Of a stretch of DNA of 64,000 bases, positions 1 through 64,000 are shown piece after piece (position 1 is the stretch's first letter; every line of letters begins with the position of its first letter). The notes beneath the pieces were generated by a model, which searched no databases, was not told where the DNA came from, and worked only from the letters and a program-made list of their open reading frames with translations. This stretch comes from Nitrospirota bacterium (GTDB lineage Bacteria > Nitrospirota > UBA9217): assembly GCA_963737155.1 (NCBI GenBank), contig CAVTRN010000002.1, positions 992,001 to 1,056,000 of the forward strand, read 5' to 3'. Both the position numbers and the translations under genes were made by a program.

Positions 1-370
1 CCAGCGCCTTGTTGTACGCGCCGATGGCAAGGGCCGCGTTCCGGCCGTGGAAGTCCTACTCGGCACGCTTTCGGTGCGCGAAGCCATTATCGACGATGCG
101 AAAACACGCCAGATCCCCTCGATCATCGCCGCCGGCATCACCCATTACGGCATGCAGACCTTTGACCAGTCTCTTCTGATACTTTACAGAAAAGGCTACA
201 TCACCTATGATGAGGCAATGCTGACGGCAAGCAATCCCGACGATTTCGCGCTCAAAGTCAAAGGCATTCAGTCCACCAGCGATATTGCCTTGGAAGACGA
301 GGAGAAGCGCAAGACGGGTCCGAAGGCCGGGGGAGCCGAATTCAAAATCGACCGGTTCGGGGACAAGTAA
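1..370 (+). CDS. pilT: PilT/PilU-family type IV pilus retraction ATPase, C-terminal part (5' end outside window)
   Basis: Frame open from the window edge: QRLVVRADGKGRVPAVEVLL...VREAI...GMQTFDQSL, the characteristic PilT C-terminus. Confidence 0.88.
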   Translation, partial: QRLVVRADGKGRVPAVEVLLGTLSVREAIIDDAKTRQIPSIIAAGITHYGMQTFDQSLLILYRKGYITYDEAMLTASNPDDFALKVKGIQSTSDIALEDEEKRKTGPKAGGAEFKIDRFGDK

Positions 371-374
371 AGAC

Positions 375-452
375 GTGTTGATTGCGGATTTGAGGGAGAA
401 GGAACTGGCGCGAACGAGGAACACTGTATATCGCCTGCTCACTTACCGGTAG
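375..452 (+). pseudogene. recX: Truncated recX-like N-terminal remnant (25 codons)
   Basis: GTG-start frame reads VLIADLREKELARTRNTVYRLLTYR*, resembling the RecX N-terminal 'A.N.A.RLL.YR' motif; lies between pilT and alaS, the usual recX position. Confidence 0.55.
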
Positions 453-693
453 AGGCTCGTACTCTGCACGGGAATCACAAAACATTTAAACCCTCAAGGA
501 GCTCAATCTGAGAACGTTGAGGCCCTGATCAGTCCTGTGGTTGGACCTCAATCTGGTGTTGAAAGCATTCTTTCAACACCGCGGAAACGGATTTCGCGTT
601 ACTCGGTTCGTTTTCCTGAACCTGTTTCAAATCTATTGAATTCTTATGCCATTTCTGATATTTTTCTAAGCCATAAACTGCGGTATGGATGGT

Positions 694-722
694 TTGACAA
701 CTATTTCAATGCGGATTATAAA
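694..722 (+). promoter_or_regulatory. sigma70-type promoter for alaS
   Basis: TTGACA-N17-TATAAA about 50 nt upstream of the TTG start. Confidence 0.6.
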
Positions 723-770
723 ACTACGGTTACAAGTTCAGGATTAAAAAAGAGGAAAGGGATCATTATT

Positions 771-3407
771 TTGAAAGCCGGCGAATTGCGAAAGCTATTT
801 CTCGATTATTTCTCCCAGCGGGGGCACAAGATCGTGCCGAGTGCGTCTCTTGTGCCTAAAAACGACCCGACGCTGCTGTTCACCAATGCGGGCATGGTCC
901 AATTCAAGGGGGTTTTCCTTGGAGAAGACGTTCGCGACTACAAGCGCGCAACGACGTCGCAGAAGTGCGTTCGTGCCGGGGGCAAACACAACGACCTGGA
1001 CAACGTGGGCCACACGGCCCGGCACCATACGTTTTTCGAAATGCTCGGCAATTTTTCCTTCGGCGATTATTTCAAAAAAGACGCCATCGCCTATGCCTGG
1101 GAGTTTCTTACCGAGCAGGTGAAACTGCCGAAGGAAAAGCTTTGGGTCACGATCTATAAGGATGACGATGAGGCGTTTGAACTCTGGCAGCAGGTAGCAG
1201 GGGTATCGTCCGACCGCATCGTACGGCTTGGGGAAAAGGACAATTTCTGGTCCATGGGAGATACCGGCCCCTGCGGGCCCTGCTCCGAAATCATCATTGA
1301 CCAGGGAGAGGAAATCTCGTGCGGCAAGCCGGGATGCGCCGTGGGCTGCGACTGCGACCGGTACCTCGAAATATGGAACCTCGTATTCATGCAATACAAC
1401 CGCGACGAGACGGGCAAGCTTACGCCGCTTCCGAAGCCGAGCATCGACACGGGCATGGGTCTTGAGCGGCTTTCCTCGGTCTGCCAGAAAGTGAAGACGA
1501 ATTTCGAGACCGACCTGTTTCAGCCCATTATCAAACAGATTGCCGCCATTGCCGGCGTACCTTACCATCAGGACGAACAGACGGATATCTCCTACCAGGT
1601 CTGCGCTGACCATCTCCGGGCCATGACCTTCCTCATCTCGGACGGGGTGCTGCCGTCGAATGAAGGAAGGGGCTATGTACTGCGCCGGATTATCCGCAGG
1701 GCAAGCCGATATGGCAGGTTGATCGGCATTACGAAGCCCTTCCTGTACAGGCTCACCGGCGTGGTGACCGACGAGATGCGCGAGGCCTATCCGGAGCTTG
1801 TGGATGCCCGCGAGCACGTTGCTAAAGTCGTCTTGCTCGAGGAAGAACGGTTCGGCGCCACGCTCGATTCGGGAATGGCGCTTCTGAACGAGGCGGTCAG
1901 TAAAGTCAGAGCTACCGGCAAAAACATGATACCCGGAGATGTTCTGTTCAAACTCTACGACACCTTCGGTTTCCCCCTCGACCTTGTGGTTGATATGGCG
2001 CGGGACCTTCATCTAGAGCTCGATGAGGAGGGTTACCGCAAGGCCATGCAGGAGCAGCGGGACAAGGCGCGGGCGGCCTGGTCCGGTTCCGGTGAAGAAA
2101 AAATCAAACCTGTCTACAAAGAGGTCGCCAGTCGCGTGAGGAAGACGGTCTTTACCGGTTATGAAAAGCTAGAAGGAACCGGAGAGGTAATGGCAATCAT
2201 CAAAGGCGATGCGGTGGTGAACGAAGCACGTGAGGGCGACGAAGTGGAAATAATCCTTGATCAAACTCCATTCTACGCCGAATCGGGAGGGCAGGTCGGG
2301 GACAGGGGAGAACTCCTGGGCGAGGCGGCGAAATTCACTGTTCTGGATACAGTCAAGCCCGTGGAGGGTCTCGTCGTCCACGAGGGGAAGGTAAAAAAAG
2401 GCGGCTTCAAGACAGGCGATGCAGTGCTTGCGAAAGTCGAGGCCGAAGACCGCATGGACACGGTCCGGCACCACACAGTGACTCACATTCTCCATGCGAC
2501 GCTGCGGTCGGTCCTGGGCGAGCACGTGAAGCAGGCCGGTTCGCTTGTCTCACCGGAACGGTTGCGGTTCGATTTCACGCATTACACGGCGCTCACGGAA
2601 CGGGAACGTGAAAGAGTTGAGGAACTGGTAAATGAGCGTGTTTTCGAGAACCACCCTGTTGAAACGGCGGTCATGGATATCGACCAGGCAATCGCAACAG
2701 GGGCCATGGCGCTCTTTGATGAAAAATATGGCGATAAGGTGCGGGTTGTGACGGTGAAGGATGTGAGCAAGGAGCTCTGCGGGGGCACCCATGCGACGGC
2801 ATCGGGCGACATCGGGCTGTTCAAGATCGTGTCCGAAGTCGGGATAGCGGCGGGTGTGCGCAGGATCGAGGCGCTGGCCGGGCGCCGTGCCTATCTGGCG
2901 GTGCGGAAGGACGAACAGAGCCTCCAGGAGATCAGCCGGCTGCTCAAGGCGTCCGATCCGGACGTTGTTGGCAAAGTAGAGCGGGTCTTGAACCAGCTAA
3001 AAGACGCTGAGAAGGAGCTGGACAAACTCAAACACAAGCTCCAGTCGTCACAGGCCAGCGATGTGATATCCGGGGCCCGGGACATCAACGGCGTAAAGGC
3101 GTTGGCGAAGCGCGCCGACGGCATGGACCCCCGGGACCTTCGGGACTTCGGCGATAAGCTCAGGGACAAGATCGGTTCTGGGGTCCTGGCGCTGGGGTCG
3201 GTTAAGGACAACAAGGTGAGTCTCATCATAATGGTAACCAAAGACCTGACAAACCGGTTTCATGCAGGCAAGATTATCAAGGAAATGGCGCTGATTCTCG
3301 GCGGAACGGGGGGTGGCAAACCCGATCTGGCCCAGTCCGGGGGAAAGGACCCTGCCAAATTGGATGCGGCTCTCGATGCGTTCTATGCTATAATAAAGAA
3401 AATATAA
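771..3407 (+). CDS. alaS: Alanine--tRNA ligase
   Basis: DPTLLFTNAGM, HHTFFEMLGNFSFGDYFK, DTGMGLER, editing HxxxH and ELCGGTH, C-terminal GGGK; likely TTG start at 771 after GGAAAGG rather than the ORF-track 537. Confidence 0.98.
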   Translation: MKAGELRKLFLDYFSQRGHKIVPSASLVPKNDPTLLFTNAGMVQFKGVFLGEDVRDYKRATTSQKCVRAGGKHNDLDNVGHTARHHTFFEMLGNFSFGDYFKKDAIAYAWEFLTEQVKLPKEKLWVTIYKDDDEAFELWQQVAGVSSDRIVRLGEKDNFWSMGDTGPCGPCSEIIIDQGEEISCGKPGCAVGCDCDRYLEIWNLVFMQYNRDETGKLTPLPKPSIDTGMGLERLSSVCQKVKTNFETDLFQPIIKQIAAIAGVPYHQDEQTDISYQVCADHLRAMTFLISDGVLPSNEGRGYVLRRIIRRASRYGRLIGITKPFLYRLTGVVTDEMREAYPELVDAREHVAKVVLLEEERFGATLDSGMALLNEAVSKVRATGKNMIPGDVLFKLYDTFGFPLDLVVDMARDLHLELDEEGYRKAMQEQRDKARAAWSGSGEEKIKPVYKEVASRVRKTVFTGYEKLEGTGEVMAIIKGDAVVNEAREGDEVEIILDQTPFYAESGGQVGDRGELLGEAAKFTVLDTVKPVEGLVVHEGKVKKGGFKTGDAVLAKVEAEDRMDTVRHHTVTHILHATLRSVLGEHVKQAGSLVSPERLRFDFTHYTALTERERERVEELVNERVFENHPVETAVMDIDQAIATGAMALFDEKYGDKVRVVTVKDVSKELCGGTHATASGDIGLFKIVSEVGIAAGVRRIEALAGRRAYLAVRKDEQSLQEISRLLKASDPDVVGKVERVLNQLKDAEKELDKLKHKLQSSQASDVISGARDINGVKALAKRADGMDPRDLRDFGDKLRDKIGSGVLALGSVKDNKVSLIIMVTKDLTNRFHAGKIIKEMALILGGTGGGKPDLAQSGGKDPAKLDAALDAFYAIIKKI

Positions 3408-3456
3408 AAACCTATGCAGTAAACGGTGAAGGATAACACAAACTAAGGAGGCAATC

Positions 3457-3777
3457 ATGATGGTTTCAGACGTCATCAAGAAGGCTATGCTGGTGGGGCT
3501 GGGAGCGCAGGAAAAGGCAAAGGAATTCATCGATGAACTGGTGAAGGCAGGGGAGCTTTCCAAGGGCGAAGGTGCCACGCTTGTCAAAGAATGGGTCACC
3601 AAGGCTGAGGAAAGCACCAAGGACATGGACCACAAGGTCAAGGACGCGATATCCGCCGCCTTTGAAAAGCTGAACATCCCGAATCGCGACGATCTTGTCA
3701 GTCTGGAAAAAAAGGTCCAATCCCTCTCCGCGAGGCTTGCAAAGCTGGAGGGAGTAGACAAAAAGGACGCGGATTAA
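3457..3777 (+). CDS. Phasin-like / PHA granule-associated family small coiled-coil protein
   Basis: KKAMLVGLGA...DELVKAGELSKGEG...LNIP.R.DL..LE pattern; AAGGAGG RBS; upstream of an ABC1 kinase, a common pairing. Confidence 0.7.
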   Translation: MMVSDVIKKAMLVGLGAQEKAKEFIDELVKAGELSKGEGATLVKEWVTKAEESTKDMDHKVKDAISAAFEKLNIPNRDDLVSLEKKVQSLSARLAKLEGVDKKDAD

Positions 3778-3798
3778 GATAGCATCCTACGTGCACCT

Positions 3799-5505
3799 AT
3801 GTCGCCTATCGGGTTTGGGAGAAGAAATATCCGGGACATCCCGCGTATCGGCCGGATCATCGCGGTCGCGTCCCGCCACGGGTTTGGCCATCTTGTAGAG
3901 CAGCTTGGATTGCAGCGTTTTTTCTCTCTGGGGAGGCGCATTCTTACCTTTAAGAAGCCGCCGTCCCTGGCTCACCACATCGGAACCCCGGAACGTCTTC
4001 GGTTGATGTTCGAAGACTTGGGGCCTACCTTCATAAAATTCGGGCAGGTGCTGGCGTGCAGGCCGGACATGATGCCTATCGAGTATTCTCGAGAATTTCT
4101 CAAACTGACGGACTCAGTCGTGCCTTTTCCATCCCTGGAAGCCAGAAAGATAATTGAGGAAGAGCTCAAGGCGCCGATCAGTAGTGTCTACGCATTCTTC
4201 GACGATATTCCGGTTGCTGCCGCGTCGATCGCCCAGGTTCACCGGGCAACGCTTCTCGACGGTAGCGAGGTCATGGTCAAGGTCCAGCGACCGAACATTG
4301 ACCGCATGATCTACCGCGACGTCAGCATCATGCGCTGGCTTGCCGAACTCATGGAATCGCGCATCCCCGAACTGGCTCCCTACAACATGCCGGGGATTGT
4401 CAACGAATTCGCGCGCACTATCAAGCGAGAGCTCGATTTTTTTATCGAGGCTTCAAGCGCCATTCAGCTGAGGAAAAATTTCGAGCACAGTAGGGTCCTC
4501 TTCGTACCGAAGGTCTACACGGACCTTTCGAGCAAACGCGTCCTCGTTCTGGAAAAAGTCGAAGGCATCCGCATTGACGAATATGCTCGTCTTGACCGAG
4601 AGGGATTCAGCCGAAAGGAGCTGGCTCTGAAGGGCGGCGAGGCTTTTTTCAAAATGGTTCTGAAGGACGGTTTCTTCCACGCAGATCCTCATCCGGGGAA
4701 CATATTCGTGCTCGCTGACGGCAGGCTGGGCCTCGTCGATTTCGGTATCATGGGGCGGGTCACCGAGGAGAATATGGAGCGCTTTGCATCAATTTTCCTC
4801 GCCCTTGCGAACCACGATTACGATGCGCTCGTCCGGCAATATGTGGAGCTCGGGTTCGTGTCCGAGACGACCGTGGACATCGAGCAGTTCCAGCGAGAGA
4901 TGAAGGAGGATCTCATCGAATTGCTGGAACCCTACTATATCATGCAGGTAAAGCAGATAGACTTCGGCGCCTATATTGACAGCGTCACTCGCATTCTTCT
5001 CCGGCACCACCTCAAACTGCCGTCGAACCTTTATCTGATGGACAAATCGCTTATAACCCTTGAGGGTATTTTGAAGCAGCTTGACCCGGAGTTCAATTAT
5101 TTCGAGGCGGCAAAGCCCTACGTGGCGGAGCTTGTGCGCCGCAAATTAAATCCGCTGCGCACCGCCGAGAACTTCAGGAAAAACATGGAAGAGTTCGCCG
5201 ATGCCTTTGCGCTCCTCCCCAAACAGATGAAAGCGACGTACAGAAAATTCATGCATGGCGACATCCGGGTCACTGTTCACCACGAGGAACTCGGTCGTCT
5301 TATCACGGATATCGATAAATCGAGCAACCGTATTGCGTTCAGCGTCCTCACCGCCTCAATCATCGTGGCATCATCCATCATTATTCATTCAGCCCGCGGG
5401 CCACTGCTTTTTGGCTTGCCAGTATTCGGCCTGATAGGGTATGTTATAGCAGCTCTCCTAGGCTTCTGGATCCTGGTCGGGATCCTGCGCTCTGGACAGC
5501 TCTGA
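3799..5505 (+). CDS. ubiB: UbiB/AarF (ABC1) family atypical kinase
   Basis: LGPTFIKFGQ, AAASIAQVH, VKVQRP, FFHADPHPGN, VDFGIMG; C-terminal TM helices. Confidence 0.92.
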   Translation: MSPIGFGRRNIRDIPRIGRIIAVASRHGFGHLVEQLGLQRFFSLGRRILTFKKPPSLAHHIGTPERLRLMFEDLGPTFIKFGQVLACRPDMMPIEYSREFLKLTDSVVPFPSLEARKIIEEELKAPISSVYAFFDDIPVAAASIAQVHRATLLDGSEVMVKVQRPNIDRMIYRDVSIMRWLAELMESRIPELAPYNMPGIVNEFARTIKRELDFFIEASSAIQLRKNFEHSRVLFVPKVYTDLSSKRVLVLEKVEGIRIDEYARLDREGFSRKELALKGGEAFFKMVLKDGFFHADPHPGNIFVLADGRLGLVDFGIMGRVTEENMERFASIFLALANHDYDALVRQYVELGFVSETTVDIEQFQREMKEDLIELLEPYYIMQVKQIDFGAYIDSVTRILLRHHLKLPSNLYLMDKSLITLEGILKQLDPEFNYFEAAKPYVAELVRRKLNPLRTAENFRKNMEEFADAFALLPKQMKATYRKFMHGDIRVTVHHEELGRLITDIDKSSNRIAFSVLTASIIVASSIIIHSARGPLLFGLPVFGLIGYVIAALLGFWILVGILRSGQL

Positions 5506-5532
5506 AGTGGAATCCGGATCGCGGGGTCATGC

Positions 5533-6594
5533 ATGCAAGGAGCAGTAAAAAAAGGGTTGAGAAAAGTTACTTGGTGGATGTTCTTGATCGCCACGTTGAC
5601 GTTTTTCGTCGTTATACATTTCTACATAGCGCTCTTCGTCCCTCCATCGAAAGAGAAGGTCTGGAAGGAAATTCAGGTTACCGAAGGCATGAGCTTCAAG
5701 GCCATCTCGGCCGAGCTCCAGAAGGAAGGCCTCATCCGTTACCGAGGCTATTTTGAGCTTATCGGCAGGTTTGAGGGTATCAGCCGCAAGGTGCGCATGG
5801 GCTACTATGGCCTAAGCACGAATATGACCCTCTGGGAAGTGCTCGATTCATTGCGCAAGGGAAAGATCATCGAGTACGAGATCGTGATTCCCGAGGGGTA
5901 TAATCTGTACCAGATCGGATGGACGCTTTCCAATACGCCCCTGCTTTCCGATCCGCAGGATTTCATTAACCTGGTGAAGGATAAAAAATATGTACATTCA
6001 CTCGGCATCGAGGCAGACACCCTCGAAGGATATTTGTTTCCGGACACTTATTATCTGCCCAAGGGCATAAAGCTCGAGGATATACCGAAGAAAATGGTTC
6101 AAAGATACAAGGCGGTTTTCACAGACAGCCTCCGGGATCGCGCAAAGGAACTTGGGTTTACCGAACACCAGATAATCACGCTGGCTTCCATCGTGGAAAA
6201 AGAAGCCAAAGTGGAGTCGGAACGGACGCTGATTGCCGCCGTTTACATGAACCGGCTCAAGAAGGGGATGAAACTCCAAGCAGATCCGACCACCGTATAT
6301 GGCACCAAGGCGTGGATCACGAAGGTCACTTTCCAGGACCTGAAGCGTCGGTCGCCCTATAATACCTATCTTCACAAGGGACTTCCGCCGGGACCGATCG
6401 CGAACCCCGGCGAAGGAGCGATTCTTGCCTCGCTCTATCCTGACAAGGTGGACTACCTTTTCTTCGTTGCCCAGGGCGACGGCAGCCATTATTTCTCGAA
6501 GGATTTCAAATCCCACGAAAAAGCCATTAGCAGGTATCGTTCGAACAGGAAAAAAGCGCAACAGCAGACTCTGGAAAATGTGGAACGGGAGTAA
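5533..6594 (+). CDS. mltG: Endolytic transglycosylase MltG (YceG)
   Basis: N-terminal TM, LEGYLFPDTY, LASIVEKE, LQADPT, SPYNTY..GLPPGPIANPG. Confidence 0.95.
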   Translation: MQGAVKKGLRKVTWWMFLIATLTFFVVIHFYIALFVPPSKEKVWKEIQVTEGMSFKAISAELQKEGLIRYRGYFELIGRFEGISRKVRMGYYGLSTNMTLWEVLDSLRKGKIIEYEIVIPEGYNLYQIGWTLSNTPLLSDPQDFINLVKDKKYVHSLGIEADTLEGYLFPDTYYLPKGIKLEDIPKKMVQRYKAVFTDSLRDRAKELGFTEHQIITLASIVEKEAKVESERTLIAAVYMNRLKKGMKLQADPTTVYGTKAWITKVTFQDLKRRSPYNTYLHKGLPPGPIANPGEGAILASLYPDKVDYLFFVAQGDGSHYFSKDFKSHEKAISRYRSNRKKAQQQTLENVERE

Positions 6595-6595
6595 A

Positions 6596-7000
6596 CTATT
6601 CTATCAGTACGGTGAAATCCGAGAATTCGCGAAAAGACTTTATCGTGTCTTTCAGCCCTGTCTTGCCGAATTTCCCGTACGCCATCGAATCGTCGTATAG
6701 TTTGATAGATTTTTGCTTTCTATCGATGACAAACTTTCCTCCTCCCGCTACGATCCAATCGTGGTCATAAATATCATATCGCTTTCTTTCCGAATCGTAG
6801 CTCCCGTCAATCCCTTTATCGAGGCAAAACCGCTCAACAATGTTTGAGTGATACTTTGACAATTCCCCGGGCGAGAACACAAGATAGAGAGTGTTCCCTT
6901 TCCTGATCTGAACAAACTTGCCGGTGATTATCGGTGGGGCAGGCACTTTGGACAGGGATGTGTAGTAGAAGAGAATGTAATCTACGAGCGTGACAACCAT
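6596..7000 (-). CDS. Hypothetical protein (134 aa)
   Basis: ATG at 7000 preceded by GGAGG; open frame with globular composition; no family recognised. Confidence 0.6.
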   Translation of the reverse strand: MVVTLVDYILFYYTSLSKVPAPPIITGKFVQIRKGNTLYLVFSPGELSKYHSNIVERFCLDKGIDGSYDSERKRYDIYDHDWIVAGGGKFVIDRKQKSIKLYDDSMAYGKFGKTGLKDTIKSFREFSDFTVLIE

Positions 7001-7142
7001 GGCTTTTAACCTCCGCTTACTTTCCTGAAATGGAAACCATCGAGGCGAGCCGGAAGATAGCTGCTTATTAGAAAACCCGGAGTGTCTTATCAGCGACAGA
7101 TCATGAGACGAGTACAATCCTCAGTGACTCACTGAGAGCATC

Positions 7143-7997
7143 CTATTCCCGCTGTCTCGGATCGAGCGCATCGCGGATGCCTTCGCCGAGAAGGTTATAA
7201 CCGAGCACAGTGACCAGGATCGCGAGACCGGGGAATAGGGACAGCCACCAGGCAATCTCGATATTGTCCTTACCTGACGAGAGGAGGCTGCCCCAACTCG
7301 GCGTGGGGGGCTGGACGCCCAGGCCGAGGAAACTCAACGCCGACTCGATGAGGATCGCGCCGCCGATCCCCATGGTCGCGGATACGAGAATGGGGGAGAG
7401 CCCGTTTGGAAGAACATGCTTCACGATTATTCTGGCGTCCTTTGCTCCGAGGGCATGCGCAGCAATCACGAACTCGCGCTCCTTGAGGGAGATGAATTCG
7501 GCCCTGATCAGGCGCGCCGGCTCCATCCAGCTGGTGAGCCCGATGACGACCATGATATTGACGATGTTTGGTTCAAGGATGGCGATTACCGCAAGGACAA
7601 GGAATATGGTGGGAATGCTCAGCATGATGTCTACGGCCCTCATGATGCTGCTGTCCACCCACCCGCCATAATATCCGGCGATCGCGCCGAGGATAACGCC
7701 GATGATGGTTGCGATGCCCACGGCTATGAAGCCCACTTCCAGTGAGATCCTTCCGCCCCAGAGCATACGCGAGAGCACATCCCGTCCGAGGTCGTCGGTA
7801 CCGAGTATATGGGAGAAGCTGGGGCCGACGAGGATATTTTTGATGTCGATTGTGTCCGGATTATACGGCGCAATCCAGGGCGCGAGCAGGGACAGCGCGA
7901 AAACGAGCAGCACAAGGCTTCCGCCGCTGACCGCGAACTTGTTCTTCATGAGGTAGTGAAATGTCCGGGATGAGAAAGACTCGGTGTTTGACATCAT
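7143..7997 (-). CDS. Peptide/nickel ABC transporter permease, OppC/DppC type
   Basis: HILGTDDLGRDVLSR, EAA-like FVIAAHALGA...KHVLPN, LSFLGLGVQPPTPSWG. Confidence 0.93.
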   Translation of the reverse strand: MMSNTESFSSRTFHYLMKNKFAVSGGSLVLLVFALSLLAPWIAPYNPDTIDIKNILVGPSFSHILGTDDLGRDVLSRMLWGGRISLEVGFIAVGIATIIGVILGAIAGYYGGWVDSSIMRAVDIMLSIPTIFLVLAVIAILEPNIVNIMVVIGLTSWMEPARLIRAEFISLKEREFVIAAHALGAKDARIIVKHVLPNGLSPILVSATMGIGGAILIESALSFLGLGVQPPTPSWGSLLSSGKDNIEIAWWLSLFPGLAILVTVLGYNLLGEGIRDALDPRQRE

Positions 7998-8051
7998 CGA
8001 TTCCGCCTATTCATTCTTTTCTGCGCCACGGAACTCAAGCCTCTGGTTCTG

Positions 8052-9023
8052 TCATTTCAGCCTCACCCGCGGATCGGTAAAGGCATACGCGATATCAGCG
8101 AGAAAATTGCCGAGTAGCGTCAGCAAAGCAGCCGGCACCAGGATACCCATAGCAAGATTGTAATCCCTTGAGAACACAGCCTGATATAAAAGCCGCCCCA
8201 TGCCGGGGATGCCGAAGACCGTTTCCATGATCACGCTGCCGCCGATGATTCCAGGCAGTGAGAGCCCTAGAATCGTTATAACCGGCATCAGAGCGTTCCG
8301 GAGCGCATGCTTGTATATGACTATTCGCTCGGGAAGGCCTTTTGCGCGCGCTGTCCGAATATAATCCTGCCGCAGGACTTCGAGCATGTTGTTCCGCATG
8401 TATCGGGAAAACCCCGCAAGTCCGCCGAAGGCGGAGACGAAGACTGGAAGTACCAGGTGATTCGCTTCGTCCACGAGCCTTCCCCAGAAGGTGAGGCCGG
8501 TGATATCCAGGCTGTGAATTCCCGATATGGGGACTAACCCCCACTGGACGCCGAGAAGATAAATAAGCAGCAATGCCAGCCAGAAGGAAGGCGTGGAATA
8601 CCCGATGAAGACGAAAATGGTTGTGAACCGGTCGAGGAGCGAGTACTGCCTGGTGGCAGACATGATGCCTATGGGGATGGCGATCAGGAGAATGAGTCCG
8701 AGAGAGAGGATGTTTATAGTAAGCGTAATCGGGAGGCTTTCGATTATCTTGTCTCTCACCTTGCGTCCGTCAGCAAAGGCTTCCCCGAAATCGAGTGTCA
8801 CGAACTTCTTGAGCCAAGTTCCATACTGTTTGTAGAAAGGCTGATCTGCTCCGTAGAGTTTTCTCAGCCGTTCGCGCGCCTCGGCTGAAGCCTTGGCGGA
8901 AAAATCCATCTGCGCTTCTGCGGGCCCGCCGGGAGCAAGGTGCATGACGCCGTAGCTCAGCACTGTAATGCCAAGCAGGATGGGTATCATGAGGAGCGTG
9001 CGTTTTATGATATAGACTAACAT
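8052..9023 (-). CDS. Peptide/nickel ABC transporter permease, OppB/DppB type
   Basis: [11 protein letters not shown]...[18 protein letters not shown]-terminal DPRV. Confidence 0.93.
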
Positions 9024-9299
9024 GAGATGGCTGTTTTGCGGAAGCCCTGCATTCGATGCATTAGCGATTTGCCGGTTGAGAGCGTTTTTGCTGGTGCAAA
9101 GCTTGGGATGAAATTCCAGACTGTCTCGTGGTAGAATTCCCTATACTCCCTTAAGGTTTATAATAGTATATAATGCCGGCCATTTCAAGATAAAATGATG
9201 AACGGGATGTTTGGAGGAAGACAGGTATTCGGAAATGGGCTCCGCCATGATAATTCAGCCCGCTCTTTTGCCCGGCTGCCGTTCTCCGGACGTTAGCGC

Positions 9300-9328
9300 T
9301 TGACATTGAAAAGGAGTGTGAGTATTAT
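9300..9328 (+). promoter_or_regulatory. sigma70 promoter of the tRNA cluster
   Basis: TTGACA-N17-TATTAT upstream of tRNA-Pro. Confidence 0.75.
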
Positions 9329-9366
9329 ATGCCCTACGAGTCAGGGGTAAACAGTTGCGATTCAAT

Positions 9367-9443
<77 letters not shown>

Positions 9444-9455
9444 TTCCAATTGATT

Positions 9456-9532
9456 GCGCCTGTAGCTCAGGTGGATAGAGCAACAGCCTTCTAAGCTGTG
9501 GGTCAGGGGTTCGAATCCCTTCAGGCGCGCCA
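9456..9532 (+). tRNA. tRNA-Arg(TCT)
   Basis: Anticodon arm ACAGC-CTTCTAA-GCTGT, GTTCGAATC, CCA. Confidence 0.97.
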
Positions 9533-9623
9533 AAAAATAAATGGAAAAATTTGGAAATTTAAGGTATCATGGGCGCTCCGAAATCGTGAATTTTTATTTT
9601 TGAAGTTGAAATTAGTTTTTCAT

Positions 9624-9700
9624 GGTGGGCGTAGCTCAGCTGGTAGAGCACAAGGTTGTGGCCCTTGTGGCCGCGGGTTCAAGCCCCGTCGCTCACCCCA
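9624..9700 (+). tRNA. tRNA-His(GTG)
   Basis: G-1 present, anticodon arm CAAGG-TTGTGGC-CCTTG, CCA. Confidence 0.97.
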
Positions 9701-9713
9701 CTTTTCTCATATA

Positions 9714-9743
9714 GAGACGGCCGATCCGGCCGTCTCACTTTTT
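9714..9743 (+). terminator. Hairpin with U-tract inside the tRNA cluster
   Basis: GAGACGGCCG-ATC-CGGCCGTCTC followed by ACTTTTT. Confidence 0.5.
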
Positions 9744-9757
9744 CTGGAGTATGTACT

Positions 9758-9834
9758 GCGCCCGTAGCTCAGCTGGATAGAGCGTTGGCCTCCGAAGCCA
9801 AAGGTCGTGGGTTCGACTCCCGCCGGGCGCACCA
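9758..9834 (+). tRNA. tRNA-Arg(CCG)
   Basis: Anticodon arm TTGGC-CTCCGAA-GCCAA, CCA. Confidence 0.97.
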
Positions 9835-9935
9835 AATGTATTTCCCTTCGCAATTTTGCGGGAATGAATCAGAGTTAGGGGCTTTGAGCTGTATCCAAAC
9901 GGTAACTCGGCACTCTGTACTGAAAACTTACATGC

Positions 9936-10012
<77 letters not shown>

Positions 10013-10089
10013 AGAAAATAAATTGTGAAAAATATGGATGGGAACAGGCATTAAACTGAAATAATCGTAGCTAAGTGGACATTTTCTTG

Positions 10090-10118
10090 TTGCATCCTCT
10101 CGTCCATATAAGTATAAT
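10090..10118 (+). promoter_or_regulatory. sigma70 promoter of tRNA-Lys
   Basis: TTGCAT-N17-TATAAT. Confidence 0.65.
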
Positions 10119-10160
10119 GCAGCCGTTTTTGAACCATGAACTTTCGTAAAGTAGTTGTAC

Positions 10161-10236
<76 letters not shown>

Positions 10237-10245
10237 TAAATTATC

Positions 10246-10280
10246 AAGGACTTCCGAAACATGGAAGTCCTTTTTAATTT
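10246..10280 (+). terminator. Rho-independent terminator after tRNA-Lys
   Basis: AAGGACTTCC-N7-GGAAGTCCTT plus T-run. Confidence 0.8.
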
Positions 10281-10469
10281 TTTGGGCACCCGGTAAAATA
10301 CCGCAAAATGAACCCTGCGTGCACTCAAAATGCACTCACTCCAAGAAAATTAGGATAGCAACTAAAATGTTTAGGACCGATCGTCCTAAACATATTTTAT
10401 TTAGTGTCGTATATTCACAGTGGATCGTGTCACTTTTTTCCGGAGTTTGTTTACCTCCCTTAATTTATT

Positions 10470-10950
10470 TCCAGCATAGACAAACCCGCATATATCCGCT
10501 GTGATGCATATTGAAGTGAGCCCAAAGAGCTCGGATACGAGTTTTATCCAGCCTCAAGCAAATGAGACGCGATTCTGTGTCTGCCCTTATGGGGCTAATG
10601 CCGGTTAGTGCTGCCTTCTTAACGATTGTAAAGTGATAGGAATAAGTGCGAGGATTACGCCAGCCAAGGGACGATTCGCTGTTGCCCCGGGGTAAAAGAG
10701 ATCTATATATGGTTTCAGAGCATCAGCGCTCGGCGCACTTATCAATTTCCGTTTTAACTCGTCGATATTCAATGACGTTTTCCAAAATACTGACCGAATA
10801 CATGATTTCAGTTCGATTCATGCCAGTAAAATAATGATTAGCAATAGCCGTCTGCATGAATTTGTGTTTATATTCACCCGTGATTTTTAACAACTTGTTT
10901 ACTTCATCAGTCTGGCCAATCGACTCACGAAACCTCGTGCTCCTTGAATG
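10470..10950 (-). pseudogene. Decayed tyrosine recombinase/integrase (boundaries approximate)
   Basis: Minus-strand translation gives DEVNKLL...YFTGMNRTEI (box I-like, about 10830-10804) and PHKGRHRIASHLLEAG* then, frameshifted, LVSELFGLTSICITADIC (box II-like, about 10594-10490). Confidence 0.65.
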
Positions 10951-11162
10951 GTAGAGGCTACGTTTACCATCAAAATTGCACTGCCGGAATTCTCTATAAG
11001 TGCTGTATGGGCGCCCTTGTCTCCCGAGCTGACTACCGTTTTTTTACGTAAAAAATCCTGAAAACATTTAATCTGCCGCTTAATAAAAAAAGCTTATCCC
11101 TGAGAAAATCTTATGAATAAGTTGGCTCACACTGTATGAATTGAAAATATTTGTGACCGGTA

Positions 11163-11190
11163 TTGACATACAACCTTAGAGTGGTATACT
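11163..11190 (+). promoter_or_regulatory. Candidate sigma70 promoter in the AT-rich region upstream of the flp/tad operon
   Basis: TTGACA-N16-TATACT with TG extended -10. Confidence 0.45.
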
Positions 11191-11560
11191 AAAAAAAAAC
11201 GGTGATAAACCTGAATGTTTGGTTATTTCGCCACCAATAAATTTAAGAAACAAAAATTATTGTTATAGAACAACTCGTAATTATAATGTTGCAAAACAGA
11301 AATTTTAGTTACAAAACATCCTAACAATTTGTTTATGATGGTATATTTTTTTCGTATCTTTTTGCATTATGAGTTTATTTTGGGAAGCAAAAATGTGGAC
11401 AGATAATTGCATTGCTTATTTGAATTGTGATAGAAGCACTAAAATATGCGATCAATATAATAATTTGTAATATGATTAAAAACGAGGCATGAGCGAAATA
11501 GCAATTTCTGACGAGAATATATCAAAAGAACACATCTCTCGATGTTCATTTAAGGCAAAA

Positions 11561-11691
11561 GAACTTGACCGTAGACTCGGGGGTGTAGGGTGAAAAGATA
11601 TAAGCCTATAATTCTGATCGCAGTGGCCGTACTGGTCGCTCTCCACGTGGGATATATAGGACAATATCTACTCGACCAAATAAAAACTTGA
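11561..11691 (+). pseudogene. Partial duplicate of the cpaB upstream region and 5' end
   Basis: GAACTTGACCGT...GGGGGTGTAG.GTGAAAA.ATATAAG.CTATAATTCTGATCGCAG...CTGGTCGCTCTCC matches 13019-13102; reads MKRYKPIILIAVAVLVAL then diverges and stops at 11691. Confidence 0.75.
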
Positions 11692-11786
11692 TAGGCGTTT
11701 TTTTAATAATTATTGTGCTATAGTAAAATTAATTTGGCTCAAGTCGATATAGTGCGAACAAGTCATTATGATGATTTTAAACTTGC

Positions 11787-11900
11787 TATTCCACGCAGCT
11801 TGCTGCGTGGTCACCTTATAGAGGGAAGAGTAAGAGAAACCGCAGGTTTCTCAGTTGAAAATCTTTCCTTTATACCCCGTCAGCTTGCTGCGGGGTATTG
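11787..11900. repeat. Paired GC-rich palindromes (REP/PATE-like miniature element), copy 1
   Basis: CCACGCAGC-TT-GCTGCGTGG (11791-11810) and ATACCCCGTCAGCTTGCTGCGGGGTAT (11872-11898), internal hairpin GAGAAACCGCAGGTTTCTC. Confidence 0.6.
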
Positions 11901-12261
11901 ATTCGTTTTTTTGTAAGTCGCTAGTACCAAAAGTACGACGACACGACAATATAAAATTATCAATGGTTTACAAAGGATTATAAACGTTGACCTTGCTTCG
12001 TATCGCACATAATGATCACAGAAACTTATAGAACGCACCAACCACAGTACCATGTGGAGAACCTTTAATTTGTGGTGAGTTTGTTTCATTGTTTCCAGAA
12101 GAGACAGCATAAGATGGAAAAAACACAATAATATGTTTCTAAAAGAACCAATTCTGATCATTGGTATAGACGTAGAACAGACAAACTGTTGATTTGTTAG
12201 GCTTCTCCATGGGGAATTAGATTGGACTAGAATTTGCAAATGAAAAAAAAGAGGTGAAGAG

Positions 12262-12444
12262 ATGATAGAGATATTCAGATTCATTAAGATAAAGCTGCAA
12301 TCGGAAAAAGGGGAAGTTAGCGTAGAGTGGGCTCTGGTCGCAGTTATAATGGCCATAATTATCACTGTCGTTTTTTATCCCGGCATACAGACAGGGCTTC
12401 AAACTGCGATACAAAATATTAATAAAGACCTGGCAATAAAATGA
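12262..12444 (+). CDS. flp: Flp family type IVb pilin, copy 1
   Basis: 60 aa; SEKG|EVSVEWALV followed by a hydrophobic helix; GAGGTG RBS; heads a tad operon. Confidence 0.85.
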   Translation: MIEIFRFIKIKLQSEKGEVSVEWALVAVIMAIIITVVFYPGIQTGLQTAIQNINKDLAIK

Positions 12445-12581
12445 TACACAGCTAGAGTAAAAACTCTCGATAACGAGTTAACATCTAAATAACTACAGAG
12501 GGTTTTAATCCAAACGAGGAAGGCAAAGCCGGGCTTGCATTGAGGCATCATTTATCTTCACGACGGAAGGAGGTGAAAAAC

Positions 12582-12803
12582 ATGAAAAACATCATAGAGA
12601 TATTCCAGTACATTAAGATGAAGCTGCAATCGGAAAAAGGGGAAGTTAGCGTGGAGTGGGCGTTGGTCGCGGTTGTAATGGCCATAATTATCACTGTCGT
12701 TTTTTATCCCGGCATACAGACGGGGCTTCAAACTGCGATACAAAACATTAATAAAGACCTAGCGCTAACAGGCGGCGGCGGTGGCGGCGGTGGCGGATAC
12801 TGA
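12582..12803 (+). CDS. flp: Flp family pilin, copy 2, with C-terminal Gly9-Tyr tail
   Basis: Near-identical core to copy 1; AAGGAGGTG RBS before ATG 12582; ends LALT(G)9Y. Confidence 0.85.
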   Translation: MKNIIEIFQYIKMKLQSEKGEVSVEWALVAVVMAIIITVVFYPGIQTGLQTAIQNINKDLALTGGGGGGGGGY

Positions 12804-12813
12804 GACTATTCTC

Positions 12814-12856
12814 GAGAGATGTATCGAGAGATCGATACATCTCTCAATCTATTTTA
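12814..12856 (+). terminator. Strong hairpin after flp2
   Basis: GAGAGATGTATCGA-GAGA-TCGATACATCTCTC followed by an AT-rich tract. Confidence 0.6.
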
Positions 12857-12869
12857 TTAAATCGTCCTG

Positions 12870-13005
12870 AAATACCAAGCAGCTCTGCTGCCGGGATGAA
12901 AGGGGATTTCCTGACGAAGTCAGAACAAGCCTTCAGCTAATTTGGGGTGCTTTTTTAAAAGGTTTCCATTTACGATGCCTCGCGGCTCTGCTGTGGGGTT
13001 ATTCA
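12870..13005. repeat. Paired degenerate palindromes (REP/PATE-like), copy 2
   Basis: ATACCAAGCAGCTCTGCTGCCGGGATG and ATGCCTCGCGGCTCTGCTGTGGGGTTATT share the motif of 11787-11900. Confidence 0.5.
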
Positions 13006-13047
13006 CTATAAGGCGGAAGAACTTGACCGTTAACCCGGGGGTGTAGC

Positions 13048-13938
13048 GTGAAAAAATATAAGTCTATAATTCTGATCGCAGCGACCATACTGGTCGCTCT
13101 CCTCACGAGCGTTCTGTCTTACCGATGGCTCAAGGACAGTGCCATCGCGATGGCCGGAAAGCGTGGGGAGATTGTCACCGCGGTCGTGGCTGCCGAGGAC
13201 TTGAACACGGGGACGATCATAAAGCCGGATATGGTAAAAACCGATCAATTCCTCAAGGGAAGCTTAGCCGCTGGATTCTTTACAGACCAGGGCAAGGTTG
13301 CGGGGCGCGTTGTCATCGCCTCTATAAAGGCCAATGAGCCTATATTCGACTCACGCTTGGCACCCTCGGATGTTACTCAAGGTGGAGTTGCAGCCACGAT
13401 ACCGCAAAATATGAGGGCCATGTCCGTTAAGATGGATAGAGTAAAGGGCGTTTCAGGTTTCATTCATCCGGGATGCAGGGTGGACGTTGTCGCCACCTTC
13501 AGGACGGCAAATTCAATGCTGCCCATAACCATGACCGTCCTTGAAGACATTCCCGTTCTTGCAAGTGGGACTGAAACGCAGATGAACGGCAGGCAGGAAA
13601 AGCCCGTCGATGTGGATGTGATAACGCTTGAAGTGACGCCCGATCAAGCCGAAGTGCTCGCTCTGGCTTCATCGGAGGGGAGTCTTCAGCTCTCCCTTAG
13701 GAATTACAGCGATAATAAAAAGGATTCAGGCACGAACGGTGTTACGGTGCAGTCACTCGTCAGATTGTTAAGCGGCAAAAGCCCTACGCCGGAGAAGCTC
13801 GAGAGAAAAACCAGGCATAAGAATAGCGCGTCTGTGTCTGTATCCGCACCTGAGCCAGTAAGGGAAAATTACTCAAAAGTCCAGTTGATAGAAGGCCATA
13901 AAGTGAACGACGTGAAATTCAAAGAAGGGAGTGAATAG
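13048..13938 (+). CDS. cpaB: Flp pilus assembly protein CpaB/RcpC
   Basis: N-terminal TM, SAF domain (VVAAEDL..GT.I), MRAMSV...GVSGFI.PG.RVDV, LSLRN. Confidence 0.93.
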   Translation: MKKYKSIILIAATILVALLTSVLSYRWLKDSAIAMAGKRGEIVTAVVAAEDLNTGTIIKPDMVKTDQFLKGSLAAGFFTDQGKVAGRVVIASIKANEPIFDSRLAPSDVTQGGVAATIPQNMRAMSVKMDRVKGVSGFIHPGCRVDVVATFRTANSMLPITMTVLEDIPVLASGTETQMNGRQEKPVDVDVITLEVTPDQAEVLALASSEGSLQLSLRNYSDNKKDSGTNGVTVQSLVRLLSGKSPTPEKLERKTRHKNSASVSVSAPEPVRENYSKVQLIEGHKVNDVKFKEGSE

Positions 13939-13942
13939 GATC

Positions 13943-15349
13943 ATGATAAATAAAGCGCGCCGGGGAGCCTTATTAACAATATCTTTTGTTCTCTTAGCAT
14001 ATATTATAATATTTTCCAATGAGGCCAGGGCTACGGAGTCTGTAATCAATCTCAATACTACAGCGCCCCAAAAGGTAAGCCTTATGGTAGGAAGATCTAT
14101 CGTCATCGAGAGTCCTAGCGCGATTACGAGAGTCTCCATTGCCGCGCCCGCTTTCGCGGATGCCATAGTGCTTTCAACCCGGCAGGTGTATCTCGTAGGA
14201 AAGACCCCGGGTTTGACAAACATGACCGTTTGGGCAGGAGACAAAGTCTTAGCCATGATAGATGTAGAAATCTACCCGGATATTGTCAGACTCAAGGAGA
14301 AGCTCCATGACATACTCCCGCAGGAGACGAATATAAAGGTCTCCTCTTCCGATATCACCATCACCCTTTCGGGCGTAGTCTCAAACGCAGCGGATCTTTC
14401 ACGAGCACTTGAGATAGCAGCCCCATTTGGCAAAGTGGTCGACCTTCTCCAGGTCGGCGGAGTCCAGCAAGTCATGCTCGAAGTGCGCGTCTCTGAAATT
14501 CAAAAGAGCCTTATGAGGCAGTTAGGCTTCAATTTCAGTTTTATCTCGGGGAATGGAAAGCAGATCGGCCTTTCGCTCCTAAATAACCTTACGTCGTTGC
14601 CCACAAATGGGGCGTATCCTGCGAATCCTCTTCTCGTTTCGAGTAATGTAAACGCCATATATCAGTTCACGAACAAGGGCGCCTCATGGACGTCGTTTAT
14701 TGATGCGCTAAATGATGAGGGTTTGCTCACTGTCCTTGCCAATCCAACGCTCACGAGCCTAAGCGGCCAGACAGCCAGCTTTAATGCCGGTGGAGAATTT
14801 CCCATCCCCCAAGCTTCGGGGCTCGGTGCCACATCAATCACATATAAAAAATATGGCGTGAGCCTCAGCTTCACGCCCACGGTCATGAGTAATGGGAAGA
14901 TATCGTTGCAGGTGGCGCCAGAGGTCTCGGACCTCGATTACACCAACGCTATCGAAGCAAACGGTTTCGAGATCCCTGCTATTACGGAACGTGAAGTATC
15001 CACGGTCGTCGAACTGGCCGATGGGCAGAGTTTTGCCATAGCGGGGCTATTAAGCAATGAAGTCACCGAAACGGCCAATAAATTCCCGTTCCTCGGCGAC
15101 ATCCCTATCCTTGGGGCACTTTTCAGAAGCTCCGCCTTTAAGAGGAATGAAACTGAACTCGTGGTGATCGTGACTCCCCATCTCGTAAAACCGCTCGACA
15201 TGAGCAAGCAGACGTTGCCCACGGATAAATACGGAGAACCTAGCGATTTTAATTTTTATTTCTTGGGCGCTCTCTCGGGAAGTCCTGATAAGATGCCTTT
15301 AAACAGTCGAGGTTTTGACGGCGAAGTTGGCCATATCGTTCCAGAGTAA
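13943..15349 (+). CDS. cpaC: Tad secretin CpaC/RcpA
   Basis: QQVMLEVRVSE, SGQTASFNAGGEFPIP, DGQSFAIAGLL, LGDIPILGALFRS, ETELVVIVTP. Confidence 0.94.
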   Translation: MINKARRGALLTISFVLLAYIIIFSNEARATESVINLNTTAPQKVSLMVGRSIVIESPSAITRVSIAAPAFADAIVLSTRQVYLVGKTPGLTNMTVWAGDKVLAMIDVEIYPDIVRLKEKLHDILPQETNIKVSSSDITITLSGVVSNAADLSRALEIAAPFGKVVDLLQVGGVQQVMLEVRVSEIQKSLMRQLGFNFSFISGNGKQIGLSLLNNLTSLPTNGAYPANPLLVSSNVNAIYQFTNKGASWTSFIDALNDEGLLTVLANPTLTSLSGQTASFNAGGEFPIPQASGLGATSITYKKYGVSLSFTPTVMSNGKISLQVAPEVSDLDYTNAIEANGFEIPAITEREVSTVVELADGQSFAIAGLLSNEVTETANKFPFLGDIPILGALFRSSAFKRNETELVVIVTPHLVKPLDMSKQTLPTDKYGEPSDFNFYFLGALSGSPDKMPLNSRGFDGEVGHIVPE

Positions 15350-15433
15350 AGCATTGTTGTAAATTTACGGAATCGAAAAAAAACAAGTCACAGCTGATGT
15401 TTCGTGGCCAAGAGCCATGTCATCCAGGAGGGA

Positions 15434-15754
15434 ATGATGAGAAAAAAATATTATGCGGCAGCAGTCTTGATCATTCTGATTACGGCTGGGTGCTCGCCTT
15501 ACGGGGCGCTTGAGAAAGATTTCGGCAAGTCTTACTATATGGCTACGTCGGGGCAAATCCTGAATCCAGCGGCCTCACAGAACCTGCATGCCGTGACGGG
15601 GTTGGATAGTGATGCAGCGGAAGCGGTTATGAAGAAGTACAACGCCAGCTTCTTGCCTTCATCGGGGGCTTCCCAAACCCCGCAGAGTTTCGCGATAACA
15701 CCTATAGTACCTACTGAAGGTGCAGGGACGGGACAAAATGTTTACGGAAAATAA
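15434..15754 (+). CDS. Tad-associated lipoprotein
   Basis: Lipobox ITAGC; FGKSY...QILNP.A; within the tad operon; GGAGG RBS. Confidence 0.7.
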   Translation: MMRKKYYAAAVLIILITAGCSPYGALEKDFGKSYYMATSGQILNPAASQNLHAVTGLDSDAAEAVMKKYNASFLPSSGASQTPQSFAITPIVPTEGAGTGQNVYGK

Positions 15755-16154
15755 AGAAAAGGGCTCAGCGGTTGTGGAGTTCGCACTCGTTCTGCCCCTT
15801 CTTCTCATGATGCTTTTTATGATAATCGAGTACGGTTTTATTCTCTATGATAAAGCCGTGATCACGAATGCGAGCAGGGAGGGAGCAAGGGTGGGGATAT
15901 TGATGAGTGATCCGCGAGCTTCGTATCCTACCATAGCGAGCACTGTCAATGCGTATTGCGCAAATAATTTGATTTCGTTCGGTTTCGGGGCAAGACCCTT
16001 CACGATCGTGTTCGGTGCCCCCTGTCCGGCATCCGGTGATGACATAACCGTTACCGTAACTTACCCGTATCACTTTTTGGTCGCGCCAAATTTTTTTAAA
16101 AGTTTATCATGGGATGTCAACCTGACCGCAGTTACTGTTATGAGATGCGAATGA
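15738..16154 (+). CDS. tadE: TadE-like pseudopilin
   Basis: EKG|SAVVEFALVLP...ITNASREGAR, C-terminal MRCE. Confidence 0.9.
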   Translation: MFTENKEKGSAVVEFALVLPLLLMMLFMIIEYGFILYDKAVITNASREGARVGILMSDPRASYPTIASTVNAYCANNLISFGFGARPFTIVFGAPCPASGDDITVTVTYPYHFLVAPNFFKSLSWDVNLTAVTVMRCE

Positions 16155-16167
16155 AAAGGAAGAGCGC

Positions 16168-17232
16168 ATGAAGCCAAGGACGCTATTTGCGAGATTAAAT
16201 AACCGAGAAGGGGCAGTGAGTGTCATGGTGGCACTGCTCCTGATCGTGCTTATAGGATTTGCAGCTCTCGCGTTGGACGTCGGATATATGATGGTGATGA
16301 AGAATGAACTCCAGAATACAGCCGATGCCGCAGCGCTTGCTGGCACAGGCGCTCTTGGCACTATTTACAGTACGATGACGTATTCTGCTCAGCTGGCTTA
16401 TGAAAGCAGTACGTCGGATGTTGCCCCTGCGATTCAAGCACTGGTAACCGGAATGAGCCTCTCCATACCCAATAGTGATATTACAATAGGCCAATGGAAT
16501 CCCCTGACCAATGTGTTCACCGCCGGATTAGACTCTCCCGATGCCGTAAACGTAATTGCCGAGCGAGATAATGCGGTAAATGGTCCCGTTCCCACATTTC
16601 TTGCAGGGGTTTTGGGAATTCATTCTTATCCGGTCTCTGCCAGCGCCACGGCGGCGTTCACCGGACTGCAAAGTGTTCCCGTCGGCGGACTCCTTTTACC
16701 GGTCGGTATATCTATAGATTGGTTCACGACGACCCCGAACTATTGCAGCGCTCCCCAACCAATCACATTGTATCCCACGAGTGCTGGTTGTGTCGGGTGG
16801 AATACTTTTGCTCAAAGCTCTAATAGTGCAGCAGAACTGGACTTGATATTAACCGGGTTGACCAATGGGAGCTATCAAAGTCCGGCAACGACTGCGGGAC
16901 AGACGCAATTCAATTTTGTAGTAGGCACCGACGCTTCATTCTTCGGGGATATGCAACTACTATTCAATTACATGGCTCCACAGGACGATGGAGTATTAGA
17001 CAAGGACGATAACCCCGCTACATGGACTGCCATTGTACCTGTCTATGATGCACCTTGTGGTGTAACTCCTACCGGGCTCGTAAACATCGTAGGATTTGCT
17101 ACGGTGACAATAACCAGTCTTACGGCACCCAATACGGTCAATGCCGAGGTTCTCTGCGGCCTGATTGCCGCAGGTTCGGGGGGAGGACAGAATCTTGGGA
17201 CATTCGGCAGTATTCCTAACTTGGTGCAATAA
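16168..17232 (+). CDS. tadG: TadG-like pilus assembly protein
   Basis: EG|AVSVMVAL...ALALDVG...ELQNTADAAALAG. Confidence 0.85.
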   Translation: MKPRTLFARLNNREGAVSVMVALLLIVLIGFAALALDVGYMMVMKNELQNTADAAALAGTGALGTIYSTMTYSAQLAYESSTSDVAPAIQALVTGMSLSIPNSDITIGQWNPLTNVFTAGLDSPDAVNVIAERDNAVNGPVPTFLAGVLGIHSYPVSASATAAFTGLQSVPVGGLLLPVGISIDWFTTTPNYCSAPQPITLYPTSAGCVGWNTFAQSSNSAAELDLILTGLTNGSYQSPATTAGQTQFNFVVGTDASFFGDMQLLFNYMAPQDDGVLDKDDNPATWTAIVPVYDAPCGVTPTGLVNIVGFATVTITSLTAPNTVNAEVLCGLIAAGSGGGQNLGTFGSIPNLVQ

Positions 17233-17252
17233 AAAAGGGAGAGGTCAGTGAC

Positions 17253-18434
17253 ATGCCTGAACAAACGATATCGGTCAAACTCAACATAAAAAATCGCCAA
17301 ACGGAGATCGACTTGGAAGATGCCGTTGCGGATGTCCCGGGTTTCTCAATCAGCCGCAATGGTACTGCCTGCGACGTCATGGTTGTGGAAGTGGGCTTTG
17401 ACCTGGACGAGGAGTTCAAACTCGTAGAACAGGTAAGGTCAATGGGCTTAGCCAGGGAGGTTTTTCTCACGTCCTCTCGCAAGGACCCTGAGGTACTCTT
17501 AAAGGCTTTAAAGATGGGGGTAAAGGAATTTTTCCCCCAGCCGCTCATTAAAGAAGAGTTCACGGCATCACTTGCGAAATTCAAAACAAATTTTAAAGCT
17601 GCAAGCGCGGAAAAGGCAAAACAGAAAAATGGGGTTCTCATCAGCGTCATCGGGAGCAAGGGAGGAGTGGGTGCAACGACTGCGGCTGTTAACCTTGCCG
17701 TATCTCTCCAGGAGATGGATCGGGGCAAGTCCGTGGTGCTGATGGACATGAATCCTCTCCTGGGTGGGATCAATCTATTTCTCGATATAAAGACCTCTTT
17801 CAGTTGGGCCGACGGGGTCAGGGACATCACGCGCATGGATTCAACTTACCTCTTGAACACGCTCTACAAGCATCCAACGGGTATCTACGTTATGCCTGCT
17901 CCTACGAAGCCCTTGGGGCTAGAGACAACAACTTCTGAGAACATGGCAAGGCTTGTGGGTTTCCTGCGGACAGCATTCGACATCATTGTGATGGACAGCA
18001 GCAAGTCCTTTGACGACCTGTCGCTCCGGATGCTTGCCCTTTCGGACACAATATTGCTAATCTCTGAATTGAACATCCTCTCCCTCGTAAACGCCAAGAG
18101 ACTTCTTGAGACCTTCGATGGCCTTGGTCTCTCTTATGGCAAGGACATAAAGGTTGTGATAAATCGCTATCAGAAGAAAAACATGGTATCTCCCGGTGAA
18201 GCGGAAAAGACACTCGGAAGGAAGATCGTGTCCATGATTCCGAATGATTATGAGACGACCATGTCGGCCATCAATACTGGGCAATCACTTTCGGCCGTGG
18301 CAGGGAAATCATCCGTAAAAGAAAATTTCAGAGAGTTGGCATCCCTGCTTATTCATAAGGAAGTGATCAAAAAGGAAAAACTCCTTTTTAACTTGAACCC
18401 TTTTAACTCATGGGGGAAAAATAGCGCCGATTGA
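17253..18434 (+). CDS. cpaE: CpaE/TadZ ParA/MinD-like ATPase with atypical receiver domain
   Basis: [10 protein letters not shown] deviant Walker A, N-terminal receiver-like region, VVINRY. Confidence 0.9.
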
Positions 18435-18457
18435 AGCTTTTTTGCGGAGGGTTCACA

Positions 18458-19831
18458 ATGCAGGAGGCAAAAGGATTAGGAAAGGCACCTGAAGTCCTGG
18501 GATTTAAAAGTATCTCTCATGCCTTTTCCAGCGAGGGTTTTACAGCGACGAATGAATACCAGGAGCTGAAAACGGCTATCCAGAACAAGCTTCTGGACGT
18601 TATCGACCTTAAGCTTCTGGAAACTATAGAAACGGGTCAGCTTAGGAAGGAAATCAGAAGGCTCGCCGAACGCGTGCTCTCTGAAGTAAAGAGTACAGTG
18701 CCTCTTAATTTCCAGGAGCGCGAAAAGCTCCTGAAGGACATCGAGGATGAGGTAATGGGGCTTGGGCCCATCGAACCATTCATGCGCGACCCTTCCGTAT
18801 CGGATATCCTCGTTAATACGTACCGGCAGCTCTATGTCGAGAGGCATGGAAAGCTCGAGAAGACCGAAGCTCGGTTTAAGGACGACGCACACCTGAGAAG
18901 GATCATAGACAAGATCGTTTCTGCTGTGGGACGGCGGATCGACGAATCGAGTCCCATGGTGGACGCACGCCTCGCCGATGGTTCACGGGTGAATGCCATC
19001 ATAAAACCCTTGGCAATCGACGGGCCGATGCTGTCGATAAGGCGCTTTTCTGTGGATCCGCTCGAAGTCGAAGACCTCATTGGCCTGAGGACCTTGACCC
19101 CCGAGCTTGGGGTCCTCCTCAAAGGCATTGTTAGGGCCCGTCTCAACGTAATGATATCTGGTGGCACCGGATCGGGAAAGACGACACTCCTAAATGTTCT
19201 TTCCCGGTTCATACCGCCAGACGAACGGATCATCACCATCGAAGACTCTGCAGAACTGCAGCTGAAACAGGAGCACGTCGTGCGCCTTGAAACGAGGCCC
19301 GAGAACATAGAGGGCCGGGGAGAGGTCACAGCGCGAGACCTTGTAAGAAACAGCCTACGGATGCGTCCGGACAGGATCATCGTGGGCGAAGTTCGCAGCA
19401 AAGAGGCCGTGGACATGCTGCAAGCCATGAACACCGGCCACGACGGCTCCCTTACCACCATTCACGCTAATAGCCCACGTGACGCTCTTATGCGTCTTGA
19501 AACGATCGTGTCCATGGCAGGGCTGAACATTCCGAACGAGGCAACGCGGAAATACATTAGTTCAGCCATCCACGTGCTGATCCAGTTGGCGCGTCTTGTC
19601 GATGGGACAAGAAAGGTTGTGAGCGTTCACGAAATCGTGGGAATGGAGGGCGACGTGGTGACGATGCAGGAGATATTCTCCTTCAAGCAGACCGGCATTG
19701 ACGACAAAGGAAATGTAAAGGGAGTGTTCGTCACAGAAGGAATAATGCCCAAGTTCATTGAAAAGTTCAAAGTCATGAACATCCCCGTGCCTTACGAGCT
19801 TTTTAATGAAAATAGCACGATGAAAATCTGA
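18458..19831 (+). CDS. cpaF: Tad assembly ATPase CpaF/TadA
   Basis: [47 protein letters not shown]; ATG 18458 after GGAGG. Confidence 0.96.
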
Positions 19832-19846
19832 GGGAGGGCTGGTGAG

Positions 19847-20809
19847 ATGGAAATATTGATTGGACTGGGAGTTTTTGTTTTGACCCTGCTTTTGATTCAC
19901 CAGGGGTATACCTTCTTATACAAGCCTGAGCAGAGGAAAGTCCAGAGCCGGCTGAAAGATCTCTCCGCATCCAACGACGGAATCGAGGCTGAGAATGTAA
20001 ATATCGTGAAGTCAAAGATCTTGAGCGAAATTCCTTGGCTGAACGATGTGCTCCTTAAAGCAGCGTTTCTTCCCCGGGTCGAGCGCTTTCTCAGCGAGGT
20101 CGGTACGACCCGTCCTCTCGGATTTTTCGTGATTCTTTCGGTGCTGCTTTTCTTTGCCGGGCTACTTCTGGGGTCGGTCATGCAAATCAGCTTTTTTACC
20201 AGGGCGATCCCATCTCTTTTCCTGGCAACGACCCCATTTTTCTATCTTATTCGTAAGAGAAAGAAAAGGATGGAAAAATTCGAAAGACAGCTTCCTGATG
20301 CCCTCGAACTCGTAGCCCGGTCGTTGAAAGCTGGCCATGCCTTTGCCGGAGGATTACAATTGGTGGCAGAAGAGTTCGGGGATCCGATGGGCGTCGAATT
20401 TGGAAAGACCCTTGATGAGATTAATTTCGGGGTGGCTGTACCAGATGCTCTTATGAATTTAACTCAACGGGTAGACTGCGAAGACCTGCGATTCTTCGTC
20501 GTCGCCGTAATCGTACAGAGAGAGACGGGAGGCAACCTAGCCGAAATCCTCGAGAGTCTGGGTCGCCTTATAAGGGATCGCTTCAAATTCCAGGGCCACG
20601 TTCGGGTTCTTACTGCAGAAGGCAGAATGTCGGCGATGTTACTTATCGCTATGCCCTTTTTTGTGGTCGGAGTTCTTTATCTCTTTAATCGTCCATATAT
20701 AAGCGTTCTCTTCTCCGACCCTTTAGGGACGATAGTTATTTTAATAGCCCTCACCTTGATGGGCTTAGGTGCCATAGTGATCAAAAAGGTGGTCTCCCTA
20801 AGGGCATAA
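19847..20809 (+). CDS. tadB: TadB (T2SSF family)
   Basis: QLPDALELVARSLKAGH, QRETGGNLAEIL, LTAEGRMS. Confidence 0.93.
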   Translation: MEILIGLGVFVLTLLLIHQGYTFLYKPEQRKVQSRLKDLSASNDGIEAENVNIVKSKILSEIPWLNDVLLKAAFLPRVERFLSEVGTTRPLGFFVILSVLLFFAGLLLGSVMQISFFTRAIPSLFLATTPFFYLIRKRKKRMEKFERQLPDALELVARSLKAGHAFAGGLQLVAEEFGDPMGVEFGKTLDEINFGVAVPDALMNLTQRVDCEDLRFFVVAVIVQRETGGNLAEILESLGRLIRDRFKFQGHVRVLTAEGRMSAMLLIAMPFFVVGVLYLFNRPYISVLFSDPLGTIVILIALTLMGLGAIVIKKVVSLRA

Positions 20810-20832
20810 GGAATTAAGGAGGGGTGTAACTA

Positions 20833-21783
20833 ATGGATAGTAGTTTATTGATAGCAGGCTTGACATTTGTTTTGGTCGTACTTCTGATCTCTATTGCGTA
20901 CTTTTACTCGGATCTGTATAAGAAAAAAACAGGCATTAGGGATAGGCTCCGGAAAGAGAGCGAGACTGAAAAGAACGAAGGTGTTGCGAAAGGCCAGGGA
21001 TGGAGAGAATTTTTTCAGAGCACGCTCAGCAGTTTTGGTGAATCCTTTCGACCGAAAAGTGAAGATGATATATCACGGATCAGAAAACGGCTTATGAGGG
21101 CGGGATATTATGGGAATAATGATCCAATAATCTTTTACGGTTCAAAAGTCTTCATGGCCCTTCTTCTATTCGCTCTCTTTGTGATCATAAAATTCACGGT
21201 TTTGAAGGCCCTGACGGCCCAGCAATTCCTGATACTCGTGATTTTTTTAACCGTTGCCGGATTTTTTTCACCCGATCTGTATCTTCACCGGAAAACACAG
21301 GACAGAAAAAGAAATGTTTTCGAAGGAATTCCCGATGCCTTGGATCTTATGGTTATATGCGTTGAGGCCGGCATGGGACTAGATTCGGCCATTAAGAGGG
21401 TGGGAGATGAAATGGTTCTGAAAAACAAGATCCTGAGCGATGAGTTCCGGATGCTGAGTCTTGAACTCCGGGCAGGAATACCGAGGGCTAATGCACTGAG
21501 AAATATCGCCATGAGGACGGACCTGGAAGACGTGTCGAGCCTCGTGACTCTTCTCATCCAGACCGACCGGTTCGGCACCAGGGTGGCGCAGGCTCTGAGG
21601 GTTCATTCCGATTCGATGAGGACCAAGAGGTACGCGAGGGCAGAGGAGATGGCCGCCAAAATGCCTGTTAAGATTCTTTTCCCTCTGGTACTCTTCATCC
21701 TTCCTGCTCTCCTTTTGACTTTACTTGGGCCGGCCTTTATAGCATTTTATCGAGCAATAAAAAATGGAGGGTTTGGATTCTAA
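20833..21783 (+). CDS. tadC: TadC (T2SSF family)
   Basis: PDALDLMVICVEAGMGLD, RAEEMAAKMPVKILFPL. Confidence 0.93.
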   Translation: MDSSLLIAGLTFVLVVLLISIAYFYSDLYKKKTGIRDRLRKESETEKNEGVAKGQGWREFFQSTLSSFGESFRPKSEDDISRIRKRLMRAGYYGNNDPIIFYGSKVFMALLLFALFVIIKFTVLKALTAQQFLILVIFLTVAGFFSPDLYLHRKTQDRKRNVFEGIPDALDLMVICVEAGMGLDSAIKRVGDEMVLKNKILSDEFRMLSLELRAGIPRANALRNIAMRTDLEDVSSLVTLLIQTDRFGTRVAQALRVHSDSMRTKRYARAEEMAAKMPVKILFPLVLFILPALLLTLLGPAFIAFYRAIKNGGFGF

Positions 21784-22721
21784 TGATTGAAAAAACGACA
21801 AAAGGAATCCTTTTCGCTTGCGTGATTGCAGGAGTTTTGCTATCCGGATGTGCAACGAATAATACCGGGGCCCTCTCAAACGCTGGGAAATACGGAAATC
21901 TTGAGGCGCGCAGGCTGTTGACCACTGATGGTAAAAAGGTTGATGATGAGCCCATAAACAACACGGCCGAGGGTTACGAGCGACTCGGAGATATTAACCT
22001 TCAAAAGGGTGATATCACGACTGCCTTCATAAACTACACAAAGGCGCTCAAGTTGGAGCCTGGAAGGATCTCAGCCACTTATAAGACAGGAATGCTCTTT
22101 TTATATAAGGGCATGACGCAGGAAGCCCGGACGGAATTCGAGAAGATATTGAAGAAGGATCCGAAGAACGCTCTCGCTCATGAGGCGATGGGAAGGGTCT
22201 ATCTTCTCGACAGCGACAATGTAAAGGCTATTGAATATTTTGTGAAGGCCCTGAGTATAAATGATCGTCTATGGGAGGGTCATGATCTGCTCGGCATCGC
22301 TTATGATAGGCAGAGAGAATTCAACTTGGCAATTGACCAATACAAAGCGGCGCTTTCCATAAAGCCCGATGCAATCGCCGTTTACAACAACCTTGGAATT
22401 TCATATTACCTGGCGGGAGACTACAAGAAGGCAAAAGACGCATTTATCACCGCGATAAAGAAAGGCGAGGAGGAAAGCAAGGTCTACAACAACCTTGCTC
22501 TGACTCTGGGTAAACTGGGTGAATATCGTCAAGCTCGCGAGGCCTTTGAGAGGGCTGGAAGCGAGGCGACGGCGCTAAATAACCTCGGGTATCTTTATAT
22601 GCTTGACGGGAATAACAATGAAGCGGCTCTTGCCTTTGAAAAGGCCATCGAGTTGAACCCGGTCTTTTATGATAAGGCCAACGATAACTTGAAGAGGGCG
22701 AAAGAAGCCTTGCATGAATGA
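21783..22721 (+). CDS. tadD: TadD-like TPR lipoprotein
   Basis: Lipobox LLSGC, multiple TPRs (YNNLG), last gene of the tad operon. Confidence 0.85.
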   Translation: MIEKTTKGILFACVIAGVLLSGCATNNTGALSNAGKYGNLEARRLLTTDGKKVDDEPINNTAEGYERLGDINLQKGDITTAFINYTKALKLEPGRISATYKTGMLFLYKGMTQEARTEFEKILKKDPKNALAHEAMGRVYLLDSDNVKAIEYFVKALSINDRLWEGHDLLGIAYDRQREFNLAIDQYKAALSIKPDAIAVYNNLGISYYLAGDYKKAKDAFITAIKKGEEESKVYNNLALTLGKLGEYRQAREAFERAGSEATALNNLGYLYMLDGNNNEAALAFEKAIELNPVFYDKANDNLKRAKEALHE

Positions 22722-23114
22722 GAAGAAATGAGTGTGTTGTCTTCCGGATTAATCCGGTCTCATCCAACTCTTTGAACCAGCCCCTTTTACTTTTGTCTGG
22801 CCCCATCAAAGAGGGAGAAAAAGCATTATTATAATACCTGCAATGGGACGTGATGAGCTTGGAGCAAATTAGTATTTGAGGCCTTTTACACAAAAAAAGT
22901 ATAATAAAATTGACGGGCGATTCGCAGCAGTACCTATTGCCGATGATTTGATTATTTATACATTTTATTAATATAATTTATAGCATAATTTGATCTTTCT
23001 CGATTCACGCGCAATACCGTACGGTGAGAAAGTTTGATAATGACATCAACAAGCACATTTATAAACTTGGATAAATCGGAATGATAGAAACTTAATCTAT
23101 CGAGGAGAAAAATT

Positions 23115-25772
23115 ATGAAAACATCGATAAGAATATCTTTGGTTGTTTTAATGTTGGCGGCTACACTGTTTGCCTGCTCCGGTGGCGGGGGGGGCGGTGG
23201 TACGGACCCAAACTCCACATATACCGTAACCTATAACGGCAACAACAGTACCGGCGGCATTGTTCCTTTTGATTCAACTAACTACGCGCAGGGACAAACT
23301 GCCACGGTGCTTGAGAATACAGGCAACCTTGTAAATACAGGATATTCCTTCGTGGGCTGGAACACGCAGGCTAACGGGACCGGTACTACTTATACACCGG
23401 GTCAGACATTCCCGATTGGGACGGCCAATGTTACTCTGTATGCGATGTGGACCACAAACCCCACGTACACTGTAACCTATAACGGTAACGGTAATACCGG
23501 CGGCATAGCACCTGTAGTTGCAACCAATTACGAGCAGGGGCAGACCGTTTCAGTAGTCGGCAATACCGGCAATCTCGTGAATACCAATTATACCTTTGCG
23601 GGTTGGAACACGCTGTCTAACGGAACCGGAACGAATTATACCGCAGGCCAGACATTCCTGATGGGGACAGCAAACGTTATCCTGTACGCAAAATGGACCG
23701 CAAATCCCACATATACCGTAACGTATTATGGAAACGGAAGTACCAGTGGCATAGTCCCAGTTGATTCAACAAATTACGAGGAGGGCCAGACCGTTACGGT
23801 ACTCGGTAATACCGGCAATCTCGTGAATACCAACTATACCTTCGAGGGCTGGAACACGATGTCCAACGGAACCGGAACGACCTATACGCAGGGGCAGACA
23901 TTCACGATGGGGACGGCAAATGTTAACCTGTACGCAATGTGGACCGCAAATACCACATATACCGTCACGTATAACGGCAACGGCAATACCGGTGGCATAG
24001 TCCCCGTTGATTCAACCAATTATGAGGTGGGCCAGACCGTTACGGTACTCGGCAATCCCGGCAACCTCTCGAAGACCAACTATGCCTTCGAGGGCTGGAA
24101 CACTATGTCTAACGGAGCCGGAACGACCTATACGCAAGGGCAGGCTTTCACGATGGGAACGGCAAATGTTACCCTATATGCAACGTGGAATGCTACCCCA
24201 CCATCGCCTACCAATGTGCAGGCCACAGCAGGGAATGCGCAGGTGACCGTGAGCTGGGTGGCCTCAGCTGGTGTGATGTCGTATGATGTCTTCTATTCGA
24301 CGTCTTCTGCTGTATCTACAACAAGTTATGCGGATTTGATCACAACAACAACGACTTCTGCCATTGCTTCAGGGCTGACTAACGGTACGACATATTACTT
24401 TATTGTAACCGCCATTAACGGCACGGTTTCGAGTGCGGCGTCCAGTCCAACAGTATCAGCGACACCGTCGGCACCTGTTTCTTATGCTAACCTATGGACC
24501 TGGATGAGCGGAACCAACACCATAAACCAATTCGGCAACTATGGTACAAAGGGCACGGCTGCCCCAACTAATTTGCCTGGCGCGCGGTATTATGCCTCTT
24601 CCTGGATAGACAGCAGTGGCAACTTCTGGCTTTTCGGCGGCTATGGGTATGATGCGGGGGGATTGTTAAGTACACTCAACGATCTCTGGAAGTTCGATGG
24701 AACGAACTGGACTTGGGTGAGCGGAGCTAACTTCGGAAACAACTCTGGCATCTATGGCTCATTTGCCACGGCTGCCCCAACCAATATGCCGGGCGCGCGC
24801 TATGGTGCTGTTTCCTGGATAGACAGCAGTGGCAACCTCTGGCTTTTTGGCGGCCTTGGTTATGATGCTGGCGGAAACCATGGTCAACTCAACGATCTCT
24901 GGAAGTTCGACGGAACGAACTGGACCTGGGAGAGCGGATACGATGTTTATAATTCAAGTGGTAGTTGTGGAACAGAGGGCACAGCTGCTGGTAATAATAT
25001 TCCGGGTGCGCGCTATGGTGCTGTTTCCTGGATAGACAGCGGTGGCAACCTCTGGCTTCTTGGAGGCAAAGGTTTTGATTGTTATGATGACATTGGGTAT
25101 CTCAATGATCTCTGGAGGTACGACGGAACCGACTGGACGTGGGTGAGCGGGGCCTCCTACATAGGCCAATATGGAGTCTATGGTACAATGGGCACGGCTG
25201 CCGGAACCAATATTCCGGGTGCAAGAGCAGGTGACGTTTCCTGGATAGACAGTAGTGGTAACTTCTGGCTCTTCGGCGGCTATGGGGTAGATTTCGGGGG
25301 CGTGTATGGGGATCTCAACGATCTCTGGAAATTCGACGGCAAGATGTGGACCTGGATGACTGGAACCACCACCACAGACCAGGTAGGCAACTACGGCACG
25401 ATGGGTACGGCTGCCACAACCAATATTCCGGGTGCACGCGATTCAGCCACTACCTGGATAGACAGCAGTGGCAACCTCTGGCTCTTTGGTGGTGAAGGAA
25501 CAGTATATGCCACAGGCGATTTGTTTGGTCTCAGCGATCTCTGGAAGTTTGACGGAACCAACTGGACCTGGGTGAGCGGAGCTGACACCACAAATCAATT
25601 AGGCACTTACGGGAAAAAGGGCACGCCTGCCATAACCAATGTCCCGGGCGCACGTTTTGGTGCCGCTCCCTGGATAGACAGTAGTGGCAATCTCTGGCTC
25701 TTCGGCGGCTATGGCTATGATTACATACACGGACCCGGGCAGCTCAATGATCTCTGGCGGTATGAGCCGTAA
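23115..25772 (+). CDS. Surface lipoprotein: 4 InlB-B/Flg_new repeats + FN3 + 6 Kelch/galactose oxidase-like repeats
   Basis: Lipobox LFAC plus Gly linker; TYTVTYNGN...F.GWNT...LYA.W x4; FN3 (ATAGNAQVTVSW...GLTNGTTYYF); W.DSSGNLWLFGG...LNDLWKFD x6. Confidence 0.85.
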   Translation: MKTSIRISLVVLMLAATLFACSGGGGGGGTDPNSTYTVTYNGNNSTGGIVPFDSTNYAQGQTATVLENTGNLVNTGYSFVGWNTQANGTGTTYTPGQTFPIGTANVTLYAMWTTNPTYTVTYNGNGNTGGIAPVVATNYEQGQTVSVVGNTGNLVNTNYTFAGWNTLSNGTGTNYTAGQTFLMGTANVILYAKWTANPTYTVTYYGNGSTSGIVPVDSTNYEEGQTVTVLGNTGNLVNTNYTFEGWNTMSNGTGTTYTQGQTFTMGTANVNLYAMWTANTTYTVTYNGNGNTGGIVPVDSTNYEVGQTVTVLGNPGNLSKTNYAFEGWNTMSNGAGTTYTQGQAFTMGTANVTLYATWNATPPSPTNVQATAGNAQVTVSWVASAGVMSYDVFYSTSSAVSTTSYADLITTTTTSAIASGLTNGTTYYFIVTAINGTVSSAASSPTVSATPSAPVSYANLWTWMSGTNTINQFGNYGTKGTAAPTNLPGARYYASSWIDSSGNFWLFGGYGYDAGGLLSTLNDLWKFDGTNWTWVSGANFGNNSGIYGSFATAAPTNMPGARYGAVSWIDSSGNLWLFGGLGYDAGGNHGQLNDLWKFDGTNWTWESGYDVYNSSGSCGTEGTAAGNNIPGARYGAVSWIDSGGNLWLLGGKGFDCYDDIGYLNDLWRYDGTDWTWVSGASYIGQYGVYGTMGTAAGTNIPGARAGDVSWIDSSGNFWLFGGYGVDFGGVYGDLNDLWKFDGKMWTWMTGTTTTDQVGNYGTMGTAATTNIPGARDSATTWIDSSGNLWLFGGEGTVYATGDLFGLSDLWKFDGTNWTWVSGADTTNQLGTYGKKGTPAITNVPGARFGAAPWIDSSGNLWLFGGYGYDYIHGPGQLNDLWRYEP
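23217..24200 (+). repeat. Four tandem 246-nt coding repeats
   Basis: Units start at 23217, 23463, 23709, 23955. Confidence 0.9.
24495..25769 (+). repeat. Six tandem ~213-nt Kelch-like coding repeats
   Basis: WTW codons at 24495, 24708, 24921, 25134, 25347, 25563. Confidence 0.9.
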
Positions 25773-26110
25773 GAATCGTTGAATATGCTTAAACCCAACA
25801 TGCTCTGAAGAATCAAGAGAGGATTATTTACATACAACAATGCATCGTGATGGGCGGGTGAAAGCATCATCGGTTGTGGTAAAGCTAAGAACGCAACCGA
25901 TGATTTCACATGACCGATGTCGTGAGCATGAGTTTGGACGGCAGCTCCTAAATGGGCGATAGCAATGCATTTTAAGGTTAATAATGTTCATCAGGCGTGA
26001 AGCGATTGACCCCCCAGGTCTGGAACTCTGGTAAATGATGTCGGAGCCGGAATTGTGGTAAAAAGTTCGCAATCAACTTGGTTGTGGCCGCGAGTCCTAA
26101 TGAGGTCAAG

Positions 26111-26350
26111 AACAGGGGACCGATCACACAGTTAGATTATGCGGTCATAAATGATCCGGTGAATCTGGGCTTGCGCTTTGAATGCATGAACAAGGAATAT
26201 AACTCACCTGTAAGGATGTGAAGACCAAATTCATCTTCAGACAATTGGACTGCATCAGGGTGAAAGATAAAAAGACATAAATCAATATGTATGATCTTAT
26301 GGAGCATGCTGATGCCAAACTCTATCTCCTGGAGGCAGGTATCTTCAAGG
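26111..26350 (+). pseudogene. Class III adenylate/guanylate cyclase C-terminal remnant
   Basis: NRGPITQLDYAVINDPVNLGLRFECMNKEY, then frameshift to FIFRQLDCIRVKDK*INMYDLM, resembling the GS..R.DYTVIGD.VN..SRLE...VKGK motif. Confidence 0.55.
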
Positions 26351-26438
26351 TGTATCAGAAGCTTGTTTTGCACGTAACTTGTACAAATCAGAGATGAACT
26401 TCAGATGCATGCTCTAATGGAGTTCAATTCATTAAATA

Positions 26439-27104
26439 ATGAATACGTTTGATCCATTTGCCTGGCTCGAGCAGATCGTACCTGCACAGTGGCTGCACCG
26501 GTTTATCCGCGCGGGAGCAATGGCCATCATGCTGTGGTTCATGGTCGCGCGAATCCGGCATTACGACGCTTTCGCATTCAAACCTCTGTGGCTAGCAGAA
26601 ACGGTGCTCTACGCTATTCTGGCGCTTGCATTCATGGTGCGCAGTGATCCTGTTGACCGGTCTCACGGAGCCGTTGAAATTATCATACCCTTTTTCGGGG
26701 CTGTGCTTCCCTTTGGTCTTCTTTTAACACAGCCCAACATATGGGTCATTGAGCATACGGTAATGCTGAGAGCGGTTTTTTTGTGGATGACGATCTTCAC
26801 TGCGTTCATAGCCTGGGGCATGTGGTTTTTGCGCCGCTCCTTCAGCATCACGGTAGAGGCGCGCGTACTGGTGACCGGGGGACCCTATCACTGGGTTAGG
26901 CATCCGTTATATCTGGGAGAAATCCTTGCTTCTGCTGCGGTCGTGGTGTGGCGTTGGTCAACTCTGAACGTCGGCATGTTCATTTTATTCGTGATAATAC
27001 AGTTATTTCGCTCACGCAGGGAAGAGATGAAGCTCTCCAAAACATTTTCGGCATATAGAGACCTGTTGAGCCGAAGCTGGTGGTTTTGGAGGATGCCATC
27101 GTAG
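26439..27104 (+). CDS. ICMT/PEMT-family integral membrane methyltransferase
   Basis: SFSI.VEAR.LVTGGPY.WVRHPLYLGE...R...EE..L...F..Y; multiple TM segments. Confidence 0.85.
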   Translation: MNTFDPFAWLEQIVPAQWLHRFIRAGAMAIMLWFMVARIRHYDAFAFKPLWLAETVLYAILALAFMVRSDPVDRSHGAVEIIIPFFGAVLPFGLLLTQPNIWVIEHTVMLRAVFLWMTIFTAFIAWGMWFLRRSFSITVEARVLVTGGPYHWVRHPLYLGEILASAAVVVWRWSTLNVGMFILFVIIQLFRSRREEMKLSKTFSAYRDLLSRSWWFWRMPS

Positions 27105-27496
27105 GTTGTAGTTCGGGCCACCTGACCGAGAAAAGCCCAATCGAAACTTATAAAGGATGTTACGCCTAATAAAAGACGCGGTTGAACGGTTTATCGTTTT
27201 GTAAGTATAGTCTGCTTTCTTCGCGACGGTAGCTCTTTCTTAGTGGTTACTTTTACTCCTGTGCTGGGGAGTATGTCCGCTAAACGGACCCCGGCTACGC
27301 CCAACAATTTTCCACTCGATACCCGGTTCCGGTATCCGATTGTAGCGGACCGATCCATTCACGCAGGCCTCTACGGCACCTAACGCCAAAAGCTCATCGA
27401 GCTCTTCTTGCACCGTTACGTCCAATATGATGAATGAATAAACCTATAAACGGCAGTTGGGCCTTGCAAATCTGAGTTAACTATTGGATACTATGA

Positions 27497-29445
27497 CCCA
27501 TCTTCTACAGTTGTAGCCGAGAAAAGGGCTATTTGCGTGAGTGAAGTTGTTTGATTTCGCAGAGTTACAAAAAGTTTTTTGGAAAAAGATCAAAATGTAG
27601 TGCCACGTTTATATATAGATTGCTTGCAATTAATAATTATTATGATATATTTATGGTGCTATGTTCTTCCGGGTAAAACGCTCCGAATCGCGAGCATATC
27701 TCCAGATCGTTAATAACCGCCGCGACAAGGGCAAGGTAAAGCAGGAAGTCGTCGCCACGCTTGGACGACTCGATGCGCTCAAGGAAACAGGGGCATTGGA
27801 CAGCCTGCTGCGGTCAGGGCTCAAGTTCTCTGAACAGATCGCTGTTATCGACGCGCATAAGCAGGGCGAAGCAATTGAGACGGATTCCAGGCGTATCGGC
27901 CTTCCGATGATATTCGGCCGGTTATGGAAAGAGCTGGGAATACAGGCGGTGCTTGCGACATTGGCCAAGGAGCGCAAGCATCAATTTTCCATCGAGCGGG
28001 CGATTTATCTTACGGTGCTGCACCGCTTGAGCGTATCGGGTTCAGATCGTGCCGCTGAACAATGGTGCCTTGGCTACAGGATAGAAGGGGCCGACGGAAT
28101 CGATTTACATCATTTATACCGGGCTATGGCATGGCTCGGCGAACCCCTTGCCGATGCTGATCAGCACGGGGCCACCGGATTTTCTCCCCGCTGCACCAAG
28201 GATGTGATTGAGGAAGAGCTGTTCCGACGCAGACGGGATTTATTCACCGATCTACGGCTGGTCTTTTTCGACACCACGAGCATTTACTTTGAAGGAGAAG
28301 GCGGCGAGGATATCGGTGCATATGGCCATTCCAAGGACCACCGGCCCGATCTCAAACAGATGGTGGTCGGTGCAATCATCGATCATCACGGCAAGCCCCT
28401 TTGCTGTGAGTTATGGCCCGGCAACACAACCGATGTCAAGACGCTCGTGCCGATTATAGACCGGCTGAGGCTCCGCTTCGGCATCAATCAGGCGTGTGTA
28501 GTGGCCGACCGAGGGATGATCAGCGAAAAGACTCTGGCCGATTTGCAGGAGCGGAAGATCGATTACATTCTGGGCGCGCGGATGCGGCGGCAAAAGGAAG
28601 TGAGCGAAGAGGTTTTAAGCCGCGGGGGTAAATACGAAGAGGTATACCCCAAAAGCAAGGAGAGTAAGGCCCCTTCCCCGCTCAAGGTGAAGAACGTCAT
28701 GGTAGGCGAGCGCCGCTACATCGTGTGTGTCAATGAGGACCAGCGGAAAGAAGACGCCGCTGATAGAGAAGCCATCATCGCATCCCTTCGAGAGAAGCTG
28801 AAGCAGGGAGGCAAGAGCCTGGTTGGCAACAAAGGGTATCGTAAATATGTGAAGAGCGCAGGCAGTGCTTTTGCCATTGATGAAGAGAAAATTCAACAGG
28901 AATCACGATATGACGGTAAGTGGGTCCTCTCGACCTCGATGCCCATGCTTGCGCGCGAGGTTGCTCTCGCGTACAAGGAGCTGTGGATGGTGGAGCAGAT
29001 CTTCAGGAGCACTAAAACGGTGCTGACGACGCGGCCGATTTATCATAAATGCGATGAGACGATTCGCGGTCACGTCTTCTGCAGCTTTCTTGCGCTTGTT
29101 CTTATGAAGGAATTACAGGAGCGATTGGATAGCCGCAATGAGGAGAAGCTTGAGTGGGGCCAGATGCTCCGAGATCTTGAGGAATTGAAGCAGATCACAA
29201 TTACAAGCGACAACAAGGAAATGATTTTACGGACCGAATTAAAAGGCGATACGGGAAAGGTGTTTCAGGCTGCGGGAGTGGCGATTCCGCCAAAGGTCTT
29301 GATACCGCAGAAGGGAAAGGATGCATGACGCTCATCAGCATGATCGAATTGGAACGAGAGGGGAAAGTGTAGTGCCACGCCACCTTTCGACAGCCGTATC
29401 ATATTGTTTAAGCGAAGTTATTTTTTGGCAGGTGTAGAAGATGGG
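27497..29445 (+). mobile_element. IS1634-family insertion sequence (1949 bp)
   Basis: Perfect 13-bp TIR CCCATCTTCTACA / TGTAGAAGATGGG; TATGA target duplication at 27492-27496 and 29446-29450. Confidence 0.9.
27661..29328 (+). CDS. IS1634-family DDE transposase
   Basis: FFDTTSIYFEG, GHSKDHRPDLKQ, VADRGM, YKELWMVEQIFR..K...RPIYH...IRGHVFCSFLAL. Confidence 0.92.
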   Translation: MFFRVKRSESRAYLQIVNNRRDKGKVKQEVVATLGRLDALKETGALDSLLRSGLKFSEQIAVIDAHKQGEAIETDSRRIGLPMIFGRLWKELGIQAVLATLAKERKHQFSIERAIYLTVLHRLSVSGSDRAAEQWCLGYRIEGADGIDLHHLYRAMAWLGEPLADADQHGATGFSPRCTKDVIEEELFRRRRDLFTDLRLVFFDTTSIYFEGEGGEDIGAYGHSKDHRPDLKQMVVGAIIDHHGKPLCCELWPGNTTDVKTLVPIIDRLRLRFGINQACVVADRGMISEKTLADLQERKIDYILGARMRRQKEVSEEVLSRGGKYEEVYPKSKESKAPSPLKVKNVMVGERRYIVCVNEDQRKEDAADREAIIASLREKLKQGGKSLVGNKGYRKYVKSAGSAFAIDEEKIQQESRYDGKWVLSTSMPMLAREVALAYKELWMVEQIFRSTKTVLTTRPIYHKCDETIRGHVFCSFLALVLMKELQERLDSRNEEKLEWGQMLRDLEELKQITITSDNKEMILRTELKGDTGKVFQAAGVAIPPKVLIPQKGKDA

Positions 29446-29479
29446 TATGATACTTCTTTCAACAAGGAGGTCTCACCCA

Positions 29480-30997
29480 ATGGGTGACTCGATTTCATCT
29501 CCACCTACAGATAAAACAGATAGAATTGCAGTCGATACCTTTGCAGGAAAAGTGCATGTTGAATGGGATTCAACAGCAGCCGTTACACCAATGGGCCAGC
29601 TGGCGTTCTTCATCGATTTTTTGAAGACGGGTGGAATCTACGAACCATGGGTAGCAGACTGTCTACTGCACTACACGAGTCCTAACGCACCCGAGAAGCG
29701 CGATCTTCTCGGTACAGTCCTGTTGTCCGTTCTAGCCGGTCACCATCGTTATTCCCACATGACGAGCGTTCGAAGCGATAATGTCAACCCGGCACTACTC
29801 GGCATGACGAAGGTCGTGAGCGAAGACACCGTACGGCGGGGATTTAAGCAGATGGATGAGCATGCCGGCATCTCATGGCTTACTGAGCACATGAGGCGAT
29901 GTTATGAATCCCTCCTGTGCATGCCATGGATTATGGACGGAGATACGACAGTCAAACCGTTGTACGGAAAACAAGAGGGCGCGGTCATTGGTTACAACCC
30001 GCATAAGCCCGGCAGGCCGTCTCACACCTATCACAGTTACCTGATGGCCAATACCCGGCTTGTTTTGGATGTTGAGGTGCAGGCCGGAAACAAAACAGCA
30101 ACGTGTTACAGCACCCCGGGGTTATGGCAGCTTCTGGAACGACTCCCGCGTCGCTTTTGGCCTGCCTTTTTCCGGGGGGATTCAGGCTGGGGCACGGACG
30201 GCTTCATGAGTCAGGCAGAAGAAAAAGAATTGCCCTATCTCGTGAAGCTACGCCTCACGAAGAACGTGCGGAGGCTTATTGAGAAGGCATTCTATAGTAA
30301 CGATTGGGTAGATGCCGGACAGGGCTGGGAGGGTGTGGAAGAATCCCTTCAACTCATGGGATGGCAGAAATCTCGTCGCGTTATTATCCTTCGACGAGTG
30401 CTCACGGGAGACGTAGCAATAAGCCTGCAGCAGAAGGATCAGATGGAACTTGGGTTTGTGGAAGCGCCCGGAGTTGCCAAGCGATATGAGTATGCAGTAC
30501 TAGCCACCACCCTCAAAGACGAGATTCTCACAATCGCCCAACACTACCGTGATCGTGCGGATGCAGAGAATATTTTTGACGAGTTGAAGAATCAGTGGGG
30601 CTGGGGCGGATATACGACCCGGGACCTTAAGCGCTGCGGCTTCATGGCGCGGACCGTAGCATTAGTTTACAACTGGTGGTCGCTCTTCGTGAGGCTTGCT
30701 CATCCGGACAAACACTTGGAGGCAATTACGAGTCGTCCGCTTCTTCTGCATGCGGTTGGCAAACAAACACGCCATCAAGGGCAGACCATGATGACCATCA
30801 CGAGTGCGCACGCAAGCTCTGGAAAAGTTCAGCGCATTCTCGATGAGATATCCCGCTTTCTAGCAATCCTGAAAACAACTGCGGAGCAGTTGACTCCAGG
30901 TGAACGGTGGCGACGTATCTTGAGCCGTGCATTTTTCAAACTACTGGGTGGAAAACCGTTGCAGGCGCCTGAACTTCTGCCGTTATGGTGTGGATAA
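29480..30997 (+). CDS. IS1380-family DDE transposase
   Basis: MDGDTTVKPLYGKQEGA..GYNP, RGDSGWG, YRDRADAENIFDELKNQWG; AAGGAGG RBS before ATG 29480. Confidence 0.85.
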   Translation: MGDSISSPPTDKTDRIAVDTFAGKVHVEWDSTAAVTPMGQLAFFIDFLKTGGIYEPWVADCLLHYTSPNAPEKRDLLGTVLLSVLAGHHRYSHMTSVRSDNVNPALLGMTKVVSEDTVRRGFKQMDEHAGISWLTEHMRRCYESLLCMPWIMDGDTTVKPLYGKQEGAVIGYNPHKPGRPSHTYHSYLMANTRLVLDVEVQAGNKTATCYSTPGLWQLLERLPRRFWPAFFRGDSGWGTDGFMSQAEEKELPYLVKLRLTKNVRRLIEKAFYSNDWVDAGQGWEGVEESLQLMGWQKSRRVIILRRVLTGDVAISLQQKDQMELGFVEAPGVAKRYEYAVLATTLKDEILTIAQHYRDRADAENIFDELKNQWGWGGYTTRDLKRCGFMARTVALVYNWWSLFVRLAHPDKHLEAITSRPLLLHAVGKQTRHQGQTMMTITSAHASSGKVQRILDEISRFLAILKTTAEQLTPGERWRRILSRAFFKLLGGKPLQAPELLPLWCG

Positions 30998-31030
30998 GTG
31001 GCTCTGATTAAGGGTAGCTGCTCTTTTTAG

Positions 31031-32679
31031 TAACTAAAGAATCAAAAGCTTCTCAAAATGGGTAGAACAATTTGGTGAATATGCATTAAACATGCGCCAG
31101 TTGCGGGATTACAGACATATTTCGGATGGTCAATCCCGCAGCGATAACAGCCTTGCCGAGTTTTGAAACGTAGTACTTGTATGTTTTTCCGACTTTCCGA
31201 ATAATGCCGTGGACGTGAAGCCGTTTCAGAATTCTCGTCATGGTACTGCTCGTCACGGATGGCAGCTGTTTTCGTAGAGATTTATTCTGAAGTCCGTTGA
31301 TGTTGAACTCGCCGCGGGCGAGAACCTCGAACAGTTTGAGATCATCGTCGCTGAAGAGATTGAAGCCCTTGTAGGAACGGTCGCCTGTTTCCACGGTCTT
31401 TGAAATTTTATCAAGGTTATTGATTCCCGCGCTTTGGTCGTCGAACGTGGAGATGAACTCAAGATAACGGCGGTTCGAGGCCTTGAAGATCGCCGTAAGG
31501 TCAAACAGGCTGTAGATGTTCTTCTTCATGGGTGCGTTCTTGTGGACAGGATCTCCGATCCGCGACTGGACTTCCCGATAGTGCTTGAACTCCGAGACGT
31601 CGTTGGTCGTGGTCTCAATCCGGAGGATGCTGCCGAACTTGTCGTACATCTTGATGGATGAAGCGCCCATATGGTGCTTGATCCGTGTTCCCTGAATTCG
31701 GGTGTTGAAGTTGTTGCCCATTTCGCCTTGATAATTGCCGTGGAGCTTCCGACCCAGAAAGGTCGCGATATTCTCCGGTTTCACGGAGTGAATGGCGGTT
31801 CGAACGATTTGCTCATACAACGTGTGCAGGTCCGATTGCTTCTTGAAAACGATGTCGGTGGCATATTCCACCTGCATAGTGCTCCAGTGGTAGGTAAGTC
31901 CGTACCCGTTACCGACCGGGCAGTATTGTTTAGCGAATCTGTCCAGTGCATGGTGTAAGTCCGACACCTTGATGCTGTCAGAAAGCTCCTGGGCTTTGGG
32001 AAAATTATCGATAGAGAGAAACGCGTTCTCCCGAAGAACATAGGGGATTTTCTTTTTTGCCAATTTCGCCGCCAGCCAGTTGTGGCCGTTCATATAGAAC
32101 TGGAGCCGGAACGGTGCCCAGGTGGGAACGCGGAGGTAGCACAGGCCGAACGTCTTGTCGATGAAGTAGAAGTAATAGTGGAGACACTTTCCGGAATCAT
32201 ACTTGAGAAAGGTCTTGCCGGTGTTTTTGTCGTGCCAGGGTTTGTAGCTGGTGCAGGCTTCCATGGCCGAGAAGATATGAACAAGGCCGGGTTGCTCGCC
32301 ACGCGCTTTGATGATTTCTTTGATCCGAGCCTCTTTACGGAACGCACCCAGCTTGCGGATGAACTCGATCTCAATGCTGTTCTCATTCGCGAGGCCCTCA
32401 GCGTTCTCCCGGACTTTTTCCTGAAGCGCTTTGGCGAACTGGGCATAATCGAAAATCTTGATCTGTCGGGCATAGAGGAATGCCGTCATCCCCTTATCGA
32501 AGCACCAGCCGGGCAGCGTGCCCTGCATGATCATGCGGTCATAGCAGGATAGTGAACCGGCTATTTTATCTTGGTAGCGTTCAGGAATCATCATAGCAAC
32601 CTCCATGACTACAATGAGTAGAGCCTTCATTGTATCATGGTTTTTATAAAACCTCTTGGTTCCGGCTTGTCCGGGTTAG
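31031..32679 (-). mobile_element. Unclassified TIR-less IS-like element inserted at TTAG
   Basis: TTAG at both junctions (31027-31030 and 32676-32679); removing it restores the host IS1380 IRR; short hairpins at both ends; single ~502 aa ORF. Confidence 0.75.
31086..32594 (-). CDS. Putative transposase of the TTAG-targeting element, with C-terminal winged HTH
   Basis: ATG 32594 after GGAGG; LSCYDR, CLHYYFY, QVEYATDIVF, IKMYDK...LRIETT, LKRLHVHGIIRKVG.TYKYY; fills the element. Confidence 0.75.
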   Translation of the reverse strand: MMIPERYQDKIAGSLSCYDRMIMQGTLPGWCFDKGMTAFLYARQIKIFDYAQFAKALQEKVRENAEGLANENSIEIEFIRKLGAFRKEARIKEIIKARGEQPGLVHIFSAMEACTSYKPWHDKNTGKTFLKYDSGKCLHYYFYFIDKTFGLCYLRVPTWAPFRLQFYMNGHNWLAAKLAKKKIPYVLRENAFLSIDNFPKAQELSDSIKVSDLHHALDRFAKQYCPVGNGYGLTYHWSTMQVEYATDIVFKKQSDLHTLYEQIVRTAIHSVKPENIATFLGRKLHGNYQGEMGNNFNTRIQGTRIKHHMGASSIKMYDKFGSILRIETTTNDVSEFKHYREVQSRIGDPVHKNAPMKKNIYSLFDLTAIFKASNRRYLEFISTFDDQSAGINNLDKISKTVETGDRSYKGFNLFSDDDLKLFEVLARGEFNINGLQNKSLRKQLPSVTSSTMTRILKRLHVHGIIRKVGKTYKYYVSKLGKAVIAAGLTIRNMSVIPQLAHV

Positions 32680-33402
32680 GATAAATAGTATATGATCTCC
32701 CACTCCGCAGCTCGTTGAGTTCATCATTGGCAGAGAGCAAGCAATGCGGAGGTTCGTCTGGGTACCAATAGAGAGAACGTATCTAAAGATAGCTATATGT
32801 TCAGATGCGTTCTTTACGGTATATGCGATAACCAACATTATGTAAACGATGCTTTACTTAATTCTTTTGACATTGGAGTTTACCCATCAATCACCGCTAA
32901 AATCGAAGGCAAAAAATGATCATCACAGCTGACTGCGAAACACGCCTGTGCCAAATGTATCGGGGAAAATTCTGGTGGCAGCGAGTACACGGGGGGGAAC
33001 AAGGAAACAGATGTGACGATTGACGGGAAACCCGTGAACATTGGTGTATGCGTATATCAAGAAGTCAGAGCAGGCATGTTGATATTCGCGATGTAAGCTT
33101 GAAATCCATACTTTGCGTTGAGTAGCGGATTTCACTAGGTAATCGTTCTGAAACGGTCGGAAGTCAAACCGGAATGCTTTCAGTCCAACATGATTGCCAT
33201 TTATGATATGTACGGATATAATAAGCCATGAAGTACTTGACCAAGATGCAATAGAACAACGTAAGGCTTACGAGTCAGGTATTAGTTGAGATTAAAAGAA
33301 TCGGCGAATATAAAACCTTCAATCCTAACATGATCGATCTTTTTATATCAGCGTGCCGGGTCTTTTTGGAAATGCTTATCAAAGTAGTGTGATGGGGTCT
33401 GG

Positions 33403-34896
33403 ATGCTAGAAGAGAAACATCCCATTCAACAGATGCTGGTGCCACTGTCACTAACTGTGATTGTGTTTTATATTCTGCGCAGATCGACAGTTGCCGACCC
33501 CGACCTTTGGGGTTACATGACCTTCGGGCGGCTTATCTGGGATTATAGAACTTTTCCCTATCAAGATATATTTACCTATTTGCCGACACACGATCGATGG
33601 ATATACCACGAGTGGCTTACGGGCGTGTGTTTGTATCCCATATACAAGTTCACCGGCGGTTTCGGGCTTGTCGTCTTTAGAGATCTGCTCGCTTTCGCTA
33701 CTTTGGGCTTTCTCTATCTCGCAGCTCGCATCCGGAAAAGCAGCAGCGCCAGCGCGCTATTATGGCTCGTGTTAGTTTCTCAATTTTTGAAAATCGGATT
33801 CGGTACAGTGCTTCGGGCACAAACCTTCACGTATTTATTTGTTGCCGTAACGGTATATCTTTTGGAAAGATCGCGCCAGAAAGGACAATGGTTTCTCTTG
33901 TTTATCCTTGTCCCCATCCAGATTGTCTGGTGCAATCTGCATGGGGGCTTCTTGGCAGGCCTTGGCATAATCGCTATTTACACTGTAGGGGAAGCTTTTT
34001 CGCGCCGGACATGGCGGCCGTATCTCCTGGTTTTCCTATTATCGGTTTTGTCGACGCTTATCAACCCGTATGGTGTTGACTATTGGACTTACCTATTCCA
34101 TGCAGTTACCTTGCCTCGCAGAGAGATTACGGAGTGGGCTTCTCTCTTTACCGCTTACGGACAACACAGTATTCCCCTTGTCCAAATCATTTGGTATGCG
34201 TGTTTGGGGATCTTGTCGTTGAGGATACTTGTCAAGGCGCGCTGGCGTGAGATTACCCCCATAATGATCCTGTCCGGAACCTTTCTTTTAGGTATACAAC
34301 ATTGGCGTCACATGGTGTTCTTTCCGATGCTTGCCGCTGTGTATCTCCCTGAACCATTTCAGCCCCATATTGAGGATCTGAAAATGCAATTGTCAAAAGT
34401 CCGGATATGGCTAAAAGAAAAGGTTCCAGTTGCCTTCGTTGGCTCAAGACAAATGACTACTATCTTCATAGCGATCCTAATCTTCCTTATCTGTGTTTTT
34501 ACTGGCTCGTCTTCTTTCTCACTTATGATTCCGACACAGGGAAAAGGACAGATTATGTACTATCCGACCGGTGCGATGGAATATATGAAGAAACACTATT
34601 CATCAGGCAACATCCTGACCATCCTTGAATGGGGGGAATACTTGATCTGGAACCTTGGACCGCGTATGAAGGTTGGGTTGGACGGCCGATATGAAACAGT
34701 CTACCAGGACCATGTGGCAAATGAATACTTTGATTATATCAGCGGCAAGAAAAATGGTTTTCTTGATGCCTATGCTCATGAGTTGGTGTTGTTCAGGCCT
34801 GATACTCCTCCTGTCGCTTCCCTTCAGCATAATCCTGATTGGAACGTTGTCTATAAGGATACGGACAGCATTCTATTTACAAGAGTTAGACGCTGA
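33403..34896 (+). CDS. Polytopic membrane protein, possible GT-C-fold glycosyltransferase
   Basis: First-loop DPDLW...GR, HEWL, W.NLHGGF, NPYG, EW, periplasmic C-terminal WGEYL...DGRYE; many TM segments. Confidence 0.6.
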   Translation: MLEEKHPIQQMLVPLSLTVIVFYILRRSTVADPDLWGYMTFGRLIWDYRTFPYQDIFTYLPTHDRWIYHEWLTGVCLYPIYKFTGGFGLVVFRDLLAFATLGFLYLAARIRKSSSASALLWLVLVSQFLKIGFGTVLRAQTFTYLFVAVTVYLLERSRQKGQWFLLFILVPIQIVWCNLHGGFLAGLGIIAIYTVGEAFSRRTWRPYLLVFLLSVLSTLINPYGVDYWTYLFHAVTLPRREITEWASLFTAYGQHSIPLVQIIWYACLGILSLRILVKARWREITPIMILSGTFLLGIQHWRHMVFFPMLAAVYLPEPFQPHIEDLKMQLSKVRIWLKEKVPVAFVGSRQMTTIFIAILIFLICVFTGSSSFSLMIPTQGKGQIMYYPTGAMEYMKKHYSSGNILTILEWGEYLIWNLGPRMKVGLDGRYETVYQDHVANEYFDYISGKKNGFLDAYAHELVLFRPDTPPVASLQHNPDWNVVYKDTDSILFTRVRR

Positions 34897-35025
34897 CATT
34901 CTTCAAGGTTGGCGCTCTATGTACTAAAATCGCGTCGTCTAACGACTTTTTTTATGCAATATTAGGGTCAATAAGAAACAGTCGCTTCCAATCGCTATCA
35001 ATAATTGTCCGAAGGAATCAAAAAC

Positions 35026-38010
35026 ATGTACTGGTTAGTATTAACTTTGTTTTTCTTCTCAGGAGTTTGCGGACTAATTTACGAAGTTGTCTGGTCCAGA
35101 ATGATGCAGGTAATTTTAGGCAGGAGCACGCTTGCTATTGGAATCGTCCTCGCAGCCTTCATGTCGGGTCTTGCGCTCGGCAGCTATTTAATCGGGAAAT
35201 ACTCTGACCGGAGCCGGAACTCCCTGCGGCTCTATGCCTTTTATGAGATTGGCACCGGTCTTGCTGCTTTTGTCGCAACGTTCCTGCTGGGCAGGTTAAT
35301 CCCGCTCAATGTCTGGGCGCATACAAATTTTGGTAATTCACCACTGGTGCTTGCCATTTGTCAATTTTTGATCGCGTTGACCCCTCTAATGATCCCGACT
35401 ATCCTGATGGGTGCTACGCTGCCGATCCTCTCCCGTATCGTTGTCACGCAGCTGTCCAAGGTTGAACGAGACCTGGGGCGCCTCTATGCCATTAATACAG
35501 TCGGAGCGGTGATCGGAAGTCTCGCGTCCGGCTTCTTCCTCATCAAACATCTCGGTGTGCATGGTGCAGTTTATTTTGCCGTTATCGGTAATTTAGCCGT
35601 AGGAGCGCTTGCCTGGCTTGCCTCGGCACGGAGCGACATTTTGAATGCCGCTTCTCCTGCTTCTCTATCAGAAAGTTCCATCCAGCCCCCTCCCATGGAT
35701 GCGCCGACTCGGCGAAAATTCCGGATCATACTCGGGGTATTTGCCCTCTCCGGTTTTGCATCGTTTGCCTATGAGGTCTTCTGGACCCGCTCACTTGTTT
35801 TCCTTATGGGGAACACAACCTACGCCTTCTCTTTGATGCTTACAGCATTTCTGTCGGGGATTGCCCTCGGCGGATACGGGATACGTTTCGTCGCAGAGAG
35901 GTTCAGGAATCCCCTGCGTTTGTTCGCGATAATCGAGGTCCTCATCGGGATCTTTTCAGCTGCGTCTCTACCTCTACTCTTTTCCATCGTGCAGTCTGCC
36001 GTCATTAGGGCGATTATTTATCTTATGTCCGGTCATCTCGGGTTGCTTGCTTTGTCGGATTTCGGGGTTGCGCTAGTCATTATGCTCGTGCCCGCTACTC
36101 TGATCGGGGCAACTTTTCCTTTAATGGGGCGGGTATTCCTCGACGACCTGACGAATACCGGTACTACTGTGGGGAAGGTCTACGCTGTCAATACGGTTGG
36201 CAACGTTTTGGGAGCGCTGCTCTCTGGTCTCCTGATCCTGCCGCTGATGGGCATACAGAAAGGCATCCTTCTCATGGCTACCCTGAATATATTCCTGGGT
36301 ATCGTAATTGCGTTCTCCCGCCGGAAAAACGCTCTGGCAACGACAGCTGCAACTACGATCGTATTCATCGTTCTTGCTCTGGGCCTGTTCCGTACGTCAA
36401 TTAATTTCCAGTTCCCGTCGGAGAAACAAACACAACAAGATGCAGTACTTTTTTACAAGGAAGGGAGCCTTGTAACAACAAAAGTATGGACCAGCACCGA
36501 ACTCGATGACAAGATTATGAGCATCGACGGAATCAATATCGGGGGGACGGAAAACACCGATTACAAGCAGCAAATTTTGGCGCATCTGCCGAAACTATTG
36601 TTAAAATCCTACCGCTCAGAACTTTCAATCGGGCTAGGTTCGGGCATTTTGGCCGGTGAAAGTACCCGCCATGCAGGGCTGCAGAGAATGGTGTGTGTTG
36701 AGCTCGCCCGCGGTGTCGTCGAAGGAGCCCGTTACTTTTCGGAAGAAAATTTCAACATTGTCAAAAATCCCCGCGCCTGCATAGTCATCGATGATGTCAT
36801 CAATTTCCTCCATATGACAAAGGAGCGGTATGATATTATTTCTGCTGACGAAAAAACAGCGCGCCAGTATGCATCAAATTCGATGTCATACTCGAAAGAT
36901 TACTATATGCTCCTGATGCAGCATCTCACCCCCGGCGGGCTCGTCATCCAGTGGGTGCCAACGGACCTTCCATCATCCCAGTATGCCTTGGCAATAAGGA
37001 CTTTTCTCGATGCCTTCCCCCACGTGATGCTCTGGTATTTTCCGCCAGTCGGAAGATCTAACTTTACCAACACCTTTCTCGTAGGCTCCAACAAACACAT
37101 CGACATAGATCCCTCCTGGATGCGTCAGGAACTGGAAACAAATCCTGTGTCGTTTCAAGGTATTCGCAAATATGGCTTGACAACGGCCGATTCAATATTG
37201 GCTCATTTTATTGCCTCCGAAGAAACCTTGCGGCGAGCCATTCCACCTGGGCCGATAAACAGCTTCGAAATGCCTATCTATGAGTTCTATTCTCCCAGGG
37301 ACTATGCTACCCCCCGGCAGGAGAGAGAACTTACCAACCATGAGTGGCTGCTGTCTTTCCGTGGACAGGATTACGACAGATTTGTGGCAAAAGATACCAC
37401 AAGCCCTAATGCTGCCCATCTGAATGCGGCATTTCAGGCAGAAGGTGTTTTTCTCAAGGGACACGCCCTTGAGTTAAAAGGATGGAAAGATCCTACGCTG
37501 GTTCCGTATTACGAGCAGGCCATTGGTATGGCACCATGGGATATGAACCTGCGTAATGAAGTCGCCATCTCCTTCTATATCTTTGCCAAGGAATGCGCCG
37601 CGCGTGGTGATTATCCCAGAGCAGCAACATACTTTCGTCGTGCGACAGAGATATTCCCTGAGAGCCCCGAGTTTCATTATCAATACGGAGTGATGATGCT
37701 CCAGTTTATGAACAATGCGAACCCGAGCATCAAGGAGTTTCAACAAGCCTTATCGTTGAACCCAAGCTTCGTGCCTGCACTTCGGAGTTTAGGTGCAATT
37801 TATGCATCCCTCGGGAATATGGACAAGGCCCTTGAGCTATGGCAAAAAGCCCTTGCGCTTAACCCGAATGATGTAATTGCTCTCATCTTCAATGGGCAAT
37901 ATCTCATGAAGCATACGGGGAGTTCGGAGGAGGGGATGGAATACCTCCGGAGGGCGTACAGTCTGGCACCTAAAAACCCCACTGTACTCAAAGCGTATCA
38001 ACTTCTTTAA
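35026..38010 (+). CDS. Fused membrane domain / spermidine synthase-like SAM-binding domain / TPR protein
   Basis: SG..GLIYEVVW.R and LYAINTVGA repeated twice; IGLGSG, VEL, YDII, L.PGG...QW; C-terminal TPRs. Confidence 0.85.
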   Translation: MYWLVLTLFFFSGVCGLIYEVVWSRMMQVILGRSTLAIGIVLAAFMSGLALGSYLIGKYSDRSRNSLRLYAFYEIGTGLAAFVATFLLGRLIPLNVWAHTNFGNSPLVLAICQFLIALTPLMIPTILMGATLPILSRIVVTQLSKVERDLGRLYAINTVGAVIGSLASGFFLIKHLGVHGAVYFAVIGNLAVGALAWLASARSDILNAASPASLSESSIQPPPMDAPTRRKFRIILGVFALSGFASFAYEVFWTRSLVFLMGNTTYAFSLMLTAFLSGIALGGYGIRFVAERFRNPLRLFAIIEVLIGIFSAASLPLLFSIVQSAVIRAIIYLMSGHLGLLALSDFGVALVIMLVPATLIGATFPLMGRVFLDDLTNTGTTVGKVYAVNTVGNVLGALLSGLLILPLMGIQKGILLMATLNIFLGIVIAFSRRKNALATTAATTIVFIVLALGLFRTSINFQFPSEKQTQQDAVLFYKEGSLVTTKVWTSTELDDKIMSIDGINIGGTENTDYKQQILAHLPKLLLKSYRSELSIGLGSGILAGESTRHAGLQRMVCVELARGVVEGARYFSEENFNIVKNPRACIVIDDVINFLHMTKERYDIISADEKTARQYASNSMSYSKDYYMLLMQHLTPGGLVIQWVPTDLPSSQYALAIRTFLDAFPHVMLWYFPPVGRSNFTNTFLVGSNKHIDIDPSWMRQELETNPVSFQGIRKYGLTTADSILAHFIASEETLRRAIPPGPINSFEMPIYEFYSPRDYATPRQERELTNHEWLLSFRGQDYDRFVAKDTTSPNAAHLNAAFQAEGVFLKGHALELKGWKDPTLVPYYEQAIGMAPWDMNLRNEVAISFYIFAKECAARGDYPRAATYFRRATEIFPESPEFHYQYGVMMLQFMNNANPSIKEFQQALSLNPSFVPALRSLGAIYASLGNMDKALELWQKALALNPNDVIALIFNGQYLMKHTGSSEEGMEYLRRAYSLAPKNPTVLKAYQLL

Positions 38011-38636
38011 TGATCGAAGAAAAACATTTAACCATGTAGTTGCAAGTTTTTTTCACCCGTGAGACTAGGCCAAAATAACGAAATTTGATTGCTGGGAAAA
38101 CTGGCAACAGAATAGAGGAAGGTCTTCTACCACCAGCAGCACCAACAGGCAAGACCCTGGTCTTGCTTCACGACCTGGTTGATTGGATGCTGGTTAGCAA
38201 TAAAAGTTTACCGTAGTACGTATGTCTACGTCGTAAAATATATGCCATGATCATCCAAATTGCACTTTGAATGTCTTGATCCATAGTATATATGCAGTGT
38301 TCTTATTTGAGGGCGTCTAATTTGGCTAAAAGCGCAAGCTTAATATTCTGTGCAAGAAGATACACGAGAAAGCCAATTGTATCTTCGAGATTCCTGATTT
38401 ATATAGGATGCGATTGCATGCTGGATTTATCGGTTGCTCTTTGGGCAGAAGATGGGCCTGTATTCGGAATAGCCAAAGTCATCGGATCACGATGTTATCC
38501 TTATGTCTTGGAATAATGAAATTCTGGGGAATGTTCTGGAGTTATTATAGTTGACATGATCAGGGAATAAATATAATATAAATAGTTAACTCCAACGTAG
38601 TAGTACAATAAATGTAATACAATAAATTTCATTTTT

Positions 38637-38721
38637 GCAGGTATGGCGGAATTGGTAGACGCGCCAGACTTAGGATCTGGTGGGTTCCCCCGTCCGAGTT
38701 CGAGTCTCGGTACCTGCACCA
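38637..38721 (+). tRNA. tRNA-Leu(TAG)
   Basis: Anticodon arm CCAGA-CTTAGGA-TCTGG, long variable arm, CCA. Confidence 0.96.
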
Positions 38722-38886
38722 TAATTCGCAGGGAATTGCTTAGTCATAAGCCCAGCTGCATTGTTAAACCACAGTTCAACGTTCAGAGTTTAAAATTTTT
38801 GCATCAAATCCCAGCTCACTCCACGACACTGCAAAGCACTTGAGACCCTTGAGGCTCTAGTAATTCTCTGATAAGGTGGTAGCGAA

Positions 38887-40167
38887 ATGAAGTCGACTAT
38901 CGAAGACATCAGCTCAGTAAAGAAAAAACTGCATATTCAGGTTACTCCCGATGCAATTGCGGAGGAGATGGTAAAAGCGGTGGCTGATACGGCAAAGAAG
39001 GCGAAAATCCCCGGTTTCCGTCCTGGTAAGGCGCCCAAGGCCGTTGTAGAGCGGCATTACGCGACGGAGATCGAGGCCGAGGTAATGAATAAACTCATTA
39101 CTGCTTCCTATTTGCAGGCCCTTCAGGAGCACAATCTCAATCCGGTGGATGTGCCGAACATTACCAATATTTCCCCCTTTGACAAAGCGGCGCCTCTAAA
39201 CTTTACCGCAGTTGTCGAGGTCCGGCCGAACATTGAACTAGGCGTCTACGAGGGCATTGAGGTTAAGGACGAGAATGTCACGGTGAGCGATGATGAGGTG
39301 AACCAGACCATTGACCACCTCCGCGACATGTACGCGCAACTCGAGGTAGTGGAGGGCCGGCCTGTAGAGAAAAATGACACGGCGATCATCGATTTCGAAG
39401 GGTTCCGTGACGGGAAAGCAATCGAGGGGGCCAAAGCCGTTGATTATATGCTGTCGCTCGGATCGAACAGCCTTATCCCCGGGTTCGAAGAACAGTTAGT
39501 GGGAATGACTCGTGGCGAGACCCGTACGCTCAATATTGCCTTCCCCGCGGACTACAATAATAAGGAATTGGCAGGCAAGGATGCTCAGTTTACCGTCACG
39601 CTGAAGGAAATCAAAAAGAAGGTGTTGCCAGAAGTGAACGATGAGTTCGCAAAGGATATCGGCGACAACAAGTCTGTGGAAGAACTGAAGGAAGGCATCA
39701 AAAAAGACATCGAGATTCGCAAGAAAAATGAACTTGCGTCAAGCCAGCGCGAGGCGATTCTATCAAATCTTGTGGATGCCCATACGTTCGATGTTCCGGC
39801 CGGCATGGTGGAACGGGAGTTTCAGTCCATGGCGCGATCGCAGGCCACTCAGATGGCGAAGCGCGGCGTGGACGTGAAATCGTTTGATTTTGCGAAATTC
39901 CGTGAGGAGAACAAGGATTTGGCTGTGAAACGGGTGAAAGGCATCCTGCTCCTCGACCAGATCGCGGAAAAGGAAAAGATCGACGTCACTGACGAAGAGG
40001 TGAATTCGGCGCTTGCCGTAATGGCGCGCGGTGCTGGCCAGAGCATTGCCGAGGTCAAAAAATACTATGAATCGCTCGAAGGCGGACTGGATAACCTGCG
40101 GTATTCCCTTATCCGCGAGAGGACTCTCAGTCTCTTGCTTTCGCGGGCGAAGAAGAGCTATAATTGA
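38887..40167 (+). CDS. tig: Trigger factor
   Basis: IPGFRPGKAP signature, FKBP domain LIPGFEEQLVG. Confidence 0.97.
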   Translation: MKSTIEDISSVKKKLHIQVTPDAIAEEMVKAVADTAKKAKIPGFRPGKAPKAVVERHYATEIEAEVMNKLITASYLQALQEHNLNPVDVPNITNISPFDKAAPLNFTAVVEVRPNIELGVYEGIEVKDENVTVSDDEVNQTIDHLRDMYAQLEVVEGRPVEKNDTAIIDFEGFRDGKAIEGAKAVDYMLSLGSNSLIPGFEEQLVGMTRGETRTLNIAFPADYNNKELAGKDAQFTVTLKEIKKKVLPEVNDEFAKDIGDNKSVEELKEGIKKDIEIRKKNELASSQREAILSNLVDAHTFDVPAGMVEREFQSMARSQATQMAKRGVDVKSFDFAKFREENKDLAVKRVKGILLLDQIAEKEKIDVTDEEVNSALAVMARGAGQSIAEVKKYYESLEGGLDNLRYSLIRERTLSLLLSRAKKSYN

Positions 40168-40185
40168 AGAAAGAAAGGAATACTA

Positions 40186-40791
40186 ATGTCTCTCATCCCC
40201 ATAGTTGTTGAACAGACAAGCCGTGGCGAGCGCGCATACGATATTTACTCACGTTTGCTGAAGGACAGGATCATATTTCTGGGCACACCCATTGATGATG
40301 TAGTCGCCAATACCGTTATTGCACAGCTTCTGTTTCTGGATGCAGACGATCCGGACAAGGATATTTACATTTATATCAACTCGCCGGGAGGTATTGTCAC
40401 GGCGGGCCTTGCCATCTATGACACCATGAATTACCTTAAGTCGCCGGTTTCGACCATCTGCATTGGCCAGGCGGCGAGCATGGGCGCCTTGTTACTGGCG
40501 GCCGGCACGAAAGGAAAACGGTTCTCCCTGCCTCATTCACGCATCATGATTCATCAACCCATGGGTGGTTTCCAGGGGCAGGCTACCGACATCGAGATTC
40601 ATGCAAGGGAAATTCTGAAACTGAAGGAAACACTGAATACAATCCTGGCAAATCACACCGGTCAGCCGATCGAGAAGATCCAGAATGATACAGATCGTGA
40701 TTTTTTTATGTCCGGAGAGGACGCCAAGACCTATGGTATCGTCGATGAGGTCATCACGAAGATCAAATCGCGGACCGCGAAGGAGAAGTAA
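40186..40791 (+). CDS. clpP: ATP-dependent Clp protease proteolytic subunit
   Basis: [31 protein letters not shown]. Confidence 0.98.
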
Positions 40792-40810
40792 GTAAAGGAG
40801 AAGTAAACCT

Positions 40811-42052
40811 ATGACGGACAAAAAAGAACATACCACGCCTCTTAAATGTTCCTTTTGCGGCAAGGGGCAGGATGAGGTTAAAAAACTTATCGCAGGGCCT
40901 TCGGTTTTCATTTGTAATGAGTGCGTGGACCTGTGCAACGAAATCATCGCCGAGGAATGGGAGGAGACCAAGGAGGCCAAGATACCCCGGCTCCCGAAGC
41001 CCTCGGAGATAAAGCGCACCCTCGATGAATATGTCATCGGCCAGGAGCGGGCCAAGAAGATACTGTCCGTGGCCGTGCACAACCATTACAAGCGCATCGG
41101 CATCCAGCAGGAAATTGGCGACGAGGTTGAACTTCAAAAAAGCAACATTCTTCTCATTGGTTCGACAGGCGTGGGAAAGACACTCCTCGCCCAGACACTT
41201 GCCCGGATCCTCGACGTGCCTTTCACTATTGCAGACGCTACGACGCTGACTGAGGCCGGCTACGTAGGGGAGGACGTGGAGAATATTATCCTGAAGCTCC
41301 TCCAGAACGCCAATTATGACGTGGAGCGCGCGCAGCGCGGGATCGTGTACATCGACGAAATCGACAAGATTAGCCGAAAATCCGAGAGCCCGTCGATTAC
41401 CCGTGATGTGTCAGGCGAGGGCGTGCAGCAGGCGCTCCTCAAGCTCATTGAAGGAACCATCGCCAGCGTTCCGCCGCAGGGCGGCCGCAAGCATCCGCAC
41501 CAGGAATTCATTCAGGTGGACACGAAGAACATCCTGTTTGTCTGCGGGGGCGCTTTTGTCGGCCTCGATACCATTATCGAACAGCGCGTCGGCCAGAAGA
41601 CCATGGGATTTGGCGCCGATATCCAGAGCAAAAAAGAGAGAAAACTGAGCGAGACGCTTGCCCATCTCCAGCCGGGTGACCTGCTGAAATACGGGCTTAT
41701 ACCGGAATTTATCGGGCGCATGCCGGTGGTAGCGACGCTTGAGGAACTTGACGAACATGCGCTCATCGATATTCTTACGCGGCCCAAGAACGCCCTCGTC
41801 AAGCAGTACCAGAAACTGCTGGGGCTGGAAGGCTGCAAACTGCGCTTCACCGACGATGCGCTTGTCGCGATCGCAAAAAAAGCGATCCTCCGGAAAACGG
41901 GCGCACGCGGATTGCGCGCAATCCTGGAAGACGTGATGCTGAACGTGATGTACGATATTCCGTCCCAGCCGGGCATCCGCGAATGCATCATCAATGGAGA
42001 GGTAATCATCGACGGCGCGGAACCGCTGCTTATTTATGAGAAGATAGCGTAA
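40811..42052 (+). CDS. clpX: Clp protease ATP-binding subunit ClpX
   Basis: CSFCGK zinc-binding domain, [23 protein letters not shown]. Confidence 0.98.
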
Positions 42053-42182
42053 AGCTGCAGACAACCAGGCGGCACGTCGCAAACAGCAGACAGTGGCCAG
42101 GAGCGAAAATCATACAGTAGATTTTGCCCTGGCTTTTTTCTTCGTTTCTGATTCCCTACTTTTGACTTTCCTGTATAGACCC

Positions 42183-42767
42183 ATGAAAATTCGTTCAGCC
42201 GAATTCGTTATCAGCGCACCGGGACCGAAGCAGTTTCCCATAGACAAGCGGCCGCAGATCGCCTTTGCTGGCCGCTCGAACGTCGGGAAATCGTCGATCA
42301 TCAACGCCCTGCTTCACGAGAAAAACCTGGTGAAAACGAGCCAGACGCCTGGCAAGACACAGCTGATTAATTTTTTCATTATCAATGCAGACTTCTATTT
42401 CGTCGACCTGCCGGGGTATGGATATGCCCGCGTTCCCCGTGCAGTGACCGATGGCCGGGCTCCCATGGTTGAAGGTTATTTGAAAGACTCACCGGCATTG
42501 CGTGCCGTGGTGGTCCTTCTGGACAGCCGCAGAGAACCAGATGAACGTGACCAGCGGCTTATAGAATGGCTCAGGCAGTATGATATACCGGCGATATTCT
42601 CCCTCACAAAAGCGGACAAACTGAACCGTCAAGAGGCCATTCGCGCGCAGCGTGACATTCAGGCACGCCTGGGACTGAAGGATTTGCCGTTTCTTTCGTC
42701 CTCCAAGAACGGCGAGGGAATGAGCAGCCTCTGGGGCGCGATCGTTAAACACATCGGGAAAGATTGA
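42183..42767 (+). CDS. engB: YihA/YsxC/EngB GTPase
   Basis: GRSNVGKSS, TPGKT, DLPGYG, TKAD; ATG 42183. Confidence 0.95.
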   Translation: MKIRSAEFVISAPGPKQFPIDKRPQIAFAGRSNVGKSSIINALLHEKNLVKTSQTPGKTQLINFFIINADFYFVDLPGYGYARVPRAVTDGRAPMVEGYLKDSPALRAVVVLLDSRREPDERDQRLIEWLRQYDIPAIFSLTKADKLNRQEAIRAQRDIQARLGLKDLPFLSSSKNGEGMSSLWGAIVKHIGKD

Positions 42768-43367
42768 TGTCCCTTTTTCCCTTTGCGTTCTCTGCATTTT
42801 CGCAGGTATTGTCGTTGTATTGCGAAGAATGTCATTGTTCAACGATGCACTCTCATTCTGACTGTTCTATCCGATTTCTGATGGGGGTTTCCATGGAAGT
42901 TCCGAAAGACCTCACTGTTCCCTGCTCTGGGCCACGATGGACGGTTTGATCATCTATGCCGACAGCATCAACGCGGACTCAAAAAAACAATCAAAAGAGC
43001 AAAGTTTCATAAAAGTTATGCTATAATGATTCAATTACGTGCCATTGCATCAACTTCCAGGCGTTAAACCATAATAACGCTAAATGTCTAACACATTAAA
43101 AAATGATAATAAAGTCCCCATGTCCGTGCTTTTCCGCATAGTCCTGAATCTTCAAAGAGTTGCCAATGATGTTAGAATCTGTATTACGGAAAAAGTATTA
43201 AGTATTTGAATCAATATAATAATATTAGAAGTACCGTAAGATGTAGCAGTTGGGAAACCAACAGATTGTTGGAGAACCAGCTTTAATACTGAGCGAAAAC
43301 TCGCATACTAAACTGTATTATTTGGTTTTATATATATAACATATTGATATTATTTAATATTTTGTTA

Positions 43368-43383
43368 TGGCATTTTTTTTGCA
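43368..43383 (+). promoter_or_regulatory. Candidate sigma54 promoter of the first decaheme cytochrome
   Basis: TGGCA-N6-TTGCA with exact GG-N10-GC spacing, about 200 nt upstream of the start in an AT-rich region. Confidence 0.55.
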
Positions 43384-43582
43384 CTAAGTACTAAGGTTTC
43401 AGTAAAATTGATTTATTCGGTCTCGATAATATTTTAAAACGCCAAACTAAATAGCATTAAAACATCTTAAGCTGATATTCCGAAAAAAGGAGGAGAGAAA
43501 TATTGACGTAATTTAGGCAGTTTTATTGTTGATGCGTGTATGCCGTGGTTTTTTAAAAATCTTAAGAAATGGAGGCAACATA

Positions 43583-46180
43583 ATGAAGACACAGTCATAC
43601 TCGAAGTTGTTGTTGTATGTTGTACTATGCTTCACACTGGTTGTCGGACTTGGCCTCATGTCTGGTTGTAAAGGTAGTAACGGTGCGGCTGGTGCGAATG
43701 GCGTCAATGGCACCAACGGAACGAATGGCGTCAATGGAACGAATGGCACCAATGGTGTCAATGGAACGAATGGCACCAATGGCGCGAATGGTATTGGCGC
43801 TTTGACATCTGTGCTAACTTATACCACGGTCATCAATAGCGTTGTTGTCACTTCCGATACCACAAGCGCATCCATGGTTATTAATTTTTCCGTTCAATAT
43901 ATAAACCCCGATACTGGCGCAGTGGGCGGCGAAATTGTTGGTCTCGACGCACCAGATTCAGTCACTGCGACGAATCTAGGTCACCTGCGGTTCAATATGG
44001 TAAAACTTATCCCGGGTCTGGCCACTGCGGGTACTTCCACTGATCTGGCTTCCAATGAGGAGTGGAACAGCTGGTGGGCGGTTGGCTCTTCGGAACGTAC
44101 TGCCGCCCGTTTGACCAACAATGGAAATGGATTGTACACATATACTACGGGAACCATGGCTGTTTCCGGGGCGACGCCAACGTACAATTTCTATGATCCC
44201 AAAGCGTACACCCGCGTCGTGCTGCTGGTGATGCCCAAAGACAATAGCGGCTCAGGCAATTTTGTATCGCCAGTCGCGATTGAGCTGGGTGAAGCCGCGA
44301 AATATGACTTTATCGGGAACAGCGGGACGCTGGTATCTGAAACGACGTCAACGCTTTCTCAAGATGTTGTCCCGACTGCACAATGTCTTAATTGCCATGC
44401 CACATTTGGCGATCCGAGACTTAACCCCTTGGCGTTCCATCCTGATGAAGGCCGCGTAGAGACTTATGCCTGCGTCGTATGCCATGACGAGAGCAACTTC
44501 ACCATGGATATTACGGCTGTCTCGAGCGGAGTTACTTACACATTCCCCTTCGGCGAAGGTGCGCTCGGGACCTGGATCCACAAGATTCATACCGCCCAGG
44601 TAATATCCACCTTCACTACCTTCACCTCGATAGAATATCCGCAGGACATCAGGAACTGCACAACTTGCCATAGCAATGGCGCGGACAGCGCCAACTGGAT
44701 GAACAGGCCGAGTGCAAAGGCATGTCTCTCTTGCCATAATCCGAATTATACACTTGACCCGGTCATTGCCGGTATGGCGGCTTTGACGTCTCCCTCGACA
44801 ACCCACGGTGGCGGTCAAATAGGCCCGATCGGCTCAGGCCTTACCAACGACACTGAGTGCTTTACTTGTCATGGTCCGGATGGTATCGAGCCTGTAGCGA
44901 AACACCACGAGACTGACTTCTCCACAACGCACAACCCCGTAGCGACCGAGCCGACTATTAGTTTTGCGATTAGCGCAATATCCGTGTCGCCTACGACGAG
45001 TGCTCCAACCATCACGTTTACGATTTATGCGGGCTTCCCGCCAGCAGCACTTACGCCTGTAACGCTTAACACCTCAGCCGGGTTTGTAGTGTCTGGTACC
45101 ACCTTTACCGCCACAAACCTTCCAGCCTCAGACCATCCCCAAACGCTGCAATTCTTATTTGCATACGCAGTGCCGCAGGACGGGATCGCGCAGCCGTCCG
45201 ACTGGAACAATCGTGCGGAAAGTTACACCGTCAATCTGTCTAGCTTAGCTAGCGGAACAACGGCAGGTACCCTGACCCATAACGCGGACGGCAGTTATAC
45301 CGCTGTCGTGAGCGCCTCTACGTTCTCGGTTCCTTCAAACGCAACGTTGTTGACGGGCGCATTATGCGGACTTTTTGAAGACGAGACCACCGGCGTGAAC
45401 ATTCCGGGACTGGCGTCCATGGTGACCGCGAAGGGTTACACACCACGGCGTGTCATCATCACTACTGCCAATTGTAATAAGTGCCACGAGCAGCTTGGCG
45501 ACCAAACTCTCGCTCCGTTGACCCCCACCTCAACTGCGGGATACAACATCCACGATGGAGCGTATGATACTCCTACATTAATGTGCGCGATGTGCCATAC
45601 TCCTGACCTGACCGGCAGTAACGGATGGTCCGCATCCTTCAGGGTCTGGTACCACGCCCTTCATGCGGATACCATACGGACTGTGGCGTTCGAAGGCAAC
45701 ACCGAGTTCCCAGCCATAGCGTATCCTGGCGTTCTGAGCAACTGCGAGCAGTGTCATCTGCCAGGCACCTACGACTTCAGCGCTTCTCAATACACACCCA
45801 GTCTTATCGCTAATTTCCTGATGATTACCGATGTGACGGGCACACCCGCAGCAAGCGCACTCAACGCGCCCTATTTTGTGGCGAATGGAGTGAATAATTA
45901 CGGCATCACTGCAGCTGTGACAAACGGCACAGCGACAGACGGAGCTGCCAACCTCGTGAGTTCGCCGATTACCGCAACATGCACGGCCTGCCACGATGCC
46001 AGCGACGCAATTGACCATATGGTGGAGAATGGCGGAGCGTTCTACGTGCCGCGCTCTACGGCATTTACCAATACTCTGTCCACCGTCAACCAGGGTGAGT
46101 CCTGCCTCGTTTGCCATGGTCCCGGCGCTATAGAGTCTATTCAGAGCGCTCACAACCATTTAATAATTCAAAATCAGTAG
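43583..46180 (+). CDS. OmcA/MtrC-family decaheme c-type cytochrome lipoprotein, copy 1 (865 aa)
   Basis: Lipobox LMSGC; 10 CxxCH in 5+5 arrangement separated by a heme-free domain; IHKIH, YPQDIRNC, HM..NGG; GGAGG RBS. Confidence 0.92.
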   Translation: MKTQSYSKLLLYVVLCFTLVVGLGLMSGCKGSNGAAGANGVNGTNGTNGVNGTNGTNGVNGTNGTNGANGIGALTSVLTYTTVINSVVVTSDTTSASMVINFSVQYINPDTGAVGGEIVGLDAPDSVTATNLGHLRFNMVKLIPGLATAGTSTDLASNEEWNSWWAVGSSERTAARLTNNGNGLYTYTTGTMAVSGATPTYNFYDPKAYTRVVLLVMPKDNSGSGNFVSPVAIELGEAAKYDFIGNSGTLVSETTSTLSQDVVPTAQCLNCHATFGDPRLNPLAFHPDEGRVETYACVVCHDESNFTMDITAVSSGVTYTFPFGEGALGTWIHKIHTAQVISTFTTFTSIEYPQDIRNCTTCHSNGADSANWMNRPSAKACLSCHNPNYTLDPVIAGMAALTSPSTTHGGGQIGPIGSGLTNDTECFTCHGPDGIEPVAKHHETDFSTTHNPVATEPTISFAISAISVSPTTSAPTITFTIYAGFPPAALTPVTLNTSAGFVVSGTTFTATNLPASDHPQTLQFLFAYAVPQDGIAQPSDWNNRAESYTVNLSSLASGTTAGTLTHNADGSYTAVVSASTFSVPSNATLLTGALCGLFEDETTGVNIPGLASMVTAKGYTPRRVIITTANCNKCHEQLGDQTLAPLTPTSTAGYNIHDGAYDTPTLMCAMCHTPDLTGSNGWSASFRVWYHALHADTIRTVAFEGNTEFPAIAYPGVLSNCEQCHLPGTYDFSASQYTPSLIANFLMITDVTGTPAASALNAPYFVANGVNNYGITAAVTNGTATDGAANLVSSPITATCTACHDASDAIDHMVENGGAFYVPRSTAFTNTLSTVNQGESCLVCHGPGAIESIQSAHNHLIIQNQ

Positions 46181-46243
46181 GATGAGATCAGGAGAAACCG
46201 CTGAGAGCTTCTGTTAATCTCGGCGAATTGGATCTCAAGATTC

Positions 46244-46276
46244 TGGGCGGGCCCTTCGGGGCCCGCCTATTTTTTC
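46244..46276 (+). terminator. Rho-independent terminator
   Basis: GGGCGGGCCC-TTCG-GGGCCCGCCT plus T-run. Confidence 0.88.
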
Positions 46277-47176
46277 ACGCGGCATGAAAGGCAGACCGGA
46301 AACAAAGGTTTCCCAGTTTCTCGTGCTCGGATATCGTTACTCTGCTTTTGCTATTTTCTATTCGCTGTTACCCGCCTTATTGATGCAGACTGCCCAGGTA
46401 TTCAGTTTAATGCTGTTTGTCCCAGAAGGGATAGTTTGATCTTGCAAATATCTCCTGGGGGCATACTGGGTCCTACCCATCGTCGTCCGACCTAACATCG
46501 TATATATCTATGATGAGTTATCCTCGCTGATCGCGGTGCGCGAGCGCTCACACTGCCCCTGTGCAACAATCTTTGAGGCTGGGTGAGGGGACAGAATCTC
46601 GCAAAGTCTTCCCGGGACTTAATCGCGTCAGAAAGTCTCCCGCGCTAAAAGTCTGCTGAACGATGAAAAGCGTTTGCTGCATTACTCGGAGCGCATATTT
46701 TGTAAATTTTAACGGGCTTGGAATGTCCTTCATTTTGTCCTTGATTCATACCTTTTTTCGCACTATACTTCTTCTGATGTTTAACCATGTGGTTTCACTC
46801 TTGTTTAAAAAAGGTTTAATTTGGACAGTTTTTCATGACCAGGGAGTGGCTGTTCAACAAAGAGTATTCCAATATATTATAAAATAAACTACTATCAGTC
46901 TACCGAGTTGCAACACCGGCAAAATCGTAGACATCTGCGATTTCAGGCGATTATGGACGGCGTTTAAAGAATATCGGAAACTTTTTTCGAAAAATATCTT
47001 GTTATTTATACAAATCAACGACTAATCTCGTCCAAAATAGACGACAACATTGATATCCTGACTGTTTGGAGTTTAATTCGACGTCCTGCGCTCTTGGCGC
47101 AGGGTTATCCCGAATACTAAATAGCAATTTGACGGCCATGGTTTTTTTAATAATCTTAAGAATTGGAGGCAACATA

Positions 47177-49705
47177 ATGAAGACGCAGTCATTCCCTAAA
47201 TTGTTACTGTATGTTGTACTATGCTGCACACTGGTTGTCGTACTTGGCCTCATGGCTGGTTGTAAAGGTAGCAACGGTGCAGCTGGTGCGAGCATCAATG
47301 GTACCAACGGCACGAATGGCACGAATGGCACCAATGGCGTCAACGGCACGAATGGCACGAATGGCACCAATGGCGCGACTGGTATAAACACTTTGACATC
47401 GTTGTTAACTTATACCACGGTTATCCAGAGCGTTGTTTTTACTTCCGACACTACAAGCGCTTCCGCGGTTATTAATTTTTCCATAAATTATGTTGTGGAC
47501 GGCGTACCGACAAGCCAGGCAGTTTTGGGTCTCGACGCTCCAGATACCGCCACTCCAACAAATCTGGGCCACCTACGTATCAATATGGCAAAACTCCTTC
47601 CCGGCGTGCCTGATACTAGTATTGCCAGCACTACGCCGAATACCTGGTGGGCGGTTGGTGCTAGTGAACAGTCTGTCGCCCGTTTGACCAACGATGGGAA
47701 TGGCCTGTACACGTATACGACAGGAACCATGGCGATTTCCGGGCCATCGACGACGTATAATTACTACGATCCAACACAATACACCCGCGTCGTGCTGATG
47801 GTGATGCCCAAAGACCAGAGAGGCACAGGTGTTTCTGTTTCGCCAGTTCAGATTGAGCTGGGCGAAGCCGCGAAATATGATATAACGAACGGGTCATTGG
47901 TTTCCCAGGATGTTGTCCCAACCGCACAATGTCTTAATTGCCATGCGACATTTGGCGATCCGAGACTTAATCCCCTGGCATTCCATCCCGATGAAGGCCG
48001 TGTCGAGACCTATGCCTGCGTCGTATGCCATGACGAGAACAACTTCACCATGGATGTTACGTCTGTTGTAAGCGGAACGACCTTAACATTCCCCTTCGGC
48101 GAAGGGGCACTTGGTTCTTGGATCCACAAGATTCATACCGCTCAGATAATATCCACTTTCCAGACGTTTTCAACGATAGAATATCCGCAGGACATCAGGA
48201 ACTGCACAACTTGCCATAGCGGCGGCGCGGACAGCGCCAACTGGGAGAAGAAACCAAGTGCAAAGGCATGTCTCTCATGCCATAATACGGCGAATACGCT
48301 TTATCCGGAGATAGTAAACTTTGGCGCTTTGACGTCTCCCACGACAACCCATCTGGGCGGACAAATAGTTCCGGTCCCCTACGGCGTTAATTGTGGACCA
48401 AATGGACTTTGCGACGACAGAGGATGCAAGGACTGTCATTCGCCTGAATCGATTGCGGGGAATCATGAGACCGATTTCTCCACAACGCACAACCCCTTAG
48501 CGACGGAGCCGACCCTTAGTTTCGCGATTAGTGCAATATCCGTGTCGCCTACAACGAGTGCTCCAACCATCACGTTTACGATTTATGCGGGCTTTCCGCC
48601 AGCGGCACTTGCGCCGGTAACACTTAACATCTCAGGCGGGTTTGTTGTGTCTGGTACCACCTTTACCACCACAAACCTTCCGGCCTCAGACCATCCTCAA
48701 ACACCGCAAATCCTGTTTGCATACGCAGTGCCGCAGGACGGTATTGCGCAGCCGTCTGACTGGAACAATCGTGCGGAAAGTTACTTCGTCAATCTGAATA
48801 GTTTAACCAGCGGAACAACGTCAGGTACTTTGACCCAGAACGCGAACGGCAGTTATACCGCTGTCGTGAGCGCCGCTACGTTCTCGGTTCCTTCAAACGC
48901 CACGTTGTTAACGGCCGCCTTATGCGGAATTTACGAAGACACGTCCACCGGCGTGAACATTCCGGGACTTGCGTCCATGGTGACCGCGAAGGGTTACACA
49001 CCACGACGTGTAATCGTCGCTGCTGCCAATTGTGATAAGTGCCACGAGCAACTCGGCGCCCCAACGGTCACTTACAACATCCACGAGGGAGCGTATGACA
49101 TTCCAATGTGCGCGATGTGCCACACTCCCAACCTGACCGGCAGTAATGGATGGTCCGCGTCCTTCAGGGTCTGGTACCACGCCCTTCATGCGGATACTAT
49201 ACGGACTGTGGCGTTCGAAGGCAACACTGAGTTTCCAGCCATAGCGTATCCTGGCGTTCTGAGCAACTGCGAGCAGTGTCATCTGCCAGGCACCTATGAC
49301 TTCAGCGCTTCTCAATACACGCCCGGCCTCATCGCTAATTTCCTGATGAATACCGATGTGACGGGCACACCCGCAGCAAGCGCACTCAACGCTCCTTATT
49401 TTGTGGCGAATGGAGTGATTGGTTACGGCATCACCGCAGCCGTGACAAACGGCACAGCCACTGACGGAGCTGCTAACCTCGTGAGTTCGCCGATTACCGC
49501 AACATGCACGGCCTGCCACGATGCCAGCGATGCTATTGACCATATGGTGGAGAATGGCGGATCGTTCTACGTCGCGCGCTCTACGGCATTTACCACTACT
49601 CTGGACACTATCAACCAAGGCGAGTCCTGCCTCGTTTGCCATGGTCCCGGCGCGCTCGTGTCTATTCAGAGCGTTCACAATAATTTAGTAATTCAAAATC
49701 AGTAG
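47177..49705 (+). CDS. OmcA/MtrC-family decaheme c-type cytochrome lipoprotein, copy 2 (842 aa)
   Basis: Lipobox LMAGC; 10 CxxCH; close paralog of copy 1. Confidence 0.92.
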   Translation: MKTQSFPKLLLYVVLCCTLVVVLGLMAGCKGSNGAAGASINGTNGTNGTNGTNGVNGTNGTNGTNGATGINTLTSLLTYTTVIQSVVFTSDTTSASAVINFSINYVVDGVPTSQAVLGLDAPDTATPTNLGHLRINMAKLLPGVPDTSIASTTPNTWWAVGASEQSVARLTNDGNGLYTYTTGTMAISGPSTTYNYYDPTQYTRVVLMVMPKDQRGTGVSVSPVQIELGEAAKYDITNGSLVSQDVVPTAQCLNCHATFGDPRLNPLAFHPDEGRVETYACVVCHDENNFTMDVTSVVSGTTLTFPFGEGALGSWIHKIHTAQIISTFQTFSTIEYPQDIRNCTTCHSGGADSANWEKKPSAKACLSCHNTANTLYPEIVNFGALTSPTTTHLGGQIVPVPYGVNCGPNGLCDDRGCKDCHSPESIAGNHETDFSTTHNPLATEPTLSFAISAISVSPTTSAPTITFTIYAGFPPAALAPVTLNISGGFVVSGTTFTTTNLPASDHPQTPQILFAYAVPQDGIAQPSDWNNRAESYFVNLNSLTSGTTSGTLTQNANGSYTAVVSAATFSVPSNATLLTAALCGIYEDTSTGVNIPGLASMVTAKGYTPRRVIVAAANCDKCHEQLGAPTVTYNIHEGAYDIPMCAMCHTPNLTGSNGWSASFRVWYHALHADTIRTVAFEGNTEFPAIAYPGVLSNCEQCHLPGTYDFSASQYTPGLIANFLMNTDVTGTPAASALNAPYFVANGVIGYGITAAVTNGTATDGAANLVSSPITATCTACHDASDAIDHMVENGGSFYVARSTAFTTTLDTINQGESCLVCHGPGALVSIQSVHNNLVIQNQ

Positions 49706-49767
49706 GATGAGATCGGCAAAAATAGCCGGGAGCTTCTGTAAATCTTGGCGAATTGGATCTTAAAAAT

Positions 49768-49797
49768 ATGGGCGGGCCCTTCGGGGTCCGCCCATTT
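49768..49797 (+). terminator. Rho-independent terminator (group IIC intron target)
   Basis: GGGCGGGCCC-TTCG-GGGTCCGCCC-ATTT, paralogous to 46244-46276, T-run cut by the intron 5' end. Confidence 0.85.
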
Positions 49798-50833
49798 GTG
49801 TGCCGAGCATGTTTGAATGCTTGGAAGTGCTAGTCCTCTTTACCCAGCCTGATGGAGGCGAAATGTTATCGAGTCGTAAGGGCACCATCGTGAGTTGGGT
49901 GCTGAAGGAAGCGTAGAGCAAAACTGCGGCTTGAAGAACAGAAACCTGAGACGAAGCAAACGTGGTCGGACTAGCTGGCTGATGACTGCGAAGTCCGCAT
50001 CCATCAAAGGTGCACAGCGTCAATCTGTCAGGTGTACGGTGAAGGCGGTCGAACTACTTCGGGAGCTCTGGGTTGTTTCTTGAAAACAAAACTGAGGAAA
50101 CCATGAGGGTTCCTGATCCTGACGCAGAAGTCATCAAAGGGCAAGATAGACATGTGTAGTCGTCTTCCTCGATTGGGACAATCGCGCGAAAGGGAAGACA
50201 CGAATGGCCCGGCATGGTGTAAATGTAGCGGCAAATAGGACGCACGACTTATGGATGGTCAAGCGGCAAAAATCCAATTGGAACTGGCCGTTTACGGAGG
50301 CAGAAGGTAGGGATGAAGCCCTATAACGGCCGGAGAAGGGGCCGACCGTCTTCGGCGAAGAGCGCAACGAAACGCCCGGCGACCGAACAACTTAGGGCTG
50401 AGTGTGCGAGCGAGAGAACATAAGTAAGACGTTACGGATGGTCATACGCAATCAGAGGGCCCTTGGCATCGACGGGCACGATTGTTAAGGAGCTGCGGGA
50501 CTATCTGCTTTACCTTGACCCGTCATACGGGAGCAGCTCACAACCGGTCAGCATAAACCCGGGCACGGTTAAGCGCGTGACCACCTCTAGGCCGGATGGC
50601 GGGGAACACAAACTCGGCATATTCACCGCCCTCTACCGATTTATTCAGCAGACGATCCTGTAAGTGCTGCAACCAAAATGGGACAGCACGTTTAGTGACC
50701 AAAGCTGTGTGTTCCATCCCGGACGCTCGGCGTATCGGGCCGTAGACAAGGCGCAAGATAATATTGGCCAAGGCCAGGAATGGACTTGGGAGAAGTTTTT
50801 TTGGCCGAGTCAACCGCGATATGCTGATGAGGG
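49798..50833 (+). mobile_element. Group IIC intron, degenerate and 3'-truncated
   Basis: Starts GTGTGCCGAGCATG directly after a terminator hairpin; followed by a decayed RT ORF; no domain V/VI seen. Confidence 0.8.
50251..50833 (+). pseudogene. Group II intron reverse transcriptase/maturase fragment
   Basis: Frameshifted GIDG, VKRV...PDGGEHKLGI...RFIQQ.IL*VLQP.WD.TFSD...F.PGRSA..AV, EKFF.RVN.D.LM (RT0-3). Confidence 0.85.
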
Positions 50834-50903
50834 CTATAATACATAAAATTATTTAAATTGTTTACAAGATAATCTGCTGCGTACCATCGACATGCTTTTT
50901 CCC

Positions 50904-50932
50904 TTGATTTGTAATAGGATTTTCTGTATAGT
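50904..50932 (+). promoter_or_regulatory. Candidate sigma70 promoter of the porin-cytochrome operon
   Basis: TTGATT-N17-TATAGT with TG extended -10. Confidence 0.45.
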
Positions 50933-51400
50933 AAAGCCGTTTTTTATAACCGTCTTCAATATCTCAAGCGGTAGGAATAGTCCTCACTCCTTAGCCTACG
51001 CCCGGAGGAATAGCAAAGACTGCACCCTTGTATTTATTGTGCTTACATAACAAGAAAGTATTATTATACGAGGCATCGTAATCAGGCTGTAGAGTGCCGC
51101 ATCCAGTTATAAAAATTTTGATTGCCAGTTTACTCACATCATAAAAGGTGATGTGCAACCTGCGTCGTATAAGAAAACTTTTGATTGATATTGCCCGGTG
51201 AGGCAAATAACCACTCAGGGGTTGCAGGTGACACCGCCTCCATGGGGCATACTCAAGCTTCCGACTACGAACTTCATGACTCATCATATGAACGTACGCG
51301 ACAAATGCGGTTGTACGATAAACAGGGTTGGTTGGCGATTGCTCCACAAAAGCAGTACGCAAGCTTTTTGTCCAGCAGTTTTTTGAAGGGAGGATACAAT

Positions 51401-52702
51401 TTGAGAAGTGATGGCATGCCGCAAAAAATGAAAAGCGGTCAACCGGCGCTGCGAACGACGTCTGCAGTAGTTCTCATTCTACTTCTTTCGCTGTGCAGCA
51501 CGTCGGGTGTTTCCATGGCAGCAAGCCTGTCCGGTGATTCCAGCACTTATTTTGAATCCAGGCAGCAAGAAGACGGTTCGCATGTTTTTGCAGGATATGA
51601 ATACCTCGATTTTGCCGTACAAGACATCGGCGCTGATACGGTTTCATTCCATACCGGCGGCTGGCTGCGTCAAGATTTCCAGACCGAAGAGTATGACACG
51701 AGATCGAACAGCGATCTTCAGTTTTCTTACCTGAGTTTCAAAAGTAAAACCGACAACACAGTAGTCAATCTTGGTCGCGTGATGGTTTTCGAGGGGGTGG
51801 CTGCAGAGAGGGTTGATGGTATTTATGCGCGAACTGATTTAGCGGCTGGTTTTGGGATGTCAGCGTTCGGCGGCATCCCGGTAGAGACCAACATAAATAT
51901 TTCCGGCAACAATGTGATTTATGGCGCGCGGCTTTTTAACCAGATGGGCAACATATACAATATAGGAATTTCAGCGCTCGAAGAGGAAAAAGACAGCCAA
52001 TCCTACCGGAAAGAAGCAGGCATCGATCTGTCGGTGCATCCGATTGATAAAGTGGATATAACTGGCAGGTCCAGTTATAACGATATCACTGACGGTTGGA
52101 TGGAAAATACCTATGTGCTATCGCTGGGGCCTTTCGCAAATATGAGGTTTGATACCACGGCATCGTGGATTAACTATGACGATTACTTCTTCCGTGTTAC
52201 TACAAGTGCTCTTTCTACAACATTGGGATTGCTCCCCCAAGGCGAAAAAGTGCGTAAGTTGGGAGAAGCGGCATCGTATCAGGTAACAGACAACGTGAGT
52301 ATCATTGCCGATTATAAAAATTTCGATTATCTCATCGAAGGCGATGCCAACTACTATGGGGCGATGGTCAAGTATTCCGTATCCGGCTCCGGCGGCGCGG
52401 GACTCGGGTATCACAGTATGAATGGAGACACGGACAGACTACGGTACAACGAGTATCGAGTCTACGGTTTTAAAAAGCTCGGCAAGGTAAATTTAACTGC
52501 AGACGTACTCGATTTGGTCTATGAAAGCCCCATCAATGGAGTAAAAGATTCCTTTTCCGGGACGCTTGCGGCCGAGTACGATCTCACGGACGCATGGAAA
52601 CTTGGCGCCGACGTTGAATATTCCCACAACCCCGATTTCAACAGAGATATCCAAACCTTTGTCAAGCTTATCTATCATTTCGGCGCCAAAGGAGGGGCTT
52701 AA
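51401..52702 (+). CDS. Outer-membrane beta-barrel porin of a porin-cytochrome conduit (ExtB/ExtE-like)
   Basis: Signal peptide (..SMA|AS), alternating aromatic beta-strands, LGR.MVFEGVA.ERVDG, C-terminal strand FVKLIYHF; co-operonic with multiheme cytochromes; start uncertain (TTG 51401 after GGAGG). Confidence 0.75.
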   Translation: MRSDGMPQKMKSGQPALRTTSAVVLILLLSLCSTSGVSMAASLSGDSSTYFESRQQEDGSHVFAGYEYLDFAVQDIGADTVSFHTGGWLRQDFQTEEYDTRSNSDLQFSYLSFKSKTDNTVVNLGRVMVFEGVAAERVDGIYARTDLAAGFGMSAFGGIPVETNINISGNNVIYGARLFNQMGNIYNIGISALEEEKDSQSYRKEAGIDLSVHPIDKVDITGRSSYNDITDGWMENTYVLSLGPFANMRFDTTASWINYDDYFFRVTTSALSTTLGLLPQGEKVRKLGEAASYQVTDNVSIIADYKNFDYLIEGDANYYGAMVKYSVSGSGGAGLGYHSMNGDTDRLRYNEYRVYGFKKLGKVNLTADVLDLVYESPINGVKDSFSGTLAAEYDLTDAWKLGADVEYSHNPDFNRDIQTFVKLIYHFGAKGGA

Positions 52703-52703
52703 G

Positions 52704-53144
52704 ATGAGGACATCTGCGTTCAAGATGTTTCTGTTGATGGCTCTCGTACCGATTCTCGGCATGTATGCCTGCGCCCATACGGCAAGTTATGCGACGTCAC
52801 ACCCCGTGGAAATAACAGGCTTCCCTATCTGCAGTGATTGCCACACGGATTGGCGGGCTGCAATGGACCACACCAGTGATTACGCGGAACGACACAGATT
52901 CTATGCAGGGCAGCATAGTGGGGCCTGCATAATATGCCACAAAGAGTCGTTCTGCTCCGACTGTCACGCACACAGGGAGGAGCTGAAGCCGAGCGACAAG
53001 TATCCGGATTCTCCGGAGCGGACGATGCCCCACCGGGGCGATTATTTAAACCAGCACAAAATCGACGGTCAGATCGACCCGGCTTCGTGCATGAAATGTC
53101 ATGGCCGATCGAATAATGAGAGGTGTGCCCAGTGTCATCATTAA
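52704..53144 (+). CDS. Pentaheme c-type cytochrome lipoprotein (ExtC/ExtF-like)
   Basis: Lipobox-like MYAC; CSDCH, CIICH, CSDCH, CMKCH, CAQCH; GGAGG RBS. Confidence 0.85.
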   Translation: MRTSAFKMFLLMALVPILGMYACAHTASYATSHPVEITGFPICSDCHTDWRAAMDHTSDYAERHRFYAGQHSGACIICHKESFCSDCHAHREELKPSDKYPDSPERTMPHRGDYLNQHKIDGQIDPASCMKCHGRSNNERCAQCHH

Positions 53145-54151
53145 CGAAAAGCTTGATAGCCAGCCTGCTTCTTATTGCAGGATTGTCAGCTCTAGGAGGT
53201 TGCGGCAATAGCCAAAAGAACGGACAAGCCGTGTTCTATGAGGACGATGCGCAACATCCGGCCAATTGGCTGCCTGCGGGCCACATGGCGGCCGCCCAGG
53301 CCAATGAGAGCGCCTGCACCCAATGCCACGGGAGTGATTACAGCGGAGGTATTAGCGGGGTGTCATGCACGCTGTGCCACCTCGGAGGGGTGAACTCGGT
53401 ACATCCCGTTTCGTGGGGCACGGGCAGCCAGGTTGTTCCGAATCATGGGGCCTACGTTGTGTCTAACGGGACTACCTCATGCTCGAATGTTTGGTGCCAT
53501 GGTTCCGGCCTTGTCGGCGTCACGGACAGTGGCCCCGCCTGTGTGAGCTGCCATCTCGGTGGTCTAAGCACAATATTATCAGGATGCGTTAATTGCCATG
53601 GGGTCCCGCCGAACGGGAGCGCTGATCCGAACGTCGCGGGAGCTCATGCGGTGCATAATGCGCTTCCCAACGTTACAAATGTCTGCAATACCTGCCACAA
53701 CGGCGCCGGAAGCGGAACAGTGAATCACGATAACGGCATCATTGTTGTGCAGTTCTTGAGCGTATATAGTGCAGAGAGCGGGACGGCTATATATAATGCC
53801 GCTGATAATACGTGCTCGAACGTGAGCTGCCACGGCGGCCAGACGACGCCCGTATGGCTTACTGGTTCGCTCGATGTAAGTACCCAGTGCACGTCCTGCC
53901 ATGCCTACGGCAATAGCGAGTACAACGGCTTTTATTCCGGCCAACATTATTTCCACGTGGAGGTCCTGGATTTCCAATGCACGGTATGCCACAATGTTTC
54001 ACAGCTTGCTGTAAGCCACTTCGTGTCCTTGAATACGCCAACGGTAGAAGGACTGGAGGCGCCTGCTGCTCTGACAATTCAAAGCGACGTGAATTTCAAC
54101 CCTGTTAATTTAACGTGCACACCGTCTTGCCACGCGACTCAAAATTGGTAG
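53123..54151 (+). CDS. CxxxxCH/CxxCH-domain multiheme cytochrome c lipoprotein (10 heme motifs)
   Basis: Lipobox LGGC; 7 CxxCH + CSNVWCH + CSNVSCH + CTPSCH. Confidence 0.85.
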   Translation: MCPVSSLTKSLIASLLLIAGLSALGGCGNSQKNGQAVFYEDDAQHPANWLPAGHMAAAQANESACTQCHGSDYSGGISGVSCTLCHLGGVNSVHPVSWGTGSQVVPNHGAYVVSNGTTSCSNVWCHGSGLVGVTDSGPACVSCHLGGLSTILSGCVNCHGVPPNGSADPNVAGAHAVHNALPNVTNVCNTCHNGAGSGTVNHDNGIIVVQFLSVYSAESGTAIYNAADNTCSNVSCHGGQTTPVWLTGSLDVSTQCTSCHAYGNSEYNGFYSGQHYFHVEVLDFQCTVCHNVSQLAVSHFVSLNTPTVEGLEAPAALTIQSDVNFNPVNLTCTPSCHATQNW

Positions 54152-54204
54152 TATCAGTTTTACACGGGGATGTTATATAATTGAGAAGGATCAATATATG
54201 GAGG

Positions 54205-54235
54205 AGGCCCGGGTTTCTGTCCGGGCTTTCTTTTT
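54205..54235 (+). terminator. Rho-independent terminator of the porin-cytochrome operon
   Basis: AGGCCCGGG-TTTCTG-TCCGGGCTT followed by TCTTTTT. Confidence 0.65.
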
Positions 54236-54283
54236 GTGAGATTGCAAACGATCGCATTATGAATAAATGTCGGAAGGAGAATA

Positions 54284-54634
54284 ATGGTGAAAAAAGAAGT
54301 GAGATCTCTGATGATTGTAGTGCTGATTGCATTCGCTATCAATGGGGCAGGATGTTCCAAATTTTTTGGGCCATCCAACGATGAAGTAATTAAGGCGATA
54401 AACGACAGCGGAAGACTCAAAGGCAATGCTTTTACTGTGACAGCGCCGATTGAAGTTGTGGAAAAAGGGAGCAGAAAGGATGATGGAGGCTGGCCTGTCA
54501 CCGTCAAACTTAAGTTGAGTGTTAAGATGGGAAATGGTCAGATAAGGCAGCTTGAAACAAAAACGAATTTTAGAATATATAAATCAGAGGACAGCACAGG
54601 TAAAACTGTCTGGACGGCGAAATTAGGCAAGTAA
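54284..54634 (+). CDS. Hypothetical lipoprotein
   Basis: Lipobox GAGC, GPSNDEVIKAI; AAGGAG RBS. Confidence 0.7.
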   Translation: MVKKEVRSLMIVVLIAFAINGAGCSKFFGPSNDEVIKAINDSGRLKGNAFTVTAPIEVVEKGSRKDDGGWPVTVKLKLSVKMGNGQIRQLETKTNFRIYKSEDSTGKTVWTAKLGK

Positions 54635-54755
54635 CGGTCGGTAGCGGACGTCTGTTTTTTCTCGAGGATCGAGATCCTGAAGAGGGGCTGTGGAATGACC
54701 TGCGGCTCCTCTTCTGTTAATTCAGACCTTTATTGTTCATGGCTTTTAAACAATC

Positions 54756-55172
54756 CTAATCATCTATGTTCGATGATGGCGCTCGTATCCGATTTCGCGC
54801 TCGTCCAGAGACTTGGTTATACTCTGGTGAGATTGGAGCAGGGAAATTAAACATTTTTTCATGGGAAATAAACATATCATTGAGAGTACCGTCGGTCGCT
54901 TTGAGTGAGATACTGTCGTCCCGCACTTGGACGAGCTGTGACCCATCCGGCAATTTCTCGAATAATCTGAAAAAGGATTGCTCACCTTTCGCAACGATAA
55001 CAACCGCACCGGAAAAATCCCCGCTATGTATCGTGCCAATGAGTTTGTATCCTGACTGAGCGGCGACCTGGCCATACACCTGATCAATCAAGGAAAGCGG
55101 CAGAAAGAAGAGGAGGCAAATCAGAACCAAATTCCTGATTGCTGCATTTTTGATGGTTGCGAAGTGTATCAT
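54756..55172 (-). CDS. GspC/PilP-like small membrane-anchored protein (start uncertain)
   Basis: TM segment then YKLIGTI....SGAVV.....EQ.FFRL.EKLPDG.QLVQV..DSISL, resembling the GspC HR domain. Confidence 0.55.
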   Translation of the reverse strand: MIHFATIKNAAIRNLVLICLLFFLPLSLIDQVYGQVAAQSGYKLIGTIHSGDFSGAVVIVAKGEQSFFRLFEKLPDGSQLVQVRDDSISLKATDGTLNDMFISHEKMFNFPAPISPEYNQVSGRARNRIRAPSSNIDD

Positions 55173-55307
55173 TGCATAAACTTTCAAAACACTTCCGTGT
55201 TCATTCCCTGCTAGCAACGAAGACATGAGAATAGTGATATAGCTTTCCATGGAGCGTTAAAAAAACATGAACGCGTCGGGATCGTTTTATTAAATCTCAT
55301 TGCTGCA

Positions 55308-56189
55308 TTAGAGCGTAATCTCTGTTCCAACGCCCTCTTTGGTGAAGATCTCAAGCAGCAGAGCGTGGGGAACGCGGCCGTCTATGATGTGGACTTTAAC
55401 ACACCCGGCATCGAGGGCATCGAAGCAGGACTTTGTCTTCGGCAGCATGCCACCGGCTATGATACCACTGGCGACGAGCAATTCCACTTTTTTCTTGTTC
55501 AACGTGGGAATGAGTTTATTGTCTTTGTCCAGGATTCCCGTCTGGTCCGTCAAGAGGATTAGTTTTTCTGCCTTGAGCGCTCCTGCAACCGCACCCGCAA
55601 CAAGATCAGCGTTGATGTTGTAAGTTTCTCCGTGTTCCCCGACCCCGACGGGTGCGATAATGGATATGAATCCGCCCTGATCAAGCGCTGCAATAGCGCC
55701 AGGCCTCACTTCAGTCACCTCGCCGACCAAGCCGATGTCGATAATTTCGGTTTCTCCGGTTTCGTCCGATTTTTTGGAGAGTCTTAACTTGCGCGCCTGG
55801 ATCAATCCGCCATCCTTGCCGGTCAGTCCGACAGCCTTGCCGCCTGACTGATTGATGAGGTTGACGATCTCTTTGTTGACTTTGCCGCCGAGGACCATTT
55901 CGACGATATCCATTGTTTCTTCATCAGTCACCCGCTGGCCAGCGACAAAGGTCGGCTTCTTGCCCATCCGTTCCATGGTCCTGCCGATCTGCGGACCGCC
56001 GCCATGAACAATCACCGGATTGATCCCGATGTAACGAAGAAGCACGACGTCACGAGCAAAGTCCTGTTTGAGGCCCTCATCGATCATGGCATTGCCGCCG
56101 TATTTGATCACGAAAGTCTTGCCCCGGAAGGTCTGGATATAGGGCATGGCCTCGATCAGGATCTTCGCTTTTTCAATCAGTATTTGCAT
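55308..56189 (-). CDS. argB: Acetylglutamate kinase
   Basis: [42 protein letters not shown]. Confidence 0.97.
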
Positions 56190-56624
56190 AGAACCTCAGA
56201 CAAACATGCAAAACCACGGATCAGTGGGTGCGATGGTGCCGAACCACGCGAAACAACTATGGTTCTGTCCGAATCCCAGAAGGATTTTGGTACAAAAAAA
56301 GAGTTATAATTTGCATCGATAAAGCACCAAAATTTGGAAGAGAGCATTACTTCGCGATTGCAGGACAGGCTAAGTAGCTCGGGGATAGCGCGTGCACATC
56401 GCTCCCTCTCAGTTGTTACCTACCAAGATATTAAATAGTGTGCAAAATTGTACGGGAATCTAAACAGGCCCAATAGCTGCCGCAACCGAGAAAAGCACTG
56501 ATATATCAGCATGTAACATGTTGTAAAATCCGGATATAGCCAGAATTAAAATGTTGTAACGCGTTGCTCTTTTTTTTCAGTGAAGCGAATCCACGTACGA
56601 ATTCAGTTCTCGTGGTTAGGATGC

Positions 56625-57977
56625 TTATAATATATACCTGCTCAAATCCTCGCTCTTCAGCACATCAGCCAGGCGCTCCCTGACGTACGCAGCGTCGATA
56701 TTGACCTTCGCGCCTTTCTTTTCTGGTGCGTCAAAAGATATCTCATCGAGCAGGCGCTCCATGACGGTATGCAGTCTTCGGGCTCCGATGTTTTCCGTCC
56801 GTTCATTTACCTGTGCCGCGATGCCGGCGATTTCCTCGATCGAGTCTCGGGAAAAGTTCAGTTTGATCTCTTCCGTTGCCAGCAGCGCGATCTGCTGTTT
56901 GATCAGTGCGTTCTGCGGTTCCGTCAAAATGCGGATGAAGTCTTCCCTCCCGAGCGAATCGAGTTCGACCCGGATAGGAAACCGGCCCTGGAGTTCGGGA
57001 ATCAGGTCAGACGGCTTGGAGACATGAAAGGCGCCGGCTGCTATGAACAGGACGTGATCGGTCCGGACCGGCCCGTATTTTGTCGTGATTGTCGACCCTT
57101 CCACAATCGGCAGAAGGTCGCGCTGAACGCCTTCCCGAGAAACATCGGGACCGTGCGATTCCCGTCCGGCGATTTTGTCGATCTCGTCCAGAAACACGAT
57201 GCCCGACTGTTCCACACGCTTCAGTGCTTCCCGCGTTACCTTGTCCATGTCGATAAGCTTCGCGGCCTCCTCCTGCACCAGGAAACGCAGGGCATCAGGA
57301 ACTTTCATTTTGCGACGCTTTGTCTTCTCCGGCAACAGTCCGCCGAGCATGTCCTTGAGGTTCATCTCGATCTCTTCCATGCCGACGTTCGAGACAATGC
57401 CGAAAGGCATGACTTTTTCCTTAGTTTCAAGCTCGACCGTGCGGTTATCGAGTTTCCCTTCGCGGAGCTGCTGGCGCAGCTTGTCGCGTGTGGTGGACTG
57501 TTGCTCCTGCTGCTCCTGCTGCTCTGCAGTCGGAGTCTCGATCCCGGGCGTTGTCCTGATCGGTGGCAGGAGTACATCGAGGAGATGGTCCTCGGCCATT
57601 GCTTCAGCCTTTTCCCGCACTTGTTCGGCCATTTCGGCTTTGACCATGTTGATGCCGATCTCGGTCAGATCACGGACGATAGAATCCACATCCCGTCCCA
57701 CATAGCCGACTTCGGTAAATTTCGAGGCTTCGATCTTGAGGAACGGGGCCTGGACCAGCTTGGCGAGCCTCCGCGCGATCTCCGTTTTCCCCACGCCCGT
57801 GGGGCCGATCATGATGATGTTTTTCGGCAGCACCTCATCGCGAAAATCCTCGGGCAGGCGCTGCCGTCTCCAGCGGTTCCGAAGCGCTATGGCGACTGAG
57901 CGTTTTGCCTTATGCTGTCCGATTATATATTTGTCTAATTCTTCGACGGTTTGTCGTGGGGTAAGGGAGTTTTCCAA
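56625..57977 (-). CDS. hslU: ATP-dependent protease ATPase subunit HslU
   Basis: [50 protein letters not shown]. Confidence 0.98.
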
Positions 57978-58120
57978 TAAAGCCTCCGGGAAAATCGATA
58001 GTTGATAGCCTCATCCAGTAAACGGCATTCGGGGTTGCAGCAAAGAATCGTCTGTGTTGGTGTTTCGAGGGTTCCCCTGTCTCAGAGATCCCGCCTATTA
58101 GTATGCCGTGTGCTTTTTTA

Positions 58121-58669
58121 TTACAGTTCTTCTACGGTAATTTCCTTGTTTGTATAAATGCAAATCTCACCAGCGATCTTCATGGCCGCGGTAACGATAG
58201 CGCGGGCATCCAACGACGTATGGTCTGCGAGCGCCCGGGCCGCCGCGAGTGCATAAGGGCCGCCCGATCCGATTGCCGCGATACCGTTTTCCGGCTCGAT
58301 TACGTCTCCATTGCCCGAGAGGATGAATGAACATTCGTTATCCGCAACGATCATAAGTGCTTCGAGCCGGCGAAGCACCCTGTCCGTGCGCCAGTCTTTC
58401 GCCAGCTCCACTGCTGCGCGGGTGAGGTTGCCGTGATACTGCTCGAGCTTGGCTTCGAATTTCTCGAAAAGGGTGAAGGCATCGGCGGTTGCACCGGCGA
58501 AGCCGGCAAGAACCTTGTCATTATACATCTTGCGCACTTTTTTTGCGTTGTGCTTCATCACTGTTGCGCCAACGGTGACCTGTCCGTCTCCGCCGATGAC
58601 GGTCTTGCCGTTCCGGTGTACGGCCAGGATTGTGGTAGCATGCATGGAATTGTCGTCACTCATGGGCAT
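58121..58669 (-). CDS. hslV: ATP-dependent protease subunit HslV
   Basis: HA|[31 protein letters not shown]. Confidence 0.97.
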
Positions 58670-58706
58670 CCTTATCTCCGTTGTGAGAAATCCTTTCCTG
58701 AGACAC

Positions 58707-59606
58707 TTACGTCTTGCCCCCTGCTTTCCTCGCTCGTGGATGGGCCTTATCGTAAACATCCATCAGCGAATCGAGGTTGAGGTGCGTATAACGCTGGGTG
58801 GTCGAAAGACTAGCATGCCCCAGCAGTTCTTGGATGGCGCGAAGGTCAGCACCGGACTCGAGCAGGTGAGTGGCAAAGCTGTGCCTGAGCGTGTGCGGGC
58901 TTGCCTTCTGCGCTATCCCCAGCTTTTTTCTGTAATTTTCTAAAATACGCTGAACTGTGCGAGCTGTCAAGCGTTTTCCTGAAGGACCGGTAAAGACGGC
59001 ATGCTCATATAAACTGCTTGTTCTCCCGCCAAGATATGCGTTTATTGCGTCGAGTGCCCGGTGCCCGATGGGCACGATCCGCTCTTTTCTGCCCTTGCCC
59101 CGGATGCGGACGAGGCCGTCGCTGGTGTCAATATCGTCGCGATTCATGCCTATGAGTTCGCTGGCGCGGATGCCGGTGGAATAGAGCGTTTCAAGCACTG
59201 CCAGGTCCCTCAGGATCGTGCCGCGATTGTCATTGTTTTTATGGCGTGGAGCCTCCATCAGACGTTGAGCATCATCGGCGGTGAGTACGGCAGGGAGACG
59301 TTTTTCCCGGCGAGGCGTGCTCATGATCCGGGCGGGGTTGTTTGCGAGGACTCCTTCCCGGTTCAGATATTTATAAAATGCCCTGATTGCTGAAAGTTTC
59401 CTCGCAATAGAGATTTTCTTTATATTCAGTTTCATGAGATGGGCCAGGAATTCTCGCAGCATCTGGTGATCCACTTGGTCGAGGGCCTTATCGCCAAGAA
59501 AATTGTCGAACTGCTCCAGGTCGGAAAGGTAGCTCCGTTCCGTGTTGGAGGAGACTCCTCGTTCATTCCTGAGATAGGAAATGAAGTCAAAGATATTCTT
59601 CCGCAT
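58707..59606 (-). CDS. xerC: Tyrosine recombinase XerC
   Basis: [44 protein letters not shown]; upstream of hslVU. Confidence 0.93.
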
Positions 59607-59612
59607 GACGGT

Positions 59613-59641
59613 ACTTTAGCGTATGTGGCGGTATTTTGCAA
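59613..59641 (-). promoter_or_regulatory. Candidate sigma70 promoter giving a leaderless xerC transcript
   Basis: Minus strand TTGCAA-N17-TAAAGT ending 6 nt before the ATG; no SD sequence. Confidence 0.45.
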
Positions 59642-59649
59642 GGGAGGAA

Positions 59650-60396
59650 GTGCTGTCAGAAGTTAAACGAGGAGAAAAGCTGTCCAATGACGCCGTAAAA
59701 CCCCGGTCTTCGGGCTGAGACGGATTTGGAAGTGCCGGGATAAACTTGTATAGAGTTGGGAGTGGAAGTCTCTCATCTGAGAAGATATGCTGATCCATCA
59801 TGGCCCCGTGTCATGAACGGCCAATCGTGATTGTATGTGAAGCGTTGAACGGGAAGCACAGGCCAGCCAGAGCTCCGTTATCATCCAGACCGGAGCCTAC
59901 GGCGTATGTCCATGGGACCGGCATCATAACTACAACGCTATCAGCCAGTTGATGTTTTACCGGGTGGAGCTGAAGAATCTTTGTGTGTCATGGACACTTT
60001 ATGCTTGGAAAAGAGCTCGATATCATCCGCTGTGAAAGTTGAATATAGGATTTGCAATGGAAGGCCAAGTGCAATAATCTTTACATGTACGCTGTTGAAC
60101 AGTCTGACATCGACGGAGTGCTAAAAGGGGCCGAACAAAATGGAGTGTTGCCCACGCTGTGGGGGGAGGTTCTGAAGGGAAGGCTGATGGCCAAGAGGAA
60201 TTCTATAAAGGCGCTGCGGTTTGCAATGAGAGACAGGGGGCATGCGTCGACGTTTTTTGCAGGATGAGCGAAGCAGATGGCATGGGGAAACCCAAACGAT
60301 AAGTTTGCGCGAATTACCCGAGGAAAGCGGCGAGTGAAGTGATTCTTGCATGGGTCCGTGCGGGGGGCGTCTGACTACGGACGTCTCTACCGCGAT
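59650..60396 (+). mobile_element. ORF-less degenerate group II intron (class E-like), antisense to topA-xerC
   Basis: 5' GTGCTG; domain I-like GGCCCCGTGTCATG...GTGAAGCGTTGA...CAGGCCAGCCA; 3' domain V/VI-like ...GTCCGTGCGGGGGGCGTC...GACGTCTCTACCGCGAT. Confidence 0.7.
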
Positions 60397-60408
60397 CACT
60401 CGTGTCGG

Positions 60409-62691
60409 CTATGCCGTTTTTTCATTAATTGGTTCGGATTCAGTTTTTGGCTCTTCCTTGTATCCGCATTCCTTGTTTAGGCAAGCTATGTAAGGACCTG
60501 TCTTTTTGGAATACTTTTCAACAAGGAAAGGAGCATTACATTGGGGACAGGCACGCTGGATAGGTTTGTACCATATGGCATATTTGCAGGCTGGGTAATT
60601 AGCGCAGGAGTAAAACATCTTGCCGAAACGCGAGCGTCGCTCCACGATATTGCCGCCATCCTCCGGACAGGTCACGCCTGTTGACATCCCCTGGGTGTGG
60701 TTGCAATCGGGATAACGGGAACAAGCCAGAAACTTTCCAAATCGTCCGCGCTTAACGATCATGCCGGAACCGCACTTCGGGCATTTCTCATCAGTGGTTT
60801 CCTCGGGCGCACTTTCTACTCCGCCGCCCTCGGTGCGAACAAAGGGCTTGGCGTTCTTGCATTCGGGATACCCACTGCAGGCAAGGAATTGACCGTTCCT
60901 GCCCCACTTGATGACCATTGGCTTCCCGCATTTTTCGCAATTGATATCCGTTGGCGTTAACTCAGCTTTGAAGTCTTTCATTTCAGCCTGAGCTTTTTCA
61001 AGGCTTTCACTGAAGGGCCGGTAAAAGTCCCTGACTGCATCCACCCAGGGCATCTCGCCTTCTTCTATCTTGTCGAGTTCACCCTCCATTTTGGCAGTGA
61101 ACTCGACGTCCATAACGACCGGGAAATGGCTTACCAGCAGGTTGCTCACAAGTATGCCGAGTTCGGTGGGACGGAACTTGTTTTCCACTTTGTTCACGTA
61201 ATCCCGCTCCTGGATGGTTGAAATGATCGCAGCGTATGTGCTCGGCCGGCCAATGCCATTTTCCTCAAGAGTTTTCACGAGCAAAGCTTCGGAAAAACGC
61301 GGTGGCGGCTGGGTGAAGTGCTGTTTGGGATCTAGTTTAATGAGCGTGATCTGGTCACCTTCGGTCAAGGGGGGCAGGACCGCTTCGTCGTTATCTTCAT
61401 CAGGAACGGCATCCTCCGCTTTTTCTTCCATGTACACTGCCATGAAACCGCGGAATTTTACAATCGACCCTGTGGCGCGGAAGGTATAGTCACCAGCCTT
61501 GATGTCCACCGATGTTTGATCGATGATCGCGGGATTCATCTGGCTCGCCACGAAGCGGTTCCAGATCAGCTTGTAGAGCTTGTACTGGTCGTTCTCCAGA
61601 TATTGCTTGATTGCATCGGGCTCACGAAGCACCGACGTGGGGCGGATTGCCTCGTGTGCTTCCTGCGCCGACTTTGCGCTTGCATAGACGGGCGGCTTTT
61701 CGGGGACATAATCTCTGCCATATTTCCCGGCAATGAATTCCCGCGCCTCGTCCTGGGCTTCATTGCCGATGCGGGTAGAGTCCGTTCTCATGTAGGTGAT
61801 AAGACCGACGGCGCCTTCCTTGCCCACATCCACACCTTCATACAAGGACTGGGCGATGCCCATGGTCCGCTTTGCGGTAAATCCCAGTTTGCGGCCTGCC
61901 TCCTGTTGGAGTTTGCTCGTCGTAAAAGGCGGAACCGGGTTGCGTCTGCGCTCCTTCTTGTCCACCTTGGCGACGGCATATGTCTTATTCTGAAGTTGGG
62001 CGAGGACCTGCTGCACTTCCTCATTGTTTTTGATCTTGAGTTTCTCTTCGTCTTTTTTGATGAGTTTCGCTTCGAACTGCGGAGGAAGCCTCCCTTCGAG
62101 CAGCGCGGTGAGTGACCAGAATTCCTCGGGAACAAAAGCCTTGATTTCATCTTCGCGTTCACAGATGAGGCGGAGCGCAACAGATTGAACGCGACCAGCG
62201 GAAAGACCCCGGCGCACCTTCTGCCATAGGATAGGACTGATCTGGTATCCCACAAGCCGATCGAGTACGCGTCGCGCCTGCTGTGCATCGACTTTGTTGA
62301 TGTCGATTTTCCCCGGATGTTCAATCGCCAGCAGGACGGCTTTTTTGGTGATCTCGTTGAACAGAACGCGGTAGATTTCCTGCGTCTTAGTACTGCCAGA
62401 AATGGTTTCTGCAACGTGGTAGGCTATGGCCTCGCCCTCACGGTCGGGGTCGGTTGCGATCAAAATGCGGTCAGCTTTCCTTGCCGCTGCTTTTAGCTCC
62501 TTGACTACTGGCGCCTTACCCTTGATCTGGATGTACTTAGGCTCAAAGTTGTTTTCAATGTCGACGCCAAGCTTGCTTTTGGGCAGGTCCATGATATGTC
62601 CCACCGAAGCTTTGACCGTGAAGTCCTTGCCGAGATATTTGGCAATAGTCTTTGCTTTGGCAGGCGATTCAACGATGACAAGTGATTTCAT
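60409..62691 (-). CDS. topA: DNA topoisomerase I
   Basis: LVIVESPAKAKTI, ATDPDREGEAI, SAGRVQS, GLITYMRTDS, C-terminal C4 zinc ribbons. Confidence 0.98.
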   Translation of the reverse strand: MKSLVIVESPAKAKTIAKYLGKDFTVKASVGHIMDLPKSKLGVDIENNFEPKYIQIKGKAPVVKELKAAARKADRILIATDPDREGEAIAYHVAETISGSTKTQEIYRVLFNEITKKAVLLAIEHPGKIDINKVDAQQARRVLDRLVGYQISPILWQKVRRGLSAGRVQSVALRLICEREDEIKAFVPEEFWSLTALLEGRLPPQFEAKLIKKDEEKLKIKNNEEVQQVLAQLQNKTYAVAKVDKKERRRNPVPPFTTSKLQQEAGRKLGFTAKRTMGIAQSLYEGVDVGKEGAVGLITYMRTDSTRIGNEAQDEAREFIAGKYGRDYVPEKPPVYASAKSAQEAHEAIRPTSVLREPDAIKQYLENDQYKLYKLIWNRFVASQMNPAIIDQTSVDIKAGDYTFRATGSIVKFRGFMAVYMEEKAEDAVPDEDNDEAVLPPLTEGDQITLIKLDPKQHFTQPPPRFSEALLVKTLEENGIGRPSTYAAIISTIQERDYVNKVENKFRPTELGILVSNLLVSHFPVVMDVEFTAKMEGELDKIEEGEMPWVDAVRDFYRPFSESLEKAQAEMKDFKAELTPTDINCEKCGKPMVIKWGRNGQFLACSGYPECKNAKPFVRTEGGGVESAPEETTDEKCPKCGSGMIVKRGRFGKFLACSRYPDCNHTQGMSTGVTCPEDGGNIVERRSRFGKMFYSCANYPACKYAIWYKPIQRACPQCNAPFLVEKYSKKTGPYIACLNKECGYKEEPKTESEPINEKTA

Positions 62692-62779
62692 GTTACAGAC
62701 CTCATAGTACTACCAGGACGCCGAGTAAAAAATGGGGAATCCTTTGTTAAAAATTTCTGCTGTCCTCGACAATGCCCGG

Positions 62780-63250
62780 TTAATTCCAAGAGGTTTTCCT
62801 GATGCGGCGGCCAAACGCGGGAGGATTTGCTTCCTGGTCCTGATAATTGGTGAACAGCGTAAATGCTATGAGCGATTTGATGTGTTCCAGCCCGATCCGT
62901 TCCGGATAGACGGCCATGGCCCGGTCCAGCAATTCTTCCCGTTGGTCCTCTGAGACGATGCCGAGGCATGTCAGCTTGGTGATAAATCCGAATGCTTCGA
63001 TCGCGAAACGGTCACGTTCTTCCCGGTTCATGGTTCTCATGCTTACAGGAGTGCGCTGTCCCGCGAATAAATTATCCGATTCCTTCTGGACCATCGTCTG
63101 CATGAGGGTAAGCGCAGCGTCTGCCTCTTGTAAAATGCAGCCATTGTTCAGGAGCGCCTCCATGATCTTGCCTTCTTCATCAAAGAGCTGTTGTTTGTCT
63201 TGTATCTGGTCCGCGATAAACGAAAACAGGGTCATCATCCGTTCGTCCAA
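62780..63250 (-). CDS. Smg/DUF494-family protein
   Basis: R.M..EE..RF..EA.GF...L...G....QRE.LLDRAM; directly upstream of topA; GGAGG RBS. Confidence 0.7.
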   Translation of the reverse strand: MDERMMTLFSFIADQIQDKQQLFDEEGKIMEALLNNGCILQEADAALTLMQTMVQKESDNLFAGQRTPVSMRTMNREERDRFAIEAFGFITKLTCLGIVSEDQREELLDRAMAVYPERIGLEHIKSLIAFTLFTNYQDQEANPPAFGRRIRKTSWN

Positions 63251-63628
63251 GAAAATTTCCTCCGTATTGAAGCTGCGGAATTATCCGTTTCCCAAGGGGA
63301 AAGCCTTCTCTCTTTTCGGAGTTATCGGATTTTCGCTGCTCCTTTTGCCAATCGTCAGACGTTTCATTTGACATCATCCCTGGGCTGACGGCCGGGGATG
63401 ATGTCATCCAGAAGAGAACTGAATAGTTTTATTTACCATGAACCCGTCCGATGCACAAGTGACCTTCCGCATTCAAGGTCTGAAATTATACAGCGTCGAG
63501 GGATATAGTCAAGTTTTATTTTGCAGTCGGACTTTGATTGTGCTATTCTAGCCGAATAATTACAACGACGTAGCAAGAGCGTTTGCCTTGCACCGGGAGT
63601 GGTTTCACTGATACAAATAAAAGGGGCA

Positions 63629-64000
63629 ATGATGATGCAGAACCTGATTACCACCGTTCTCATCGATTTTGGCGGGGTCCTTGCCGAGGAAGGTTTCCTT
63701 GAGGGTCTGCGGACTCTCGGAGAGAAGAATGGGCTTGATCCCGATGAGTTTTTCAAAACTGCGGACTCCCTGATATACGAAACGGGGTACCTCACCGGAA
63801 AAGCTGATGAAGCCTTTTTTTGGAACGCCATTAGAAAAAGGACCGGAATCAGAGGTGCTGATCAGGATCTTCGTGCGGAAATCCTTGACCGGTTTGCTCT
63901 CAGGCCGGATATGCTGGATCTGGTGGATTCTCTCCGGGGCATGGGAAATATCGTGGCCATGCTAAGCGACCAGACGAACTGGCTTGAGGAAATTGACGGG
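63629..64000 (+). CDS. HAD-family phosphatase (3' end outside window)
   Basis: TTVLIDFGGVLAEEGF motif I, ...VAMLSDQTNWL motif II. Confidence 0.85.
   Translation, partial: MMMQNLITTVLIDFGGVLAEEGFLEGLRTLGEKNGLDPDEFFKTADSLIYETGYLTGKADEAFFWNAIRKRTGIRGADQDLRAEILDRFALRPDMLDLVDSLRGMGNIVAMLSDQTNWLEEIDG

Follow-up and report, generated by a model that had tools for sequence, protein, structure and literature searches.

What kind of enzyme moves a single-gene unit that lies between two copies of TTAG in the genome of a Nitrospirota bacterium? Transposons are classed by the chemistry of their transposases, and the list of chemistries is short. An earlier note, made from the letters alone, had read the unit as a mobile element that may belong to a poorly characterised single-strand or rolling-circle family. 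Our analysis supports this reading, although we infer the mechanism itself. On our best reading, the unit is an insertion sequence, intact and autonomous, and belongs to a large family that is unclassified in Pfam, NCBIfam and PADLOC. This widespread 1.65-kb bacterial jumping gene appears to be moved by an enzyme that resembles rolling-circle initiators and belongs to no recognised type of transposase.

Extent and ends of the element

The window (the whole stretch of 64,000 nucleotides that was analysed) contains one copy of the element, which is 1649 bp long and runs, in gene orientation, from AACCCGG to GTTACT (Table 1). As the earlier note had reported, TTAG occurs at 31027-31030 and, 1649 bp away, at 32676-32679; in the window sequence, TTTAGTAAC begins at 31026 and CCGGGTTAGG at 32671. 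The absence of terminal inverted repeats also holds: there are 58 inverted pairs, and among the longest 25 none links both termini. The sole long open reading frame (minus strand, 31086..32630) encodes at most 514 aa. The 502-aa form given previously starts at 32594 behind a GGAGG and agrees in length with the homologues.

Table 1. Features of the element in window coordinates. A slash within a junction or cut-site sequence, here and in the text, marks the junction or cut
Feature	Position	Strand	Support
Whole element	31029..32677	-	Right boundary common to L001 and L003, left boundary to L008 and L011; flanks differ
Left flank CCT, target half-site 5' of the inferred cut	32678..32680	-	27/27 BLAST-bounded copies
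Right flank AA (NA in relatives), target half-site 3' of the inferred cut	31027..31028	-	49 right junctions
Conserved left end AACCCGG-ACAAG-CCGGAACCAAGAGG	32652..32677	-	17-element alignment
Palindrome CCGG-N5-CCGG (+ strand CCGG-CTTGT-CCGG)	32662-32674
Putative extended -10 of the transposase gene, TGATACAAT	32629..32637	-
502-aa gene, stop included	31086..32594	-
Tyr317 codon, proposed nucleophile, in K315-x-Y317-x-K319	31644..31646	-
Winged helix-turn-helix, residues ~416-476	31167..31349	-	Weak Pfam matches, PDB profile match, secondary structure
Right end, 57 nt 3' of stop	31029..31085	-	Fixed-distance motifs, 17-element alignment; clade conservation
Conserved right-end box, TGTTCTACCC in the window, TTTCTGCCA in other clades	31060-31069	-
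Subterminal TTAG (TAAG elsewhere) in the right end	31034-31037	-

Among species-representative genomes, tblastn confirmed 290 stretches related to the element, of which 80 were kept for analysis. In gene orientation, every copy has the form flank-CCT/AACCCGG-N5-CCGG at the left and (A or C)CT/NA-flank at the right; in the window, the right end closes in a terminal ACT. All 27 copies with BLAST-defined boundaries have CCT directly before AACCCGG, and the base before CCT varies. Moreover, similarity stops exactly at the boundaries in independent copies of the same lineage (right boundary in loci L001 and L003, left boundary in L008 and L011). The element boundaries exceed chance, a claim that rests on the BLAST-defined sets because the pattern-based census of ends, which demanded CCTAACCCGG and xCTNA, is partly circular.

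The hairpin CCGG-CTTGT-CCGG described previously is present at the left end, and CCTAACCCGG-N3-8-CCGG was found in 63 of 81 sequences (the 80 loci and the window). In an RNAalifold analysis of 17 diverse elements, only the 4-bp CCGG/CCGG stem pairs at this end; it exhibits no covariation because the stem is invariant. The second proposed hairpin, TTTAGT-A-ACTAAA, is only partly borne out. Its sequence is present, and a 5-bp form recurs in three right ends of the Nitrospirota clade (window, L001 and L003), but its outer A belongs to the flank, and the right ends of the 17-element alignment yielded no consensus structure on either strand. The non-coding ends of the elements comprise 47-158 and 40-125 nt, and the element matches no Rfam family. 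One relative, L031, has nine perfect 8-nt units in its right end, each flanked by cut sites.

A scan for two-hexamer consensus promoters found none on the strand of the transposase gene. A promoter formed at the junction was rejected, as the consensus scan gave one match, on the wrong strand, versus 2.0 expected. A TTGCCA/TATAAG promoter (spacers of 17-19 nt) was also discarded, and is not kept in the clade of the window. Within the possible -10 element, TGCTACAAT is conserved in L008 and L011.

Mobility and target site

Relatives occur in Nitrospirota, Bacillota, Acidobacteriota, Desulfobacterota, Planctomycetota and other phyla, and their hosts include Lachnospiraceae of the mouse and human gut. 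At E<=1e-3, the family matches 7065 clusters at 50% identity (771 at E<=1e-30) and at least 8000 clusters at 90% identity (8000 of 8000 scored). Four genomes carry 8, 6, 7 and 4 copies. Over 1648-1738 bp the copies of a genome are 99.8-100% identical, their flanks are unrelated, and these multi-copy relatives demonstrate mobility. The earlier note had instead argued for mobility from a host inverted repeat split by the insertion, an argument that fails: once the unit is taken out in silico, the junction is spanned by no inverted repeat of at least 9 nt, and only an imperfect 6-of-8 match can be seen there by eye, and no inverted repeat of the IS1380-like neighbour was found.

The elements of Lachnospiraceae M18-1 and Dorea 5-2 agree at 1629 of 1643 positions, and an open reading frame of at least 480 codons is intact in all 56 elements with both ends recognised. 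Element lengths are uniform (1615-1735 bp), and nothing points to read-through capture. No longer, fused homologues were found, which is weak evidence. Phage genomes that were searched contain no family member, and none of the examined loci has a circle junction or a tandem copy.

The earlier note had proposed TTAG as the target. The ends do always lie at CTAA (TTAG on the + strand), and alignment of homologous ends shows that they are conserved, with CTAA at the left junction. However, the tetranucleotide is not duplicated. The left junction is always AA, whereas at the right junction 43 of 49 cases have A as the first base, and T and C account for 3 each. Six insertions of the Acidobacterial type have CCT/AA on the left and ACT/TA or ACT/CA on the right; because their right junctions read CTTA or CTCA and their left junctions CTAA, TTAG/CTAA is no target duplication. 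Donor and target have only a CT core in common, and the site is better described as CCT/NA. The L017 element interrupts one arm of a palindrome, and the opposite arm has an uninterrupted CCTCA. In L032, the joined flanks align without gaps to a paralogue at the same locus, which is the only empty site across the examined loci. One uninterrupted copy of the Acidobacterial target palindrome was found. In 37 of 47 cases, a C or T occupies flank position -4.

The elements avoid their own target site on both strands. In 26.5 kb of element open reading frames, CCTAA occurs once versus 4.4 times expected (9 of 200 synonymous-codon shuffles are as low), and TTAGG once versus 8.9 expected (0 of 200 shuffles). 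Densities in the flanks are 0.51 per kb for CCTAA and 0.34 per kb for TTAGG, compared with 0.04 in the element frames.

Elements of the IS608 type, which target the lagging strand, are expected to give an orientation bias. We found none relative to GC skew in the flanks (20 positive and 24 negative of 44 insertions, Wilcoxon p=0.46), GC skew being a crude proxy in contigs whose direction of replication is not known. A hairpin in the target DNA was rejected as a determinant: right flanks of 36 nt fold with a mean energy of -2.40, compared with -2.26 for controls (p=0.95, 42 sites), and palindromes adjoin only some of the Acidobacterial target sites.

The protein and its candidate active site

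In Pfam, NCBIfam and PADLOC, the protein has no family match except for a weak C-terminal winged helix (Pfam HVO_A0261_N, HxlR and MarR, residues ~440-497). The DDE, DEDD, serine, tyrosine and HUH families of Pfam and NCBIfam do not match, and no transposase model in these collections matches at E<=1, although the same searches recognise the two neighbouring transposases in the window (IS1634 and IS1380-like). These results agree with the note's description of a C-terminal winged helix-turn-helix and no recognisable DDE, DEDD, serine- or tyrosine-recombinase motif, and no match to an RNase H-fold family was found. Searching PDB by sequence gives MarR-type winged helices and nothing else (profile match to a MarR protein, E 0.011), and PHROGs, like PADLOC, gives only winged-helix matches. 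Among named ESM Atlas clusters, only those called "hypothetical protein" match. The suspicion that annotation mislabels the protein as a regulator was correct, in that public names of homologues are MarR or ArsR regulator. Because of these names and the missing Pfam and NCBIfam models, genome annotation, insertion-sequence censuses and regulon predictions miss or misread the family.

The note had also compared the protein with Rep_trans (PF02486) initiators. Sequence profiles do not bear this out: no member among 64 homologues matches PF02486 at E<=1, nor does the window protein, and hhalign of the family against RepC gives a probability of 0.09, a weak test given how shallow the RepC alignment is, at 12 sequences that are at least 81% identical. 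When sub-regions were compared, IKMYDK with IRIYNK was the best local pairing (probability 2.3). An internal duplication of the two half-sheets was rejected (hhalign probability 0.15).

By contrast, a structural search with the window protein ranks Rep_trans first. The AlphaFold model of the window protein (pLDDT 95.0, pTM 0.86) has as its best PDB matches in Foldseek the Rep_trans initiators RepSTK1/RepDE, with chains of 4cij at ranks 1-4 (E 9e-5 to 2e-4, probability 0.99-1.00), 4cwe at rank 9 and 4cwc at rank 15; TATA-binding proteins are present as well. These matches have low TM-scores, 0.19-0.20 when normalised by query length and 0.32-0.33 by target length, at an rmsd of ~13 A; across two models the scores range from 0.16 to 0.35. 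For the second model (P0269, 29% identical), HMG-CoA reductase ranks first (E 3e-3) and the Rep_trans chains 4cij and 4cwe follow at ranks 2-6 (E 6e-3 to 1e-2), with no match at E<=0.001. No recognised transposase is among the listed matches of either model. In the BFVD viral library, Foldseek finds TBP-fold proteins and Inoviridae Rep proteins, including A0A345MNV4, which is a PF02486 protein according to the text available from PMC13107129.

Eight residues are invariant in the 64 homologues (D19, E112, Y141, Y143, E243, Y317, R325 and E327), and D247, K315 and K319 are nearly so (K315 and K319 in 63 of 64 each). The segments QVEYATDIVF and IKMYDK...LRIETT, which the note had likened to initiator motifs, fall on invariant columns; by inspection, their counterparts are motifs I, III and IV of Rep_trans as outlined in the accessible part of PMC5714925. 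Tyr317 lies on a beta-strand (312-319) of the window model, as does its equivalent Y326 (321-328) in the second model. In HUH enzymes, the catalytic tyrosine is on a helix. The modelled order is an Asp on the first strand, four strands, an acidic strand and four more, of which the third has the Tyr and the fourth R-x-E. This predicted order fits the Rep_trans topology and, by inspection, the motifs as far as they are given in the portions seen of PMC4797284 and PMC5714925.

The Rep_trans motifs, as excerpted from PMC5714925, are N' (D), I (RxD), II (T/SxY/ExG), III (YxKxxE) and IV (W/LxRxE). By inspection, motif N' corresponds to D19 (LSCYDRM versus LSFDAM in RepC), motif I to Q-x-E243-x-A-x-D247 (R-x-D142-x-A-x-D), motif II to G302 alone, motif III to K315-x-Y317-x-K319, with the trailing E missing, and motif IV to V-x-R325-x-E327 (L-x-R212-x-E214). 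The counterpart of the lysine-flanked tyrosine in RepDE is R189-x-Y191-x-K193 (PMC4797284, in part). These correspondences come from residue order, spacing and secondary structure rather than from a superposition, and no alignment program recovered them with significance.

The layout of the protein is a Rep_trans-like catalytic region (~1-360), a helical linker, the winged helix and a C-terminal helix. We compared it with Rep_trans/MOBT proteins (RepC/RepD of pT181-family plasmids, RepSTK1, CTXphi RstA, Tn916 Orf20 and ICEBs1 NicK). In addition to being the best structural matches, these share, as judged by inspection and from the model, a beta-strand tyrosine in a basic-x-Y-x-K context (PMC4797284 and PMC5714925, available text), acidic residues on the first, middle and post-tyrosine strands with R-x-E, and a DNA-binding domain after the catalytic domain. 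Unlike them, our protein has no sequence-profile match, a catalytic region of ~360 rather than ~230 residues, the extra invariant E112, Y141 and Y143 on the first half-sheet, and a tight hairpin between the Tyr and Glu strands where Rep_trans has a helix. Its gene forms a chromosomal, multi-copy, single-gene unit, in contrast to plasmids, phages and ICEs, and its function would be transposition, which is not among the Rep_trans functions in the sections available of PMC5714925 and PMC13107129. Another architectural parallel is Rep-Arvir (DUF7845), which, in the text obtained from PMC13107129, has a TBP-fold Rep_trans-like domain followed by a MarR-like winged helix, reveals its Rep_trans kinship by structure alone and shares BFVD neighbours with our protein (A0A2N9QVX7 and A0A345MNV4). 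Rep-Arvir is archaeal and replicates viruses or plasmids (same source), whereas the present element has bacterial hosts and behaves as an insertion sequence. The present family also matches no Pfam family beyond winged-helix ones.

Proposed mechanism and alternatives

Rep_trans enzymes act as dimers in metal-dependent nicking of single strands, with a 5'-phosphotyrosine adduct. We consider it probable that the element is an intact, autonomous insertion sequence whose transposase has the TBP-like crescent fold of Rep_trans initiators and a winged helix, and acts through a cycle of CT/AA nicks and a circle. The protein, probably a dimer like RepC, would bind the left-end palindrome and the right-end box. 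With D19, E243/D247 and E327 holding a metal, Tyr317 would nick one strand at the left junction flank-CCT/AACCCGG and the right junction ACT/NA-flank, each nick leaving a 5'-phosphotyrosine link and a free 3'-OH. The excised strand might be joined directly or be displaced by replication primed from the 3'-OH of the flank. The product would be a single-stranded circle with the junction ACT-AACCCGG, and pasting it by the reverse reaction into a CCT/NA site would give neither a duplication nor inverted repeats. The expected junction, TTACT/AACCCGG, would place a cut beside CCGG and resembles the nick in pT181-family origins, TACTCT/AATAGCCGG (bioRxiv 10.1101/2020.09.30.320143, in the part available).

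The element shares some behaviour with known transposons, and differs from each. As in IS200/IS605, terminal inverted repeats and duplications are absent, a short specific site abuts one end, a palindrome lies beside the left cleavage site, and the proposed chemistry has a 5'-phosphotyrosine. However, the protein has no HUH or Y1 domain (Y1_Tnp; Pfam, NCBIfam) and is ~3 times larger, subterminal hairpins are not found at both ends (only the 4-bp left palindrome), and orientation bias was not detected with the crude GC-skew proxy. IS91/ISCR and Helitrons likewise have "ori" and "ter" ends, a tetranucleotide-type site and no inverted repeats or duplication (PMC5714925, available text), and three invariant tyrosines might supply the two nucleophiles of a Y2 enzyme. 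Their nuclease fold is unrelated, with no Y2_Tnp match, and our uniformly sized elements have no helicase fusion that we could find (weak evidence). IS110 elements have a CT core. The present element resembles IS110/IS1111 in the CT common to donor and target and in lacking inverted repeats and duplications, but matches neither DEDD_Tnp_IS110 nor Transposase_20, and has short non-coding ends without an Rfam match, unlike these bridge-RNA-guided elements. It differs from DDE insertion sequences in its lack of a transposase model match, inverted repeats and target duplication.

Four other explanations deserve weighing. The same element and protein could use a double-stranded circle that recombines conservatively across a 2-bp CT overlap, the tyrosines cutting four strands by IS607 or IS110 logic rather than by single-strand transposition. 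Donor junction and target share exactly CT where flanking bases differ, insertions have no bias with GC skew, as expected for double-stranded targets, and the element avoids its site on both strands. Nevertheless, we think this unlikely: Rep_trans enzymes nick one strand and stay on its 5' end (PMC4797284 and PMC5714925, in the text seen), the bottom strand would need its own recognition because CCTAA is not palindromic, and a literature search by topic gave no precedent. Rather more improbable is that the unit is mainly a Rep-only mini-plasmid or satellite, a minimal rolling-circle replicon able to integrate, which would replicate as an episome from the ACT/AACCCGG junction and give chromosomal copies as a side product. 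The junction is indeed like a pT181-type origin, with a CT/AA nick beside CCGG and then a palindrome, the TBP-fold nuclease with winged helix is the architecture of Rep-Arvir initiators (PMC13107129, in part), and the title of the 1651-bp contig L052 gives about 1619-fold coverage. Yet short contigs run from CCTAACCCGG to CCTAA without the long terminal overlap typical of circular assembly, all informative copies lie in a chromosome or a large plasmid and differ in their flanks, and the unit has no single-strand origin and no second gene.

It is very doubtful that the protein does no more than bind DNA as a regulator or accessory factor, with the unit moved in trans or being a repeated host gene. 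This would fit the public names and the fact that the only family matches are winged-helix regulators, but the winged helix accounts for ~60 of 502 residues, and the other ~430 make up a conserved domain that includes invariant Asp, Glu, Tyr and Arg residues. In addition, copies are near-identical and bounded to the base, and a shared trans-acting partner is implausible because many phyla contain the same single-gene unit with the same ends. It is hardly to be expected that the protein is a transposase of a known kind, DDE (RNase H-fold) or other, so divergent that profiles miss it. Remote DDE families can escape HMMs, but nothing speaks positively for one, and the negative transposase searches by profile and structure, together with the lack of inverted repeats and duplication, argue against it.

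To return to the Rep_trans-like insertion sequence, we have about as much trust as doubt in a bolder version of it, in which a Rep_trans-like tyrosine nuclease is a new catalytic class of transposase that acts on a rolling-circle origin split by integration. Such a class would stand beside the DDE, DEDD, HUH, serine, tyrosine-recombinase and Cas1 types. The left end would be "ori" and the right end "ter", and the excised circle would re-form a pT181-like origin, ACT/AA-CCCGG palindrome. Y141/Y143 with E112, in the first half of the pseudo-symmetric sheet, may be a second nucleophile site in each monomer; two sites per monomer would make the protein a Rep_trans analogue of Y2 transposases. The 8-nt units of L031 could be footprints of oligonucleotide adducts like the pT181 Rep* adduct.

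Established roles of Rep_trans proteins are plasmid and phage replication and conjugative relaxases, according to the portions available of PMC5714925, PMC4797284 and PMC13107129. A literature search by topic gave no paper that ties these enzymes to transposition. If true, our reading would be a second, independent case of a replication initiator recruited for transposition, and its compact size (1.65 kb), 5-nt site and scar-free junctions would make the element of interest to tool builders. The family also affects genome assemblies, which it breaks into contigs of ~1.65 kb; contigs of this size, equal to that of the unit, carry many of the homologues.

An insertion sequence and its relatives

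The 1649-bp unit in the window is almost certainly an autonomous insertion sequence. As the earlier note had stated, TTAG occurs at both boundaries, 1649 bp apart, and a single long ORF lies between the two sites. Since homologues are 500-512 aa long and an ATG in this ORF follows GGAGG, we took the 502-aa form as the protein. The element occurs once in the window and has the same G+C content (0.497 versus 0.499). No pair joining the two termini was found among the 25 longest of the 58 inverted pairs in 31000-32710, and an Rfam search of the element matched no family. Only one part of the earlier observation could not be confirmed, namely that the element splits a host inverted repeat.

The surroundings are chromosomal and hold many insertion sequences, three of which are adjacent to one another at 27.5-32.7 kb. 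A perfect inverted repeat flanks the IS1634-family ORF and delimits an insertion sequence of about 1950 bp. The IS1380-like ORF is probably truncated at its 5′ end, since its start falls within this repeat; the window search found no inverted repeat for it. Past the left end of the element, a 497-aa ORF without a Pfam match at E<=1e-5 looks, from its translation, like a multi-pass membrane protein.

Features of the element and its surroundings, in window coordinates
Feature	Position	Strand	Remark
13-bp inverted repeat	27496-27508 and 29433-29445		CCCATCTTCTACA and its inverse
IS1634-family transposase	27661..29328		NF033559, E 1.2e-114
IS1380-like DDE transposase	29441..30997		Directly upstream of element; 130.6 bits, under the NCBIfam cut-off of 180 bits
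TTTAGTAAC	starts 31026	+	
TTAG, first boundary	31027-31030		
Element	31029..32677	minus (gene)	Boundaries read from junction comparison
Sole long ORF between TTAG sites	31086..32630	minus	
ATG preceded by GGAGG	32594	minus	
CCGGGTTAGG	starts 32671	+	
TTAG, second boundary	32676-32679		
497-aa ORF	33403-34896		Just past the left end (coordinates above 32677)
tig-clpP-clpX	38.9-42.1 kb		

The family is large. All 8000 scored candidate 90%-identity clusters match the window protein at E<=0.001. The best 120 align with 93-99% of the query at 64-96% identity; none of them has a precomputed Pfam domain, and many are carried by contigs of 1.6-2.5 kb. With one representative per 50%-identity cluster, the matches number 771 at E<=1e-30, 3603 at E<=1e-10 and 7065 at E<=1e-3; the last figure may include proteins that match through the winged helix only. 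Of 324 candidate stretches in species-representative genomes, 290 passed confirmation, and the 80 best of these were retained for analysis. Hosts, by record title, include Nitrospirota, Bacillota, Acidobacteriota, Desulfobacterota, Planctomycetota, Gemmatimonadota, Armatimonadota, Dehalococcoidia, Cloacimonadota and Pseudomonadota; a Paraburkholderia plasmid carries a copy at 48% identity.

Four genomes hold multiple copies: Lachnospiraceae bacterium M18-1 (8), Dorea sp. 5-2 (6), an Acidobacteriaceae MAG (7) and a deltaproteobacterial MAG (4). Copies from the same genome align at 99.8-100% identity over 1648-1738 bp, and the match breaks off sharply where the unrelated flanks begin. The M18-1 and Dorea elements (loci L046 and L051) are identical at 1629 of 1643 positions, which indicates horizontal transfer. 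Together with the right flank that L060 (an Acetatifactor MAG) and L049 share at a one-base offset, these sequences point to recent horizontal spread among gut Lachnospiraceae. One 1651-bp Petralouisia muris contig is exactly one element, and its title gives about 1619-fold k-mer coverage, implying many copies or an episomal form.

Junctions and conserved DNA features

Copies defined by BLAST begin, in gene orientation, as flank|CCTAACCCGG-N5-CCGGAA and finish as (A/C)CTAA|flank. Of the 81 sequences (80 loci and the window), 63 have the left motif CCTAACCCGG-N3-8-CCGG. Among the 18 others, L001 and L012 begin within the gene, and L003 is a degenerate copy that has TCC|AACCCGG (2916-2930) in place of CCT|AACCCGG and lacks an interior portion (query 476-787). 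The Paraburkholderia plasmid copy, outside this set, has CCT|AAGCCGG. Within the lineage of the window element, its right end, ...TTAGTTACT|AA, recurs in L001 and L003 and its left end in L008 and L011, in each case with differing flanks.

In a wider census, both ends were recognised in 56 elements with 53 distinct flank pairs, and the right end was missed in seven (L008, L011, L029, L034, L041, L045 and L071). The 56 elements are 1615-1735 bp long, and all have an ORF of at least 480 codons. Because its patterns required CCTAACCCGG and xCTNA, the census is in part circular. Independent of the patterns are the base following the right-hand CT (A in 43, T in 3 and C in 3 of 49) and two flank positions, namely -4 (C 20, T 17, A 9, G 1; n=47) and -5 (T or A in 39 of 47).

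Six insertions of the Acidobacterial type, in copies that elsewhere share about 99.9% identity, have CCT-AA on the left and ACT-TA or ACT-CA on the right. Given these differing bases, the left AA belongs to the element and the right NA to the target. Judged from these junctions, the CTAA at both ends is evidently not a target duplication. CT alone is common to both junctions, which leaves three bonds, within or bordering CT, as candidates for the break. Two natural “empty sites” agree with the absence of duplication. L017 splits one arm of a palindrome whose intact other arm reads ...GCTC-CCTCA-CGGTCGCGGCTC, and the joined flanks of L032 align without gaps (73% over 268 nt) to a paralogue within the same locus.

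The right flanks of four independent Acidobacterial insertions (L017, L027, L030 and L033) are REP-like, hairpin- or palindrome-forming CGGTC(G/A)CGG(C/T)TC sequences, which may be a preferred local target; beyond these sites, no general hairpin preference was found in target flanks. L029 lacks the terminal 9 nt (GTAGGTACT) of its sister copy L030 in the same Acidobacteriaceae MAG and ends in ...ACCTAACTAT; either its terminus was deleted, or an internal CCTAA-like site was used instead.

End alignments of 17 diverse elements gave a conserved left end, AACCCGG-N5-CCGGAACCAA(A/T)AGG, where RNAalifold pairing is limited to the invariant CCGG/CCGG stem. The right end has a box, TTTCTGCCA, at -41 to -32 (TGTTCTACCC in the clade of the window), TAAG or TAGG at about -11 to -8, and a terminal (A/C)CT. 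The TTTAGT-A-ACTAAA palindrome described in the earlier note exists, but is specific to its clade, and the alignment yielded no consensus right-end hairpin on either strand. On a Mycobacterium riyadhense plasmid (L083), a distant member (20% identity, at four places in the record) is accompanied by a CCGGG-N6-CCCGG palindrome at 2395-2420, about 70 nt upstream of its ORF. Such a palindrome may characterise the wider superfamily.

The element ORFs avoid their own target site. The ORFs of the 17 elements total 26,529 nt; as the elements are related, the counts are not independent. In these ORFs, TTAG occurs 13 times (46.4 expected from 200 synonymous-codon shuffles, none as low), TTAGG once (8.9; none as low), CTAA 18 times (34.0; 1 of 200 as low) and CCTAA once (4.4; 9 of 200 as low). 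The densities of CCTAA and TTAGG are 0.51 and 0.34 per kb in the flanks, and 0.04 each in the ORFs.

Resemblance of the protein to Rep_trans initiators

The first ~430 residues of the window protein and 64 diverse members match no Pfam, NCBIfam, PHROGs or PADLOC family, and the C-terminus matches only winged-helix families. Public sources name the protein a MarR or ArsR regulator, the mislabelling that the earlier note had anticipated, and the June 2026 release of the NCBI protein-family library contains no model for it.

An AlphaFold2 model built with a 64-sequence alignment (pLDDT 95.0, pTM 0.86) retrieved Rep_trans structures from the PDB, in keeping with the relationship that the earlier note had proposed. 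The four chains of 4CIJ (RepSTK1) take Foldseek ranks 1-4 (E 9e-5 to 2e-4, probability 0.99-1.00), with low TM-scores (0.19-0.20 when normalised by query length and 0.32-0.33 by target length) and an rmsd of about 13 A. 4CWE is at rank 9 and 4CWC (RepDE) at rank 15, and several TATA-binding proteins also appear. The viral library BFVD gave 25 matches at E<=1e-3, among them TBP-fold proteins and Inoviridae Rep proteins. Two of these neighbours, A0A345MNV4 and A0A2N9QVX7, are also neighbours of the archaeal Rep-Arvir family in the consulted portion of PMC13107129. A second family member, P0269 (29% identical; pLDDT 94.3), gave weaker PDB matches, none at E<=1e-3; HMG-CoA reductase is at rank 1 (E 3e-3), and 4CIJ and 4CWE at ranks 2-6 (E 6e-3 to 1e-2, probability 0.77-0.97). 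A profile-profile comparison did not significantly link the family to a shallow RepC alignment (probability 0.09); comparison of catalytic segments placed IKMYDK against IRIYNK as the top local match (probability 2.3).

Fifteen columns are invariant in 64 sequences (D19, R20, G103, E112, Y141, Y143, G150, P161, N169, N190, E243, F250, Y317, R325 and E327), and D247, K315 and K319 are conserved in 63. In the Rep_trans structures, as set out in the consulted part of PMC4797284, a central first strand is followed by strands 2-5, strand 6 and strands 8-11; metal ligands D46, D142 and E214 lie one per strand, and catalytic Y191 (RepSTK1 Y179) is on strand 10 between R189 and K193. The corresponding part of PMC5714925 lists motifs N′ (D), I (RxD), II (T/SxY/ExG), III (YxKxxE) and IV (W/LxRxE). 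Going by order and spacing, the window model has the same succession of strands and motifs: D19 on the first strand (residues 11-26), four strands in 103-169, E243 and D247 on strand 236-250, and four further strands that include 312-319 (K315-x-Y317-x-K319) and 323-330 (R325-x-E327). RepC and the window protein read, respectively, LSFDAM and LSCYDRM (N′), RLDLAFDF and QVEYATDI (I), IRIYNK and IKMYDK (III), and LWRVE and ILRIE (IV). However, motif II is represented by G302 alone, the helix separating the Tyr and Glu strands is absent, the domain is larger, and E112, Y141 and Y143 on the first half-sheet are additional invariant residues. Overall, the Rep_trans-type interpretation is supported, and the protein probably belongs to the Rep_trans/TBP-fold nuclease superfamily.

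A full-text literature search returned, among the titles of the matches listed, no description of a Rep_trans/TBP-fold transposase or of this element. The consulted portions of PMC5714925, PMC4797284 and PMC13107129 give replication and conjugation as the only Rep_trans roles.

Possible routes of transposition

In the most economical model, a Rep_trans-type enzyme would nick a single strand at CT|AA at both junctions, forming a 5′-phosphotyrosine link. The donor would be resealed, or the strand displaced by replication from the flank 3′-OH, and a single-stranded circle would form and insert into CCT|NA through the reverse reaction. This model would account for the high copy numbers, the CT core, the asymmetry of the ends and the lack of both inverted repeats and a duplication. 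The junctions are equally compatible with a conservative double-strand exchange across a 2-bp CT overlap. Weighing somewhat against the single-strand model, insertions show no orientation bias relative to flank GC skew (of 44, 20 positive and 24 negative; p=0.46), target flanks have no general hairpin, and no circle or tandem junction was seen in any locus. We give a single-strand or rolling-circle intermediate an even chance.

The pT181-family origin is nicked at 5′-AAAACCGGCTACTCT/AATAGCCGGTT, according to the consulted part of bioRxiv 10.1101/2020.09.30.320143, and we located this sequence at 4355-4380 of our pT181 sequence. Its break falls between CT and AA beside CCGG, as would that of the element in the putative junction ...TTACT|AACCCGG-N5-CCGG; the likeness is suggestive only.

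The right end of the element at one locus, L031 (4555-4630), carries 9.5 perfect tandem copies of an 8-nt unit, AAGTACCT, which in this reading has the putative cut site (CT|AA) at both unit borders. The repeat could be a product of replication slippage, or it could be the trace of cleavage and joining that took place repeatedly.

Follow-up and report, generated by a model that had tools for sequence, protein, structure and literature searches.

Does the pairing of MtrC-type surface cytochromes with an Ext-type porin-cytochrome operon in a Nitrospirota genome represent a one-off hybrid, or is it a conserved arrangement for exchanging electrons with the cell exterior? The locus resides in a 64-kb stretch of DNA (the window) and comprises five genes, all on the + strand and together spanning 43583-54151: two decaheme cytochrome genes (decaA and decaB), a porin-like gene, and genes for a pentaheme (c5) and a further multiheme lipoprotein (c10) (Table 1). 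They are bounded upstream by tig-clpP-clpX-engB and downstream, on the minus strand, by argB-hslU-hslV-xerC-topA. An earlier note on this DNA had described four co-oriented cytochrome genes with 10+10+5+10 heme motifs (32 CxxCH and three longer motifs) and an ORF of ~430 aa, and exact motif counts return identical totals; the ORF is present, with either of two starts (51401/51416-52702), and lacks heme motifs. None of the other ORFs of at least 60 aa in the window has more than one CxxCH. The coordinates in that note overshoot the first gene by 215 nt and the last by 84 nt.

Table 1. Features of the locus, in window coordinates
Feature	Coordinates	Strand	Description
decaA	43583..46180	+	OmcA/MtrC-family decaheme lipoprotein, 865 aa; 10 CxxCH
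Terminator-like hairpin	46244..46269	+	after decaA; stem of 11 pairs, 9 G-C, then T run
decaB	47177..49705	+	tandem paralogue of decaA, 842 aa; 10 CxxCH
Group II intron fragment, domains 1-4 only	49884..50053	+	RF02001, 81.7 bits
Conserved non-coding leader of porin operon	50833..51400	+	71-76% nucleotide identity to L001 9275-9980
Porin-like outer-membrane protein	51401..52702	+	signal peptide; 433 aa (TTG 51401) or 428 aa (ATG 51416)
c5, compact pentaheme	52704..53144	+	146 aa; 5 CxxCH; lipobox-like MYAC (Cys23)
c10, multiheme lipoprotein	53123..54151	+	342 aa; lipobox LGGC; 7 CxxCH, 2 CX4CH, 1 CX3CH
orf116, small lipoprotein	54284..54634	+	lipobox GAGC

The assignment of the decahemes to the OmcA/MtrC family, already made in the earlier note, is borne out by TIGR03507 (266.8 bits for decaA and 274.6 bits for decaB, against a cut-off of 209.3) and by two PF22113 domains in each protein (151 bits over two stretches in decaA). 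The decaA gene, whose ATG is preceded at 7 nt by GGAGG, encodes a lipobox (MSGC, with Cys29), followed by 15 Gly-X-Y triplets (Collagen domain, 27.7 bits) and then a 5+5 arrangement of hemes. Such a collagen-like stalk, directly after the lipid-anchor cysteine, is a feature of the Nitrospirota decahemes. DecaB, which has an additional Cys pair ahead of heme 5, is 79% identical to decaA overall, with a minimum of 63% in the N-terminal beta-rich domain, and the two are sisters in the decaheme tree. As a lone query against solved structures decaA gives no MtrC match; a profile built from 31 such neighbouring cytochromes matches MtrF (3pmq, E 4e-72), UndA, the MtrC of MtrCAB (6r2q_C) and OmcA. Shewanella MtrC carries a CX8C disulfide in its beta-rich third domain. 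This disulfide is absent from that domain of the window decahemes, where a cysteine map places a single Cys. The two genes are separate transcription units: the 1.0-kb spacer between them holds a strong terminator. The ~90 nt downstream of the decaA stop codon recur downstream of decaB (49706-49797; 84% identical over 92 nt).

Located 1.7 kb downstream of decaB is the porin operon, in which c5 starts 2 nt past the porin stop codon and shares its last 22 nt with c10. The porin-like gene has a GGGAGG ahead of its TTG start, and its product belongs to a family of 553 clusters at 50% identity; among 7997 candidates scored, 420 are homologues at E 0.001, and every one of the 120 matches listed is named only "hypothetical protein". 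Its sequence has 17 amphipathic period-2 segments and lacks transmembrane helices, and among its family matches, all of them sub-threshold, outer-membrane barrel families recur most. The 428-aa form is thereby indicated, indirectly, to be a putative beta-barrel. The c5 protein, whose alignment columns average 70% identity over 24 homologues drawn from both phyla, appears by transitive evidence to be of the ExtC/ExtF type. C10 scores 34.4 bits with TIGR01904 (cut-off 27) and is conserved in its first ~150 residues, while its length and heme number differ among relatives. Because c5 and c10 both bear a lipobox, no gene of the locus specifies a cytochrome that is plainly soluble in the periplasm. 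Predictions in print conflict over the pentaheme, placing it in the periplasm (PMC4245776) or describing it as a lipoprotein (PMC6148476). The likeness of this operon to Geobacter Ext clusters, also proposed earlier, is supported by homologues that match over their full length in Geomonas and further Geobacterales (porin 39-46% and pentaheme 50-61% identical to the window proteins). Between c10 and argB are two small ORFs, which the earlier note passes over, as it does the spacer between the decahemes and the gap ahead of the porin. Orf116, which matches no Pfam or NCBIfam family, has relatives immediately upstream of the porin or directly behind the multiheme gene, with tblastn matches at 18 Nitrospirota loci and 0 Geobacterales loci, and is possibly an accessory gene of the module.

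The host, which had been thought to be neither Shewanella nor Geobacter, is a member of the Nitrospirota; its nearest relative has a porin 77% identical to that of the window, and ClpX, ArgB and HslU at 95-97%. Among 62 loci found with the porin as query (41 Nitrospirota and 21 Geobacterales-type), the porin, pentaheme and multiheme genes are adjacent and keep one and the same order on every contig of sufficient length. Recurrence of the decaheme linkage in relatives had been suggested as a check, and it came out positive: a large cytochrome above the PF22113 (Pfam MtrC/MtrF) cut-off lies within 10 kb at 37 of the 62 loci (23/41 Nitrospirota and 14/21 Geobacterales-type), and at one more, L008, an OmcA/MtrC gene is present in split form. 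This cut-off is passed by 43 of 48 large neighbouring cytochromes, 14 of them at just 37-50 bits, mostly of ~900 aa and many with a CarboxypepD_reg domain. An MtrC-like gene is absent at 25 loci, some of them short contigs, and seven (L007, L013, L020, L021, L030, L032 and L052) have space for such a gene where none was found. The pairing is a conserved module. The mixed architecture described in the earlier note, MtrC-type cytochromes beside an Ext-type conduit, thus stands, but not as a unique hybrid, since Geobacteraceae share it and a 2014 study had already depicted it in Geobacter sp. M18 (PMC4245776). Similarly, the module does lie between engB and argB, as claimed, but "inserted" wrongly suggests a recent arrival: its position there is old, because the same site is occupied across Nitrospirota whose porins fall to 47% identity. 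The variable portion of the locus is the decaheme part only, between engB and the porin.

The trees of the two layers contrast. In the porin tree, the two phyla are parted at one branch with 100% support. In the decaheme tree, a quick LG+G4 reconstruction without an outgroup, explaining the distribution of the 19 Nitrospirota rows takes 8 changes and that of the 12 Geobacterales rows takes 4, and the rows of both phyla are interleaved with outside sequences. Because one tree splits the phyla and the other mixes them, different MtrC lineages arrived beside the same core repeatedly, by swapping or recruitment, and inherited synteny alone is therefore an inadequate explanation.

On balance, and with moderate confidence, we read the locus as a two-layer chromosomal module for extracellular electron transfer, whose conduit and decahemes probably cooperate in moving electrons between the cell and minerals, because their pairing recurs in many relatives. 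The translationally coupled core (51401-54151) would form a Pcc/Ext-type outer-membrane conduit, in which the porin-like protein of ~430 aa serves as the sheath, c5 most likely resides in or beneath it, and c10, a lipoprotein that has CX3-4CH sites and would act as a heme wire, most likely emerges outside. At the periphery, decaA and decaB (43583-49705), each on its collagen-like tether, most likely receive electrons where the conduit ends on the outside and deliver them to acceptors that are insoluble or large, for example Fe(III)/Mn(IV) oxides or humics, a role modelled on OmcA and MtrC around MtrAB in Shewanella. In Shewanella MtrCAB with OmcA (6r2q, 4lm8, 4lmh, 3pmq), the decaheme lipoproteins at the cell surface belong to this family too and have 5+5 hemes in two pentaheme domains, and the tandem paralogues of the window resemble the mtrC and omcA pair. 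MtrB in Shewanella is a protein of ~700 aa. The window locus differs in lacking the MtrA decaheme and MtrB barrel (28 predicted strands; PMC4245776), in having a sheath of ~430 aa with a 5-heme insert, and in decahemes with an additional collagen-like stalk and without the third-domain disulfide.

The same architecture could work inward and supply the periplasm with electrons, the donor being Fe(II), Mn(II), reduced humics or a partner cell, a reading that we consider possible but unlikely. It accords with the presence of the porin-c5 core at L032 and L052, whose MAGs bear the title "uncultured Nitrospira sp.", with the bidirectional operation of Mtr-type conduits (PMC6148476), and with neighbouring cytochromes at two loci (L042, L061) that contain class I c550/c551/cbb3-type domains, typical of high-potential chains; these loci, however, are distant and outside the clade of the window, which itself holds no pointer to host metabolism. 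Inward flow is also favoured by a case within the same phylum, the porin-cytochrome complexes PCC_1 to PCC_3 of "Candidatus Manganitrophus", which are proposed for Mn(II) oxidation; these are described as a porin and a dodecaheme, with PCC_1 confined to that family (PMC9040806). MtrC and OmcA have 0 occurrences in that text, and the window is set apart from its PCCs by description only. Against inward flow, MtrC is an iron-reduction marker in FeGenie, whose account states that iron oxidisers lack MtrC (PMC7005843), and among known Fe(II) oxidisers Shi 2014 found none with a pcc cluster (PMC4245776).

It is rather improbable that the decahemes serve an MtrAB conduit of the classical kind whose genes lie elsewhere, in which case decaA and decaB would adjoin the Pcc genes only because cytochrome genes gather in this neighbourhood. 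Their separate transcription units and their position in the variable section of the locus would fit such an arrangement, and so would the scope of the mtrAB search in the host, which covered 64 kb of a ~3.08-Mb contig. Desulfuromonas acetexigens and other Desulfobacterota likewise combine MtrC-family cytochromes and Pcc conduits in one genome, with mtrC apart from mtrAB and mtrAB always together; there, MtrC is assigned to an MtrAB partner elsewhere, and the passages concerned do not mention linkage to Pcc operons (PMC12133095). The text of that study has 0 occurrences of Nitrospirota. Yet the linkage at 37 of 62 loci spans two phyla and several unrelated MtrC lineages, and the multiheme ORFs that were scanned at the 62 loci included no MtrA or MtrB; nor, as the earlier note had claimed for the locus, did either appear in the window. 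Functional independence of the parts, with the decahemes as free-standing surface or matrix cytochromes charged by diffusible shuttles, is very unlikely: a stalk of 10-15 triplets, if a rigid triple helix, would distance the heme domains from the membrane, and a Desulfuromonadia survey includes a cluster of 57 MtrC/OmcA-like cytochromes unlinked to porin complexes (PMC11492766), but recurrent co-location argues against it, as does the third gene of the operon, which reaches at least 440 aa at 6/15 loci without an MtrC-like neighbour and 1/37 with one (Fisher p = 0.0014, with a post hoc threshold and related rows; rank test over all lengths, p = 0.44), a trend that fits the idea of either device forming the outer end of the conduit.

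The cooperative, two-layer reading has precedents, as the architecture is already partly published, for Geobacter sp. M18 (2014) and ExtEFG-like clusters (2018); our literature search found no published account of it in Nitrospirota. In M18, duplicated 5-heme/6-heme pcc clusters (GM18_3461-3463 and GM18_3467-3469, with GM18_3465 between) flank a "10-heme outer-membrane" protein (Shi 2014; PMC4245776). Both M18 and the window combine a porin-like protein with a 5-heme cytochrome, an outer cytochrome bearing CX3-4CH motifs and an adjoining 10-heme outer-membrane cytochrome, although the 2014 study credited the last with 21 membrane strands and called it a "porin-like cytochrome" rather than a member of the MtrC family (PMC4245776). 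The window decahemes, in a Nitrospirota host, are instead upstream, tandem, collagen-stalked and ~850 aa long, and the match to M18 is one of architecture. Two Geomonas loci (L043, L054) have the M18 layout, with two triads around a decaheme of ~1000 aa (PF22113, 142-162 bits), and their porins and c5 proteins are 40-41% and 54-60% identical to those of the window. G. sulfurreducens ExtEFG and ExtBCD share the order porin, pentaheme lipoprotein, multiheme; ExtC shares 49% identity with ExtF, and GM18_3462/3468 and Gbem_3373 are ExtF homologues at 43-46% (PMC6148476). The resemblance of ExtE, ExtF and ExtG to the window proteins is one of gene order and description. For ExtG a periplasmic location and 12 hemes are predicted, against a lipobox and 10 heme sites in c10, and ExtEFG belongs to a hydrogenase transcription unit, unlike the locus between engB and argB (PMC6148476). 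Some relatives have an "additional lipoprotein decaheme upstream of extE" (Jimenez Otero 2018, Fig. 9 legend; PMC6148476).

The gap between decaB and the porin also contains a group II intron fragment, which is no part of the electron-transfer system. Domains 5/6 are unmatched at E up to 0.1, and no group II intron was matched across seven related loci scanned. The fragment sits in a window-specific stretch of ~1 kb (about 49793-50832) that has no counterpart in the related locus L001. Beyond this stretch, the sequence up to the porin start, within which no + strand ORF of at least 100 aa is wholly contained, is a conserved leader.

The locus comprises five genes in the same orientation, namely tandem genes for two decaheme lipoproteins of the OmcA/MtrC family (decaA and decaB), followed by those for a porin-like protein, a pentaheme cytochrome (c5) and a multiheme lipoprotein (c10). 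Their heme motifs amount to 32 CxxCH and three longer ones, exactly the count in an earlier note on this DNA, and no other ORF of the 64-kb window has more than one CxxCH; judged from simple composition, ten CxxCH in one protein would be far beyond chance. The flanks are those the note had named, engB and argB; the left one belongs to tig-clpP-clpX-engB and the right one to argB-hslU-hslV-xerC-topA, which is on the minus strand.

Features of the decaheme-porin-cytochrome locus, in window positions
Feature	Position	Strand	Description
decaA	43583-46180	+	865 aa, 10 CxxCH arranged 5+5
Terminator-like hairpin, strong	46244-46269		3′ of decaA
decaB	47177-49705	+	842 aa, 10 CxxCH arranged 5+5
Group II intron fragment	49884-50053 (inside ~49793-50832)		domains 1-4 only, RF02001, 81.7 bits
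Conserved leader	50833-51400		~570 nt; no + strand ORF of its own; 71-76% identical to L001 9275-9980
porin	51401/51416-52702	+	433 or 428 aa, signal peptide, no heme site
c5	52704-53144	+	146 aa, 5 CxxCH
c10	53123-54151	+	342 aa, 7 CxxCH + two CX4CH + one CX3CH

The decaA ATG is preceded at 7 nt by GGAGG. Overall, the two decaheme proteins share 79% identity, a figure that falls to its minimum of 63% in the N-terminal beta-rich domain. They group as sisters in the decaheme tree, and the first 92 nt downstream of their stop codons are 84% identical; on the strength of this 3′ repeat, the overall identity and the sister position, the pair is attributed to a tandem duplication within its own lineage. 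Porin, c5 and c10 form one operon, since only 2 nt lie between the porin stop and the c5 start and c5 overlaps c10 by 22 nt. Between decaB and the porin gene is a gap of 1.7 kb, of which about 1 kb is specific to the window. Neither domain 5 nor domain 6 of a group II intron was matched in this gap, no group II intron was matched in seven related loci scanned, and the ORF fragments of the gap (49.7-51.4 kb) include no reverse transcriptase or member of any other family. The sequence directly upstream of the porin gene is regarded as a conserved leader because of its identity to the closest relative, L001, and its lack of an ORF; it matches no Rfam family and may be a long leader or regulatory region. 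At 54284-54634 is an ORF for a small lipoprotein (116 aa, no family), which accompanies the module in 18 Nitrospirota loci, either directly upstream of the porin gene or directly after the multiheme gene, and is absent from the Geobacterales loci.

Assignment of decaA and decaB to the MtrC/OmcA decahemes, as first proposed from the sequence alone, agrees with their scores on the family model TIGR03507 (266.8 and 274.6 bits, respectively, against a curated cut-off of 209.3) and with the presence in each of two stretches matching PF22113 (domains II and IV, pentaheme; 150-151 bits). The CxxCH sites of decaA are at 268, 297, 359, 381 and 426 and at 631, 668, 721, 800 and 841. When a profile of 31 neighbour decahemes (A2) is compared with solved structures, it matches 3pmq (MtrF; E 4e-72), 3ucp (1e-56), 6r2q_C (MtrC of MtrCAB; 4.5e-49) and 4lmh (7e-49), and the matches include UndA and OmcA. 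The same search with the single decaA sequence returned no MtrC, MtrF, OmcA or UndA, and its sole match was a low-complexity one through the Gly-rich stalk. In the Shewanella structures the beta-rich third domain contains a conserved disulfide, which lies outside the TIGR03507 family model; in this region decaA and decaB have a single Cys (Cys595 and Cys583).

At the end of the signal peptide, a G-C is invariant in all 31 aligned decaheme neighbours (the decaA lipobox is MSGC), and decaA and decaB are predicted to be lipoproteins with a signal for cell-surface anchoring. In the Nitrospirota decahemes a run of Gly-X-Y triplets starts directly after the lipid-anchor Cys, in the region of residues 28-75 of decaA and decaB (window 43670-43800 and 47290-47390). 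The run has 15 triplets in decaA, whereas decaB has 10 and the L011 protein 16; L009 also carries such a run, and those of L004, L005 and L006 are Pro-rich and of collagen type. The Pfam Collagen model gives 27.7 bits on decaA against a cut-off of 27.2, and the DNA encoding the run is built of tandem repeats (43697-43791 and 47292-47382) whose periods are 9, 27 and 36 nt. Geobacterales versions of the decaheme lack the run. From its sequence, the run may form a trimeric stalk; no paper combining "collagen-like", "multiheme" and "outer membrane cytochrome" was found.

The locus was also said to lack mtrAB, and this holds for the whole window, 64 kb of a contig of 3,078,661 bases, in which there is no further multiheme ORF and none of the annotated or unknown ORFs matches the MtrA or MtrB families. 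Window scores on the MtrA model (TIGR03508, DmsE family) are at most 24 bits, against 192, and nothing among the multiheme ORFs scanned from related loci reached the DmsE/MtrA model. A gene in L018 (5304-6230, 308 aa, 9 heme sites) that lies directly upstream of an MtrC-like gene is not MtrA-like (20 bits on TIGR03508).

The three-gene core resembles the Pcc/Ext conduits of Geobacter. The order porin, pentaheme, multiheme is that of ExtEFG/ExtBCD-type clusters, and, with the CX3-4CH sites of c10 and its match to TIGR01904, it bears out the description of an Ext-like operon. With the pentahemes of Geobacterales-type loci c5 shares 50-61% identity, and with those of Geomonas 54-60%. According to the available portion of PMC6148476, the pentahemes of Geobacter sp. 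M18 and G. bemidjiensis are ExtF homologues with 43-46% identity, and the putative relation of c5 to ExtC/ExtF runs via these pentahemes, not via the GSU2725 or GSU2643 sequences; no G. sulfurreducens locus is among the 62 retrieved with the porin. With a mean column identity of 70% (24 sequences, both phyla), c5 is the most conserved part of the module, and it has about 24 residues per heme. Its lipobox is MYAC, which in most relatives reads (L/F)(Y/F)AC, and the lipobox Cys is missing from c5 of seven relatives (L019, L022-L025, L027, L031). In the window both operon cytochromes have a lipobox Cys; the localisations published for the pentaheme, in the portions available of PMC4245776 and PMC6148476, contradict each other.

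The atypical heme sites of c10 (CSNVWCH, CSNVSCH and CTPSCH) liken it to GSU_2724 and GM18_3461, which are reported outer cytochromes with CX3-4CH sites, and it scores 34.4 bits on TIGR01904 (CxxxxCH/CxxCH domain family; cut-off 27). Its lipobox is LGGC, and G-C or A-C occupies this position in the relatives' rows displayed. Across loci, the third gene is conserved in its lipobox and first ~150 residues, and its product varies between ~140 aa (3+1 sites) and 683 aa (11+10 sites).

The porin belongs to no Pfam or NCBIfam family. Out of 7997 scored candidates, 420 are homologues at E ≤0.001, with no name beyond "hypothetical protein" among the 120 matches listed; a large protein library holds 553 clusters of the family at 50% identity, and both the porin and its 78% homologue are absent from the ESM Atlas. 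The family alignment reveals 17 period-2 segments of amphipathic character, with 73 positions exceeding the threshold where shuffles give 38.8 +/- 10.9. Beyond the signal peptide the protein has no hydrophobic helix, and it abounds in Gly, Asp, Ser and Tyr. Among the Pfam matches of 32 members, which are all sub-threshold, families of outer-membrane barrels recur most often: BBP2 in 5 members, OMP_b-brl and Porin_4 in 2 each, and FadL, DUF5777 and BCSC_C once each, besides a few unrelated families. Geobacter counterparts have 18-22 predicted strands in the portions available of PMC4245776 and PMC6148476. The protein is likely an outer-membrane beta-barrel, as far as such sequence features indicate; comparison of the porin profile, c5 and c10 with solved structures gave nothing meaningful. 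Two distant family members, P0233 (724 aa) and P0235 (943 aa), continue at the C-terminus into Pro/Ala-rich linkers, repeated ~70-residue domains and an end resembling tetraheme cytochrome c3; provided that their genes were called correctly, they are naturally occurring fusions of porin and cytochrome.

A single genome scan with the porin alignment yielded 62 related loci (L001-L062), 41 from Nitrospirota and 21 from Geobacteraceae, Desulfuromonadales or "Deltaproteobacteria". Every locus that is long enough has the porin gene, then a c5 homologue and then a multiheme gene with the same N-terminal part. Identity to the closest relative is 77% for the porin, 97% for ClpX and 95% for both ArgB and HslU, which assigns the window to Nitrospirota. 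Among the 41 Nitrospirota loci, argB-hslU is found downstream in 27 and engB upstream in 17, with porins down to 47% identity. The module has therefore long occupied its place between engB and argB, and is not recently "inserted" there, as the wording of the earlier note might suggest. G+C across the locus is unremarkable and does not leave the range seen elsewhere in the window, which, together with the conserved synteny, led to rejection of a recent island.

The pairing of decaheme and porin operon recurs in both phyla, in agreement with the check that the earlier note had proposed. The survey covered 58 ORFs of at least 350 aa with at least six CxxCH, of which 48 lie outside the third-gene position and were scanned; 43 of these large neighbouring cytochromes pass the PF22113 cut-off. 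An MtrC-like neighbour is present in 37 of the 62 loci (Nitrospirota, 23/41; Geobacterales-type, 14/21), with a PF22113 match of at least 75 bits in 27 loci. A class with weak matches (37-50 bits) consists mostly of proteins of ~900 aa, often with an N-terminal CarboxypepD_reg domain, and a further locus, L008, has a split OmcA/MtrC gene. The decaheme gene is upstream of the porin gene in Nitrospirota and often 1.5-3 kb downstream in Geomonas and its kin; in L043 and L054 it resides between two copies of the porin-c5-multiheme triad. The remaining 25 loci, several of them on short contigs, have no MtrC-like neighbour, and seven (L007, L013, L020, L021, L030, L032 and L052) have room for one yet lack it. 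Among 15 loci that lack an MtrC-like neighbour, 6 have a third gene of at least 440 aa, compared with 1 of the 37 loci that possess such a neighbour (Fisher p = 0.0014, at a threshold picked post hoc and with related rows; a rank test on all lengths gives p = 0.44), which is a weaker hint of linkage.

Some loci depart from the common architecture. In L013 (8231-10282) and in L032 and L052 (11671-13640), the third gene encodes 649-683 aa with 17-21 heme sites and there is no MtrC-like neighbour, as if a longer wire replaced the separate decaheme. A second triad is present in the same locus in L016 (15029-17084) and L028 (16555-18643), where it is a distinct old paralogue, and L043 and L054 have two copies each; these Geomonas copies are near-identical and flank the decaheme. 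The cytochromes beside the porin-c5 core in L042 (11654-13438) and L061 (6706-9393), both from distant Nitrospirota, carry class I (c550/c551/cbb3-type) domains, a hint that this core may there be used at high potential or for inward flow. Distant family members in Nitrospira-labelled MAGs likewise adjoin class I cytochrome domains.

Two trees describe the histories of the core and of its neighbour. That of the porin has 63 rows, made up of the window porin and 62 matches with a length of 350 residues or more (shorter or split ones, such as L017, L020, L026 and L062, were excluded), and a single branch with 100% support separates 40 Nitrospirota rows and the window porin from the 22 others. 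The decaheme tree, a quick unrooted LG+G4 tree of 51 rows (the two window proteins, 31 proteins of the loci and 18 from databases, with split or fragmentary genes and near-duplicates excluded), implies 8 changes for 19 Nitrospirota rows and 4 for 12 Geobacterales rows, and betaproteobacterial and myxobacterial proteins are interleaved in it. These topologies indicate that the conduit core was inherited stably and that MtrC-like genes of different lineages arrived beside it more than once. This contrast between a stable core and repeated arrival is the strongest argument for a functional linkage of decaheme and core. It is the pattern that Jimenez Otero et al. observed across Ext clusters generally; section 19 of PMC6148476, in the portion available, describes an inner part that is conserved and an outer lipoprotein that can be replaced.

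The earlier note had interpreted the locus as a hybrid. The observation stands and the interpretation was right in kind; what does not stand is its singularity, as the locus is a conserved variant of a known conduit type, partly anticipated in Geobacteraceae. The available text of Shi et al. (2014; PMC4245776) describes in Geobacter sp. M18 duplicated pcc clusters with 5-heme and 6-heme (CX3-4CH) cytochromes flanking GM18_3465, a "10-heme outer-membrane" protein, which they took for a porin fused to a cytochrome; in the Geomonas loci studied here, it is an MtrC-family protein that occupies this position. Jimenez Otero et al. (2018; PMC6148476) mention, in the portion available, a lipoprotein decaheme upstream of extE in some genomes. 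From partial texts, a 2024 survey (PMC11492766) lists 57 MtrC/OmcA-like cytochromes in Desulfuromonadia and calls them not associated with porin complexes, and a 2025 paper (PMC12133095) has Desulfobacterota MtrC paired with MtrAB elsewhere.

For Nitrospirota and Thermodesulfovibrionia, the available portions of the literature on electron transfer, porins, multihemes, MtrC and iron reduction were not found to describe the module. PMC13647500, on Thermodesulfovibrionia, has Cyc2 only, and no paper holding two of OmaW, OmbW, OmcW and OmaV was found. The FeGenie "DFE" clusters (Desulfovibrio ferrophilus) reported in Thermodesulfovibrionia MAGs (PMC8478452) are a different thing, because they have NHL-repeat proteins and the authors, in the available part of PMC9769857, see no porin-cytochrome conduit. 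As far as these searches reach, the module is new in Nitrospirota; what goes beyond the print found is the repeated recruitment of MtrC-like proteins to a Pcc core and the collagen-like stalk, and the supplements of PMC6148476 may detail clusters with an extra decaheme.

By analogy with MtrCAB/OmcA of Shewanella and the published Pcc model, a most likely path for electrons can be proposed. Periplasmic carriers encoded outside the locus would deliver electrons to c5, which, being little more than a heme wire, would be housed inside the porin sheath or beneath it. At the outer mouth c5 would be met by the conserved N-terminal part of c10, and the remainder of c10 would prolong the wire, from which the stalked decahemes would take electrons to solid or polymeric acceptors. 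A more far-reaching reading, which we consider improbable at present, is that MtrC-family decahemes are interchangeable outer modules docking onto an unrelated, smaller Pcc-type conduit and not tied to MtrAB, and that those of Nitrospirota stand on collagen-like triple-helical stalks as lipid-anchored 30-heme trimers 9-14 nm off the outer membrane, a layer reaching out towards minerals. Were this true, cells would have, besides cytochrome nanowires and shuttles, a further and novel means of spanning the distance to a mineral.

Mtr in Shewanella and Pcc/Ext in Geobacter are the two textbook solutions for crossing the outer membrane and have been treated as separate and unrelated, whereas here parts of both are linked in two phyla, with a stable core and an MtrC-like partner exchanged several times. 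If the parts cooperate, MtrC homologues in metagenomes cannot serve as markers of the Mtr pathway, tools that demand mtrAB beside mtrC would miscall such organisms, and a widespread uncultured clade of Nitrospirota joins the candidates for mineral respiration or electron uptake. The locus thus offers a concrete test system for the docking partner of MtrC-like proteins in organisms without MtrAB, and, as a structural idea, a multiheme cytochrome borne on a collagen-like stalk is open to direct testing.

Other features were observed elsewhere in the window and in one relative. A cluster of six tRNA genes (9367-10233) is followed by a segment of low G+C (10001-12000; 0.386, against ~0.50 elsewhere). 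A Tad/Flp pilus cluster spans 13048-22721, encoding CpaB, a secretin, a TadE/G-like protein, a CpaE-like ATPase, TadA, two T2SS-F proteins and a TPR protein. Two adjoining transposase genes (IS1634 and IS1380 families) and then a minus-strand ORF of 514 aa without a family occupy 27661-30997, and a fusion protein of 1001 aa, joining a membrane domain, spermidine synthase and TPR repeats, is encoded at 35005-38010. L006 contains an SAH riboswitch (2620-2709) that is unrelated to the conduit module.
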